From Yuukianura sp. NJ FZ-2021 (taxonomy: Eukaryota): a stretch of DNA of 64,000 nt. The translations under genes were made by a program, and so were the position numbers. Of the stretch, positions 1-64,000 are shown in pieces. Each line of letters starts with the position of its first letter. Within the stretch, counting starts at the first letter, position 1. The DNA is taken from positions 10,354,001-10,418,000 of the forward strand of contig CM102290.1 in NCBI GenBank assembly GCA_046563655.1, written 5' to 3'. The notes beneath the pieces are model-generated. The model was given only the letters and a program-made list of their open reading frames with translations, did not search any database and was not told where the DNA came from.

Positions 1-1828
1 AGTTAACTCTGACGATAAGTTTCAAAAATTTCAACTCCAAATTGTGTCGAATGATGTTCGATTGAATTCAGTAAGATATCCACAATCTTTTGCTACAAAT
101 TCAAGTTCAATTTATAAAAATTCAAAAATGAAAATTAAGATACTGAGAGTTTTTTGAGAAAATCCTATAACTGCTGTCATGTTAAGTTCCTGTTGTTTTT
201 TCCGCAAAGCTTTGGGTAATTTTGAAAGTGAGGTTTTGTGATTTGTGAGTTGTGATTTTACGATTGTATTTTTATTATAGACACAATTCCCACCATCCTC
301 CTCTTCCACTGTGTCTTACTCTCTAGGTTAATTGAGAAAAAGCTCAATCAAGGTTCAAGTTTTTGGTAAAATTAAGAATTAAAATAATTAAAATTAAAAT
401 TAATCACGTTAAGAAGTAAAATTAAATAAAAAAATTAAATTAATTTGGCATTAATTAGAGGTTCGGTAGCCTTTTTTGGAAATCAGTTCGGAAAAAAGTA
501 ATGTTCAGATGAAAAAAAGCATTATTGATGCACAATTTTGCATTTTAAGAAAAACACTTAACTTTTCTTTTTACATTTTGGGCAAATTGAGAAACGAGAC
601 AGAGACAACCACACCTTGGTCGAAAGGAAGGCGTCTAGACCGTCACTGAAGTCTTTGTTTCAAACAGGTTTTTGTGCTCAGCGTCATAATTTCCAAAAAC
701 CCATTATTACACTTGTCATTTGATTTTGTTAGTCTAAGTTCATGATTTGGTTAGTTTTTAAGTCAAGTAAATATGGAAAGTTTGTTACGCATGCGTATGG
801 GTGCGGAATCTGGCATGAATTTGGATGACGACATGAAAGTGTTTGGTTGGGATGTTTATCACTGGGATATGTCAATAAATCAGAGTAATCGAGGATTAGT
901 GTCAGGAGTTGAGCAATGTAACCCCAGAATAGCCGTCGTGGCAATTGACTGGATCATACAGTACTATGTTATCTGGTCGTAAACAAGTGACGATCCAAGG
1001 CACTTGACTCCTTGCCCAAATATTGATGTGCCCTTGTCACTGACATTCACTCACCCAGCGACCGTCACGTAGTCCACACTTTCCTTTCCAGTGTCTCCTA
1101 TCTCATATCAAGTAACGCTTTGGAGCGACATCGAACCCGCGTCAAGCGACGCAGAAGCTAAAGCATGAGCAGACTGGTCTGAGGCTCCTACGAGGCAAAT
1201 AACTTGTGTTGGCGTCTGAACCTTGAAGCTGAATGTTAGAAATCAAGTAAGAGAGCGAATTCAGCGAAGCGTGACTTAAAGTGAGCCGTGACCTCGGCAG
1301 TTAAGTTGAAGAAATCAGGCTGTTCGGATTGAGCCGTTGAGGCGTGTGTACGTTCCGTTGATGAGTGTCCAGGTTGTGCGAGGAACCGTGTAATTAGTCT
1401 GGGTGAATTTCCATTGTTCAGACCCATTGTCAATCGGACCCTGTAAACAAAACACCAAAAATAGAAAATAACAATAAGGTTTTGGAACGGAGCCAAAGAA
1501 ACATTCACTCGACACTCTCCGACCAATTAACACTGTCTTGGTCCTCAAGTGTCATCCACTAAGAGATTCTTTTGTGTCATGTTACCAAAATTCTAGACGA
1601 ATTGAAACCAATTCCAAACATTTTTGTCTGAAACCCAAGGGTTTTCTACAGAACTTCCAACATTTTCGACCGAATTGTGAATGTTTTTGAACGAACTCTA
1701 AAAAGTTTCAACTGAATTGCAAGCATTTGGAAAGTTTATTTCAACGTTTTGGAGCGTAAAGAAAAGATTTCTGCGGAAAGTGGAACATTTTGAGAATGTC
1801 GCAAGTTGGAAACGACGCTTTGGGCAGA

Positions 1829-4158
1829 ATGAGCACGGTGGGCTGCCTTGTTCACATTGTAAATAGGATTTTTCTGTTCTGGAACGTCATTGTAGGTACG
1901 ATTAACCTTGGTATAACCTAACCTAACTTAAAGTTAAGTAGACGACACTTGACAAGGTGTTGATAGGATAGCATGACAAGTGACGTGTAAGTATTTCGAG
2001 TGTTTGTTGTTGAAATGTAAAGTGGCACTTAGCTTCATGTAATGTCAGTGAAGCTTTACAACAATTACGAATAAACGAAATAATTTTACGCTTTCAGCTC
2101 ACATCAAAAACGCTTTTCAGCAGACCTCGAAGGAATCGCCGGAAGCTTCTGCCGCCGGAGAACCTGCGAGGGAAAAAACACTGAAAGACGTACCAGGCCC
2201 CATACCTTGGCCTTTCTTCGGTACCACGCTGTCGCGCAGTGTAGGATCCTCTGACCTGCACAGATCAAATGAACGTAAATAGTCCAAACCGTGTTTCTGT
2301 TCGGAAAGTTTATTTTGTACCTATGCGTATGTGTGATTTTTTTTTCAGTTTTGGTGAAGGAGCATGGGACGATTGTAAAGCTGGAGCACTACTGGAACTA
2401 CCCATTGCTCATTCTGTACGATGCTGATGACATTGAGTTGGTTCAAAAAACTGCCAGCATCTATCGACCTGAAATGGAAATTGTCGCAAGTCATCGGCGT
2501 ACTCGTAAGGATCGCTATGACTCTGTCGGCATCGTCAACTCGTAACAAATCCTCTTAAATTTTTGCAAACATTTTCATTTCTGAAACTAAACATTTCCTA
2601 AACTGAAAAGTTTATTTTTTTGAAAAAAAACTTTTTACAGGCAAGGTGAAGAATGGAAGAAGTTTCGACAGAGTGTGTCAGCCATGAACCACCACTCACA
2701 CATTCTCAGCTACGTTTCCAGTTGCGACGAAATCATGACCGATTTTGTAGAACTCATTCGAAATACTGGCAGTACCCGTCTGGCCAACTTTGATGACCTC
2801 ATGCTTCGTCTCGCATTTGAAAGTAAGTGACTTTGAATTTTGCTTTGGCTGAAGCCAATGACCTTTGCTTTCGCTCGTTGGTCTTTGTTACTATTATCAT
2901 CTTTGGCCTATCTGCACAGACTCGTCCAAGTTCATTTTGAACAAGCGGCTTGATCTGCTTGACCCTGGGCGATCTGAGAAAATGGACGTGTTCCTGGCAG
3001 CATCTCACCAGTACTTCAAGGCTCTCCAAGTAAGCATGTATGGATTTCCCAAATGGAAGTACTTCCCCAGTTCCGTTTGGACGGAATTCGTCAAGTACGA
3101 GAACGAAATGTACGAGTGAGTGAGCCATATTGCATAAACATGCGTAAAATGCCCATAAGTGTCCATTGATCCACTGTAGCATCTTTGCAGAAGTCGTTGA
3201 GGAGGAACTGCAGAACGATTCGGCTGGAGGGCTCCTCAAAATTATTCTGGAGGCGGAAGCACTTTCACTTAAAGATCGGAAAACGCTTGTGCGTGACCTC
3301 ATCCTCGCAGCGATGGAACCGGTAATAATTCAATCACTTTAAAAAAAAGTTGTTGTTTTTAAATTTTGTAATTTCGGCAGATTCAAAATTCTACAATCAT
3401 CACTCTACACTGGATCAGTCGACATCCGAACGTTGAGCGGAGATTGGTGGCGGAATTGCGGGAGATTTTGCCTGAAAAAGATTCGAGATTTGATGAATCC
3501 TGTTTGCAAAAAGTGCCGTATTTGAAGGCTTGCATCCAGGAAGCGTTTCGTATCTCACCAACGACACCGAATCTCGCTCGCTTCATTGAAACCTCAACCA
3601 AAATCCAAAACTACAACATACCTCCACATGTAAATGCTAATTCAATTACTAGTTAAATAACTTACATTATTGTTAAACTCCAAGAAACTTTCCTCCTGTG
3701 ATTGATATTTCAGACGCTGATACTCTGTCAGCACTGGTACGCTTGTCTTCAAGACTCAAACTTCTATAAAGCAAAGGAATTTATTCCAGAACGGTGGATG
3801 GTGGAGAAGGAAGACTCGGTGGGGCCAGACGGAGCCACCAAAAGCCACCCGTTTCTGCCCCACCGCCCCAGACTGCTGTACCATTTTGGGTTTGGTAGGA
3901 GGGAGTGTCCTGGACGGCGCTTCGCCTTCCAGGAAATCTGTATCACTGTTGCCAAAGTAATTTGACTTTAATTGCAATTAATCATTGAATTATGATTAAT
4001 TTATAATATTAATATGTTAATCTAATTGATTTGACCTTTGACCTTAGCTTCTAAGGAACTTCCATATTGTCTTCCCAAACGACCTCAACCTCAACTACTA
4101 CTTTCTCCAGCAGCCGACTTTTCCGGTCCCAGTGGAGATTTACGAAAGGCCAGAATAG
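1829..4158 (+). CDS. Mitochondrial-clan cytochrome P450, CYP314 (shade / ecdysone 20-monooxygenase)-like, divergent; 9 exons, ~519 aa
   Basis: Exons 1829-1895, 2098-2274, 2349-2541, 2641-2822, 2920-3115, 3180-3321, 3381-3629, 3714-3956 and 4048-4158, all GT-AG, total 1560 nt in frame. Motifs: VPGPIPWPFFG, C-helix EEWKKFR, ExxR (QEAFR), PERW, heme FGFGRRECPG. The segments HYWNYP, HRRTRKDRYDSVGIVNSQGEEW and LILCQHWYACLQDSNF resemble CYP314A1. Exon 1 is the least certain. Confidence 0.88.
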
Positions 4159-6780
4159 AATTCACGGCTGACGTCCAGTTGGTCAACAACAAAAGTGGCC
4201 ACATCAAATGTGTCAACAGCAAACGTATCAACATTTTTATTATATGGTAAAAGAATCATCTTAACTTTTTATCCTTAATTAATAATTTGACGAGATTCTT
4301 GGGTTAGGTAACAGGAATTTCTTTGGTAGTATAGGAATGAGCAGTCCTTGTTGCTCGTGCATTTAAATCATCCAAAAATTAACTTTTCATTCATTAATCA
4401 TTAATGAATGAAATTATCTTAAATTGCAAAATTAATTAATTACAAGTTAGTAGTAACACTCTTGTAAAGTACAGTAGCTTATGAGGGGGTTGAGAGAATA
4501 TGATTTCTAAATTCTAACATATTTTCTGAAAATATTTTGACATTTTTGAATTTGACAATTTTGAAGTTGACATTTTTAATATTTAATAAACTCATATGTT
4601 GTTGACTAGAAATGAAGTGCGTTGGAGCAGGAGTAAATGCTTAATTGTCACATACAAAGTTGGAAAGTTAATTAAATCGACTTAACACGATTAGGAAATT
4701 GAGCAACGCAAACAATACATTAAATCTCCTTATCCCTTGTGGTCACAGCACTTCGGAATGAATATTTTTTGTAAAGTATACGAAAAACGCGTGCGTGCAT
4801 GAGTGCGTATGTAATTAGAACCATCACAAAATCACAAAAACCATAAATCACAAGTCAGTAAAACTAAGGTAGTTGACCTCTAACTGTGTAGAGGTCAACC
4901 GCAGTGTGCCCTTTGGTAACTCAACAGTAAATGCAAATTTGCCTTAATTAACTTGTAATTAAATTAAAGTAAGTTAACTTAATTAAACATTGTGTCCGCT
5001 TCACAAACTAGTTACTCATAGTAGCTTAATCCTTCGAGGGGGTCAATTTGACTTGTTGGTAGTTTGACCATTGACCGAAAAGTAAATTGAGCTTTTTGGT
5101 ATTGAAATTTTCGAAATAAAAATGAACCATTCTAATTGGAGGTAAGATGTCATTTTTGCGAAACGCGACTTATGGTCAACAAAAATTATAATTAAGTTAT
5201 CAAAATACACGCCGATGTGTTAAAGGTAGGTTACTTTTGTATTAGTTGCCCTTAATACAATTAGACGGCTTGTTTATAAATGTACTGCGTTTGTAGTTCT
5301 TGTTTACCTAACTTCTGCTTACCTAATTTTTTATTCTCTTATTTTGACTTTGCATCCACTGTTTTTAAAGAAATTTGCAAAATCCATACTAATCTAGTCT
5401 TTAAAATATTCAGTATGTAACTTTCACTCTTCCGAATAATTTCCGAATCTCCATTTTATATCTCCTCCAAGTTTGCAAACTTTTGTTAAAGAAAACTTTA
5501 ATTTCCTACAGATTGTGGACCTTCGTTCACCACTTGGCTCAAACGGAGAATAAATTTGAAAAAGACCGCTTTCTACCAACTGCTTTTTACAAAAGAAAGT
5601 TCCAGAAACTAAAACTTTCTTCTGTATCGCTCCTGTCCCAAATCAGATATTTGTCAACGTCTTTTTCTTCTCTAAGGCGAAAGTTTTGGGCGTTTAGAAC
5701 AAGTGTTTTCCTAAAGAGAAAACTTTTTTAAGACAAGTCAGAAAACAAAGAAGATCTGCAGACTGCACCAAGTTTCCAAATCAAGGAAATCCTCACTTTT
5801 CCTAAGACATTTTTATAGTTTTTTTCCCTCTTCGAGAAATCTTCAAAGGCATGAGACACTCGACCTGTAGCAAAAGCTAGAGGTCAAAATTCCAAAAAAA
5901 AAAACGCGAAAAATAGTGTGGGCGCAGCTTGGGAGAAAGTTGTGATTTAATTAAAGTGAAAGTTGAGTTATGGCTCCCATGACTCCAACCACATTCTCGC
6001 AGCAGCGGAAGGAAAACAAGCAAACCACAAATCCAGCAAGCCGAGAGGAGATGATGAGAAAGTGAAAAGTTGGTTTGCAAAAAAAGAAACGTTGTGAGAG
6101 AAGTGGAGCTCGTTTCGCCGCCTTTGGACAAAGACTTTCTATTCATTCTTTAGTACCACTCCGCACTCAGCACTTAGTAACTTGCAAAAATGTGTAAAAC
6201 GAAGTGGAGAGGGGAGTGATTAACGAAGAACAGCGTGGAGTAATTGAGAAAGTCATCCTTTGATGCTGAGATCAAAGCAAAGTAAAAGCTAAAGTCCAAT
6301 TGAAGTCACAAATCCCAACTTTCACATCTATCGTTGTAGGAACAGGCGTTTTAGATTACACAAAAACAACATGTCAGTACATCTATTCAGAGTTGTGCGC
6401 CTAATTCACAAAAGTATCAACACCAAAAACTTCAACAACAAAATGGGGAGATTTAGTTTCCCGCTCAAACAGGAGCTGAAGCAGTCTTGTATAGATTTTT
6501 TTTTTTAAATTCCTTCAGGATTTTTTCCCCGCGCTTAACTCCCTAATCTAAGCAAAAACTTTAAAGCAAAAATTTTTGCGCCGTTTAGCCCCATACCTTA
6601 ACTCTGACTTGATCTTGAACCGAATCCCGAATCGACGCTTGGCGAGCTAGTTCGGCATGCACACAGCGTTGTGGAGTTGCTAGCTAACATTTGTAAATAG
6701 AAAATGGACACCATTGCTTAGTAAATGATGATGAGATAATAGAAGCGTGTGTTTTAGTTAACCTCGGGTTGACAGGTTAA

Positions 6781-9700
6781 CTAACTTTTGCTTACAACTA
6801 ACGTCGTCGTGTTGAACCGATCGGCGTGGTTTCTCCATGACTTTTTAATACATACGTTGGGCCCTCTCCACCAATCGTTGAAGTCTCTGTACACTCTCTG
6901 TGGGTTGCCCTGTCGTTGGGCATAGTGGACCATTGCGCAGAGTCTGCAGAAGAAGTGCGTGTTGACGAACTCACCAGTGCCCTTCCATGCAAAGTATGAG
7001 TTGTATTCTTCGTCATCTGCGTCCAGTTTATGGAGGAACTGTGCCAGTTCTTTTGGAGAGGGGAAGTCGTCAACGTGAATATACGACTTGTGGGGGGCTG
7101 CTCTGAGGTAGTCGTCCGGGTGAGCCCCCATCACGATCGGCAAAACATCGTTGCTAAAACAAACACGAAAAATAATCAATTTACAAGTTGTAATTTGTAA
7201 CCAAACCCAATGTACACAATGTACATGATGTTCGACCTACACAGACGTCGAACATGTTGTTACACTTAATTGACATAGCATATGGCGTGGAATAGCTATG
7301 CCACGACTGTCAAATTGGCCAATGTATCACACCGTTGTAAATGTAAAACATACCGTATACGGTTACTGTTATGTATGTTACAAACACATGCACTGTACAC
7401 ATCCATGAAATATTTTAAATTCTAAGCTCAATACTTATACAGCTTAGCCCTAAAAATATGATCAAGAAGAATATCAAAGTGCCAAACATTTAAGAAGCAA
7501 AAAGTTCAGCAATCTAAGAATGAAAGCATCAAAATCGTAAGTAGGAAAAGCGATTATAGCGCGCTTTGGTACAAAGGCGTGAATACATGTACAGTGGGCA
7601 TGCATGTAAACAATCCTATGTCCTAGTGCTGACGTAGCTGAGATTTATGTTTACAGGAAATTTATTGGAGAAGAAAGGAATGCTAGTTGGGAAAATGTTG
7701 TAGAAGGCGGAGAAATTCCCGCCTTTAGCAGTTGGGCGTGGTATGGAGTCTCAACTTACCCCAGACCGTTGACAAAGAATTTCTCTGAGATGTAATCTCT
7801 GCAGTTGGAGTTTTCAAAGGCCAAGTAGAACTTGTACGTTTTCGACAAGAGGTCAAAGCACTGTTTAGCATTTGCACGGGAACAGGAGTGAGAGCCACAT
7901 GCTCCGTAGATGTCCACCTCAATGTACTTGCCCAGTTCACGCGCATACTCCAACCGATTGTTCTTCGCCACGCAGTTAGACACAAACCAAGCCACCTTCT
8001 TGGTCTTCCCTCGAGCGTAGTTCGTTTCTGTGCCAAACAAAAACTTTTTCTTTATTTTGAACACAAAAAACATTTCAAAAAAAGAAAACAGGCAAAACTC
8101 TGGTCTACTAAATGGTTCGTTTGAATTTGCTACAGTTGGAGCGGAAGTGTATTAGTCCATTGTGCTTAGCAGGATTTATGGCTTAGGGAACTTCCTTTGT
8201 TTACAATTCTCTCTTTCTCCCAATTCACAAACTTTCTCTGCCCACATCCCTCCAAACTTTGTCCAAACCTAACCCAACTAAAAAAAAGTTTCTGATTAAC
8301 CGCCAGTTTTTTAATTAAACTTTTCTCGTTTTTTGAAAAAGTAAAACTAAACAACACCAAAAAAAAGTCATCCTCTTCAAACTTTCTCAGAAGAGAGAAA
8401 ATTATACAGTCAGGAACTTAAGATTCCATGTTTTTCAGGACTACTTATTTCAATCTGTTATTTTTAAATCTCAAAATAGGTCAAAGGTCAACTTTTTGTT
8501 GAGATTAACCTGTCACCTGACAAATGCCTGGAAATGAGAGTTCATTTGAGCAGAAAGGAGGTGGATGAGACGTTGATTAATGGGGAAAGTGAGTTCATTA
8601 TAAACAAAAGAGAAAGAACAAAGGAAATGGACAATTCTATTACAACGTGGAGTAATCTACTCAACACGCAAACTTTTACCCATCTATACAAATTTCACTC
8701 AATTCCACCAGCTTTTCCAGTTCAAATTTTTCCTGCCCCTTGATCAACATATGCCTCTCAAATACTTTTGTAAACGTAGATACATTCCTCACGTTATCCA
8801 CTAACGTCAACGAATTGAACAAAAATTTGTTCCGCCTAGGGTAAAGCAAGGAACATTCCATTCACTGAACGATTTTTTTCAATTAATGTATGTTAAAATA
8901 TGAAAATTGTGATTGACCTTGAGGGAGTCCTTTGACGTTGGGATCATAGTAGACCCACTTCTCATACGGTGTGACGATGTCAGAGTCGTGTCGATATGTA
9001 GCAGTTAGGTTGAACACATTTTTGTCCAAGAAGCTCTGCGTGTTCAGCGGACACTCGAGCATGTACATCACCCACAGTTGATTTGGCGCTCTTTGCAACT
9101 TCGGGGTCATAAAAACGTCTTTGAATACCACTGCGTCTGCTTCAGGCATTTGAGAACGATTGCCCACAAGGCGACATGCGTTCACAGGACACTTCTGCTG
9201 CACAAACACATGACGACCTCCCAGCACATGAGCCCCCCAACTCAGTCCCAGCCCATAGTACAACAAAATCGTCTTCAATTCCCGGTCGCTGGAAGTGGGC
9301 GGGGCATTCGGAGTGTGGTTCAGATTTCGTCCACTTCCGAACATACGACTCAGTCCAAGTTTTGGAAAAAAGGACGAGGACGGCGGACGGACGTCGTCCG
9401 GCGTAACATACATCAGTTGCTCAACGATTCTGTCGGACGAGGGGTTCTCCTCGGACCAGAGTTTTGACGCAGACGTTTCTACAGTGGGAAAACGTGTACC
9501 CTGCCACATAAACCAGGGTTTGCTGCTCTTTGGAACAGTTATTGCTGCGGATCCAGCCGCAACGGAGTTCAGTTTATGCCGCACTTTAGACTGGGGAGAG
9601 TTCTCATCAGCGTCGAATGGGCCGGTGACGCTGCTTGGGTCCCTTGAGAAGTTAAGTCCACCCTCGGCCGATGTGGTGTCATGATCATGCCTCGCCTCGA

Positions 9701-9893
9701 CCTGCGTCAACGGTTTCTGAAGAATCAGGCGTTTAACCTCTTCATTGAAGTTGACAAAGAGGAGAATGCCGAAGAGCGAACCGCAGGCGTAGACAATCGC
9801 TGTGAGGCGCAGACGACGTAGGCGCCTATAAATGGATCCTCTCCAGGCTGACGGAGTTGTGACACGACTGAGATGGACGGTGGCACTTTTCAT
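6781..9893 (-). CDS. FucTA: Glycoprotein 3-alpha-L-fucosyltransferase A (GT10 core alpha-1,3-fucosyltransferase); 3 coding exons, ~538 aa
   Basis: Exons 9893-8918, 8027-7760 and 7153-6781 (1617 nt, in frame). Type II TM anchor (LTAIVYACGSLFGILLFVNF). GT10 motifs TATYRHDSD, VAWFVSNC, YKFYLAFENSNCRDYISEKF, IHVDDF, CRLC; WWRGPNVC resembles insect FucTA. Confidence 0.9.
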
Positions 9894-11236
9894 TTTGTTT
9901 GCTTACAAGTTGAGTTTTCAAAACTTTCGTTTTTCCTTTTTGAAAATTTTCACTTTGCTTTCACTTGATTTTCCATTTTTGTTGTTTCTTTTCAAAAAGT
10001 ACTTTTGCAAAATTTCCAGTGCTGACTTGTTTCCATACTCAGAAATTTAGTTCCTTCCGCGTTCATCTAACCTAAAATCAGGAATAAAATTGAAAAATTG
10101 TGAAAAGTTTAGACCAGCTTAGCCTTTTTTTCTGAATTGTTTGCACAAAAACCTAATGCCTTTGCGGCAACAAATGTGTAAATTATGGATGTCATTTGCT
10201 ATCCGTGACGTTTCTGAAGTTGGTAAATTTAGCTAAATTGGGATGGAAGTTTTAAGTGGGGTTGAGCGCATAATAAAGTGGTTTCGTGTCACTTTTAATT
10301 GGTGAGTTTGTTTTCCACCCTCAAACGGGGCCCTTGGGGTGGGGATTTCCTCCCTCAGTTTTGCTTTAGGTCGTTTTTCGCATCTCCTTCTAATGGGTGA
10401 GGTAATAACCTAACCTTGGACGCTGGAAGACGTCGTAAAGCGTGTCTGCGGTTGGATTTGAAGAAAGTTGTGGCTGAAACTTGAGTTATGGGTCACCGGG
10501 GAGTCATTTCTACTCAAACTGACCTCTCAGTGCCAGCAGTTTCTAGCATTCCAGCATAAGTTGACCTCCAGCGTCTGCTGACCCTACCTATATTTCATAA
10601 ATCACAACTGCCAACTCCTTCTCTGTTAATCCAACTCAACTCTGGACATAACCGAACCGTCGACTAACATAAATCCAATTTGAGTATGAGAAAGTCAAAA
10701 TCGGGCATCAGGTTAAGTAAGCCCGTTTTCCATTACCTCAGCAAATATTCCCTAAGCAGAATTGAACTCAACACAAAAACAAAAAACGTAGTGATGAAAG
10801 CAGAATTTTTATTACCGTTCTAAATTCAGGTCGGTTTGACATTTAATTCCTGATTACGCAATTATGGTGGTTGTGTTACTGCTCAGTCTATGTTAATTTT
10901 TTGCTTATGTAAGTATTGTGTTAGCTGCTTATGCATAGTAAATTTAAAATAAAATGACGAAGAATCACGGTTCCAAAAAACACAATGTGTACGTCTAGGT
11001 TTATGTAATATTCACTGCTGATGCCAATTCTGTTTAGGTAATTCTGCTTATGTGATGGTTCGTTTCGAGATGGAGACTGACACAGTGAAAAGTGAACTGT
11101 CGTGTGAGTCAGATCCAACTAACAGAAGTTGAGACTTGAGAGACACTTCAATTTACTGCCCACTTTCCCCATGAAAGTCCAACTGAACAAATTCACATTT
11201 TCCCTGACAAGAAAATTAGGTGATCCACAAATCACA

Positions 11237-11249
11237 AGGTCATTGACCC
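11237..11249. promoter_or_regulatory. Ecdysone response element-like IR1 palindrome AGGTCATTGACCC
   Basis: Exact match to RGKTCANTGAMCY, 5' of the FucTA coding region. One-mismatch copies at 13034-13046 (AGGTCATTGACTT) and 13163-13175 (GGGTCATTAACCT). Motif match only. Confidence 0.45.
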
Positions 11250-14200
11250 AGCTTTCACCATTACCGCTGATCCAGAAAAGAAAACCAAATTGCCATGACT
11301 ATGCCACCAAATCCATTTTGACTTGCCTAGCGAATCTTTTTTTTTTACTAACTCGACTAATTTCGAACTCTAAGTTTTACGACTTGGCATTGAGTGAATG
11401 CATGTCGTAAGTGGACCTCACCATACCCCTCCCCCGTGGGGAAAGTGTCACGGAAAGACGATGTGTTTGTTTGTGAATGATCGATTTGTCTTCTGATTGG
11501 AGTGGGGAAGGGGGTCTCATGGAAAATAAATGAGTGGATGACTGTTGCTAGGCAACGGACACGGTGCCTGTCCGGGAGAAAGCACGGTGCTTATCCAGGA
11601 AAAAGCAGGAGACTTAATCCCTCTCTGCACAGTTTGTCTCCACGTCAATCTCTCGCTAACGGGATTACCACTGATGAGCAGCCACACTGCCACATCGTGG
11701 TGACCTCACACGCGGATTAACCGCTTTCTCTTCAACCTTCAGTTTGATTTTCCCTTTTCGCATTCGAATTGCGTCTAACAATTTGAAAGTGCAAATCCGA
11801 ATGCGTGGACCAGGCTAAGTCCTCCACCCAAAAGCGCTAACTGGGTCATTCCTTCCATAAATTCTGTCAAAGTCACTTTATGCGAGAAAAGCGCTTCTGC
11901 AAATTGAAGTCACCCGCTGCCCAACGACCGACTCACATGCAAAAATGCAATTTTGAAACGGATCCAAATCGGGCCTTGGCGCTTTCCAAAAACATCCCAA
12001 TCACCGGCGCGCTTTTTCTATCCACGAAATTGAACAAACGCATTTCTCTTAACCCTCTGCCACAACAGCGTTTCAATGCCACATTTATCCCGGAATACAA
12101 AATGTTTGAAACGTTTTATTCAATACTAAAAACGTTATTTCTTGAACATAAAACATTTTTACCAGCTAAAACACTTTCCTTCAACATACCAGGCTGAAAA
12201 CCTTGTAAACTTTACATTAAAGCACACAACCGCGAGATTTAAAACGCTAACGTAGAAAATTTATCGACGTTTGTTTAAAACCAAAAAAAAACCCGGACCT
12301 CCGTTTTTTCGTTAAAATCCAAAACATTTTTTCAGCAAAACCTAAAAAGCTTTCTTTTATCTAACCAAAAAACGTTTTATTGAATCCTGAAATGTTTTTT
12401 TCTGAATTCAAAAACGTTTCATCCAAACCCTAAAAACGCCATTTTCCGAATGTAAAAAAAGTTCTATAACCTAAAAATTTTCTAAAAATGTTCCATATGC
12501 CATAGTTAAACGTCATAAAATTCTTAGACTTAACAAGTAGAATTACCTGAACAGGATTAACAAAATGAGCTAATTGGAATGATAGTACAGCTGGTGGAGC
12601 TGGTTGGTGGGGACATGAGCCACCGGAACTATTTTCCCGTTTCAATGTTCAACTAATTTTTTTTTGCACTGTTCCACCTGAACTCTTCTTTTGTGTCTAG
12701 TGGTACAGGATCAGTTGAGTCAACACCAAAATTTGAACTGAAGTTCGAAAGTGTTGAGAAGACAGTGGAGAAAGTGGGGAAAGTGTTCGTGCCCACTCGG
12801 TCACCATCCATCTGATGCCGAAGTCTCACTTTTCCCCGACTTTCTCTCAAACTACTCAAAAGTTGACGCCAGCCTTTCTCCCATAGCTTTCCCTCTTACT
12901 AACCCTGATCTCTCTCATCTGGTATTCTGGTACAGGTACTCTATAGATTCTGGTACAAATCTGGTACAGGTCAAACGGAAAATGTTAAGTATTAAGCAAA
13001 AGCCGGAGGTGACATTTTGAATATGAACTTCAGAGGTCATTGACTTTTTCCGTTGTAATACTATATTGGTCTGAAAAGTAAGTTTTTTTTATTTCTGAAA
13101 AGTAATTGAATCTCTTTGTTCGGAGTCTGAAGTGAAATATACTTTGGTTAAGTTTGTTACTTGGGTCATTAACCTCTCCTGAGCAGATTGACATCCAGAG
13201 CAAGTGGCTGTTTGTGCAACTGCAGAGTGAATGAATGCTGTTGCTTAAGTGAATATGTGAATTGAAGCACATGACTCAATGCACTAATAACTCTAAGCTA
13301 ATTGACGCACACGATCATCATCTTTCCGCAACGCTTCACCCGTTCTGCTTAGCCTGATCCCACTTCCTCGTCCAACCTTTTGAAAAAAACAATTCCGGAA
13401 TCCACTTTCAAAACGGCCAAGGAATTTTGAAACCAGACAGACATGACCGAATTTTTAAATTTAGGCAAAAGTTTGAAATCAAATAGGGCAAAAGGCGTTT
13501 AGGCAGCTCCAGTTACAATTTGCACTAGAAACAAATACAGAAAACGAATGACCTCCATTTGACCTCTATTCACCTCAAACAACAGGGGAAACAGCTGCTG
13601 GGAAGAAATTGACAGACCGTCCATCATCACAGAAAAATACATTATGTTTTTCGTGTCTTGCAAGCAAAAAAAAAACAATTCTTTGTGTTACGTGGAGCAT
13701 TTGGTTAGCATATTTTTAGTTTTTGAGTTTGGCCTAAACTGGATTGCACTTCGCCAAAAAGCATAATGTTGCGCTCCTTTTCCTTAGCATGATTTTCAAA
13801 TTTACAAAGGTTCCAATTAGATGCTAAGAATCTTTGGAAAATTTTGCGCAATATGAAACCTTAGCTCAATTTGTAAACAAAGTTTTGAATGACTCGAAGC
13901 TCCACCCACGCACTCCTTTAATTCGAACTCCCGTTACGCCTTGCCTGTTCAAATTAAATTTGCAACGTGAAAATTGAATTTGCGACTTTCAGCAAATTGG
14001 GTTCCTTCCGCAGTGGGGTCAGTCGAGTGAATATTTGAAGAGTAAATGGGCAGTGACCAACCACTGGGACAGGAGTGGAACAAAAATAATTTTTGCACAC
14101 CATCATATAATTAGCACAAAACTTGAAGTTCGGAAACATGATGCAATTGACACACAAAAACATCCCGCGGAGATCTAGAAAATCGAACCTAAATTGCGAA

Positions 14201-16855
14201 ATCTGAAACTCGAAAATTCCCAATTCGATTCCATCGTTTCCCAAATGACGCTGACTTGCAATTGTGCAACTTTTGTATGCAAGAGAAAGATGTTGTTTCT
14301 AAATTGTCTTCTATTGTTATTGGCACAAAACTAATTGTCAGTTTACTTCAAGTGTCAAAAATTGACACCTCCATAACACCTATTCACTCTAAAGTCATTA
14401 GTCCACTTTATGTACACTTTCCAAAACAAACATCTTTGAAAATATAAAAAAAAAACTGTAGAAAAAACTGAACACATCAGAAACTTTCGAAACAAAATTC
14501 CAAATATCCTAAACGCCAACGCCATTAGCTGTTTTTCAAAAAAAAAATAATTCAAACAAAACAAAATTTCTCACCATTTGTAAAAATTAAATGAGTCGTT
14601 GACGCTTACAAATCGAAATCATGTTGACCGGTTCACTTGCACCAAACACAATTACAAAAATTCAAAATTGGGTGAAATTAAAATTAGCGAAATTTTTAGA
14701 CGTTGCAATTTTTTTTGGCCGAAGTGTTGTTTTGACGGTGGATGTGTGTTGGTGTTTGTGACGGGATAGTTGGACTCAGAGTGGCGTTGACGCCTCCTCA
14801 CTGCAGATCCTTTGCCTTCTGAATGTGTCTGCCCATGCATGCAAAATCCTTCGCAGATTCTGAATTGTCATTTGCACTATACCTATTTCCACAGATCTCA
14901 TTTCCGCCTATCGATTTCCGCTCCATTGACGCCTCTCCGAAATTTAAAAAACCATTAAAATCATTCCGCCCCCAAAATTTTAACCCAAAATTTCTGCACG
15001 CTGGAAAGAGCTCCAAAAAATTGCAAATGATGAATTTGCTAAAGAAAAAACGTTCATTTTTGGGCCTAAAAATACTATTTTGGGTAAAACAATTTCTCGT
15101 AAAAGAGAGTAATGTAAATTTTTTGCAAAACGTAACTTGATTCTCTCAAATTCGCCAAAAAATTCAACCCAAAAACATTTCCAAAGCATTCCAGAGTTTC
15201 AGAAACAAATTGCAACAATTTTGTCAGTAAAGATTGCACCCTTGGACCTAAAAATAAAAATGATGTATTGTGTACAGACAAAAAATTCCCTAAAAATTTT
15301 AGTTTGGGAGTCAGGGCTAGGAATTTTTGCAAAACGAAATGTGCTTTTGTCGCTTCATTTGCCAAAAATTCACCGACGAACTTTGTGCAAATTTTTGCAT
15401 GTGGAAAACCACAAAGCCAAACATCATCATCATCACCAAGGATTCTGAGTCGCTGGAGCGGATGACGACAAGTGAGAAGATTCGAACCAGAAGGGAGACT
15501 AAAAGAAAGCGGATCAACGGAATATTGACATCAACTCCTGTGCCAATTTTTTTCTGCAAAAAATCATGCTCCACACATTCTTCAATCTTAGCCCATGTGT
15601 AAGGATGTGCAAAAAACTGCAATTTAAAAAAAACGTAATGTTTTTGCAAACCAAAGATTTTTTTTGCGGTTTCTTCCTCCTTGCAAAAATAGAATGTCGT
15701 CCATTGACATTCCATAGCGGGAGCAGCAGAGCATTTCAAATTGGTCTAATCTTTAAAGTTAATCAAACTTCCGTCATTCAAAATTTGCACTGTAAGAAAG
15801 ATTCTTGTTGCGTAACGAAGATTCCCAGAAAAAGAATTTCTTGGAAAGTAGTACAAGGTTTTGGGAATGGAAAAGGTCAAGGATCATGGGATCTCTTTTG
15901 TCATTTGTCACCAACTTCCGAATAGAACAGATTCAAACTACAACAGGATGTGATATTTCTCTGCTTAGAGAAGTTTCGCAATTTATGCAATGAATTTTGC
16001 ACATTGCGAAAATAAGTAATTCAAGTCCCTAGAGCCAGAAAATGAGTTTTATCAAGTTGACACTCATGAACCCCTTATCAATTCCTACACTAGAGTTACC
16101 CCAACTTTTCGCAATTTGACATTTTACCCTCCTTGCCTCGGGTTCTTAACGACTCATCAACAAAAATATGACTTTTGACTTGTGCAAAAATTTTCAAAAC
16201 AAAAAATTTCCCTTTTGGTACAATTTGCGTAACAGAGTTAATTGCCACGAATATGTTGCAAAGTTTGGCACACTTCGGAGTACCATCAGTAAACTTTTTC
16301 AGCGTACTACGTATAGAATCCAAATCCATTTCAATTTCCATTTTCGAGTGCCATAGCAAGCAAGATTACCAGTAAGTAGTCAAAAATTAAAAAAAAACTG
16401 CGATTGTATTAATGTTGTTGTCATAAAAGACGAATTTGATCAACGGATTCTTTGTGCACTTATTTCTATAATCCTACAGAAATAGGTTTTTAGTTTGTCA
16501 ATGCTACTAACTCTTCATAAAATAACTCTTCATATCATAATATATTCTTTTTAATTTCGCGTATTCCAGGATAGACGACCAAGCCAAATGAGTGTTTTGA
16601 CGTTGGATTGATTTCGCACTGTTCAGTGTATCCACTCCAACCTGGAAATTTTAAACAATAGGGAACACTGAAAATAATAGATAAATAGTTAATTGTAAAA
16701 TATTTTCTGCATAGTTTGTATTTATAATTATTACTGTTTGAATTTTGTAACCTGCCTAAAATTTGAAATTGCTTCTCGTTGTTCTAAGAATCACATCAAT
16801 ATTGTTCGTTTCTTTCGAGAGTATCGCCAAACAACATTTTTATTTTAAGTATTGT

Positions 16856-18850
16856 TTACTCAAAAGAATTTTGTTTTGATACAATTTTGTTTAATTGTAG
16901 TATTCTTTTCAAAAAAATTTGGTTTAAAAATTCCTTAAACTTGTAAGCTAGTAATTTGTGTAAGGCCAACTCGAAGATGAAAATCACTGAGGCCAAGACT
17001 GAACCGATGACAAGAATAGACCCTGTGCCTAAATTTGCTTGAAGGTCAAGTGCTCTGGGCAAGTTAGCGTAACCTTTGAACGCTTTAACAATAAGGTCAT
17101 TGGCCCCGAAATTCGGATTTTCACTTAACCACTTTGACCCCTCCCGTCTGCTCTGCAAACCATCATCCCCCAACCATTTTTGATACATTCCAGACGCAAT
17201 TACTTTCAAAACAAATGAATCAAGCGGGGGTCGCAGAGGTGACCCCTTGCGGTACACCCACCCCAAAATCGTTTTTAAAACAAAATGCTCCGACTTGACT
17301 AAGATCCCCCTCGACTCATGCGCATTGAGCGTCACATTTGTAGCTACAGCATAGTCAGCATTTGTTTCCCAGTCAAGACAGGCAGAGTTTGGCGTCAAAA
17401 AGGCTGCGATGATACAATCTTGTGAGTTATTGATCAGGAGAGATTTACTAAAAATTGCTTTTTGAACTGGATCTTTAGATTGACGTGTAAAATGGTATGC
17501 AATTCCCCCGTAATTTCGAAAGAACAGTTTGTAGTTTTGAGTAATCAGCTCGGCGTGAGTCGTCGGTTGATCTCCAACGTGTACAAATGTTAAAGCGTAG
17601 ATGAGACGAGAGCGATATCCGGCTGTAAGGATTAATCCAGCCAAAATCCACAAAATTGTTAACGCGCGAATTCGGAATCCTATCCAAAATCTTGAATCTG
17701 GTGAAGCTTGTTCTACAGTAATCGCTGTGATGAAGGTTATAACAACTCTGAGGACTGAAAATCGTTCCACCTTAGGTGCGGAATGTTTAAACTGGAAGCA
17801 CAGAGCTGCAAAGTAAACTGGAGTTAGCGCCAATGCAGAAAGGAAAATTAAGAGCCAAAGCCGTAGTCGAAATGGGCGGAAAATCGCTTCCCAGGAAATT
17901 GTTGGCGGGAGATTTCGAATGTAAAAGACGCGTCGTGACTCTGCCATGGCAACACCATTGTCCACGACGCCATCTCGCGTTGACGTTATGCCCATTCCGA
18001 CGCCGATGTCAGCGTCACGGTTAAAAACTTCACCAACGGCTCCGTACCATCTTCCATCTTTTTTGAACCCAGTGGCCCCATTGTTATTGGCATATTTGAG
18101 CGTAAACGAAAAGTTGAATTTTTGAGCCGCTCCTCGCAACGTTTCAAAGTAAATTCCACCAGCTTCAGCATGCGTCTGTGCAGAAGTTTCTTCAAACCTG
18201 ATCAATCCTTTTCCCATGACTGCACTGACTCTCAATACTCTTCCAGAGAGAATGGCATTGGCCGAAGGTTGTTGGAATGTGAATGTGACGACGGACTCTG
18301 CTTTGTCATGACCGATGACGACGTAGTGCTTGAAGCGTATTTCGTGAGGAAATGGAGTGGCTTGCAACAGATTCAGACTGCGACTGCTTCCGATAAAGAA
18401 AAAATGGTCTTTGGCTGGATTCGCGAATTTTTGAAAATGGAGCCACTGTGCCTGCGCAGTCAGTGTCGTGAAACGGTTTTTATGCCCAAAAATTAGAATA
18501 GCGTGACATTGACGAGTGTGCCGCAGTAGGAAATTGTGAAATGGAGCCAAAAGCTCTGTTTCATTTAGCTCCCATTGCTGTTGCTCGTCCCAGTTGTAAA
18601 ATTGTGAATTTTCGCGGGAATTTTTGAAATTTAAAATGTTGGCTACCAGAGATTGATTCTCAATGTCCAGTTCACTTGCAATTTCTTCCACTTCGTCACT
18701 TGAGTAAATCCAAGTTTGGCAGAACTCGCGTTGCTTTAATTGTCCAAAAACGTAGGTTGCTACGTCAGTATTTTTCGACAAGGTCAACTGTAGTCCAAAA
18801 ATTAAGACCGTCTGGAAGAGAACTACCGATCCAGCCATGTCGCTATGCAT
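16856..18850 (-). CDS. Divergent ionotropic receptor (IR, variant iGluR chemoreceptor), intronless, 664 aa
   Basis: Single uninterrupted ORF with an N-terminal hydrophobic leader, S1 lobe GRWYGAVGEVFNRDADIG...TSTR, WEAIFRPFRLRLW before M1, pore-region TVEQ, M3 WILAGLILTAGYRSRL, S2 ending SGMYQKW and a C-terminal M4 (GSILVIGSVLASVIFIFE). Confidence 0.9.
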   Translation of the reverse strand: MHSDMAGSVVLFQTVLIFGLQLTLSKNTDVATYVFGQLKQREFCQTWIYSSDEVEEIASELDIENQSLVANILNFKNSRENSQFYNWDEQQQWELNETELLAPFHNFLLRHTRQCHAILIFGHKNRFTTLTAQAQWLHFQKFANPAKDHFFFIGSSRSLNLLQATPFPHEIRFKHYVVIGHDKAESVVTFTFQQPSANAILSGRVLRVSAVMGKGLIRFEETSAQTHAEAGGIYFETLRGAAQKFNFSFTLKYANNNGATGFKKDGRWYGAVGEVFNRDADIGVGMGITSTRDGVVDNGVAMAESRRVFYIRNLPPTISWEAIFRPFRLRLWLLIFLSALALTPVYFAALCFQFKHSAPKVERFSVLRVVITFITAITVEQASPDSRFWIGFRIRALTILWILAGLILTAGYRSRLIYALTFVHVGDQPTTHAELITQNYKLFFRNYGGIAYHFTRQSKDPVQKAIFSKSLLINNSQDCIIAAFLTPNSACLDWETNADYAVATNVTLNAHESRGILVKSEHFVLKTILGWVYRKGSPLRPPLDSFVLKVIASGMYQKWLGDDGLQSRREGSKWLSENPNFGANDLIVKAFKGYANLPRALDLQANLGTGSILVIGSVLASVIFIFELALHKLLAYKFKEFLNQIFLKRILQLNKIVSKQNSFE

Positions 18851-19955
18851 TTGACCTTTGACCTTTAGTTTCTTCGAATTTTGTCGAACTTACGAACTTA
18901 TCAAATTTGGCTCAAGTTTGGTCAAACTTGTTTCAAATCCAAATAATATTTTGGATAAATCGGATGTTATCCTTTTTTGGTGGCTCAGAAAACATTAGTG
19001 AGGTGGAAATTCAAGAATAATATTGGTGGAAGTTAAGTGTTTGAGTAGATGGAATTTGTCTTTGTCAGAATTTGACATGATTCAGTTTGGGCGTGCTATT
19101 TTTCGTGTTGAAGGCATTAGGAGAATTAAAAACTTATAGAAACGTCATTTGACCTGTCACAATCACTCTTCTTCATCCATTTACTCAAATCACCAATGGT
19201 CATAGTCAAGGTCACAGCATTGCGCATTGACATAGTCGATGTTCTTGTACAAAATCATGTTTTCGTGCAATTGAACTCCAAAAAAAGTATTCAAAAAATA
19301 TGAAGAAAAGTTTGGACAAAATTGCAACTTTTTGTAAAATTTGCACAACTTAGCATACAGATTCCGGAATGCTTATGGACAGCAGCTTATGGTCCATATG
19401 ATGCACACTTATGGATGGACCCTTACGGAGTGTCAAGTATGGACATAAGTGTCCCTCCATAAGTGTATTAGTCATAATAAGTGGCTGTACATGAGGATCC
19501 TGCCACGAGCATACTTATATCGTATATATTTACATGTACTCATAACGTTATATATTTCAGATTACAATTTTTTTTATATATTTTCATAAGTTATATGCCT
19601 TACGTTTTCCTGTACCTAATGCTCTGGACGTTGAACTTTGTTCTAAGAATATAAATGAGCATGTTTGGGACAAATAGGATGTAGGTTCTGATATGCCTTT
19701 TAACTTAGGCTTTAACTTAACTTTTATCACTCCGGAAGGTCATCGGTCCTGTTGACATTTTGTACTTCAGTTCAGCTGCGCAATTTCGCTCGCAAAACTT
19801 AAAAGTTCATACGTCTACTTTTTCTAAGTTTAGGTTTTACGTTTTTTATTAAAAGTTTTTGATAAAACGCATTTTGTTGTTGGCTCGTGTTGCAGTAGAG
19901 TGGCACTCTAGACATAGACACCATCTTGAAGAAACAAAAAGTTAGGTTAGGCAGG

Positions 19956-22900
19956 ATGAAACTGATCGGATGCAGCAGCGTCATTGTCGTGCTGCTCGTG
20001 ACTTTGACCTCCAAGGTCACCACGCGCAGATTAGTGGTCCTTGACGAAAGTAGAAGAGATTCACCTGGAATGCAAACAGACAGCAAATACTGCGTAGCAC
20101 CAGTGACCTCTGACCTGCCCGACTGCAAAGTCAGTTTCCGCGAGGATTCAGGATGGACGAACCAGTTCAACGCCACTTGCATCCGACCCAACGTTTTCCT
20201 AGTCAACTATGACAGGTTTAACTTTATTGTTGCGATTACTTTAAATCTTTGAACACTCATGACGAAAAATGTTGTATTTGTCGATTCTAATTTGTTTACG
20301 ACAGACCGTCAAAACAAAGTGGGAGCTCGGTTGACGCACGGCGCGTCTACGCACTGCCAACAGACGATAGTTCCCCTCCGCCGTACGTCCGTTTCACCTG
20401 TGTAGCAACTTTTCCAATCGACTTTGCATTTGAAGGAAACGGAGTAGGTTGAAATTTAAATTTTTTTTGAAGATTTCAAAATTTTGAAAACGTAATTTTG
20501 ATGTGTTAGGCTATTGAATTTCTACGAGTATGGAAGTCAGTTTCGTACGTGAATGGAACGGATACGTTTGATCGTCAGACGCTGAACGTAGAGCTGCTCG
20601 CTACGCCCTCTGCGACGGGACGCTTCGTTTTCTATTCTATTGAAACTCCGACACACGAAACTTCCTTCTTTATCTTTGCTGAACGTAAAACCTTAAAATA
20701 ACAAAGCAATTAATTAATTAATGTATAAAAAGTATTAGTATATTATTCTGAATATAGCTCCCGAAAGTCCGTTTCTGGTAACACCAGGTCAAGCTGCCAA
20801 GGCGTTGACTGGCAAGTACGACTCAGCTAGTAGTGTTACGAACATTCCTTGTATCGTCTCCAACAGAGTTGCCAAAGTTGAACTATTTGAATTAACCGGG
20901 GTGATTAAAAACACGCAATAATGAATTTAAAATCTATTGCCATAAAATTTTGACATATTTTTTCATAGAGTAATTGGACTTTACTTGGAAGTTCAGATCA
21001 AAATACTACGCATATGGAGTACACACCAGAAACTGGATTTACTTTCACTCATGTTGTTCCAGTTGAAACTACACAATTAAATTTCCAGTGTCGTGAGGGC
21101 AGCGTCAGCGCTTTGAATTTTACAGTTTCAGTGCGAAACTCCTCAGCAGCGTCTCAAAACAGTTCAGTATCAACTGCGACTGCGCTGAGAATTTTTGTGA
21201 CCACTGCTGCTTCTTGTAGTGGACCAGAAGGCGAAGGGCCGCTCAGCTTCTTCAACGTTTTTGTAAGAAATCCTACGGAGGCCAATGTCGTCTCAGAGTG
21301 TCTCCTCCGGGTAACTTTCAAATTTTGAAAGAAGTATTTCCAAAATGAAATTCAGTTTTGGAAATTCCGGATTTTGAAAATTTGTAGGGAGTTAGAAACT
21401 GCGGAATGGACACTATTTATCACAAGAGGTACGATGGGACGCCGTGTGAATTTGCAACATGTGCTACTATCCCCGCGTCCCAGCTTCATCGTGAAGGACT
21501 TCTCGTTTGTATGGGAAAAACAATGTCTTCAACAGTGAACTACTTCAAGGGCTTCGACGGACTAACATGTAATTTCAAAATAAAAAAGAAAATCAATGCT
21601 TGAAATTTTAATTTAAAATTTGATTTCAGACACTGATACCGCACAGGCTCCAGCCTCTGCTCTGTTGAAGGTCAAAGTGACCCAGTCGGGGTCATCGACT
21701 TTCTCTAATCCGTCTCCCACTGAACTTGTGACAGGAGTCAGGTACAGTGTGGCTGACTTTTTTTTTTCAAATTTTTTAACTTATGATGCTTTGAATCTCA
21801 ACTTGCTTTAAATCTGACCCCGGTCAGGTACGAGGTCAAGTGCAACAGCGTGGAGTTTCCATTTGTCAAGGAATCGCAACTGCTCTTTGTCAAGTACAGA
21901 AACGGAAGTCAAGAACTCTTGGCGGGTACAAGTTTAAGTGAAAACTGATTCATATTGACTAATTAGTTTGATGATTAATGAACATTTGACGTAGAATTGG
22001 TTTGGTGGAAGGCTGGGATTGAGTTGTACTTGACACCGGACATGATAGAGCTTGAATGCAAAGATCGTCATTGGACGAATAATGCCTTCTTCAACTCATC
22101 TACTCCAATCAATGTCACAGGTTTCACCAAATTTTGAATAAAAAAAAATAGTTTTTGAATAATTTTTCACAAAATTTTATGAAAATTTGAAAAAAATTTT
22201 TTTTAGACAAGCCGTGTACTAATGATCAGTTCCGCTGTAAATCTGGACAATGTATACGTGACACATGGCGATGTGATGGAGACAACGGTAAGTTTTTTAC
22301 ATAAGATCTTAATATAAAATTGCTTAAAAATAAGATTCATTTAACTTTATGGAAATGTGTTTCTTTCTTTCTAGATTGCGCGGACAGTTCAGGTAATACT
22401 CAACGTTTATACTAAAATCTTGTACACTTCAATGGATTTTCACCTATCAAGAATTAAACTTGCTACTTAAAACTTTTTTTTTTCAGATGAAGCTAATTGC
22501 CACAGTAAGAATAATAGATAGGATTCGGTTTGGTTTTCAACAGTAGAAAGTCTATTGCTGAAACCTGTAGAGTAAGAAAAATCATAATTTTAACTTAACT
22601 TTCTCTTTAGATCATGTATGCAAGCCGGATTTTTTCAAATGCTTAAGTGGTAAGTGCCTATTCGTCAATTAAATTAACATAAATTGTGTTAAAAACTATT
22701 TTTGTTTTAAATTTCGAAGGTCAGTGCATTTCAGTTGAAAAGAAATGCAATAATAAACGAGAATGTCCGGACGGTACTGATGAAAGCTCTGAAACGTGCT
22801 CAAGTAAGAATTTGAAAATTAAACATATTAAAAGAAGTTACATAAAATGTTTAAAGTTTATAATAATAATGTGTTTAGGTGTGATCTGCACTGCTGCTGA

Positions 22901-23940
22901 ATTCAAATGTCAAAGTGGGCAATGGTAAATGAGTCAGAATTTTTCAAACTCTTTTGAATTAGTTATTTCAATTTGAAACTTTTCAATTTAATTTGTTGAT
23001 TCATTTTTTTGTTTCTCTACGTAGTGTGCTTGCCCAATTTTTGTGTGACGGAGACTCCGACTGTGAGTAGATCTTTTTTTGGTCTAAAATTTTTCTGAAA
23101 AACGAAATTGTATTGTCTGGTGTAGGTTATGACAGATCAGATGAGAGTCAGGAGAATTGTGCAAGTAAGGTCAAAGGTTAACTTCAATTTGTTGCAAAAT
23201 TCGTGTTAATTTTTTCAAATCTTGTGCAGAATACTATCCAACGATTGTGAGTTCATATCGGAACGTGACCATCGTAGAAGGCTCTCCAGGCGAATTGATT
23301 TGTGATACTGCCCCACTTCCAGCAAAACTTCAGCCAAGAATTGAGTGGTGGAGACACAACACTGTAAGATCAAAAAGTATTAAATATAAAAATAAAACAC
23401 ATAATAAAATAAATATAATACAAATATTAATTCTTTGACCTGAAGAATATCACTGACATGACCAGACTCTGGAGGAACTTTGATGGATCCAAACTGGCAT
23501 TGAAGTTTTCCGCTGCAAATCCAGTAGATGATGGGGACTACACTTGCTTTGCTGAAAACATGCTGTCCAGGTCATTCTTGACTTTCCGGGTCAAGGTCAT
23601 TCCAAAAGAGTCTATTACCGATACATCCGAAGGCTCAAATGACTTCCCTTGTGACTACGACCTTGACCAGGAAGACTGCATTTCCCGGCTTTGCAAAACA
23701 CATCCTAGGTTGACTTTTTGTCAAAATCAAAGCGATCAACAACTTCTGACTCAAGTATCGACACATACTGGAGTAGTACCAGTGTGGGTCATGTTGCTTG
23801 GGACTTTTTGTATTTTGCTCATCCTCATCCTACCGGCAGTTTACATTTGGCGACACTACAGACCTAACTTACGTCTACCAAGGGGGGCTGTTCGATTCGG
23901 TCAAGAAGATGAAGTCATGATGGACAGAAGTGCCAACTAG
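19956..23940 (+). CDS. Type I membrane protein: signal peptide, several divergent VEGFR/PVR-like Ig-type domains, 3 LDL-receptor class A repeats, Ig domain, TM, short tail; 19 exons, ~855 aa
   Basis: Exons 19956-20215, 20305-20443, 20510-20684, 20758-20900, 20969-21310, 21388-21568, 21630-21741, 21828-21925, 21995-22120, 22207-22287, 22375-22392, 22487-22504, 22611-22649, 22720-22803, 22879-22924, 23025-23062, 23126-23164, 23230-23363 and 23446-23940; total 2568 nt, all phases compatible. LDLa1 is [35 protein letters not shown]. The Ig domain has [19 protein letters not shown] is [23 protein letters not shown]. Confidence 0.85.
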
Positions 23941-25600
23941 TTTGTGATTTTAAGTAATAAATTAAACTATTTAACTAACTAAAGGCGAAAGTTTTTAAGA
24001 AACTGAAGGTCGTAAATTGTAATTTCCAGTAAAGTGACAATAAACTTATTTTGATAAGCGCGAAACGCTTCTGGCGTCAGTATTTCTTCAAAATTTTCAA
24101 AGGCGCAAAATTCAAAAGTCAAAAAAATAATTTAGAAGGGTTGGCCAGTTTCTGCCTTACTCGCAGAATTAGGTAGCAAGGATGAAAAAGTAGGCACTTG
24201 AAAGACACAAAGCTTAGCACAAACTATCTTGGATATTAGCTACTTGAAACTTCATAGTTTACCTAGTACCCTTTTTTATCTACTTTAATATGATTACTAA
24301 TACCTACTACATATCGCTATTCCTTACATTAGGTGCTAATGTTAACTTTTCAGTAGCTTTTTCAACGTCTTCAACTTCGCTTACCAACCAATTCTAAGAA
24401 AATCTGCACGACTAAACTTATAGTTCTGAGTGTCCTCCTTTCGCCTCCATTAAAACAAACAGAAACCTTGTGTAACTAAGCAGTTCCTTTGCGCATGTAA
24501 TACTTATCTAGGCAGTCGTATGAAAGAATTTTAGAGGTTATTGTGCTGATCAGAAGTAGTTTCCGAGTTTTAAAACCGCCAAGGAAACTTCCTCTGCAGT
24601 CTTTTCAAAACTCGGGACATAGTTCTGTGCAGAACGATAGTTAAACAAAAAGTTTATATGAAGGATATTTGGTGTCATGAAGTAGTGGTCAACCAACGAG
24701 TATACATGTTAGTTTCCGTTTGATATCCTGGTTACACCTAATTCAGTGGGGTAGGCAGATACTGTCCATCCAAAATTTAACTTCATAGCATTCAGACCTT
24801 TAGTCGGACCCCACTCCGGTATTCGAGATTTACGCGGGAACTGCTGCTGAAAATTCAAAAGTGTGAAATCAAAACAAAGCAATCAATCACATCGAAGACT
24901 AATCATTCATTTTTCAATTAGCGGCTACGACTCCAAAAGTAATTAATATACCTACTGGTACTTATTAATTGGTTCATTACTATCGCAGGTTTTGAAGGAA
25001 AAGAAGGTGTGTTTTGCAGTTTGCCAGGTCAGTTCACTTTTATCGAAATTTGGAGTTTTCAGTGGAAGGAAGTTAAACTACAGTTTGTGTAAATTGTATG
25101 ATTGTATTTTATAGGACAGTAGAACTCAGCTGGGATTTGTCTACAGTCTTTACGCAGTGTTTACAGTGTTTCTCTTTCTCCCGTTATCAACGTAAGTAAT
25201 TAGTAATTGGCCTTGATCTGACTCTAACTTTCATACATTACAGAGTGGAGTTGGAGTTAGTTTAAGTTTCGTTTAATGGTGGGTTAAGTTCAAAAAGTCA
25301 TCTTAAGACTTTTGTAGATTTAGACACACGTATCGAATGAGTATGAAGTCTAGGATCTAGAAGATCGAACTACAGTATTAGCGTAACGTTGATAGCATCT
25401 CTGAAGTTACCTAATGCCTCCAATTTTTGGAACTTAAGAATAATTTTGATCTAGATTTATATTATTAGATAGATAAGCCGGATTCTGCGTGTTTGCCACT
25501 GTCGGTATTCACGATGGTGGTATACAGTAACTGAAGTACTTAGAAATGAGTGCGAATTACAGCCAGTTAATTGGTTTTATTGATTCTATTATTGTATAGG

Positions 25601-26107
25601 ATGGTGCAGCTCAATTTAAAAGAAGTCAATGAAGAGCTGGATACAATTCTCGTACGTCAGCTGACCCTTATCCAGGAATACTGCAGTCTCAGTGGAGAAT
25701 TGTCCACAATCATGTCCCGCGGCTTTGTTCAGATTGCCAAATCCAGAATGGTGCTAGGTCAAGCACCTCTATCACCTTCTACCGAGGATTCAGCGGAAGC
25801 CCTACTTACTGTAACAAGAGAAGGACGTAACCAGGTCCCATCTGAGGAATCCAACGACAAATCAGCAACACTGTGCTACTCCATTCCTGAAGAAGAACAA
25901 AAGAAGTACTTAGCGAAGCTGCGACATCGAATTGGAGGGTTCATGTCTCCAGGGTCATTGTCGGTTGCCCAGGAACGATTCGTTGCTGCTTTGGAGAGAT
26001 CTATCGAACTGGTCAATGTCCAACAAGAACTTATACGAGCAAGTGAGAGGTATAGCGAGCTGATGACTACGAAACAACAACTTATGATTGGTAACGTCGA
26101 GCAATGA
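25601..26107 (+). CDS. CCDC115: CCDC115 / Vma22 V-ATPase assembly factor, single coding exon, 168 aa
   Basis: MVQLNLKEVNEELDTILVRQLTLIQEY...MSRGFVQIAKSRMVLG and C-terminal GGFMSPGSLSVAQERFVAALERSIELVNVQ fit the Vma22/CCDC115 pattern. The ATG lies 1 nt after a splice acceptor (tgtatag/gATG), implying a spliced 5'UTR. Confidence 0.8.
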   Translation: MVQLNLKEVNEELDTILVRQLTLIQEYCSLSGELSTIMSRGFVQIAKSRMVLGQAPLSPSTEDSAEALLTVTREGRNQVPSEESNDKSATLCYSIPEEEQKKYLAKLRHRIGGFMSPGSLSVAQERFVAALERSIELVNVQQELIRASERYSELMTTKQQLMIGNVEQ

Positions 26108-27326
26108 TTTGGACAATGGTATGTTATGTTATGTATTTATCTCTTTCTTCTCGTTTCCTTGAAATGGAGGAGTAACTAATTACTCTAATTAAGCGTATTT
26201 AAACTTTCAATTTGAAATTAAAAGCTCTCACTTTGACGAATCATGTGCTATATCACAAAATTCTCTTTTAATCTAATGGACGCGATTTTACAGGCACCCT
26301 GTCTCTCATTTATTTCCTTTTTTCTAAGCATCTCGCATTCTCTCAACTGCTTTGCTCGCTCCTTCTGAGTGAAAGCTCAACCCTGCTTTCACCGTGCTGC
26401 AGACTGCAATAAGTAATTACTGATTATCTATTGTTGATACCACCGTATGATAAATATGGTAGTAGTGATTGCCAGTTTATTAGCATAACTAATGAACTTT
26501 GTATTTGTAATTTCAGGTGATATGCAGAGATGCCAAGTGATCTTCCAACGGACGCTCCCTTGCTACGACGTATTTTTTCCTTGGCGTGAATGAAAGAGGA
26601 TTTGTGACAGATGGAAGGAAACGGAACGTGGGATAATAAGTGCAGGGACCGGGGTGAGTGCTGTAGGCCATGAGTCATGGACGATGGTAAATGAATGTTC
26701 CATGGAAGGCAAAACGAGGGGTGGCTATTGACAATTTAATAGGTTTTCAGAACCTTACCTTTGCTTTCCATGAATACACTGTGTGCAGGGGCAGTTTGTC
26801 TACCTTCCACAAGGTAATAAAAACTGTTTCCCGTTCTAAAGCAGACCTTCGTTTTCTGCCTTCCTGGCTTACGAGCTACCCGAAACAGTCTGTACTGCAT
26901 AATCCTAAAAACTACAGCAGGACGAATTGCATCAGGTTTTGCTCAGTCTACGACAAGGTTTGTCTAAAACACGTAAGCACGTTCCAGTTTTTTTAGAATT
27001 GTGTACGTGAACGACGTATCAAGAAGGGGTAAGTTCCGTGAGTCAGGTCTGGAACGTAAGCTAACTCCTTTTGTCAGTTGGGGAAAGCGTGGGATTTTGC
27101 TTCTTGCGGCTCTAGGAACTCCGCCCATTCGGCTGGAGAAAGTCTGAAATCATTCTCTTCTTTTAATTCCAGATACACTACTCGAGTCGTCTGAACAAGT
27201 CGGTCCACTTCTTACTGTGACGCTCAAGCACGAACAAAGGCTCAACCCTAGTCTCCTTGTCTTCTGCTCATCCGTTGGCTCCAATCCAGGCTACGCTCCG
27301 TCCTGAAAGTTACTCCGTCTCAACAG

Positions 27327-27339
27327 AGGTCATTGAACT
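27327..27339. promoter_or_regulatory. Ecdysone response element-like IR1 palindrome AGGTCATTGAACT
   Basis: Exact match to RGKTCANTGAMCY, 20 bp upstream of the ATG of the distal Jupiter first coding exon. Motif match only. Confidence 0.4.
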
Positions 27340-27358
27340 TGGAATACATTAGGAGAAG

Positions 27359-27402
27359 ATGAGTTTCATCATGAAGGAATCCAATGGCAAGACGGCCTCC
27401 AG
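27359..27402 (+). CDS. Jupiter: Jupiter alternative first coding exon A (MSFIMKESNGKTAS-R)
   Basis: ATG...GCC TCC AG/gtgagt is a strong phase-2 donor matching the phase-2 acceptor at 48904, giving ...KTASRVTKPPGG, like the S-R/K-V-x-x-PPGG start of Jupiter/HN1. Acceptor at 27172. Confidence 0.7.
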
Positions 27403-28555
27403 GTGAGTATCACTATCTCTTGTTTTTAGTAAGTAGGAGACTAAAATGCTAACTTATTTAAGTAGAACCTGAAATGACTGAGGACGAGGGTGAAGTTTAG
27501 TAGGCGTCGTGGGGTTCTTTGACTTAAGTTCATCTATTGCCTCATCTCCATCGCCTAACGGAATGGGAATGGGACAATGGTTGGAATTGGAAAGTAAAGA
27601 ACTAGAATGATGAAGTCAGAAAATAGCATGGCCAAAACTAAAGTTCAATTCCGTCGTCCATAGTCGTTTGCGAGAGAAGTTAGGGGTTCAGTGCAGGGTT
27701 CGTTGGTCTGTTGGTTTCGTGTGTTCGTTTTTTGATAAAAAAAAAAGCTGGTTTATGGTTTAGATCTGGTTTGTATTGAAAAGAGTTTAAGTTTAAACCA
27801 CGTTTCGAATGAATTGAAACCAACCGAACCCTGGGTCAAAGTCACAGTCAGTTCTGGGTGGAGTTGTTGCGAGACGCTAATCCATTATCACAAATCACAA
27901 TTCCAGTGGAGTTTCCACAATTGATTCAATTCAATTGAATCAATTGTGAAACTAACAGGTCAAGTTTGTTAGGCGAACAACATCATGTAGTGAAAGGAAG
28001 TTGAACCTCGTTTCTCTGTATTGTAATGACATCAGCAGATGAAGTGAAGAAGGGAGTTATCTGGGTTGGTTCAAGATAAATTGGCCCTCTAAACCAGTAG
28101 TTTGTGTAATTTGTAATTAGTAGTTCAAGGCGTTGAGTATTGATTAGTTTAACACCCCGCTCCTGTAATTGGGAAGTTGCGATGATCAACTTTGTGCCCT
28201 TTGGGATAAATAGTGCATAGTGAATGTTCACAGGGTAAAGTACATGGACGTTGATCGCAAATTACACGTCATCTCATTGCAGAAAAAAAAACAATTTTTG
28301 ATCTCGTGCAAAATTTCCACCTCTTACTGAAAAATCTGCATGAGATCGAACTGCTTTTCCAGTTTTTAGCAACCACTCAACTCATCTCCAACGTTCATGA
28401 ATTTCACCAACTCCTCCAAATTGCACCAATTTCGCAATTGGACTCATCGTTCATCTCCTATTTAGCCCTAGGCCAAAGCAAATCCCATTCTTCAATGTTA
28501 GGCTTACCGCAAACCAAAAGTCTAGTAACGCCTGCATACCTTTACTAACATAGGC

Positions 28556-28848
28556 TGTACCATAACTCCCTTTTCTCAAAAATTGCAAAACAAAAATTCT
28601 TTAAAAAAAAACAAAGGATAATTTTTTAAACTAAGAACAAAAAAAATTATTTTTTTTTGTGCCAATTTTGTTTTAGTACAGCCATAACTCAAACTAATCT
28701 CTGCCAGATTTAGTTTTTGCTTAAAATTGCAATTTGCAAAATCATATATGCAGATAAGCGAAAGATCGAAAATAAAATTCAGTTTTTAAGTTTTTCAGTT
28801 TAAAAAAAAATAAATCCAAAGAATTTTAAGAAATGGAGTTATGGTACA
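28556..28848. mobile_element. MITE-like element, ~293 bp
   Basis: Perfect 14-bp terminal inverted repeats TGTACCATAACTCC (28556-28569) and GGAGTTATGGTACA (28835-28848), extending imperfectly inward; AT-rich non-coding interior. No clear target-site duplication. Confidence 0.5.
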
Positions 28849-30239
28849 AACTGTGAAGGGAAAATGGAGTTAAACCTTGCATCCTACCGCTTCATCTCAT
28901 CATCAGTAACGATTATTGTTGTTTTGTGGAAGTTGTGTAGGTGTCGCCTTGTATTCTTATTATCCGTAACGGTTGGGCTCTGCTTGACGTTGAGCGTGTT
29001 GATCTGTTGCTCAATTTGGTTGGTTGATGTCTACGGTCATTAGCATTAAGGTTATTAAGGCTCTAAAGTCAATTGGATTGAGTGGTAGTAGGAGTTTGAA
29101 TGGATTTGAGTGATGAAAAGTGGGGATATGACTAATTGCTTTGCCACACCAACATAACAATGGGTTTGAATCGATGTGCATGTTCCAAGGACGTCAAAAT
29201 TGTCTCCGATTCCGGAACTGATCTGGGAAGAACGGGCTTTTGTGCACAGATCGTAGTTGGAACATGATTCGGAAGATGGGAAGGGCGGAATTAATGCGGA
29301 AATGCAACGATGGAACCCTAAGATTAATTCAAAATAGGAGAGAAAGTGGAGGGGAGAGACTTTCTCCCTCGCCCAAGTCGTTATTCCTCTTGCTTCAAAA
29401 ATCCCATGTTCAAATGATGTTAGACAGATCACTTTTTTTTTTGGTTTATCAAATGCTGGGGCGTGATTTGTTTTAAAATGTTATTTTAGAGTCGTCTGTG
29501 AGAGGGTTGGTTGTTCTGTTTTTAATTGAGCTCTTAAGGGCTAGGAACATGGGAGTTAATGGGGATTTGACAAAGTGCTTATCCCGTCAAGTTTTTGAAA
29601 CACGCAGCAAAATTTAGTAATTTAATGGGTTTTGCTCGTGTGTCTTTGAAAGACATGACATGATCCAGTTAGTTCCTTTTCGTCTGCTGATTCACTCAAA
29701 TTCTGCTCGTGATTTTTAGGATGAAGTGAAATGGCTCATAAAAATTATTATTATGTTGAGTTAAGCAATTTTTGCATAATGCTGACGATTTGAGTAGAGG
29801 ATTGACTTGTTTTTGGTTAGAATGACGCAGTTTTCGTGGATGCAGTCAGAACTATTGGATGCATTTGGTTTTGTGTATGCAACTGTCGGATCGATTTCGT
29901 TTTTTTTTTACTTTCTTTTGTTGTTGCCTTTTAGGGCGTAGTTCATTTGGAAGTTTGTAGTTGGTTTGTTTGGTAGTGAAAAACGGTGGGGTTGACGGAA
30001 AGACGGAATACTTGCTGTATTATGCATGTGCTTCTGCCCGAAATGTCGGTGGTGACTTTGAACCACATTGGTTTTTTTCTTTCAGTGTCAAACCATATGC
30101 AGAAATGAGTTGCTTTTTTTCCATTTTTCAAATGAGGCTAAAATAAAAGAGATTATGGTAAATATGCAACGTCAAAACAATTTTATGGACAGGAAAATTT
30201 TAATTTTTGTGTCATTCATTTCTTCAGCTTGGGGATTAA

Positions 30240-30470
30240 GATTTCCATGTTGAGTCCGTTTGATTTTCATGTTCAGAATTTCTATGTTGAAAATTTTGAT
30301 TTTCATGTTGAGGATTGCGATTTCCATGTTCAGAATTTTGAATTTCGTTTCAGGTGAGGATGATGATTTCCATGATGAGAATTTTGATTTCCATTTTGAG
30401 AATTTTGAATTCCAGGTCGTAGAATGGGATTTCCAGGTTGAGGATTTAGAATGAGGATTTTGGAATTTGT
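30240..30470. repeat. Degenerate 21-bp minisatellite (approx. GATTTCCATGTTGAGAATTTT)
   Basis: Consecutive units gatttccatgatgagaatttt / gatttccattttgagaatttt / gaattccaggtcgtagaatgg / gatttccaggttgaggattta. This explains the low-complexity ORFs at 30172-30612 and 30260-30454. Confidence 0.7.
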
Positions 30471-33400
30471 ATTTTTGGTTTTTGACTATGAGGGCTGAGG
30501 ACTTCTTCACCTTATGGATTGACCTCTGACAGACGTAGTATAGGTAGGGGAAAGCAAAGTAATTGATTGGGGTTGGAAGGCCATGGCGGGAAATGAACGT
30601 TTTGGGAAACATTTTGAAGGAAAAGTAGAAAGTGAGGCTCGTAGGAATGGATATTGTGGGGACGAAATGTTAGGTTTTAGGTGCTCTCCAGGAAAAGTTG
30701 GATTGGAAAAGTACAAGAGATGAGTCACGAATGAAGGAAAGGCAATGCCTCGGAGGAGAAAGTCCGCTTTGACTCACTTCCCAACGCATCTTGTCAATTT
30801 TCGCTTGGTTTCCAGATATATCCAGGGATGTTGGATGACTCAATTTACGTCCATTCCGTATCTCTTTTCCAGAAAGTAGTTTTTGTGCAAAGTGGAAGAA
30901 CAAAGATATTGTTCGTTTCAAACAGTTTTTTGGCTGTTGTTGGTTGTGCTCCACTTGTTGGTTGATCTCAAACAGGAAGATGGATTGAAACACTGCAGGG
31001 TAGTGTTTGCAGGATGATGTCATTGGGATCAGAAGCGTTTCAGTGCCGGTGACGCATTGGTGGCAACAGTTGACTCTGTCCATGACTCATGGTTCTTTGA
31101 ACTATTAGGTTTCATTTATTTTGTGGTGTTTATGTTTGAGAGACGACTAAAAGCATTAAAAGTTGGTGTTAGGAGAATCCAAGTATGAATTAAGGACGAG
31201 GAGTCATTGGGCAGGAAAGAATTTGGCAATAAGAAGATGTGGAGAGGATGCACTTTTGTTTGGATTATAATCTGCTGGCTGGTTGCCTGTTTAGTTGTGC
31301 TTTAGGGTCAAGTCCAAGTAGACTAAAAGGTCAAGTCCATAAATCTCAAACTCACTTTATTATTATTTTAGTGTTTTTGACTTTGTTTCTGTTTCGAGAT
31401 GGAAAGATGATTGGGAGGTTTGGTTAGTTAAAAGGTGATGTTTTTAGTTTAAAACAAGCAGGAATTCCAACTTCTGCAACAATTTCATGTTGTTTAGTGC
31501 TAGGTTGAAGTAATTAGATTGTTGTGGCTGGGAGTAGGAGTGATGTGATCGTGAGGTTGGAATTTGTACAAGTTGTAATTTAGAATATATGGCTTAATAG
31601 AGATGAATTGGAGTGGTGATTGGGTTAAGTACACTGGGTGAAGTAGTTAGGTTTAATAACTGTAGTTAAGCTTACTGCCATTTCACTAGTAAAACCAGCC
31701 TCCAATCAACCCTTAATTGTTAATTCAGTTGGTTTTAATCAACATTTAATCAAGAACATACACTTGATCAGTTGATCGTACGTGGTTGATGGCCCAAGGA
31801 CGAAGTTAACCTAGTCCGTGAGAAATTGGACCTTGACATACTACTACTCCCAGTTTTTCCGACTGTGGGGAGTGGTCGGGAATCAATCAAATTAAAGATT
31901 CCAATCAAGATTGGCCAATAAGTATTGTAGAAAAAAAAGCCTATGTTATATCTATGATCCAGATTTGGTCAAACGTTGAAAACGCAAGAGGTCAAAATAT
32001 CAAATATCAAAAGTGTCGAAAATAAAAATTTGACAAAAGTGAAAAGGAGAAAAATTGATGAAAATTGGAAGGATCTGAACTTAATGATTTGTAAACTTTG
32101 ACATTTTCACTTTTTACTTTTTGACTGTTTCATTCTTGGCCATTTTACGTTTGACATTTCTACTTTTGACCATTTTATGTTTCGTATTTTCACTTTTGAC
32201 CAAATTATTGTGTCCGTTACCTTCTAACAGAAAAAACTTGGAAAGTTGAGAGTTAGTGCTGGTTTGGTCTTTTACTTGCTTAAGGATTGAGATGCAGATG
32301 AGCGTAGAATTGTCTCGCTTTCTTCCAATAATCTGGATAGATAATCTGCACAGATTCAAATTCTTAATTTAAATTGTATCTAAAAAGACTGTGAAGTGAG
32401 GAAGAAAACAATGAAGATTATTTGGAGCTTGACAAATTATGAAAGGAACGCTTCCGCTGCACCGCCACAGAAGCGGCACATAGAGAAAGTTAAGTTTTTG
32501 ATGCTATTCTAAAATGCATATTTTCTTTCTGTGAAATCTGAGACTGCGCTGAGATGGAGATGGTTTTAAGAATTTTATTGTTTGAGATGTGAAGCTGCGG
32601 GATGTAAATACTAAAGGAAGATGCTGTTCATTGAAGCCTGTCTTCACGCCCATTAAACTTTGATTTGGTCCACAGATAAAGTTGATTCTCCTCCACCAGG
32701 TCCTAGTCCTCTCGTCGTCACTCGCGGCCATTTCTCCCCCAGCGACTCTTGTCAATTTGAGCATTTCCAAAATTCTGCACAAATTGACACTGACGGACAT
32801 TGAATTTCCTTTTGTTGTGATTTTGGAAGTTGTCTTGAGGAAAGTATAATTGGAGCTCCATTGTTATTTTTTAGATGTGTAATAATTGAGGGTTTGGTGA
32901 AGCAGATTTTTTGAGCGTTGTGGGAAGAGGAACAAAAGGAATTTGCAAGGAATGGAAGTGATGGAAGCGCTGCATGGGAGGAGTAATTAAGCGTCTCTCA
33001 ATTACAAATTCTCAGGAATACCACCTCTGTCAGACGTACACAAAGGAGCGGTTTCAATTTTTGAATGTTCCCACCTCCTGTAGCCGCTAATTTAGTTTTT
33101 GAATTCATCCGAGCTCATATTGAGACTCCACAATTAACATCACCCCCGCAGCCATCAATCTTGAGAAACAGCGGAGTTTGTGGGGTTGGCTTATTGCTTC
33201 CGGTTCGGCATTTTCAATGGATTTTTGTTTCGCTTTGCAATATGGGAACTGTTTTGAAACTGAGGTTTTTGGCTCGTTTTTTGTTTGAAATTTTGAAATT
33301 ATGGTTAGTGATTTGTTGGAGGAGATTCGGACATGGTTGAGATGTGAGGGAAAGTGATGAGATGGTTGAGCCTGAGGATGATGAATGGAGTGGAAGTGGT

Positions 33401-34836
33401 GCTTACTGGGCTTATCACCTTGAATCTCCAAGTATCATTGACATCTGACGAAAGTACGAGTGCTGCAACTGCACCGCTAAAGTTCTATTTTCAGGACCAC
33501 TTCAATACAGTTTTCGAGTTTTCTAAAAATTTGGGAATTTAAGATACTCGAAGTCGAAATTTCGTGCTAAAAGGAATCTTTTTAGGATGAAATCCGAAGT
33601 TTGAGCTTTGAGAATTCTAGATTTTGAGGTGGGAGGGAATGAGGGAAAGGTGTGGCATTTCAGTTAATGTGCAACAAGTGTTGAGATGAGTAGTTAAGAT
33701 TATTAATTGAGATTGATGTAGATTGAGTGTCAAGATGAAATGATAAAGTGGCTAAATTGCATTGGCAGTTAGTGATTTAGTGTAGAACGTACGCAAATGA
33801 GGGATACATCCCGTTGCTACCCCCTTGCAGTAGAAATGAATGTAGTTTTGCTAAGAATTATTTAGTTGGGGTTATTATTTGAAATACTACGGTAACGGAC
33901 AAGGTGTGTTGGCTGAATTTTGTGGTAAAATGGAGGGTTTAGGTTTAGGCAAGGCTAAATGGCTGCTTGACTGGCTGAATATTGCTCAAATGCTGTTCTC
34001 TTTGTGATGGGAAGTGGTGATGAGTTGCATCCGTTCCTCTAAAATGCAACTGATCCAACCATCACAAACTGTTTCAACCGTGTCATCAGGGTTAGGATCA
34101 TCACACTAACAATCGGAACATGTTTAGGTTGACTAACTTGATTCTTTAGTAGGCTCATTTCTGTTAGTGTATAGCTTAGGTATTCCGAACATAGATTGGA
34201 CAGAGATGACAAATTGTTTTGGGAAATGGGAGTGGGGAATCGTGCGGGGAAAATAGTTTTTGCATGAGCATTCCTTCCCACCTTTTTCCCAACTCCATCA
34301 CAATGTCTTGTAAATGCAATGCAAAATTGTCGGTTCTTTTGTGTTAAGATGTATTTTCTAAAAATAAAACTCGTGCTCTGTGGAGTGGAAACTGAGGTGA
34401 TTTTTGTTAAGAAATCTTTGGAGGCTTTTTTTTTAGCTTAGAGCGGAGAAATTCAATTTGTAAATGCAAAATTTGCTGCGATTTCGAAACCAATTTTCGG
34501 AAAATTGCAAAGACGCAATTGTTTGTGTTGGGATATTTCCATTGAAATTGGATTTCACTTTAACATTTTTTTTTCTGTTTGTGAATAGAGGTGGAATTAA
34601 AATTTTCAATTTTCGTGACTTCTTAACTAGGCTGAATTATCTGTCTGTCCTTGAAAACAAATTAATGTTTGTGGAAAAGTTTGATCAATTGGCGAGTTGT
34701 TGTGAGTTGAGGGTAGAAATTGAGAAATTATGAAATTTTGTTTACTCATCTCTGTAGTTTTCTGAATTTAATTTTTTCTAAAGTCGAAATTGATCTGGAT
34801 CCAATTATTGTGAGACTGTCGTCATTCCGTATAATA

Positions 34837-35132
34837 ATGGCTGACTCAGGTAACCTGAATGGCTCACGTGGAACAAGTGATGATGACAGACGCATTTCCA
34901 TGATGGGTGGGGAGGTTTCCTGTGATTTAGAATCGTTTTTAACTTTTTCCCATGAAAATTTCAAGGGTCCAGGGAATCTTGTTCTTGGAATTTTAAATTT
35001 TAAAATCCAAGAAAGTGTGACGAATAAGATGAAAATTCAGGGAACGAACAATATCTCTCTCAGCAGCATCAGCATCGTCCGTGCTCCATTGAATTCCAGA
35101 TTGCCTTTACAAAGCCCTGCAAGCAGATTTAG
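34837..35132 (+). CDS. Jupiter: Possible Jupiter alternative first coding exon B (MADSGNLNGSRG...QSPASRF-R), possibly with an internal intron ~34915-35040
   Basis: Open frame from ATG 34837 ends TTT AG/gtagat, a phase-2 donor compatible with the acceptor at 48904. The donor is weaker and no homology was recognised. Confidence 0.4.
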
Positions 35133-37277
35133 GTAGATGTACCACAATTTTGTTATGAAAAGAAAAAGAAGTTTGAAGTTTAATTTTTTTGGAGAAAAAG
35201 TTTCCGAACTTGAAACTCTAAAAAAAGAAGTTTTTTTACGATGGTCAAATCTTAAGATAGAACTTGGATTGGCCACCTAGCTGAAGGCTGGAAGCTTAGA
35301 AAATGGAAATTTTGATTAAAATTGCTTAGAGTGCAGTGGCCCGGGAGTTTGAATCTCCCTTGAGGTCGTCGTGAATTGCCTCGTTCGTTGGACTATTTTT
35401 AAGAAAGTAATAAAGGCACGACTGAGATTTAAAATTTGCAAGAAACGAAGAAGCCCAGAGGAGAGAGCGATTATTTCGTGAGAAGTGTTTTTGTATCTGA
35501 GATTGAGAGTCAGAGCCCCATGCCTAATCGCTTTCCGGAATGACATGTCCAAAGGAAGATGACGAAGGAGGATGACAAATAGGTTGCTGCACTTCTCCTT
35601 CTGCTGCCATCCGAAAATGATCCACTTCAAAGAACCTTCTTCGTCATCTTCCCCAAAAGCCAAAAAAAACTTTCTCATTTCGAAGGAAATTGGTAGTGCA
35701 ATTTGGGAATTTTCAATATACAGCCTGTTAAAAATTGTAGAAACAAGAATGCAGAATTTCCAACCAATTAGAAGATGTGAGAGAGTGTTGTTCTGTTGAA
35801 GATCGTAGCGTAACTAAAATGAGGAAGTTGAATTAAGTTGATGTTTTTAGAGAAAACGTGAGTAGTAAAAGTGGAGGATGTGTTTGTGAATGGAACTATT
35901 TTTAAAAAGTTAAACACCCTTTCAAAATGTATTTGAAAATTGTTGTGAATTGGTGGTTGTAAAAGTGGAAGTCCGTGGGAAACTGAACTGTTGAGGTTTT
36001 CTTTCTCTTTAAATTTTTTTTGGTGATTCGTAGTTTGTTGAATTTGATTTTTGAGAGTGTTGATGTGGGTAAAAAGTATAATGAGAAAAGGGAATTAACC
36101 GCAACTCCTCAAGTAACTCTTGCTGCGGTTTTCTCAAAATGAGGATCCCAATTGTACTTGGTTTCCATTGTGTCTTTTTTACCTTTGTGGTTTTCACTTA
36201 TGTTGAGAGATGAATATCCATCTTCCGTCTGAATTTGATTCGGAGATCACATCAGTTCGAAGGAAACGACTACAATTGCTCCCAAGCAGCACAATTTCTG
36301 CACAACTTTGCTTTTCCTGGGAACAGCATAAGGATTCAGTTGTTTTTGAAAAGAAATGAATAAATTCCGATGTCGAATTGAAAAACGAATTCCGGAATGG
36401 TGTTGTTTAAAAGCGAATTCCGAAATTGTGTTGTTTAAATTCATTGGATTGGAGTCCATATAGAGCAAGTTGAGTTGAGATCCATGTACGGCTGTTGGTT
36501 GGAATTATTCAATTTGAAAAATGTGCGTTTTCCATCCAGAAATTGTGGAGAGGCTCCAAGGGGCGTCCGAGTTCTCCCTGGAATTCTCATGATCTCGGCT
36601 GGACAAGAGAGAGTCCTGCGGAGATCCAGACTCTTGTAAATTATGCTTAGGCGGATGTCAGGGCACTCAATTGAGAAATGTATACAATAAAGTTCCCGAT
36701 TCAACTTGAGAGTTTCCACAATTTAAAAAAAACGAAGCGTTTGAAGAAAAAAATTTTTTCTGGGGATGAACAAATTTTATTTTGAGGTTTTGAATAAGTT
36801 TAGTTTAGTTGAATAAGTTTGTGTGGTCATAAATTGTAATTAGGAGAGTACTATATGTTTTTGTGTAAATTGGGAATTGTATGATTGCCCAATGGTGGTA
36901 GTGATGATGAGGAGAGTGGTAAATGGCTTAAGTGTTGTAATTGTGAGGAACCACAGATACCGCAAATGGCCCTTACGTCTTGCTTTTTCTCATTTTCCTC
37001 TTGTGGTTGGGCTAGGTTGATGAGACTCATTAGGTTTGTGAATTAGGGGGACCCTGGAGGGTCAATGGCGTGACCCTTGGCTTGGAAATGTGTTACTATG
37101 TTGGAGGTTTCCAGAATTTCAAGGACGGTTGTGTGTATTTCAATTTGTTTTCTGTACAGAAATCTAAAGTAAGCATGTTACTGCAAGTTTCAGTTAGATT
37201 AGGTTCATACATTTACAAATTTCAGGGTAGAGTTAACGTAAGGTTCGTAAAATTTTAATAATGTTCATTCAATTTTT

Positions 37278-37432
37278 CATGCTTAGATTTTGACGTATTC
37301 AGGTTTTTTCCTGCTTAGATTTTGGCGTATTTAGGTTTTGGCCTGGTTAAATTTTCTCGTCGTTAGACTCGCGTCCGTTTAGATTTTGGCGTAATTCAGG
37401 CTTTGCGTTGCGTAGAATTTTGTTGTCTAAAT
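37278..37432. repeat. Degenerate short-period tandem repeat (ttagattttgRcgtattYagg-like units)
   Basis: Recurring gcttagattttgacgtattcagg / gcttagattttggcgtatttagg / tttagattttggcgtaattcagg. Confidence 0.55.
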
Positions 37433-38182
37433 CTTGTCACGAGTGAGTCTGTCAGTGCTGGAGGATGGGAATGAATAATTTCCAGGAGTTGTAGTGGGTA
37501 GTAGATTTAACTAACTTTGTAATTGCAGAGTTAATTAAGACAAGGTGAGAATGTTTGGAGTGGTGGGTTGCAGTAGTTAGTGTTGAAATGAAGTTCAAGA
37601 GTAGAAAAGTGTAACGGTGAGGAAGGATGCGGACAGGGTGGCATAAAATATTGGGAGGTTGTGCCCCACCACAGCCACCATTCCGTCCCACAGAAGCCCC
37701 TTGTCTTGTGGTCCCAAGGGCTGTGGATTCCACCTTGATTCCGCTTAAGAATGGACGACAAGTCGCAGTTAAGAGGCAGTTGGAAGCTGGAAGCGGAGGA
37801 AAGCTTAGGTATTACATTGGAAATAGGAATTTGTTAACTTCAGACTAGGAGCTAAGGAACACTCTCCAGAGGGAAGTTGAGGAAATTGAATTTTGGAAGA
37901 GAGGGTTGAGTTCTATTTCTATTTCGGTGGGTCTATTTGTGGATCTCCAGACACTTTTCCCCACGACCGGAACCAGTACCACGCCAAAGGGAACTGTTCG
38001 AAGAGTACACTTCCAGAATTGTATCTACGCACAGCAGAATATAATTAGGACGGAGGCAGGGGAAAGGAGCAGTTTACACCGAGACACGCAGGAAGACGCA
38101 CGCAGGAGTTCCAGCCGAGTTGGCATTTTCAAAAAACAAAAAAAAAACTTCAAAAAAGTTGGCATTTAGACGAACGACGACA

Positions 38183-38244
38183 ATGGCGACGTATGCTGCT
38201 TACAGACACATTGAGCTGGACGGAGTGGGATGTGGCAAGAAGAG
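38183..38244 (+). CDS. Jupiter: Jupiter alternative first coding exon C (MATYAAYRHIELDGVGCGKK-R)
   Basis: Closely resembles the insect Jupiter N-terminus MATYAAFRHVELD..G.GKKRVLKPPGG. Phase-2 donor AAG AG/gtaaat. The spliced product is 208 aa. Confidence 0.88.
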
Positions 38245-41200
38245 GTAAATTCAGTTCACTCTCTTTAGATTAATGTCGGATGGCTGGAAATTTTGGAACA
38301 ACTTGTTTGAATAAGTTTGAATTTTCATAGAAATAGAATTTAGGATTTGGATTTTTAATTTTGGAGTAATTTTAGTTGGTTATGTCATGGCGGTGTTGAG
38401 GTTGGGTGGATATTGAGATGGACTGTTTGACTTTCGTTGAGGTAGTAAGGTTCCGTCATGGTTTTGATGCCTAAAGTTCACTGACCAAATCCAATACTAC
38501 TTAATGGGGGTTTTTGGCAGAGGCAGAAGACTCATTTTTTGAATTAAACTTCGCTTTTTCCGCCGAAAAAAAAACTTTGGCAAAAAGTGATTGCGATGGA
38601 GGGATAAGGACAAGATGAGAGAGTGAGCTTGCAATTACTGTAGAACCATATCCCCATGTCCTTCCTGGAAACAGTTAGGCTTCGAAGACTTTTAACTCAA
38701 AAAATGCATCCTCAGTTTGACGTTTAATGGCAAAAGTAATTATAACCCTCTTTCCATCACTCACTCTCAGCCTATCGAATACGTGCCAAGAAATTTTTCT
38801 GGTCTTAAAGATTAGTGTAACAGAGTTTTAGGTTAATTCGGTTGTTGGATTTATTTTTGAGGTAATTATCAGGGGTGCCAAACATATTTCTGAAAAACTA
38901 GAGGATTTATTTATTTAACAAAATTTTTAAAATAATTATCAGAAAAACTGCGTTTTTATGTATTAATATTAGCTATTAATATGTTAGCTTCAGGTTAAGG
39001 TAGTTAATTATAAATTCTAGGGTTTACATTCTCTAGTATCCAATGCAGTATCCAAAGTTGCGTCTAATGTCTTACATAAAGTTGCTGTATATTTATAAAA
39101 ACTCCTCATTAACTCAATATGCGTCTGCGCATTTTCAAATTGCTATCGCTTCAGCTGAGAAACCTAAGATTCCCACGGAGTGTTGAAAAAAAAACATTTT
39201 AGCATTTTTTTTAATGGAGATCCGGAACTTTTGAAAATCCCAAAAAATTGAGAACTTAAAATGTTTAAAAACTGAAAAATTTGTAATGTTGATTGAAAAC
39301 CTTTCTTTTTTTGGCATCTCTGATAAACATGTTAAACGACGTTAGTTGACGAACAGGAAGTTGGAAAGAGTTGACAGGGTTTGAGTTACGGGTGGAACTT
39401 GGATGGCTTCGTCAGTCGTCGCATTGGACAGCGGAAGCATCGTAGAGCGGGTCGTTTGGGAGATGAAGTGTTATGGCTTCTGTGCACGGTAGGAAGTGTG
39501 GAGGATTTGTCCAATGTTTGAGAAAATGACAACTGTTATGTAAACTTGAGTGGAAATTTATGCCGACATTTGTTTTGAAGTTTTGAAGGTTGCAAAACCG
39601 TGGGTTTGTTCCTTTTCAGAAGGAAAGTACTTTCTCCATTGGATTGTGAATTTAGTAGTTAGTCAGGTAGTACTGTTGGGGCATAGTAGTCGTGATTTGC
39701 ATAGGTATCATTGTGTAATTAATGACTTTTTGCACAGCTTTTGTCCGATTGTGATCTCTCTCTAGTCTCTAATGCCCAACTACCGGACGAACCAACGGGG
39801 CACTTGATGTGGGAGAGGTTAATTAAGTATGCAGAAATCTTGATTTCTCGTATTTTGTTTTATGCCACAAAATCTTCTGCTTTAAACCGCTTCAAATTTA
39901 TGCAGTTTTGTCTGACTTGAAGATTAACGGAGTTTGTACAAGTCTTAACTTACTTGGAAAAATGCTCAACCTCAGGAAATGACTTTTGGGGAGTAGCCAG
40001 ATTCCCCATTTTTCAAATTTCAAACTCTGGCAGCTCTTTCCTTGGTCAAAAACTAAAAAGCCTAAATTGATGAAAAGTTGAACTTTTTTTTAGAGAAAAC
40101 TTTGAGATTTTTAAAAATGTGACTAGAAATTTTGAAAATTTTGGTAGAAATTTTGAAAACTCGGCGTGCATAGGATGTAAGTGAGGTTATGGGTTTAGTA
40201 AGGTTAGGTTTTTAGCAAAAGATAAAAGATTTTGTTTGGAAGATGATTTGGAAGAGGGGAGCGAAGAGGGCACTTGGAATCTGGAATGGAGATTGGGAAT
40301 CTGGAGGTTCTCAACGCCATTCAGAAAGTTGGAAATGTCCATTAACTTATGTTTTTTTTTCTGGGAAAGTTTATAGTAACGTATGGTAGCAAACTGGAAC
40401 TTCTTTGTTTTGTTCCGTTAAAATAAATCAATTACGAACTGTTTGGAAAAAAATTTTTTGGAAGAGTCGTTGGAAGATTTAAGAGCGTAAGAGATCCAAG
40501 TTAAAACTTTGATGTTGAGAAATTGTGTTTACAAGGAAGGGAACTGCCCTTCGTTGTTCTTTGTTTTTTAAACACGCGGATGATTTAAAACGTGGTTGTG
40601 GTGGTCTAAAAACTTCTTTGTACTCGGAAACAGATTGAGCTTTCTGTGTGCGGTCTCTTATGAAAAGAGAATTTGAGTGCTTGTAATGGATGTTGAAAGG
40701 GGAAAGTTCAATTCTTTCACATTTTTTCACAATCTTGCTCGGTTTCTTCTGAAGAAACTAATCAATCTTTTGAACATTTTTTAAGCTGTTGACAAAATGA
40801 TTGAAATTGAATTCCACTCAATTGGACTAATTTCGAAGAGAGAGTTACTCTACTTTTTCCCTAATTTTTAGTTAGCTTGAAAAAAGTGAAATTTTGAAAT
40901 TTAGATTACGGTCCCCAGGGATGAATCCCCTGGGCAAATGACCAGGGATTCCTTTGGATTTTGAATGGATTTTTCACAGTTGGCTTAAGAGTATTCTGCG
41001 ACTGTTAAAGTTTTCCAAAAAGTTTCTCTTTGGCTTCGTGCTCTCAATTCATAATGCCAAATGACAAATTACAAGAGTTTATTAGTCTCATGCTCCTCAA
41101 TTATAGTGGAAAATGTCGCAAATTTTGTTATTGTTGGCGGCCTTCTTTTTGTTTCTGGCGGCTGTTCTGTTTCTTTTGAAGATATCTTTTTTAAAAGGCG

Positions 41201-42186
41201 TGTTTCGTGCGAGTAACGGTTTAAGTTTTGTTTTGTTTGAACATGGTGTTTGTTGGGTTGTTGAACATAGGAATGCATGATTGCATGTAACTGCTCAAGT
41301 GGATCTGAGGGAATTGATTTTGATGTTGGACATGCACATTCCTTTGTAGTGGGAATTAGAATCAAGTTTTTTGTTTTAAAGTCGACATGTCCAAAGGGAA
41401 ATGCTTGGAGGGATGAAAAGTGATTGTCACACCTTTCGACAGCACACTGCACGTAGACACAACAGGAACTTAAAAGAATGCTGTTCAGCCTATACAATTG
41501 CCGCCTTTTTTTTCCTAAGCACAGCACCAATTCAATCAAAAACTAATTTGGTCAACTATAACTGCAAACTTGTTTAGGATTCGACTTTTTATTCCATGTT
41601 AGAATATGTTTCATGGGAAGCAGGATCTCTGCAAAGATGTTTCCAGTCAGCATATCTCACAAAAACATGTTAGACCTAACCTAACTGAGATATTTTGGAT
41701 ATGTTTTGGAGATATTTTAACAATTTTTGCGAGATATTTTGACAGAAGATATTATTGGAACGAAATATTAAGTTGCGTTCTTGAGGTTGTAGGAGTTGAA
41801 TTATTAGGGACAATGAAGTGCATTGCGCAGTGGAACCGCATAAACTCGGAAGTGGGTTGTTTTGGTCAAGCAATTAGCATGGGATTTCAGCAGTACCGGG
41901 CAGTTGGGTTAGAATTGAAGAACTTCGCAAGGGAAATGGAATAGAGTAGAGCAATTCCCATTAAATTAAAATTAAATTGCAACAATTAAAAGAGATTTTA
42001 ATTTTTTTTTGTGCACTCCGCAAATTAACGCCACGAGACGACCCGAATTAAAACTAATTGAGGTCAAGTGCTAATTAGTGCCTACGTATAAAGACTTTGT
42101 GTTAATTGTCTTGGCTAATCATATCCAATAACTGGATTTTCTGGTTTCGATTTCTAAAACGTTTTGTGTTCAAACGAAGTTGAAAC

Positions 42187-42486
42187 ATGGTTAGGAGTGT
42201 GTCTTGGGCCGTGGTACTTGTCGCAGTGGTGGCAGTGACAGGGGTCATGGGCAGGTTAAAGAAAAGAGCAGCCTCTGACGACTCGAGTGAGGAGTTTGAT
42301 CGACTGAGCTTCAGTGGATACGACGAGAACAACGATGGACTCGTGACAGACGACGAATTTCGTGATCTTCTGTCAACTCACAAGGAGTTCACTTCGGCAG
42401 AAATCACCAAGGCCTTCCGGAAGGCTGACGGAGATGGAAATGGTGGCATTACGTTTGACGAATGGAAAGCTTGGGACGACGAATAG
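42187..42486 (+). CDS. Small secreted two-EF-hand calcium-binding protein, 99 aa, intronless, nested in a Jupiter intron
   Basis: Signal peptide MVRSVSWAVVLVAVVAVTGVMG, basic site RLKKR and two canonical 12-residue EF loops (DENNDGLVTDDE, DGDGNGGITFDE). TATAAAG ~100 bp upstream and ATTAAA ~80 bp downstream. GC-richer than its flanks. Confidence 0.85.
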   Translation: MVRSVSWAVVLVAVVAVTGVMGRLKKRAASDDSSEEFDRLSFSGYDENNDGLVTDDEFRDLLSTHKEFTSAEITKAFRKADGDGNGGITFDEWKAWDDE

Positions 42487-45400
42487 ATTTCCGCCACCTC
42501 TAACTTTATATTTGACGCTTAGATTAAGGTTATGGTATGGTCGTGTACAGCTTAAATTGATACGATTAAACTTTATTCCACTTGGTCAAGTCGGTGGTTG
42601 ACGCATGCGCACTGGGAGCTCGCCGATTGGTCAAGGAGAGTTGATTCTAAAGACAAAAGCTTCTACTGAAATTGTTCTAAAAAAAATGAGTCGAAAATAA
42701 TTTGAAAATGTTAAGAAACAAACATTTTATGTACGCAGGGTTTACTTGAATCTACTTTTTCTCCTTATATGAATTTTGAATCAATTTCGCAAAAATATTT
42801 TTCATGGAAGGATTTTATTAGTTGTAATACCTTCAGATTTTACAGCGAATTCATTTAGATTTTTTTTAACCAATTTGTTTAAAATGTTGGAATTCAGAAA
42901 TTAGTCTTTTGCACTAATTCTTTTGTATATTTTTTTTTGGACGAATGACATGAATCCTGCGTAAGGCGGATTTGATTGGGACACTTGATTTGCTCGTTTG
43001 AAATGTGATTTGATTACTGAGTAGTATCAGAGTTTGAGGTTTGTAGGATTTGTGCTGGATTTGACATTGGAATGTCTTTGTTTTTGACGATTAGTCGGTC
43101 GTTGGAGTTGTTTTGTTAGTAAGAATGAATAGAGATTGTTCGTTTTGTTGTGTGCCGAGGGCGGAGATGGACTTGGGGCATTGATCTCATTACGAATCCC
43201 TTTGTCTCTGTCAACTCTCTAATTAAACTTCCACTTTTTCCAACTCAATTTTCCTCATCTTCCGTGCAACTGATGAATAGTGTATGGAGATGAGCATGAG
43301 ATCACTTGAGCATTCCACTCTGGATGAGTACAATTTCCATTTCAAAGAAGAGAGTACTGGATGTCATTGTTATAGCTCGGATGACTGACGCTCTCTCCTG
43401 GCACTTGGCCAGAGGTCAGCCCAACTCATTGATTGTGGAAATTGATGACACTCTGACTTGGACAGTGCAATTAATCAATCCAAAAGTTTTGACATCCAAT
43501 CCCACCGCTTTGTTGGGCTAATTGGTTTCTGCATCTTCTGCACCACCACACCTTGCCAAGAGAGAACAAAAGCGGAAAGTGTAGCCTATTCTTTTCCGGC
43601 AACATTAGGCTAAAGCAGAAAGTAGTTATGTTTCTTTTTTGTGTGTCCTATTTGTGCAAAAGACTTTGTTTAGACGAGGGCAGAGTGTGATTGTGCGGAT
43701 GTTGACTGCGTTGGGTGTGTCTGTGCATCCGTTTGAATGGGGTGTTGAAATTGTGCGAAGGGAGATTCCAGTGTGTACTGTGTGTGTGCGTGGTTGAGGG
43801 TGAACTCCATTTATTTTTAGATCCTGCATCTCATCTCTCTGGAACTTCCCTGTGGATCTGCTTGCTCTTGAGACGCTGTTAAGCGTCGTCGTCGTCTGCC
43901 GCTGCGTCTTCTTTGTGTTTCAGTTCCCGGGCAAAGGAGAAGTGGAGAAGCCAAATCGGCTACATCCAAGAGATGCGGTTGAGGGGAATTTGGACACAGT
44001 GCCAAAAGATCCAAATCCTTCTAGTTCCCCTCTTCTCTCATGTCTTCTGATGTCATGTCTCGTGTCTTTGGAAGTTTTAAGCAGAAGAGTGCCATGGCGC
44101 CTGGACGCAAATCTTGTTGAGAAGCTCGAAAAATGTCTAGGAGCTCAAATCTGGAGATGGGGAGTAATGACCCGTGGGAGGGAAATGGGAGATGAGACTT
44201 TCTTTCTGCTCTCTGGAGCTTTGTGAGGGGTGCTGGAGACATTAGACAATTAATTCGGCCTAACAGGATTAATTCTTGTAGATTCTGGATCCTAGTATCC
44301 ACTATCCACTTCCTCTGCGTCTCTGTTAGTTTCTAGTGACATAACAATTGAAGTGGAGACAGGAAGTTGGATGTTTGAATTCCACGTGGCTCTGCGCCTA
44401 GAACTACGAAAACGTCTTTAGACGTTAGCTCCTTTCAATTAATTTCTTGGCAACTTACTTCTTCCCCCGAGTAACTATTCGGACTCCAAATTTTGGAGGA
44501 GGATGGAAATAGTTAATGCAGCGGAGGGCAAATGAAGCTCAGAAAGAAAAAGCGGGTTTTTTGATGGAAGTCATTTAAAGACTTTCCCGCTTTTTCCGTT
44601 CTTCCAAATCTCTGGAATTTTTTCATTCCGATGGACTTGGAGAAAAATGAAGGGGGTCATAGAGAGTCTTTCTCTTGGCAGATTTATGGTTGTGCAGACA
44701 GAGAAACTGTGGGTCACAATTTCGGTTTATGGGAAGTTTTCTATGAAATATTCAATGAAAAAGTTGGCAAAAGACTCCTCCTCGTTCAAAATGTACGGAG
44801 CAAAAAGAGTTTTTGAAAGTTTGGGAAATCGCATTTTTTTTCTGTTCATGCTCGCAGAAATGGGTTTGTGAAAAATTGGACTTATTTTAGGGGGTTTGTA
44901 AAAAAAATTGAAGGAGTTGAGAGGGGTGATTTATGTTTGAAGAGTAATAAGTTTTCATTGGAAACTGATTTTGGGATTGTGGGCAATAAGTTGGTTGAAA
45001 TTGCAGATGACAAGGAAAACGGGATTCGTGATGGAATGTGGATAGTTTAAGAAATGATGACAGGAGGGAGTTGGTGCGTCCCTGGTGGCTGCAACGTTAT
45101 TGTCAAATATTGCTTATTTCAGTTTTCTTTGCATCGTGGCACAACTTATGATTATTTCCCGTTTTTTAATGACGCCGCAACGCTCCACCGCCAGATTTAA
45201 AGACCAATTTGAGAAGTGCACAATTGAGTATCAAAAGTGAAGCATGTCAATTGGAAATTGGTAGGCAGGGAGTGTTGTACCGGTTGAATTGAGGCACACA
45301 CTCATCTTGTGTATAGCGACAGATTGAGATTGTGAATGTTTTGTCAATAGGGTGATTGACAGTAGTATTTTGTGGAGTAGTTCGCAGTGTACTTAAAAGG

Positions 45401-47486
45401 GTTTTTGGGTCAAAAGTAGGGGGCTATGGAGGGGTATCAGTTGCAGAATTATTTTAAGTTTCGCGTTTAAAAAAGTTTTTTTTTCATTAAAACATTATTT
45501 TGTTTCTCCATTTACAGTGTGCTGCGAAAACTTTGTTTTACTGAAGCAATTTCTATTGCAGAAAAAACCGACTGCTGTAATAAAAAATTTCGATAACATC
45601 TATTACAGTAAAAATCAATTGCAATATAAATCAGTTCCAAAAGCTGCTAGTTCTGCGACATTAGAGCTCAGTTGTGGTAACTTATTTTCCAGTAAAAGCC
45701 AATTTCAGTATAAATCAGTCCTTATAACTACGTAGTGATTTTACAGCAAAAACCAATTATGGCAATTTTTGCCAGAAATGTTGGCTATGGTTTTTTGTGA
45801 CTTTTGAGTTCATTCATTTTTGAGATCCTGAGTTGATTTTTTCCGTAATAGATTTTGTTACAGTTAAACCACGTTGTTGAGTTGTCGCGGCATAATTTAA
45901 TTATAGCTTCATTCACGAAACTTTTTTGAGAAGCAAAAAATGTAAAACAATTTGGTCCGGATATTCCTCCATAATTTCAAGCCTCAGGATTTGTTGCGAA
46001 CTGGGATGGTCAATGAACCAAGTGCGTGTGCGTGTGTGGCTTTGCGTTCTTATTAGAAATTGAGGAATTGGCTACAGTTTGAGTTAAGCTTTGTTTTGGG
46101 TTTTTAGGAGGCTAGTGGCAAATTGCCAGGGGTTAAAAGTAGAGATGACTTTGTGCACAAACTGAACCTTGACTTTGGTTGTTTTCCTGTTGGAAAAAAG
46201 GGGGCGTTAGCCATTTTTTTTAGCAAGTTGTCTACGCCAACTTTTGAATTAAGTGTTGATGAAATTACTGTTTCGTGTCTCTCGGGTTGAGGGACGGACA
46301 TGAGTTGGTTCTTAAATTGAGTACGTTGTTAGGCCTAACTTGATTAAAAGGTCAGGCGCATGCTCTCTCATGCTTCAGGTTAAACTCTCCCTGCGCCTGA
46401 GGAATGTTGATGGGCATGACCGCACAAGGGGCATTCAGCGGCAAGTTTCAAAATCCATAAGCTGGAACGCACCAACTTTTTGACAACAAAGATGAACTTG
46501 GAACGGATACGGAAGTTGATGTAGACATTTGTATGAATTGTGACATTGTTTGTGTGTATATTTGTTTGTTTTGTAGTGTAAAACAAAAGTAGCTTTTAGT
46601 ACATGCAGATAACGTTACCATCACCTTGCTAATTACCGTATGTCTTGTCGCTGTCTTTTGAGCTAATGAGTTACCTAAGCGGAATTTGTACTTGCAAATA
46701 CTTGAGTATTGTAGTACGTCTTGTCAATACTCTGCGTTTTTGAAATGAAAATTCACTTGGATTTGAAGTTGTTGTGGGATGTTGTTTTAATTTGGACTTT
46801 AGTTAATTGGAAAAGGGCATGGACTTGTAGTTGCATTGAAAGCAATGGAAGAGAACAATGGGATTGAGTCAGAACAAGTGGAAGTTGGACAGATCTTGTG
46901 AGTCAAGTGGTGGCTGTGGGGCCAGTCACCGCTTGGAGTCCAAGGAGCAAAGAAGCATCAGCAGTGCTCAAAAGTAACTTCTCGGAGTAGCTGTTTCATT
47001 CACTGCCAAAGTGGAGTGTCAGGCACGCAGTGATCAATTCATAAAATTCTAGTTGACACAAACAGAAGCAGAACGAGATTCGTAACGGAGTTTTCCCAAG
47101 AAATTGGATGAGGGCTGACTAATTTCTAGTGCAAAATTATTAGTTTTTTCTGGGAAGTTGCTGCACTTCGCACTATTGTTATTGCATTCCGCAAGCCGGT
47201 GAAGCACGAATCTCAACTCGCCCCGCGCTGCAGTTTTTGTTTTCCGGTAGATCCGCACTCTTGCTAAAAAGGTCGATTCGAAGCAAAACTCCTGCACTCT
47301 TCATTTTGAAGTTCAACTGAACGGACGTCGTTCCTCTTCTCTCCTTTTTTTCATTTCCGACTTCAAAATCAATCGTTTCCGTTGGACAAATTCTTAGTTT
47401 TTCGACTCAAATTCTTCAGTTCAACGAAATTATTTGTGTTTCAATCGTCGTTCGACCAGCAACAAAACTCTTGACAATCCAAGAAC

Positions 47487-47536
47487 ATGGCTTCACTCGG
47501 TAAAACGGAAAGTCGACCATACCTCCTCGTCAAACG
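47487..47536 (+). CDS. Jupiter: Jupiter alternative first coding exon D (MASLGKTESRPYLLVK-R)
   Basis: Good ATG context (aacATGG), 50 nt, phase-2 donor AAA CG/gtaatt compatible with acceptor 48904; preceded by a promoter/5'UTR-like stretch at ~47200-47480. Confidence 0.62.
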
Positions 47537-48903
47537 GTAATTTCTGTCCAGTTTCCTTTGCTCTCTTAAGTTAAGTTACTGTCATTGTTAGTATGTCAAC
47601 TGCTCAAGCATCCAGTATCTCTTCTGTCAGTCACCATGAACGCAGTTCTTTAGTCATAACGTCAAGGGTCATCCCCTCATTGATATGGCTGGACACAACT
47701 TTCAAGATGGCGACGTAGACGTAGTTGATAGGATCGAAATTGGTACAATGTATAGCCATGTTTTGAGTATGGAGTTAACAAAAGCGAGTCCCTTCCTAAA
47801 TAGGCATGTCGTGCATCCCTATAATCGTTGCGTAATTTAGACTGTCCTGAATAGGGCATCTTCCAAGAAAGTCTTCATCATCAACTGCTGATTTTGGTTT
47901 TATGAGCGATGTCAGGCATTTACAGTGCTTCCTGCTACCTTTTAGCTTGGTTCCCTATTTCACTTTCACTTTTGCGCGAAAAATGGTTGTTGTAGAATTA
48001 AAACTAATTTGGTATAATTATGAACTGGCTGTTGTGGTCAATTATTACTCAGCCGTATTTGCGTCAAATTAGAATTAAGCGAATAACTTTCATTTTCAAT
48101 TATACCAATTTAGGTTGCTCGTTTTCAATTTTTATTCAAACTAAAACTTTTAAGTCTAAAAGTAGAAACTATAGTCGTTATTACCATAAGCCATAAATGG
48201 CTGATAGGCCATAGGCCATAGGACTCTTTTAACAGACGTAGGTCTGTTGGGATCTCGGTTTTAACGTTGTTTTTGTTTTCAATTTCAAGGGAGCAAGTGG
48301 TTTTTAGAATGCAATGTGCTAGGGACGGATACAAAGGGCTACTTGGGCCTTCCTAAATATGATATGAGCCAAGGTTTCGTAACACGGATGACTTGTCTTT
48401 GTTTTGTCTAATCTGAGTGACACTGGAAGGCCTTTTATGGGCTTTTAAACGTTGGAGCCAGAAGGGAGTTACAAGGTGGTAGTAGGCAGGACCGTTTCAG
48501 AGACACTTCATTTATCTTCCCTTTTATGTCGTCGAGATACGGTCAGAGGTCATGCATACTTACGGAGGCGAGAAAGAAGTGCAACGAACAAGTCCTTGTT
48601 TTATTGGACATTGTTTGTAAACAACTTCTATGCAGTGAGGTGAGGTCATGTATCCCGCAGGAACGGAATTACACTTTGGCTTGAGCTGTTTGTGTCATCA
48701 GCAGAGTGATGGGAAATACAAATGGTAGCGTAAAATTCTAAAAATTAAAACCAAAATATGCTGGAAAAAAATTCTCCTTTTTTAGTAAGATTAAAAATAT
48801 ATTGACTTTGGGTAAATAACTGTGACTATAAGCTTGTTTCGAACAGTTGAAAAGTGATTAATCGTAGCAAGGTTGTAACTTTGTGTTTTTGTATATTTTT
48901 CAG

Positions 48904-49562
48904 AGTGACAAAACCACCGGGAGGAGATTGCTCCGACATTTTCAACACGGGACCGGCCCCTACGCCACCATCAACTCCACGCAAGAACCACATGTCCAGC
49001 AACATTTTTGCTCCTGCTGATACTGCTCCAAAGACTCCGCGCAAGGGAGCTACTGATTCGACAAGTTTCTCGAAGCTCTTCGGAGAGATGGCCGTTAGCA
49101 ACGGCACAGAGACGAAGACGGTTTCTACTCCAGCTGCTCAGCGGGTTCCGAAGGATCATCAAAAGTCGAACGTCTTGTTCCAGACCGAGAAGAATGGAAC
49201 CAACGGAACCACCAGCCCGGACATGAACGGACATGCTGGACCAAAGACGATTGCTGGAGATGTGCATGACTCGGCTTCGAGCAGCGGAAACAGCTCAGGA
49301 TGTGTCACACCCAATGGATCGGCTACTCCGCCAAATGGATCTGTCAATGGGGATGCTGAGCCACGCACGAGTAAGTTGAACAACTTTGATTTCAATGTCC
49401 AACTTCGGCTTCACTTGCTCAACTTCCATTTCACGATTCACATTGACTTTTAATTTGTTTCTAGATGGGCACAATGGAACTACGAATGGAAACGGAGCAG
49501 AAGTTACCGGAACTCCGAAGAAGCGGATTCCTCCGGGAGGACATTCTACCAAATTGTGGTAA
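48904..49562 (+). CDS. Jupiter: Microtubule-associated protein Jupiter (HN1/JPT family), shared exons
   Basis: Exons 48904-49370 and 49465-49562. VTKPPGGDCSDIF, KNHMSSNIF, SFSKLFG, KDHQKSNV and C-terminal RIPPGGHSTKLW* are Jupiter hallmarks. Confidence 0.9.
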
Positions 49563-50649
49563 ACAATCTCAAAATCCAAGAAGTCAAAACTCAACAACAA
49601 CAGCAACTCCCTCACTCTGAAATTGGATCAAGAATCTCTCAAAACTCTAAATTCCTTACTAATAATTCGTCTACTTTCCAAGATTCTTTATAGTCCAAAT
49701 TTTTGAAAAGCAGCAGAGTGTCTAGAACTAAATGTATAAAAAGAAAAAGCTTATTTCATACAATCCTGTTCTTGGGCCTTTTTAGAATTTCATTTACGCT
49801 AAAATTATTTAGTATTACTGCTATGAACTCTGAGTAAGTGCTAAACAATGTACAGTGTCCAGGGTGCACTAACTCTTGGCCACTACTAGTACTCTTATGT
49901 GTATATTTTTACTACTTACTATTTAGGATAACGCTGTGCCTCTTGTAAGCTCGTATTTGTACACTCTTACTGCAATTAACGTTAAGTTCCATTACACTTT
50001 CATTGCCTAACGAAACTGGAGAAACTTTGTGAATTACTAGAATTGGACTGAGGAAAACTTGTGGCTTGCATGTACATCGTAAAATGGCCTTCCGCAATTT
50101 GAACGAGCCAACTTGAAGTAATTAGTTTAAAAAACGCGTTTCCAGCCAACCTAAAATGCAAGTCTGAGAGTAGTAGATTCTAGGCGTCAATAATTTTTCT
50201 CTTGATGTAAAATTTTTGATAAACTTTAGGTTGGTGTCGAAAAACCCGAAAAAAAAACAAAAAAAAATCGAGTAAGTAGTGTAAGACGGGGTTAACAAGG
50301 TTTTACTCGTTAATTCAACTAATTATAATTACTACCTAAGAATCACCAATCCCGTGCGAGTGTCTAATCATGTAAGTTTCACGATCCAATTCACTATAAG
50401 CTACTACGCTAACAATAAATACTGATTATGCCAACAGGACCTAACGTCATGTGGAGTCGAATGTTATTCGTTTTCATACTCATCAACTTAATTAGAGAAG
50501 AACGTAAATAACACAAGGAGAAAGTGCAACTTCAAAACTTCATCAGAAACTCTTCATCCACAAAAAAAAAAAATTCAAACATGACAAGTTTTAACAAATA
50601 TTGAAAAGTCCAAAATCCAACTTCAAGTTTTTCGTCTGAAAAAATTCAT

Positions 50650-52752
50650 GGAATTCAGGAGTGAACAGTTTACCCCTCTATCACATTCCGTTTTCGAGAT
50701 ATGAATTTTCCAAGTTTTTGAAAATTAAAATGAAATTTTAAAATTTTATATCTCGCGAACGGAAAGCGATAGAGACCTAATCTCTTCGCGAAAAACTTTC
50801 AAAAAGTATGAAGAATTTTTAGGAATATTGAAAACTCCAAAATGGAACATCAAGTTTTTCGTCAAATTTTGAAAAAAACCATGGACTATAGTCCATGGAT
50901 TTTTGTGAAATTTGGTCAAAATCTGAGGGTACCTTTTTAAAATTTCTAAAAATACTACATATTTTTGTGAATTCAGGGGCGAAGAGTTTACCTCTCTACC
51001 ACCTTTCGTTCCTGAGATATGAATTTTGAAAGTTTTTGAAAATTAAAATGAAATTTTGAAATTTTATATCTCGTGAACGGAAAGCGATAGAGACCTAATC
51101 TCTTCACGAAAAACTTTCAAAAAGTATGAAGAATTTTTAGGAATATTGAAAACTCCAAAAGCGAACATCAAGTTTTTCGTCAAATTTTGAAAAAAACCAT
51201 GGACTATAGTCCATGGATTTTTGTGAAATTTGGTCAAAATCTGAGGGTACCTTTTTAAAATTTCTAAAAATACTACATATTTTTGTGAATTCAGGGGCGA
51301 AGAGTTTACCTCTCTACCACCTTTCATTCCTGAGATATGAATTTTTCAAGTCTTTGAAAATTAAAATGAAATTTTAAAATTTTATATCTCGCGAACGGAA
51401 AGCGATAGAGACCTAATCTCTTCGCGAAAAACTTTCAAAAAGTATGAAGAATTTTTAGGAATATTGAAAACTCCAAAAGCGAACATCAAGTTTTTCGTCA
51501 AATTTTGAAAAAAAGCATGGACTATAGTCCATGGATTTTTGTGAAATTTGGTCAAAATCTGAGGGTACCTTTTTAAAATTTCTAAAAATACTACATATTT
51601 TTGTGAATTCAGGGGCGAAGAGTTTACCTCTCTACCACCTTTCATTCCTGAGATATGAATTTTTCAAGTCTTTGAAAATTAAAATGAAATTTTAAAATTT
51701 TATATCTCGCGAACGGAAAGCGATAGAGACCTAATCTCTTCGCGAAAAACTTTCAAAAAGTATGAAGAATTTTTAGGAATATTGAAAACTCCAAAAGCGA
51801 ACATCAAGTTTTTCGTCAAATTTTGAAAAAAAGCATGGACTATAGTCCATGGATTTTTGTGAAATTTGGTCAAAATCTGAGGGTACCTTTTTAAAATTTC
51901 TAAAAATACTACATATTTTTGTGAATTCAGGGGCGAAGAGTTTACCTCTCTACCACCTTTCGTTCCTGAGATATGAATTTTTATAAGTTTTGAAAATTAA
52001 AATAAAATTTCGAAAATTTATATCTCGAGAACGGAAAGCGATAGAGACCTAATCTCTTCGCGAAAAACTTTCAAAACAGATGAAGAAATTTTAGAAATAT
52101 TGAAAACTCCAAAAGCGAACATCAAGTTTTTCGTCAAATTTTGAAAAAAACCATGGACTATAGTCCATGGATTTTTGTGAAATTTCGTCAAAATCTGAGG
52201 GTACCTTTTTAAAATTTCTAAAAATACTACATATTTTTGTGAATTCAGGGGCGAAGAGTTTACCTTTCTATCGCTTTCCGTTCCCGAGTTATGAATTTTG
52301 AAAGTTTTTTAAAATTAAAATAAAATTTTAAAATTTTATATCTCGTGACCGGAAAGCGATAGAGATCTAATCTCTTCACGAGAAACCTTCAAAACAGATG
52401 AAAAAATTTTAGAAATATTGAAAACTCCAAATGGAACATCAAGTTTTTCGTCAAATTTTGAAAAAAACCATGGACTAGTACATGGTTTTTTGTGAAATTT
52501 GGTCAAAATCTGAGGGTACCTTTTTAAAATTCACAAAAATACTCCATATTTTTGTGAATTCGGGAGTGAAGAGTTTACCTCTCTATCACTTTCGGTTCCC
52601 GAGTTATGAATTTTCAAAGTTTTTGAAAATTAAAACATTTTGAAAATTTATATCTCGGCAACGGAAAGCGTTAGAGAACAAATCTTTTCGCGAAAAAGTT
52701 TCAAAAAATATAATGAATCTTTAGGAATATTGAAAATTCCAAAATCGAACAT
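50650..52752. repeat. Tandem array of ~6.5 copies of a 318-bp internally palindromic (foldback) unit
   Basis: The central palindrome CCATGGACTATAGTCCATGG or a close variant starts at 50879, 51197, 51515, 51833, 52151 and 52468 (spacing 318, 318, 318, 318, 317). The two arms of each unit are imperfect reverse complements. Confidence 0.95.
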
Positions 52753-53068
52753 GTGAGTAAACAGTATCCACATCATTTACTTCTTAATTCTTTAGTGTAT
52801 TTCGTCGTATTCAGTATTTGACAACGTAAAATTTTATTTGACTGAGTAATAAACATTAGGCTACCAGTCTTGTAACTTTTGAATTGAAATAATCTAGCGT
52901 TACTTATGAAGTTTGTGAATAAGCGGTAATTCTAAAGAACTAGGAAACAACAAGGGCGGTAGTATTTGAACTTTGGAACATGCGTATGGGTCTTCAGAGA
53001 AATCAATTCACGCTGCCCGGAGAGACTATAAAGGCTTCATGGATTCAGTAAAAGCGAAGATGAACATT

Positions 53069-55488
53069 CTAGACATATTGGTAATTATCGCGATTCTCCT
53101 TCAGAAGAGACTCTGTTGACGCAGTAGTAATTGGAACGTAGGTCCTGCTCCAGTCCACTCGGCGATAGGCTCTGAACCACGACAATTCGAAGAAATCCAC
53201 TGTGTTCTGCCAAACTGTTCTGTTAAACACGTGACCTTTGCTGCGTTGAGCGTTGGTCTTGCAAGCAGTTCCCTTGTGACAATGTTTCCCAGATGCACCG
53301 AGGTAGCTGTATCTCGAGTGGTTCAGTCTTTCGTTGGTTGTCATTCCCAGCCACAGAATCTGTAAAGGAAGGAAATAGTGCATGAGTTGACCACTGTTGA
53401 GGCACTGTGCAAGTTTTTATCACAAAACTTCGAACAACGTTGGCTTACTTGATACAGTTGGCAGACGAGAAGACAAAACACCCAGACACCATGGACAATA
53501 GATTGGACAGTCATGAAAGTGATCCATGGATGGCAGGTTATGAAGTTAACGTAGTTTCTGCCATTGGATTCCCCTCCACTTCTGCAGAAGACACTCCAAA
53601 ACGAGATTGCACCAGCACAGTAGAGTCCGCACATCACGACGAGGCAAAACAAGTATCCGACAAAGTACTTGTGGTTGTTCCACCCCACACAGTTCGAGAG
53701 CCAAGGACAGTGATGGTCAAACCTACGATAAATAGAAGTTACTCTTAGTATGTTAAAAGCAATTCGACATTAAGAACAATGAGAATGTTCATTAGGCCTT
53801 ACTTTGCAACACATCTGTTGCAGACGGAACAGTGTTTAGATCTCATGGGTTTTCTCACTAAACAAGTCGTACAAAAGTACTTCGAGTCAAAGCCATCTTC
53901 TTCTGCCAAATCGATTATCGTCTACAACAAAATAAACTCTGATTAATTTTTGAAAAAAACAGAGCGCTGTATAAAATTAAATGAAAATCAATACCTGGTA
54001 GCGCTCGTCCTTGCCGGTCGTTATCACGCCAGGATCTCCACGCCAAGCTTTAAGAAAATTGTACCAAAGCAATGTTGAAGAAAGCATAAAAAACACAGTA
54101 TCTGACAATGGAACGACCGGAGCAATATAAAGGATCCATGTTATATACATCCAGAACTGCAATAAAATGAAAGAATTACAATTAGAAGCTTTATATGACG
54201 AAAAAGGACTAGCATTAACATCAGTAATGAGAAAGAAAACAAATTACCTTTGTGGCAAGATAAATATTGATGGGGAAGATTGTCATGAAACGGTCATCAC
54301 AAATAAATCTTCCAATTCCACGAAAAATGAAAAAAGCCAATGCGAAGAGCGCGATTTTATATAAAATTCCAATATTGGCTGAGAGGAGTTCTCCGATTAG
54401 AAACATAGAAACAAACGGGATTAAAGTAGTGATCCAAAATTTCAGCGTCTAAAAACAAAGAGTTGACAGGAGACATTACAACTAGCGATTAGACAGTAAC
54501 AAACCGATTAGCCTTAAACGCTCAAACACTTTCCGATTTGCTGACTAACTTTATTTTGTTTGACGCTCTCCCACCGTCCACTTTTCTTTGGCTCGGTCAT
54601 CCCCTTCACGATATCTAGCGTCACCCGTCCAATCCAGTCGCATTTTGTGTTGATTAAAGTTAGTGGGGTTTCACCTTCATTATTTGGAATGTTCAGAGAA
54701 GCTCCGTGCTTCAAAAGCAACGATATGGCCGTAGAATTTTTGCTGTGAATCGCCCAGTGCAAAGCTGTATTCTGATGTGTATTTTCCTGAATACTTGTAT
54801 CAGCACCGAAAGTTAAAAGTAGACGAACCGGATCTGGCCTGCTCAAATAACGCTAGAATTAAAAGTTACTGCATTTCGCAAACCAAAGGCAAAAGTCATT
54901 GGAAGTTTCTTACGTATGGACTCTAGCGCAAGCCCACATCAGTGGAGTCATACCGTTCCTGTCTTGAATGTCGGGTCCAATCCCTTTCGCCAGTAAATAA
55001 GCGACAATTGGAGTGTAGCCGAATTGTGCAGCAAGATGAATGGCGGAACAACCTTCACCATCTCTCAGAGTTGGATCAGCTCCTTCTTTCATCAAGTAGA
55101 CAACCATATTTAAATGACCTTGTCTTGTGGCCCAATGAAGTGGAGTCGACTGTAGCTCTCCTCCAACAGCATCGACGATGGCTCCAGCGTCAATGTAAAG
55201 TTTCACGATCTCTTTCCTTGAATTGATCGCAGCCCAATGAAGCAGTGTTATATTCTCGGTGTCTCTTTGATTCACGTCGAACCCTTCTTCAAGTAGTTGC
55301 TTACATCTCTGATACACTCCGTACTAATAAGCAGAATTTAAAATTATTAGACATAGGATTTAGAATTGCAATGTACCGTTTGTCACCTGAGTAGCTTTCA
55401 CGATGTCGTACGTTCCTGATACATCGGCGATATCATCTTCACTTTTCCCTGCTGGAACCGCGTAGCCTGCTTCGTCTACTCCACCCAT
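53069..55488 (-). CDS. Hip14: Palmitoyltransferase Hip14/ZDHHC17 (ankyrin repeats + DHHC); 8 coding exons, ~615 aa
   Basis: Exons 55488-55387, 55323-54914, 54838-54550, 54448-54248, 54156-53995, 53921-53803, 53722-53449 and 53359-53069 (1848 nt, in frame). DIVKATQYG, ankyrin motifs TLLHWAAIN and [51 protein letters not shown]. The start codon could lie further upstream. Confidence 0.93.
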
Positions 55489-57799
55489 CTCGGATGCTGA
55501 TATTAATGGAGCAGAAGTTAACGAAATCGAGCTGACGGCAAAAAATCGAGATCTTGTCCAGCAATACAGCAACTAGAAAAACAGATAGCAAATGATATCA
55601 TGTTCAACAATGCGTTGCGTTCAACAAATCCATACGAAAGTAACTTTAGTCAGGGAACACTTATGAATGTGCATGAATGAAGCTATTATTACATGAAATG
55701 TTATACCCGAAATATTAATAGTAAAGAAACTGCTTTACTTATAATATGGAACACGATGGAACGCTAAATATTAGAAACATTGTCACCCACGTCTATTTCA
55801 GTATCATTCGCCTATTTATCCATTTCCAAATGAATACCTTTCTGACCTGTGTACTTACCTCTCAGAGTTTCCTTCGCATGAGTCAGAATGGTGACCTTTA
55901 CAGCCCAGACTACTGTACAGAAATGTACAAGGTCAAAACAGATATACCTTGAAGCCTCTGACTGAGATCAATTGATGATTTTTCTACGGCAGCCTAATTT
56001 ACTGCTACTTCTGCAGGAAGAGGAAGGGCCGAATCCGAACTTTTGACTTTATTTTACTGCTGATTTTATTTGTGCAAAAACAGGTCGGAGTAAAACTCAT
56101 CCTGCTCGGCTGGCACCCAAGAAACAGTCAGTATGCGCCCAATTCATAGCTGGGCAAATGTGTTGCACCATAAAACAGCGTATTAGAACCAAAAACTTTG
56201 GCTTACGGTGATCCTAAAGCAGACTATTGATTACTAATTTTTGAAATTATGAAAATGCATTACAAAATATTGAGTTACTACAAAATTTCAAATGCAAAAA
56301 GTACTTAAGGGCCCTTGTATCGCCCCCAGAACAACGTTGACAGTATGTTTTCAAGGAGATGAGGCGGAAGCAATCGGGAAGTACAGTAGGGAAGAAGGTC
56401 ATTAATCATCTACGGTTAGGTTACATTAGCTTGTACGTCAACTTACGTAAGGCTAAGGGACCTTTGAAGGGCCCTGAATGATCTTTCGGATTGATCCCTT
56501 CAAGTACCCTCCTTCTCCATGACAAGCGAATCCATTTGGACGTCACAACAAATCAAAAGGAAGTTCAGGGATCCAGAAAACGGGATTTCGACTATTCTGC
56601 ATGTTTGGTATCATTTACAAAAAAAAAATTGGTACTGGAGTGCTCGGTAGCTAAATCTAAAGAGAATTTCAGTTCAGCATTAATCAAAAATAGAACTCGA
56701 TTTTCGTTTTTAATTGTGTTTCTTTTAATTTCAAATTTTTGAAATTCAAATTTAAAAGGAAATTAATGGACGCAAGTCTATTTCGGTGTTGAAGGTGACT
56801 TTGTTGTATAATTCATAATTCTTTGACTTTCAACTAAAACTTGAATAAATTTGAGGATTTCAATGGATGAGTGACCTTATGAGGTCAATTAATTCTGTAG
56901 TATTAATGTGGAAGACTATAAATCAAAATGGTCTTGACAGACGGAGTCAGAATGAGTCTAATGAAAACAATCAAACCAAATACTCATATTAACATAAGTC
57001 CTTTTTAGATTAGTATAAATATTATAAAACTTATAAAATGCAATTACAAGATAGGATAAGTTGTTTTAATTAGTGAATCTGCTTAAACGTATTAACTAAC
57101 GTTATTTCAAAGTCATATTCCCAATTTCGCCACCTTCACTATCTGCTTTCACAAAGTAAATTGAAAACGTATATTATTTATTCAAAATTTGGTTCGAATT
57201 TGAATTTTAAAATTTGAAATTTAAAACCCCAAAGTACACTGGTTTCCCCTGAGAGTGCAACGTGTTGAACATTGTTTAAAATTCAGATTGTAAGAGTGGT
57301 GATTTGACATGATTAATCGTTTGGACTTAATTAATCAAAAGCTAGGGTACTATAGTCAGGTCATAAATCAGAGTAGGGGTGGCAGTGGAAAGCAGTCGAG
57401 AGGTCACTTTGTGCCGTTGACCTCGTCAGGGTTACGTCACAAGATGAACAACAAAAAATTACCACGGAGTTTAATTATCATTCTAAACGGAGTGTTTTTA
57501 ATGTAAATGTTAATGTATTCAGGATTAGTAAAGGAACAAATTGAAAGTTATTCAGAAACGTTTAATCAAACTTTTAAAAAATTTTAAAGTGGGCTAATTT
57601 TAAATAGCGTCGAACTTTCGATTAAAATGGATCTTTTTTCCTGATTATAAATGTTCCTTCACGGACTTGATACTCTCCTTTTTTCCGAAGCTTTTTTCCA
57701 AAATTTTAAAACCTAACTTTGTCATAATCACAGCTTAGAAAAAAACAGTGTTTATACATTTTAATAAAAATTATTTACTAACTATTGAGTTCATTTAAG

Positions 57800-58420
57800 C
57801 CCAAGGGCACCGGGGTCCTTTTATTGCACGTTTTTCTTCGTTACAAAGCGATAATGGAGACAAATAAAAGCAAAATTAAAGGGACACGACAAAATAACAT
57901 TGTAATAATTGTTGTGTATGGTTTTTTGTAAAATTTGTGAAAGGCTCCCGGTTTTTGGGCCCTTAATGGGACCCCTTTCACCCCTCTTAGGTTAGGCTAG
58001 GCTCTGGTGCTGATCTGATCACCTTGTACTATTTATTAAGGGTCCTCTCGGCTTCTGTTCCTGTGACTTTTTTAAATTTTGGCGGGGGGATGTGTGAAAC
58101 AAGCCCTCTGGCCCTTTTTCAGTCACTACCCCTTCCGTGACCCTTGAGGTGACTCTGGGCAATTATACTTCCTGCTTGTGACTACTGAAGCTAAAAAGCT
58201 GTGATTTTATACTTTACGGAGGCAAAGCACGCATGAGGCCCCTTTGGTTCATAAAGGGCCCTCTTCAGAAGTCACCAGAGAACAAAAGGGGGCCCTTGGA
58301 AGTTGTTTCGTCCAGAAAAAAAGAAGTTTTATTGTTGGAAGTAAATCATAGGGTCACTCCGGAGGTTCAAATGACCTTAATTGAGTCACCCTAACCATTG
58401 TCTTCACTTCCTGTCGGCTC
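57800..58420. promoter_or_regulatory. Candidate cis-regulatory module downstream of ind
   Basis: GC-richer non-coding island with about 8 GG(C/T/A)CC(C)TT / AAGGG(C/T)CC motifs and two ETS-type ACTTCCTG sites (58167, 58406). Confidence 0.3.
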
Positions 58421-61400
58421 ACCTACGCTAGAGCAAATCAGAAGAAATCATGAAGAGTAGCAGCAGAGGAGCTAAACGTTGGATAATACATATCATCAAG
58501 CATCGTGTCCAGCAGTCATTGAGATACTTTGTCGAAAAGCATACTAATTTTCATTTGACAAAAGTTTAAAATAATATAAATTACATAGTAGACTAGGTTA
58601 GGTCCTACACCCAGATCTAACATAATTTACATGCAAAAGTAAACATATTTCTACCAAATCTATTCCTTTCATGCTAAGCCCGACACAGTACTTTCAACTA
58701 AAATTATTCTAAAATTAAATTAAATAAATAAGTGTTTTTTTTCTTTAATTTGCTTGTAATTGTTTTACACATTAATTTGATTAGATTAATAAGTTTTTGG
58801 ATTATCGAAGTTGGTTAGGTTATGTTTTCAGACTAGGTTAATCCAAATATGATTTCGTTGTTTTGAGTGTTCGCTACGGCGTGCCAAGTTTGACGAAAAC
58901 TTTTGTGACTGGTCGAAACTAAGAAGCTTGACGCAGTAACGGAACTGAAGGTTAAGCGTTAGACAAAGAATTAAAGCTCAATGCGCGTGCGCCTTTACTT
59001 GAAGGGATTAGTTTTTTCAAGTGCTACTGTACAAGGTGGTAGTGAGCATTAAAAGAATGACGACGCAAAATCTCAAAATGTTTAATCGTTCCCTGTCATC
59101 TTCAATTTTGGTCGATTGAGTGTGCTCACCCTAATCCTAATTCACATCATTTGACATTGATGAGACTTCAGTTTTCATTCAACGGTTTAAGTAAGTTAGA
59201 ACACTCTAACAATTGAAACTTCCATTTTTTTAGGCAGGTCCAAGTTAGATGTAACATTTTTGCACATTTCAAAGTGACCATGCGCAGTACTTAAAATATT
59301 TTTCAAAAATCTGCCCCAACTCCAGTTTAAAAAAAAACGCCCTGCCGTTATGTGGATGTAGTTTGTATCTGTTTCTTTGTAACGCGTTTTTCAAATTTAT
59401 GTAACCTGGTGGTAGAAGTGTTGAATGTTTTTGTAACGTTAGGTGCTATTAGGGAATTGAGGGTGCAGGGCGGCGGCAGTGATTGACACGCTGGATTGGA
59501 ATTATTGTGAAGATGCGTTTCTGTTTTGTAGCGAACTTCAAGAGCTGTCCAAAGCCTCCTCCGTCAATTCATCTTGAATGTTCTATTCATTAATGAAGCC
59601 CTGTAATTTGTCATCCGCCGACAACATCCGTAATTCACCTATTCACTAACCTAACTAACCCAAACCCATTCAACACATCAACATCTACAAGGGCCCTCTC
59701 CCTTCGTGTGACACATTGTTGTCAAAGGTGCAACATACGCTCAACATCACAAAACATACCGGCAAAGTCCCGCTCTGCGACGACACAAAAAGCCATAAGG
59801 GCCCCCTTCGCTCCTCATCAAAAAATTGGAGCGTTTTTGAAGCTGTTCAAAAAGGCTCTCGAAACTTCTTCAAAAAATCCAGCAGAAGAGTGATGATTAA
59901 TTATGATAAATTATTTCTCTGAATTCTACAAAAATCTAATGTGAATTGAATCAACGCTACACCCTAACTTCTTATACGTTAGGTTAGTTACACAACTCAT
60001 TTTCCGCAACATTTCGCTGAGTGGGGCCATTAATTTGACATTCGAGTTGAATTTTTTAAAATTTGACATTTCAACTCCGAAACAGATCGAGTCAAACCGT
60101 TTTCGCATTTTAAAATGAATAGTTGGATCAAAATTTTTCGAAATTTAAAAATTTATAAAATAAGCCAGAAGGAATATTCAGACTGTAATTTTTCGACCAG
60201 TTACACATGAATTCCAACAAAGATATTTTTTTAATAACTTCAAAGCTAAGCAATTGCAAAGTATAAAAATGATTTTATATGCCTATGTTAATGATTTTTT
60301 GAAAAAAAAAATGAATTCTTTTTCGTTTGGAAAAAGTGTACATTTTTTTCCACGTGGAATTGGCACTTGGGTTTTGAAGACAGTGGAGGCCTAGGATTCA
60401 CAGGTTTAGCAATTGCACAAGTGATGATGATGTTCTATAGCTTCGGATGAGGAAAGTGCTTTCTCCACCGAACCACAAGAGAACCCAAAGAGGCTAACTG
60501 GGTTTGATCCACCGGAGCGACAAGTTAGGTTATGCAGCCTAAGTTAGGTTGGGGAAGCTAAGTTAGGGCTAGTGCCGTGGGATGAGTGGCTGATGGTTTG
60601 CATGATGGAAGTTTGATCTGAGAGGGACTTGAAGATGACAGAATGAAGGGGAAGTGCAAGGGAGGTTGACAAAGTGTTACAAATTGAATTGTAAACTCAT
60701 TTCCATGTCAGAGATGATGATGGGAGGTTGTTACAAGGGGAATCCATGCAGATTTTCTACTTTGGTTAGGTTAGGATGCTAGCAGCCATCAACTACCAAC
60801 AAATGGCCGACTTCTCATAAAGTCATAATTTCCAAATCAGGAGGCAGTTTAGGCACAATTAAAATCCCCAGGAAAACTTTTTTCTTTAAACCGGAATAGG
60901 CCCGACTCTCAGTCCTTCCGTTTCGTCAAATTTGAAATCAATTTTGAGAACCTTCAACCAAATCCCAAAAGAATTTTACTTTCACCAACTCTGTCTTTCT
61001 CGCTTTTAAATTCTATTTTCCTTGTTTTTTTTTACCGAACTTCTTTCACTTCATGTCGAGGAGTAGTTTCCGTAGTTTCAATTTTTCAAGTTTGTGCACT
61101 TCCCTTTTGCTTTTCAAATATTTCAATTTTTTTCTGAGAATCGCTTCAATTTTGTGTTGTTAAACTGAAAAAAGAAACACAAGCAAAGGTCAGACCAAAC
61201 CCTTCATCAAGTTTGTAACACAGCGAGAGGAGTTCATTGAATCTGAACTTTCTTCTAAAAAATGTATAATTTATGATGTCACTTTTTCTGTAGTTGTCTG
61301 ATTAGTATTCTTCACGCGAAGAGGCTAATGAACCCTAATGGACTCGCAACACTCAACAATCCCATTCAAAAGCTAAACATTTTTTAAAAGACGGTTACAG

Positions 61401-62790
61401 ATTTTAGAAAAATATTCTTAAAAAGTGCTCAATTTTGAACTTTTATTTCAAATAAAACAAGAGTCTTTTTTCAAGTGTTGAAAAAATTTGATAAAAATAG
61501 ATTTTTTTTTGTTTCTTTTTGTTTGTAAATCATCGCTACGGTTGTTGTAACAGTCGCAATTACTCTACGCAGATGTTTCTGGAAGGGAGTCTCCTCATGG
61601 TTATTACTTTTTAAGAGCACAATTTCCGAAAATATGAAAAAAAAATATTTTTTGGTGCCCATTTTATGCGAACAAAAAGAAATGAATAATTTAGCGATTA
61701 TTGGTAATACATTAGTGTTTTTGGAACCACAAATTTATGTTTTTGGTTCATTATGAATTGACCTAGGGCAACAACGCCATGCGGCATTGTTCTTTTTATT
61801 TCTTTTTGAAAATTTTCCAGAAAAAAGACAAATTGGTCTCTTGATGGCCATTTCATTGTTAGAACAGATTTCTTTTCTCCTAAAAATGAATTCAGACGGG
61901 GAAATCCAGTTGTTAAAAGAGAAATAAATTTTATGTTGCACAATAAAAATACAGATGAAGATTTGATTTGGTTTTTTCGACTCTAATTTGTTCCGCAAAT
62001 TTACTTATTTGGTTTTTCATTGTGGACTTTGTTATAACTTAATTAATTGTAATCATTTTATACAATTATTACTTTTGGTCGTTTGAATTAACATGAGTTT
62101 AACTTTTGCTTTTATTTAGTCTTAACCGTTTACCCCTTTTGCACCACAAAACTAGAAGAATTATGAACAATCAAATATTGAATGTTGCTAGCTTTACAAA
62201 GTTTGAAAACAAAACTTACATAAAAAGATTGCTTTAAACATGTTTTAAACTTTTCAACATTTCAGGCTTTTTGAAAGAAAAAAAAATCTGGCGAAGTAAC
62301 CCAGAAAGTGCGCTGCAAAAAAGTTGTATTCATCGCCTTGTATCATCGACATCATTTTGTTTGTAATTGAAATTATAAAGAAAACAGAAATCTGCTACAA
62401 ATTGTTAAATTGTTAATAATTTTGATGAAATTTTAATTTTTTGACCAAACTGTCGAAAACAAAATTCTTTAGTATGTATTGGTTTACCATTCAAAAATGT
62501 GATTCACGAGAAGTGTAAAAGTGTTAAAGCAAGATTTCACACATTTAAAAACTTTACGAAGTTTTTAGTTTAACTTGCTATATAAGCGTGACTAGAAAAT
62601 GCTATAATTTTGGTTTGTATATTATATTAATAATAATTTACTTTTTACTTAAGTTAACTATGGTAGTAAATAATGTTAATATTCACCAGGTTTTAAAATC
62701 TTATGTCCACACGGTCTGCATTTATGCCACGTTTTCACTTTGCTGCACTTTTTCACTTTCTGCTGCACTTAAGTTTAAAATTTCAAAATT

Positions 62791-64000
62791 TCAATCTGTT
62801 CCTATTGATGTTGATGTCGTTTGAACACTTTCGGAATCTTCTACTTCATCAAACGTTGGAGCTATAGACGATGATGACGTTTCGACAACTATTTGTTCCT
62901 TCATAACGTTGATGCTCTCATCGTGTGAGTTGGAGTCTGCTGCCGACTTGATCTCTTGACCTTGACCTTTGGAGGTTATTGACCTCTCTTTGTTTCCCTT
63001 TGGTGTAGAACATGTTCTCAGACATTTGCACTTGTGCGTCGGTGAGCCACCAAGCCCCGCCATTCCTGATGGGAAAGTGGAGCTTGAAGTGGTGGACGTC
63101 GTGACGTCTGGACTCTCTTCTTTTTTATACTTGACGCGTCGATTTTGAAACCAAATTTTGACTTGTTTCTCACTTAGCCCCAAGTACGTCGCGATTTCAA
63201 TACGTCGGAGACGGGACAAGTACATGTTCATTAGAAATTCCCGCTCGAGTTCTAGTAGTTGACCACTTGTAAATGCTGTACGCATTCGCTTTCCAGTGCC
63301 ATTTCCGTCACTTTCTTCCGGGTCAACAACCTCTGTTTTCCTGCCCTTTCCTGGTCCACTTTCTTCGTCTCCCTCATCGAAGTCCTCATCAAAGTCTTCA
63401 TGTGACGACTCAATTAGTACTTCTGCTTTTCTCTTGCGTGACCTCGCCGATGACCTCTCCGAGGTGGATGACCCCACCGGTTCTGCCTTGAGCTGCCGTT
63501 GGCCTCTGTCGCTTTCAAGTTGACTGAAGAACTTTGGAGCCTTAACCTTCTGACCTCCCACCTTTTCTGGAGGAGTCTCAGATTTGTCAGGGCGTGGAAG
63601 GAGTTCTGGAGTACTGAAAAACTGCCCACTGAAAGGAGTCGAGTGGCTGTACAAATTGCTTCCGGTTTGAACTCCGCAAGTTGGGAACCGGAATAACGAT
63701 GGATTGAAGAACGGGAAGAGTCCGGCAGCACTTTGGTGTGGATGCTGGAAGTACCAGTAGGCTGGCGGAGCATGGTGATTTTGAAGGTGGCCGCGACCGT
63801 GACTTTGACCGCTGACCTCTTCCGGGGATCCGGAAGTGGAATCTAGAACGTGTCCCCCAGCGCCTCCTAAGAACGGAATTGGACCCAGAAAGTTTGCAAA
63901 GTGTTGCTGATCACTGAAAACGTGGTTGCTGGACTTTGGCAGCAGCTTGGCAGCACTGGCAGTACTGTTCCGACTGCCGCTGGAACTGCTCAAATCAGCG
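62791..64000 (-). CDS. ind: Gsx/ind ParaHox homeodomain transcription factor, 5' end beyond the window
   Basis: Homeodomain [58 protein letters not shown] is Gsx-type and is followed by a CKCLRTC motif. The frame stays open to the window edge, with no ATG before the TTG at 63993. Confidence 0.93.

Follow-up and report, generated by a model that had tools for sequence, protein, structure and literature searches.

Which kind of cell-surface protein is encoded at positions 19956–23940 of the window (the whole stretch of DNA analysed, 64,000 nucleotides), and does its large ectodomain belong to a known receptor family? An earlier note had read the N-terminal head as PVR/VEGFR-type Ig domains, and had therefore proposed a decoy. 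The locus is a real animal gene of 19 exons for a single-pass cell-surface protein without a kinase, and we describe the protein as an orphan mosaic receptor. The best explanation, to which we give a probability of roughly 0.55, is an intact single gene for a lineage-restricted type I membrane glycoprotein that acts as a non-catalytic surface binding protein. Database searches were carried out exon by exon and not on the spliced protein, which lowers their power, especially for domains split between exons.

Gene structure

The coding region (19956–23940, plus strand, as for all features below) was assembled by hand from 19 exons, with the ATG at 19956 and the stop codon at 23938–23940. All introns are GT..AG and are 61–106 nt long, and the open frame of 2568 nt encodes 855 amino acids, reproducing the length given in the earlier note. 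Exons 1–5 (19956–20215, 20305–20443, 20510–20684, 20758–20900 and 20969–21310) are supported by a relative on a metagenome contig, L001. Exons 6–9 (21388–21568, 21630–21741, 21828–21925 and 21995–22120) have only their open frame and splice consensus behind them, while exons 10–14 (22207–22287, 22375–22392, 22487–22504, 22611–22649 and 22720–22803) and 15–19 (22879–22924, 23025–23062, 23126–23164, 23230–23363 and 23446–23940) follow the open frame and GT..AG introns. An AATAAA polyadenylation-type hexamer was read directly at 23956–23961, 16 nt past the stop. The strings quoted previously are all present, each within a single exon: an 11-residue string in exon 2, TGRFVFYS in exon 3, a 15-residue string in exon 4, YTPETGFT in exon 5, and the end of the tail in exon 19.

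The introns at all four module borders (before LDLa1, between LDLa1 and LDLa2, between LDLa2 and LDLa3, and between LDLa3 and the Ig domain) are in phase 1, which is compatible with assembly via exon shuffling. The earlier idea was of an exon-shuffled decoy or scavenger; its decoy reading finds no support in the searches with the head. An ionotropic-receptor-like gene lies upstream in head-to-head orientation, 1.07 kb away; L001 shows no synteny upstream of the relative, and the neighbourhood is not shared.

Conservation in a relative

The relative on L001 has the same intron positions in exons 1–5, and comparative support covers these exons only, because the contig ends just past exon 5. The two sequences are 47% identical in amino acids over 343 aligned codons (pN 0.36, pS 0.83), with synonymous sites saturated, and the relative keeps a comparable hydrophobic N-terminus, two N-glycosylation sites and 8/8 mature cysteines. 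Since amino-acid identity persists although synonymous sites are saturated, and all eight mature cysteines are kept, the gene is real and constrained by purifying selection.

Judged from this sequence comparison, constraint is strongest at residues 45–87 and 114–191. The first of these (block A, 20088–20215) contains three cysteines and a glycosylation site at N72, and is 74% identical over 43 codons (pN 0.18, pS 0.73). The second (block B, 20384–20683, formed by the end of exon 2 and exon 3 with the intron 20444–20509 within it) is 69% identical over 78 codons (pN 0.205, pS 0.95). Exon 3 is 67% identical, and identity in exons 4–5 is 48–29%. Similarity at the DNA level is limited to exon patches, with a sole long match at 20146–20200 (89%), in block A. 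The segment TGRFVFYS, from which a cysteine had been described as lost, corresponds to TGRYIFHS on L001, likewise without cysteine; the residue's absence is therefore ancient and common to both, rather than newly arisen.

The head ectodomain

The remaining part of the head (exons 4–9, 20758–22120, residues 192–526) includes a Ser-rich linker at approximately residues 297–312 and has no Pfam family reaching cut-off. The cysteines encoded by exons 1–9 are at positions 46, 57, 75, 119, 223, 280, 322, 350, 358, 373, 378, 394, 456 and 505. Exon 5 alone, modelled by AlphaFold2 with a two-row alignment, gave strands only, at a mean pLDDT of 37.9, too low for the model to be used.

Pfam identified no Ig family on any of the nine head exons at E ≤ 1, although both halves of the membrane-proximal Ig domain were matched; split domains weaken such an exon-wise scan. 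Searches of the PDB with exons 1, 2, 3, 4, 5, 6 and 9 gave 0, 7, 9, 114/137, 5/4, 0 and 0 matches respectively, and there is no receptor kinase among the matches listed for these exons (for exon 4, the best 60 of 114/137). Exon 3, which makes up most of block B, has no Pfam or PDB relative. As a control, the half-Ig exon 19 gave matches to Ig proteins at 1e-5 to 0.1, so that the same exon-wise approach recognises a true Ig half. The streptavidin matches of exon 4 (E 0.006–0.06) cover a 21-residue hairpin, come from the same protein many times and are attributed to chance.

A phmmer search of exon 5 against 1.84 billion representative proteins gave six matches at E ≤ 0.001 and no receptor tyrosine kinase. 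The only colinear relative is P0004, a 94-aa fragment; four others are repeat proteins with numerous aligned segments (Calx-beta, HYR, mucin WxxW and ankyrin), and P0001 matches no Pfam family. Word-indexed homology searches yielded 116 candidates for exon 19 (none at E ≤ 0.001), 1222 for exon 5 with P0004 (none at E ≤ 0.01) and 139 for an exon 3 profile (none at E ≤ 0.1), and no long protein matched the architecture in terms of exons 3, 5 and 19. In the atlas look-up the best scores were 0.85 for exon 5 (an unnamed cluster) and 0.76 for exon 3, both below the lead level. A contig scan with exon 19 found nothing, and a 14-residue match to a bacterial MAG (L002) in the contig scan was discarded as chance. 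Literature searches found no work on receptor tyrosine kinase ectodomains in Collembola, and no relevant account of such an architecture among the matches listed, by title and start of abstract.

The head matches no known family, and kinship with VEGFR/PVR, which had been suggested from short motifs, has no statistical support from Pfam, PDB or phmmer. The head may nonetheless be Ig-like in fold.

LDLa modules and Ig domain

The three LDLa repeats described in the earlier note are all present. Module 1 (22207–22504, exons 10–12, including two 18-nt microexons) has the LDLa pattern at residues 541–563, module 2 (22611–22803, exons 13–14) at residues 580–604, and module 3 (22879–23164, exons 15–17) at residues 621–645. 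All three fit the six-Cys/acidic pattern that we take to describe LDLa, and they are complete only once spliced, microexons included. The Pfam family Ldl_recept_a (PF00057), whose cut-off is 24.1 bits, scores 35.4 bits on exon 10 (E 1.3e-8) and 25.2 bits on exon 14 (E 1.9e-5), and module 3 shows tblastn cross-similarity to modules 1 and 2. In module 2, two of what we presume to be the acidic calcium-cage positions are swapped (N and E), and because of these substitutions this module may not bind calcium.

The membrane-proximal Ig domain (23230–23607, exon 18 and the start of exon 19, with Cys671 and Cys725) is a canonical I-set domain: Pfam recognises both halves, exon 18 as Ig_3 (E 0.014) and exon 19 as I-set (E 0.0034). 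The PDB matches of the exon 19 half include titin (1.4e-5), contactin-2 (7.5e-5), MAG (5.6e-4), neurofascin and FGFRs.

Membrane anchor and tail

Hydropathy analysis identifies only two hydrophobic segments. One is the N-terminal signal peptide (19956–20018, approximately residues 1–21, with windows above 1.6 starting at residues 1–4 and a predicted cleavage site); the other, at approximately residues 801–826 (23773–23850), is the sole internal peak, reaching 2.78, and corresponds to the transmembrane helix, which is followed by basic residues. Between the Ig domain and the helix is a juxtamembrane stalk (23608–23772) with cysteines at 760, 769, 774 and 783 and no Pfam family. The architecture of head, three LDLa, Ig, TM and short tail without kinase is thus borne out by Pfam, the LDLa pattern and hydropathy.

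Translation of exon 19 gives a cytoplasmic tail of 29 residues followed by the stop (23851–23940). The last 26 residues contain no NPxY, YxxPhi or [DE]xxxL[LI] by regular expression, and the three residues ahead of them, RHY, cannot hold NPxY. EDEVMM (residues 845–850), previously likened to an acidic dileucine-type sorting signal, is non-canonical: it matches only a relaxed acidic Met-Met pattern, [DE]xxx[LM][LIM]. When the last 26 residues were shuffled 20,000 times, 6.3% of the shuffled sequences contained this pattern.

The absence of a kinase holds beyond the tail. The 29-residue tail ends at a stop with AATAAA 16 nt on, leaving no split tyrosine-kinase domain; the 15 ORFs of at least 60 aa at 23.9–29.5 kb contain no Pfam family; and, read in all six frames, the window contains neither an HRDLAARN-type nor a DFG-type motif.

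Proposed role and alternatives

From outside in, the protein would consist of a cleaved signal peptide, a β-rich, Cys-stabilised head of approximately 500 residues belonging to no described family, three putatively calcium-binding LDLa modules, an I-set Ig domain, a four-Cys stalk, the TM helix and the 29-residue tail. On domain content, its most likely role would be that of a ligand-capture receptor or co-receptor. The conserved tip of the head (residues 45–191) may provide specific recognition, and the LDLa modules could bind basic patches on the ligand or a partner in a calcium-dependent manner. Because the tail has neither kinase nor canonical endocytic motif, signalling or uptake would probably depend on another membrane protein, although the tail may carry a sorting signal of non-canonical form.

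One alternative is the reading of the head as a PVR/VEGFR-type Ig ectodomain shuffled onto an LDLa-Ig-TM cassette, to give a kinase-less decoy or sink for PVF-type ligands. IPC-x-V and GF-type motifs and F-strand-like stretches are indeed present, and the relative on L001 has the same IPCIVSN and retains GF; cysteines 57, 72 and 49 residues apart (223–280, 322–394 and 456–505) would suit Ig-like domains, and a language-model look-up of exon 5 shows Ig-family clusters at 0.79–0.80, under the lead level of 0.9. This has to be set against the lack of any Ig family in the Pfam scan of the nine head exons, the lack of receptor kinases among the PDB matches listed for seven of them when half-Ig exon 19 does match Ig proteins, the phmmer result for exon 5, and Smith-Waterman comparisons of five head segments with each other and with the gene's own Ig domain, in which all z-scores are below 1.5. 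We consider this reading decidedly unlikely.

An endocytic receptor resembling LDLR, for cargo or for scavenging, whose LDLa modules capture lipoprotein or protease-inhibitor ligands and whose acidic Met-Met tail serves as an adaptor signal, is also unlikely, though somewhat easier to entertain: there are three complete LDLa modules, EDEVMM fits the relaxed motif, and there is a report that LDL is bound by perlecan through its LDL-receptor-like domain II (PMC4859157). Against it, the canonical tail motifs are missing and the relaxed one turned up in 6.3% of shuffles, Pfam found no YWTD propeller or EGF module in the 13 scanned exons, and conservation, as far as measurable, concentrates in the head tip and not in the LDLa region. 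Finally, the model might fuse two genes, a secreted head (exons 1–9) and an LDLa-Ig-TM protein (exons 10–19), since the exon 9 donor (CAG/gtttca) is weak and the junction at 22120/22207 lies outside the exons supported by L001. However, the gap is only 86 nt and contains no ATG in frame that would start a signal peptide, phase 1 on either side preserves the frame, and an unspliced head would stop five codons into the intron. We regard such a fusion as very improbable.

Within the preferred reading of a single non-catalytic binding protein, we tentatively suggest that the head, especially residues 45–191, is an undescribed recognition module, and that together with the three LDLa modules, Ig, stalk and TM it defines a new family of non-catalytic receptors confined to a springtail-like arthropod lineage, which might partner that lineage's receptor kinases; this is possible, but less than an even prospect. 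Should the head turn out to have a new fold or to be a new ligand-binding module, the gene would give a clean way into a receptor system that is lineage-specific among the poorly annotated soil arthropods; if it is an ordinary divergent IgSF array, the protein is merely another mosaic IgSF/LDLa surface protein. Shuffling of phase-1 modules would have given a membrane-anchored form of the LDLa-Ig combination that is otherwise found in perlecan, a secreted protein.

Comparison with known systems

Domain II of perlecan consists of four LDLa modules and one Ig domain. The present gene resembles domain II of perlecan and Drosophila Trol in having tandem LDLa modules with one Ig domain straight after them (residue 645 is the last of LDLa3, and the Ig domain begins at approximately 647) and in its phase-1 borders. 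Regions of homology to the LDL receptor and to Ig have been described in perlecan (PMC4859157). Perlecan, however, is secreted, a very large proteoglycan of basement membranes that has SEA, laminin-type and LG domains but lacks a TM, whereas the protein described here has 855 residues, is TM-anchored and carries an unrelated head; the exon-wise Pfam scan of this gene identified no SEA, laminin-type or LG family.

With class III/V receptor tyrosine kinases (PDGFR/VEGFR and insect PVR) the protein shares a type I topology, a large, Cys-containing, β-rich ectodomain, a membrane-proximal Ig domain and a likeness at the level of motifs (IPC-x-V, GF). Unlike them it has no kinase, and its head has no detectable sequence similarity to theirs; to our knowledge LDLa modules are not part of this family. 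Receptors of this class have ectodomains built of 5–7 tandem Ig-like domains, which Ig profiles can recognise.

Members of the LDL receptor family (LDLR, VLDLR, LRPs and the arthropod lipophorin and vitellogenin receptors) likewise combine tandem calcium-cage LDLa modules with one TM helix and a short tail. The gene here lacks their EGF/YWTD region (no Ldl_recept_b or EGF in the 13 exon translations scanned, those of exons 1–10, 14, 18 and 19) and NPxY, and has an Ig domain and the orphan head instead.

The CUB-LDLa auxiliary proteins (NETO, C. elegans SOL-1, LEV-10 and MIG-13, and LRP3/10/12) are non-catalytic type I proteins with a binding head, LDLa modules and a short tail that act through partner receptors. 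Their heads contain CUB, whereas Pfam found no CUB on the head exons here at E ≤ 1. The plan of a binding head, LDLa modules and a short non-catalytic tail is common to both, and the gene nearby upstream is ionotropic-receptor-like.

Structure of the gene

The gene lies at positions 19956–23940 of the forward strand, where stop-to-stop frames and the raw sequence show a chain of short coding pieces with AT-rich spacers between them. Linking these pieces at frame-preserving GT..AG sites gave a model of 19 exons and 2568 coding nucleotides, with introns of 61–106 nt. It encodes 855 amino acids, the length proposed in an earlier note on this DNA, and contains every protein string quoted there. 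No second copy of the gene was found in the window.

Exons 1–9 encode an ectodomain head of about 500 residues, upstream of the LDLa modules. The earlier note had allowed that the head and the LDLa-Ig-TM part might be two genes, mis-joined at the exon 9/10 spacer (22120/22207). This is very unlikely: the spacer is 86 nt long, no in-frame ATG or signal peptide was found in it, both its flanks are in phase 1, and without splicing at 22120 the head frame would end five codons on.

About 1.07 kb from its ATG the gene has a head-to-head neighbour, a single open frame of 677 residues (16856–18889, reverse strand) of the ionotropic glutamate-receptor type. This frame matches the ligand-binding family PF10613 (5e-7) and the channel region PF00060 (0.005), and probably encodes a variant ionotropic receptor of the chemosensory type. 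The arrangement is not kept on L001, a metagenome contig that carries a relative of exons 1–5.

LDLa, Ig and membrane segments

Pfam was scanned with 13 exon translations, the six shortest exons being omitted. Ldl_recept_a, whose cut-off is 24.1 bits, matched exon 10 (E 1.3e-8, 35.4 bits) and exon 14 (E 1.9e-5, 25.2 bits), while Ig_3 in exon 18 (E 0.014) and I-set in exon 19 (E 0.0034) are the two halves of a single Ig domain. Once the exons are spliced, 3/3 LDLa modules match the six-cysteine/acidic pattern of the family. The match takes in a segment made from two consecutive 18-nt microexons (22375–22392 and 22487–22504, forward strand, both phase 1-1), which encode the acidic calcium-cage end of module 1; in module 2, N and E stand at two cage positions. 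Chance joining of exons would not restore the modules in this way. Each module is divided among two or three exons, whereas the vertebrate LDLR has one module per exon.

Against PDB sequences, exon 19 matched titin (1.4e-5), contactin-2 (7.5e-5) and MAG (5.6e-4), and also neurofascin, FGFRs and Robo, a breadth that marks it as a generic I-set domain. Hydropathy gave two segments only, one N-terminal and signal-type, the other a transmembrane helix at about residues 801–826. The head holds fourteen cysteines and 10 of the protein's 13 NxS/T sites, and the stalk four further cysteines. The three LDLa modules, Ig domain and TM segment of the earlier note are borne out.

Absence of a kinase, and the tail

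The frame closes at a stop codon (23938–23940) followed by AATAAA (23956–23961). Between 23.9 and 29.5 kb, 0/15 ORFs of at least 60 residues match any Pfam family at E≤0.01, and a search for tyrosine-kinase motifs in all six frames across the window turned up none of the catalytic-loop, DFG or PxxW type, and just one isolated glycine-loop-like string (44018, minus strand). The description of the protein as kinase-less therefore holds. In the last 26 residues of the tail, [DE]xxxL[LI], NPxY and YxxPhi are all absent. EDEVMM, which had been proposed as a sorting signal, fits a relaxed pattern only, and the same arises in 6.3% of 20,000 shuffles.

Is the head PVR/VEGFR-like?

The earlier note likened the head to the Ig domains of PVR/VEGFR, a homology that our searches do not support. 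None of the nine head exons matched an Ig family in Pfam at E≤1; their best matches were to three unrelated families (E 0.057–0.21), all under the cut-offs. PDB sequence searches covered exons 1, 2, 3, 4, 5, 6 and 9. Exons 1, 6 and 9 gave 0 matches each. The 7 for exon 2 were five UBE2G2 entries plus two Fab light chains at E about 2, and the 9 for the exon 3 profile were to glyoxalase II and glutamate dehydrogenases. Exon 4 had 114 matches by itself and 137 as a profile (the best 60 of each all streptavidin); for exon 5 the corresponding figures were 5 and 4. No receptor tyrosine kinase is among the PDB matches listed for these exons, and the half-Ig of exon 19, used as a positive control, scored well in the identical test. 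Five segments of the head, compared by Smith–Waterman with one another and with the Ig domain of the same gene, gave z-scores all below 1.5.

An atlas look-up found nothing for exon 3, and for exon 5 several Ig-family clusters at 0.79–0.80, which, being under 0.9, are a lead only. The AlphaFold2 prediction for exon 5 alone (pLDDT 37.9, strands only) fits a beta-rich region but says no more than that. By eye, cysteines that stand 57, 72 and 49 residues apart would suit divergent Ig-like domains, as would certain motifs, among them IPCIVSN, which L001 shares unchanged; the head may therefore be Ig-like in fold, and it is kinship with PVR/VEGFR that finds no support.

A stretch of 21 residues in exon 4 (20766–20831, forward strand) resembles a streptavidin β-hairpin (E 0.006–0.06) in many PDB entries of that same protein, and is kept in part on L001. 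We take the likeness for a product of chance or convergence.

Conservation of the head

When exon 5 was searched by phmmer against 1.84 billion representatives, a single colinear relative appeared, P0004, a fragment of 94 residues (E 5.9e-6); five further matches are repeat proteins or lack an assigned family. A scan of metagenome contigs located the DNA of P0004 on L001 (6070 bp), where six exons can be joined across GT..AG introns into a 350-residue open frame. These match exons 1–5 with identical phases, exon 1 being divided by one additional intron; L001 stops about 240 nt past exon 5, and the comparison covers exons 1–5.

Over 343 aligned codons the two proteins share 47% identity, with pN 0.36 and pS 0.83, so that synonymous sites are saturated. 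Identity reaches 74% at residues 45–87 and 69% at residues 114–191, and is just 13–37% in the signal peptide, residues 22–44 and exon 5. In the mature aligned part 8/8 cysteines are kept, as are the glycosylation sites N72 and N148, and nucleotide similarity is restricted to three exon patches. Conserved protein blocks, saturated synonymous sites and patchy DNA similarity together indicate, from these sequences, strong purifying selection on the head tip between two deeply diverged species. The cysteine described as lost at TGRFVFYS is indeed absent; L001 also lacks it, so the absence is ancestral and not a recent loss.

Nearly all of the additional intron of L001 (82 nt, L001:4582–4663) is a 75-nt copy, 97% identical, of L001:4752–4826, a stretch that takes in the last part of the next exon piece and the beginning of the intron after it. 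The same sequence, ATGCAGGTT, stands at both ends of the intron, which looks, on sequence grounds, like a recent gain by local duplication supplying AG|GT sites.

Other features of the window

Fucosyltransferase-like exons lie at 6781–9902 on the reverse strand, where a 339-residue frame (8886–9902) matches PF17039 Glyco_tran_10_N at 3.3e-20. By eye only, ankyrin-repeat and DHHC palmitoyltransferase-like frames were seen at 53069–55323 and a frame with a homeodomain, continuing past the window end, at 62791–63999, all on the reverse strand. At 28000–48000 positive GC skew is sustained for about 20 kb (0.10–0.29 per 2-kb bin); long open frames are few there and tandem repeats small only.

Interpretation and comparison with perlecan

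The gene encodes a type I membrane protein with LDLa and Ig modules and an orphan head. All four module borders carry phase-1 introns, as is typical where LDLa and Ig modules have been shuffled as exons, which makes its reading as an exon-shuffled mosaic reasonable. The first observation was largely right; the inferences of a PVR-type decoy and of a sorting signal are unsupported.

A decoy derived from PVR is improbable given the searches with the head. An LDLR-like endocytic receptor would accommodate the three LDLa modules; with the tail as it is, we consider this doubtful. Most economically, the membrane protein would be a non-catalytic surface binding protein, whose conserved head tip may recognise a specific ligand and which may act via a partner.

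A targeted full-text search, by word matching only and hence weak, found nothing in print on such an architecture. The nearest likeness is to domain II of perlecan/Trol, which has the same LDLa-then-Ig order. PMC4859157 describes LDL-receptor and Ig homology regions in perlecan and reports the binding of LDL by domain II. Perlecan is, however, secreted, and otherwise unrelated to the LDLa-Ig membrane protein described here.
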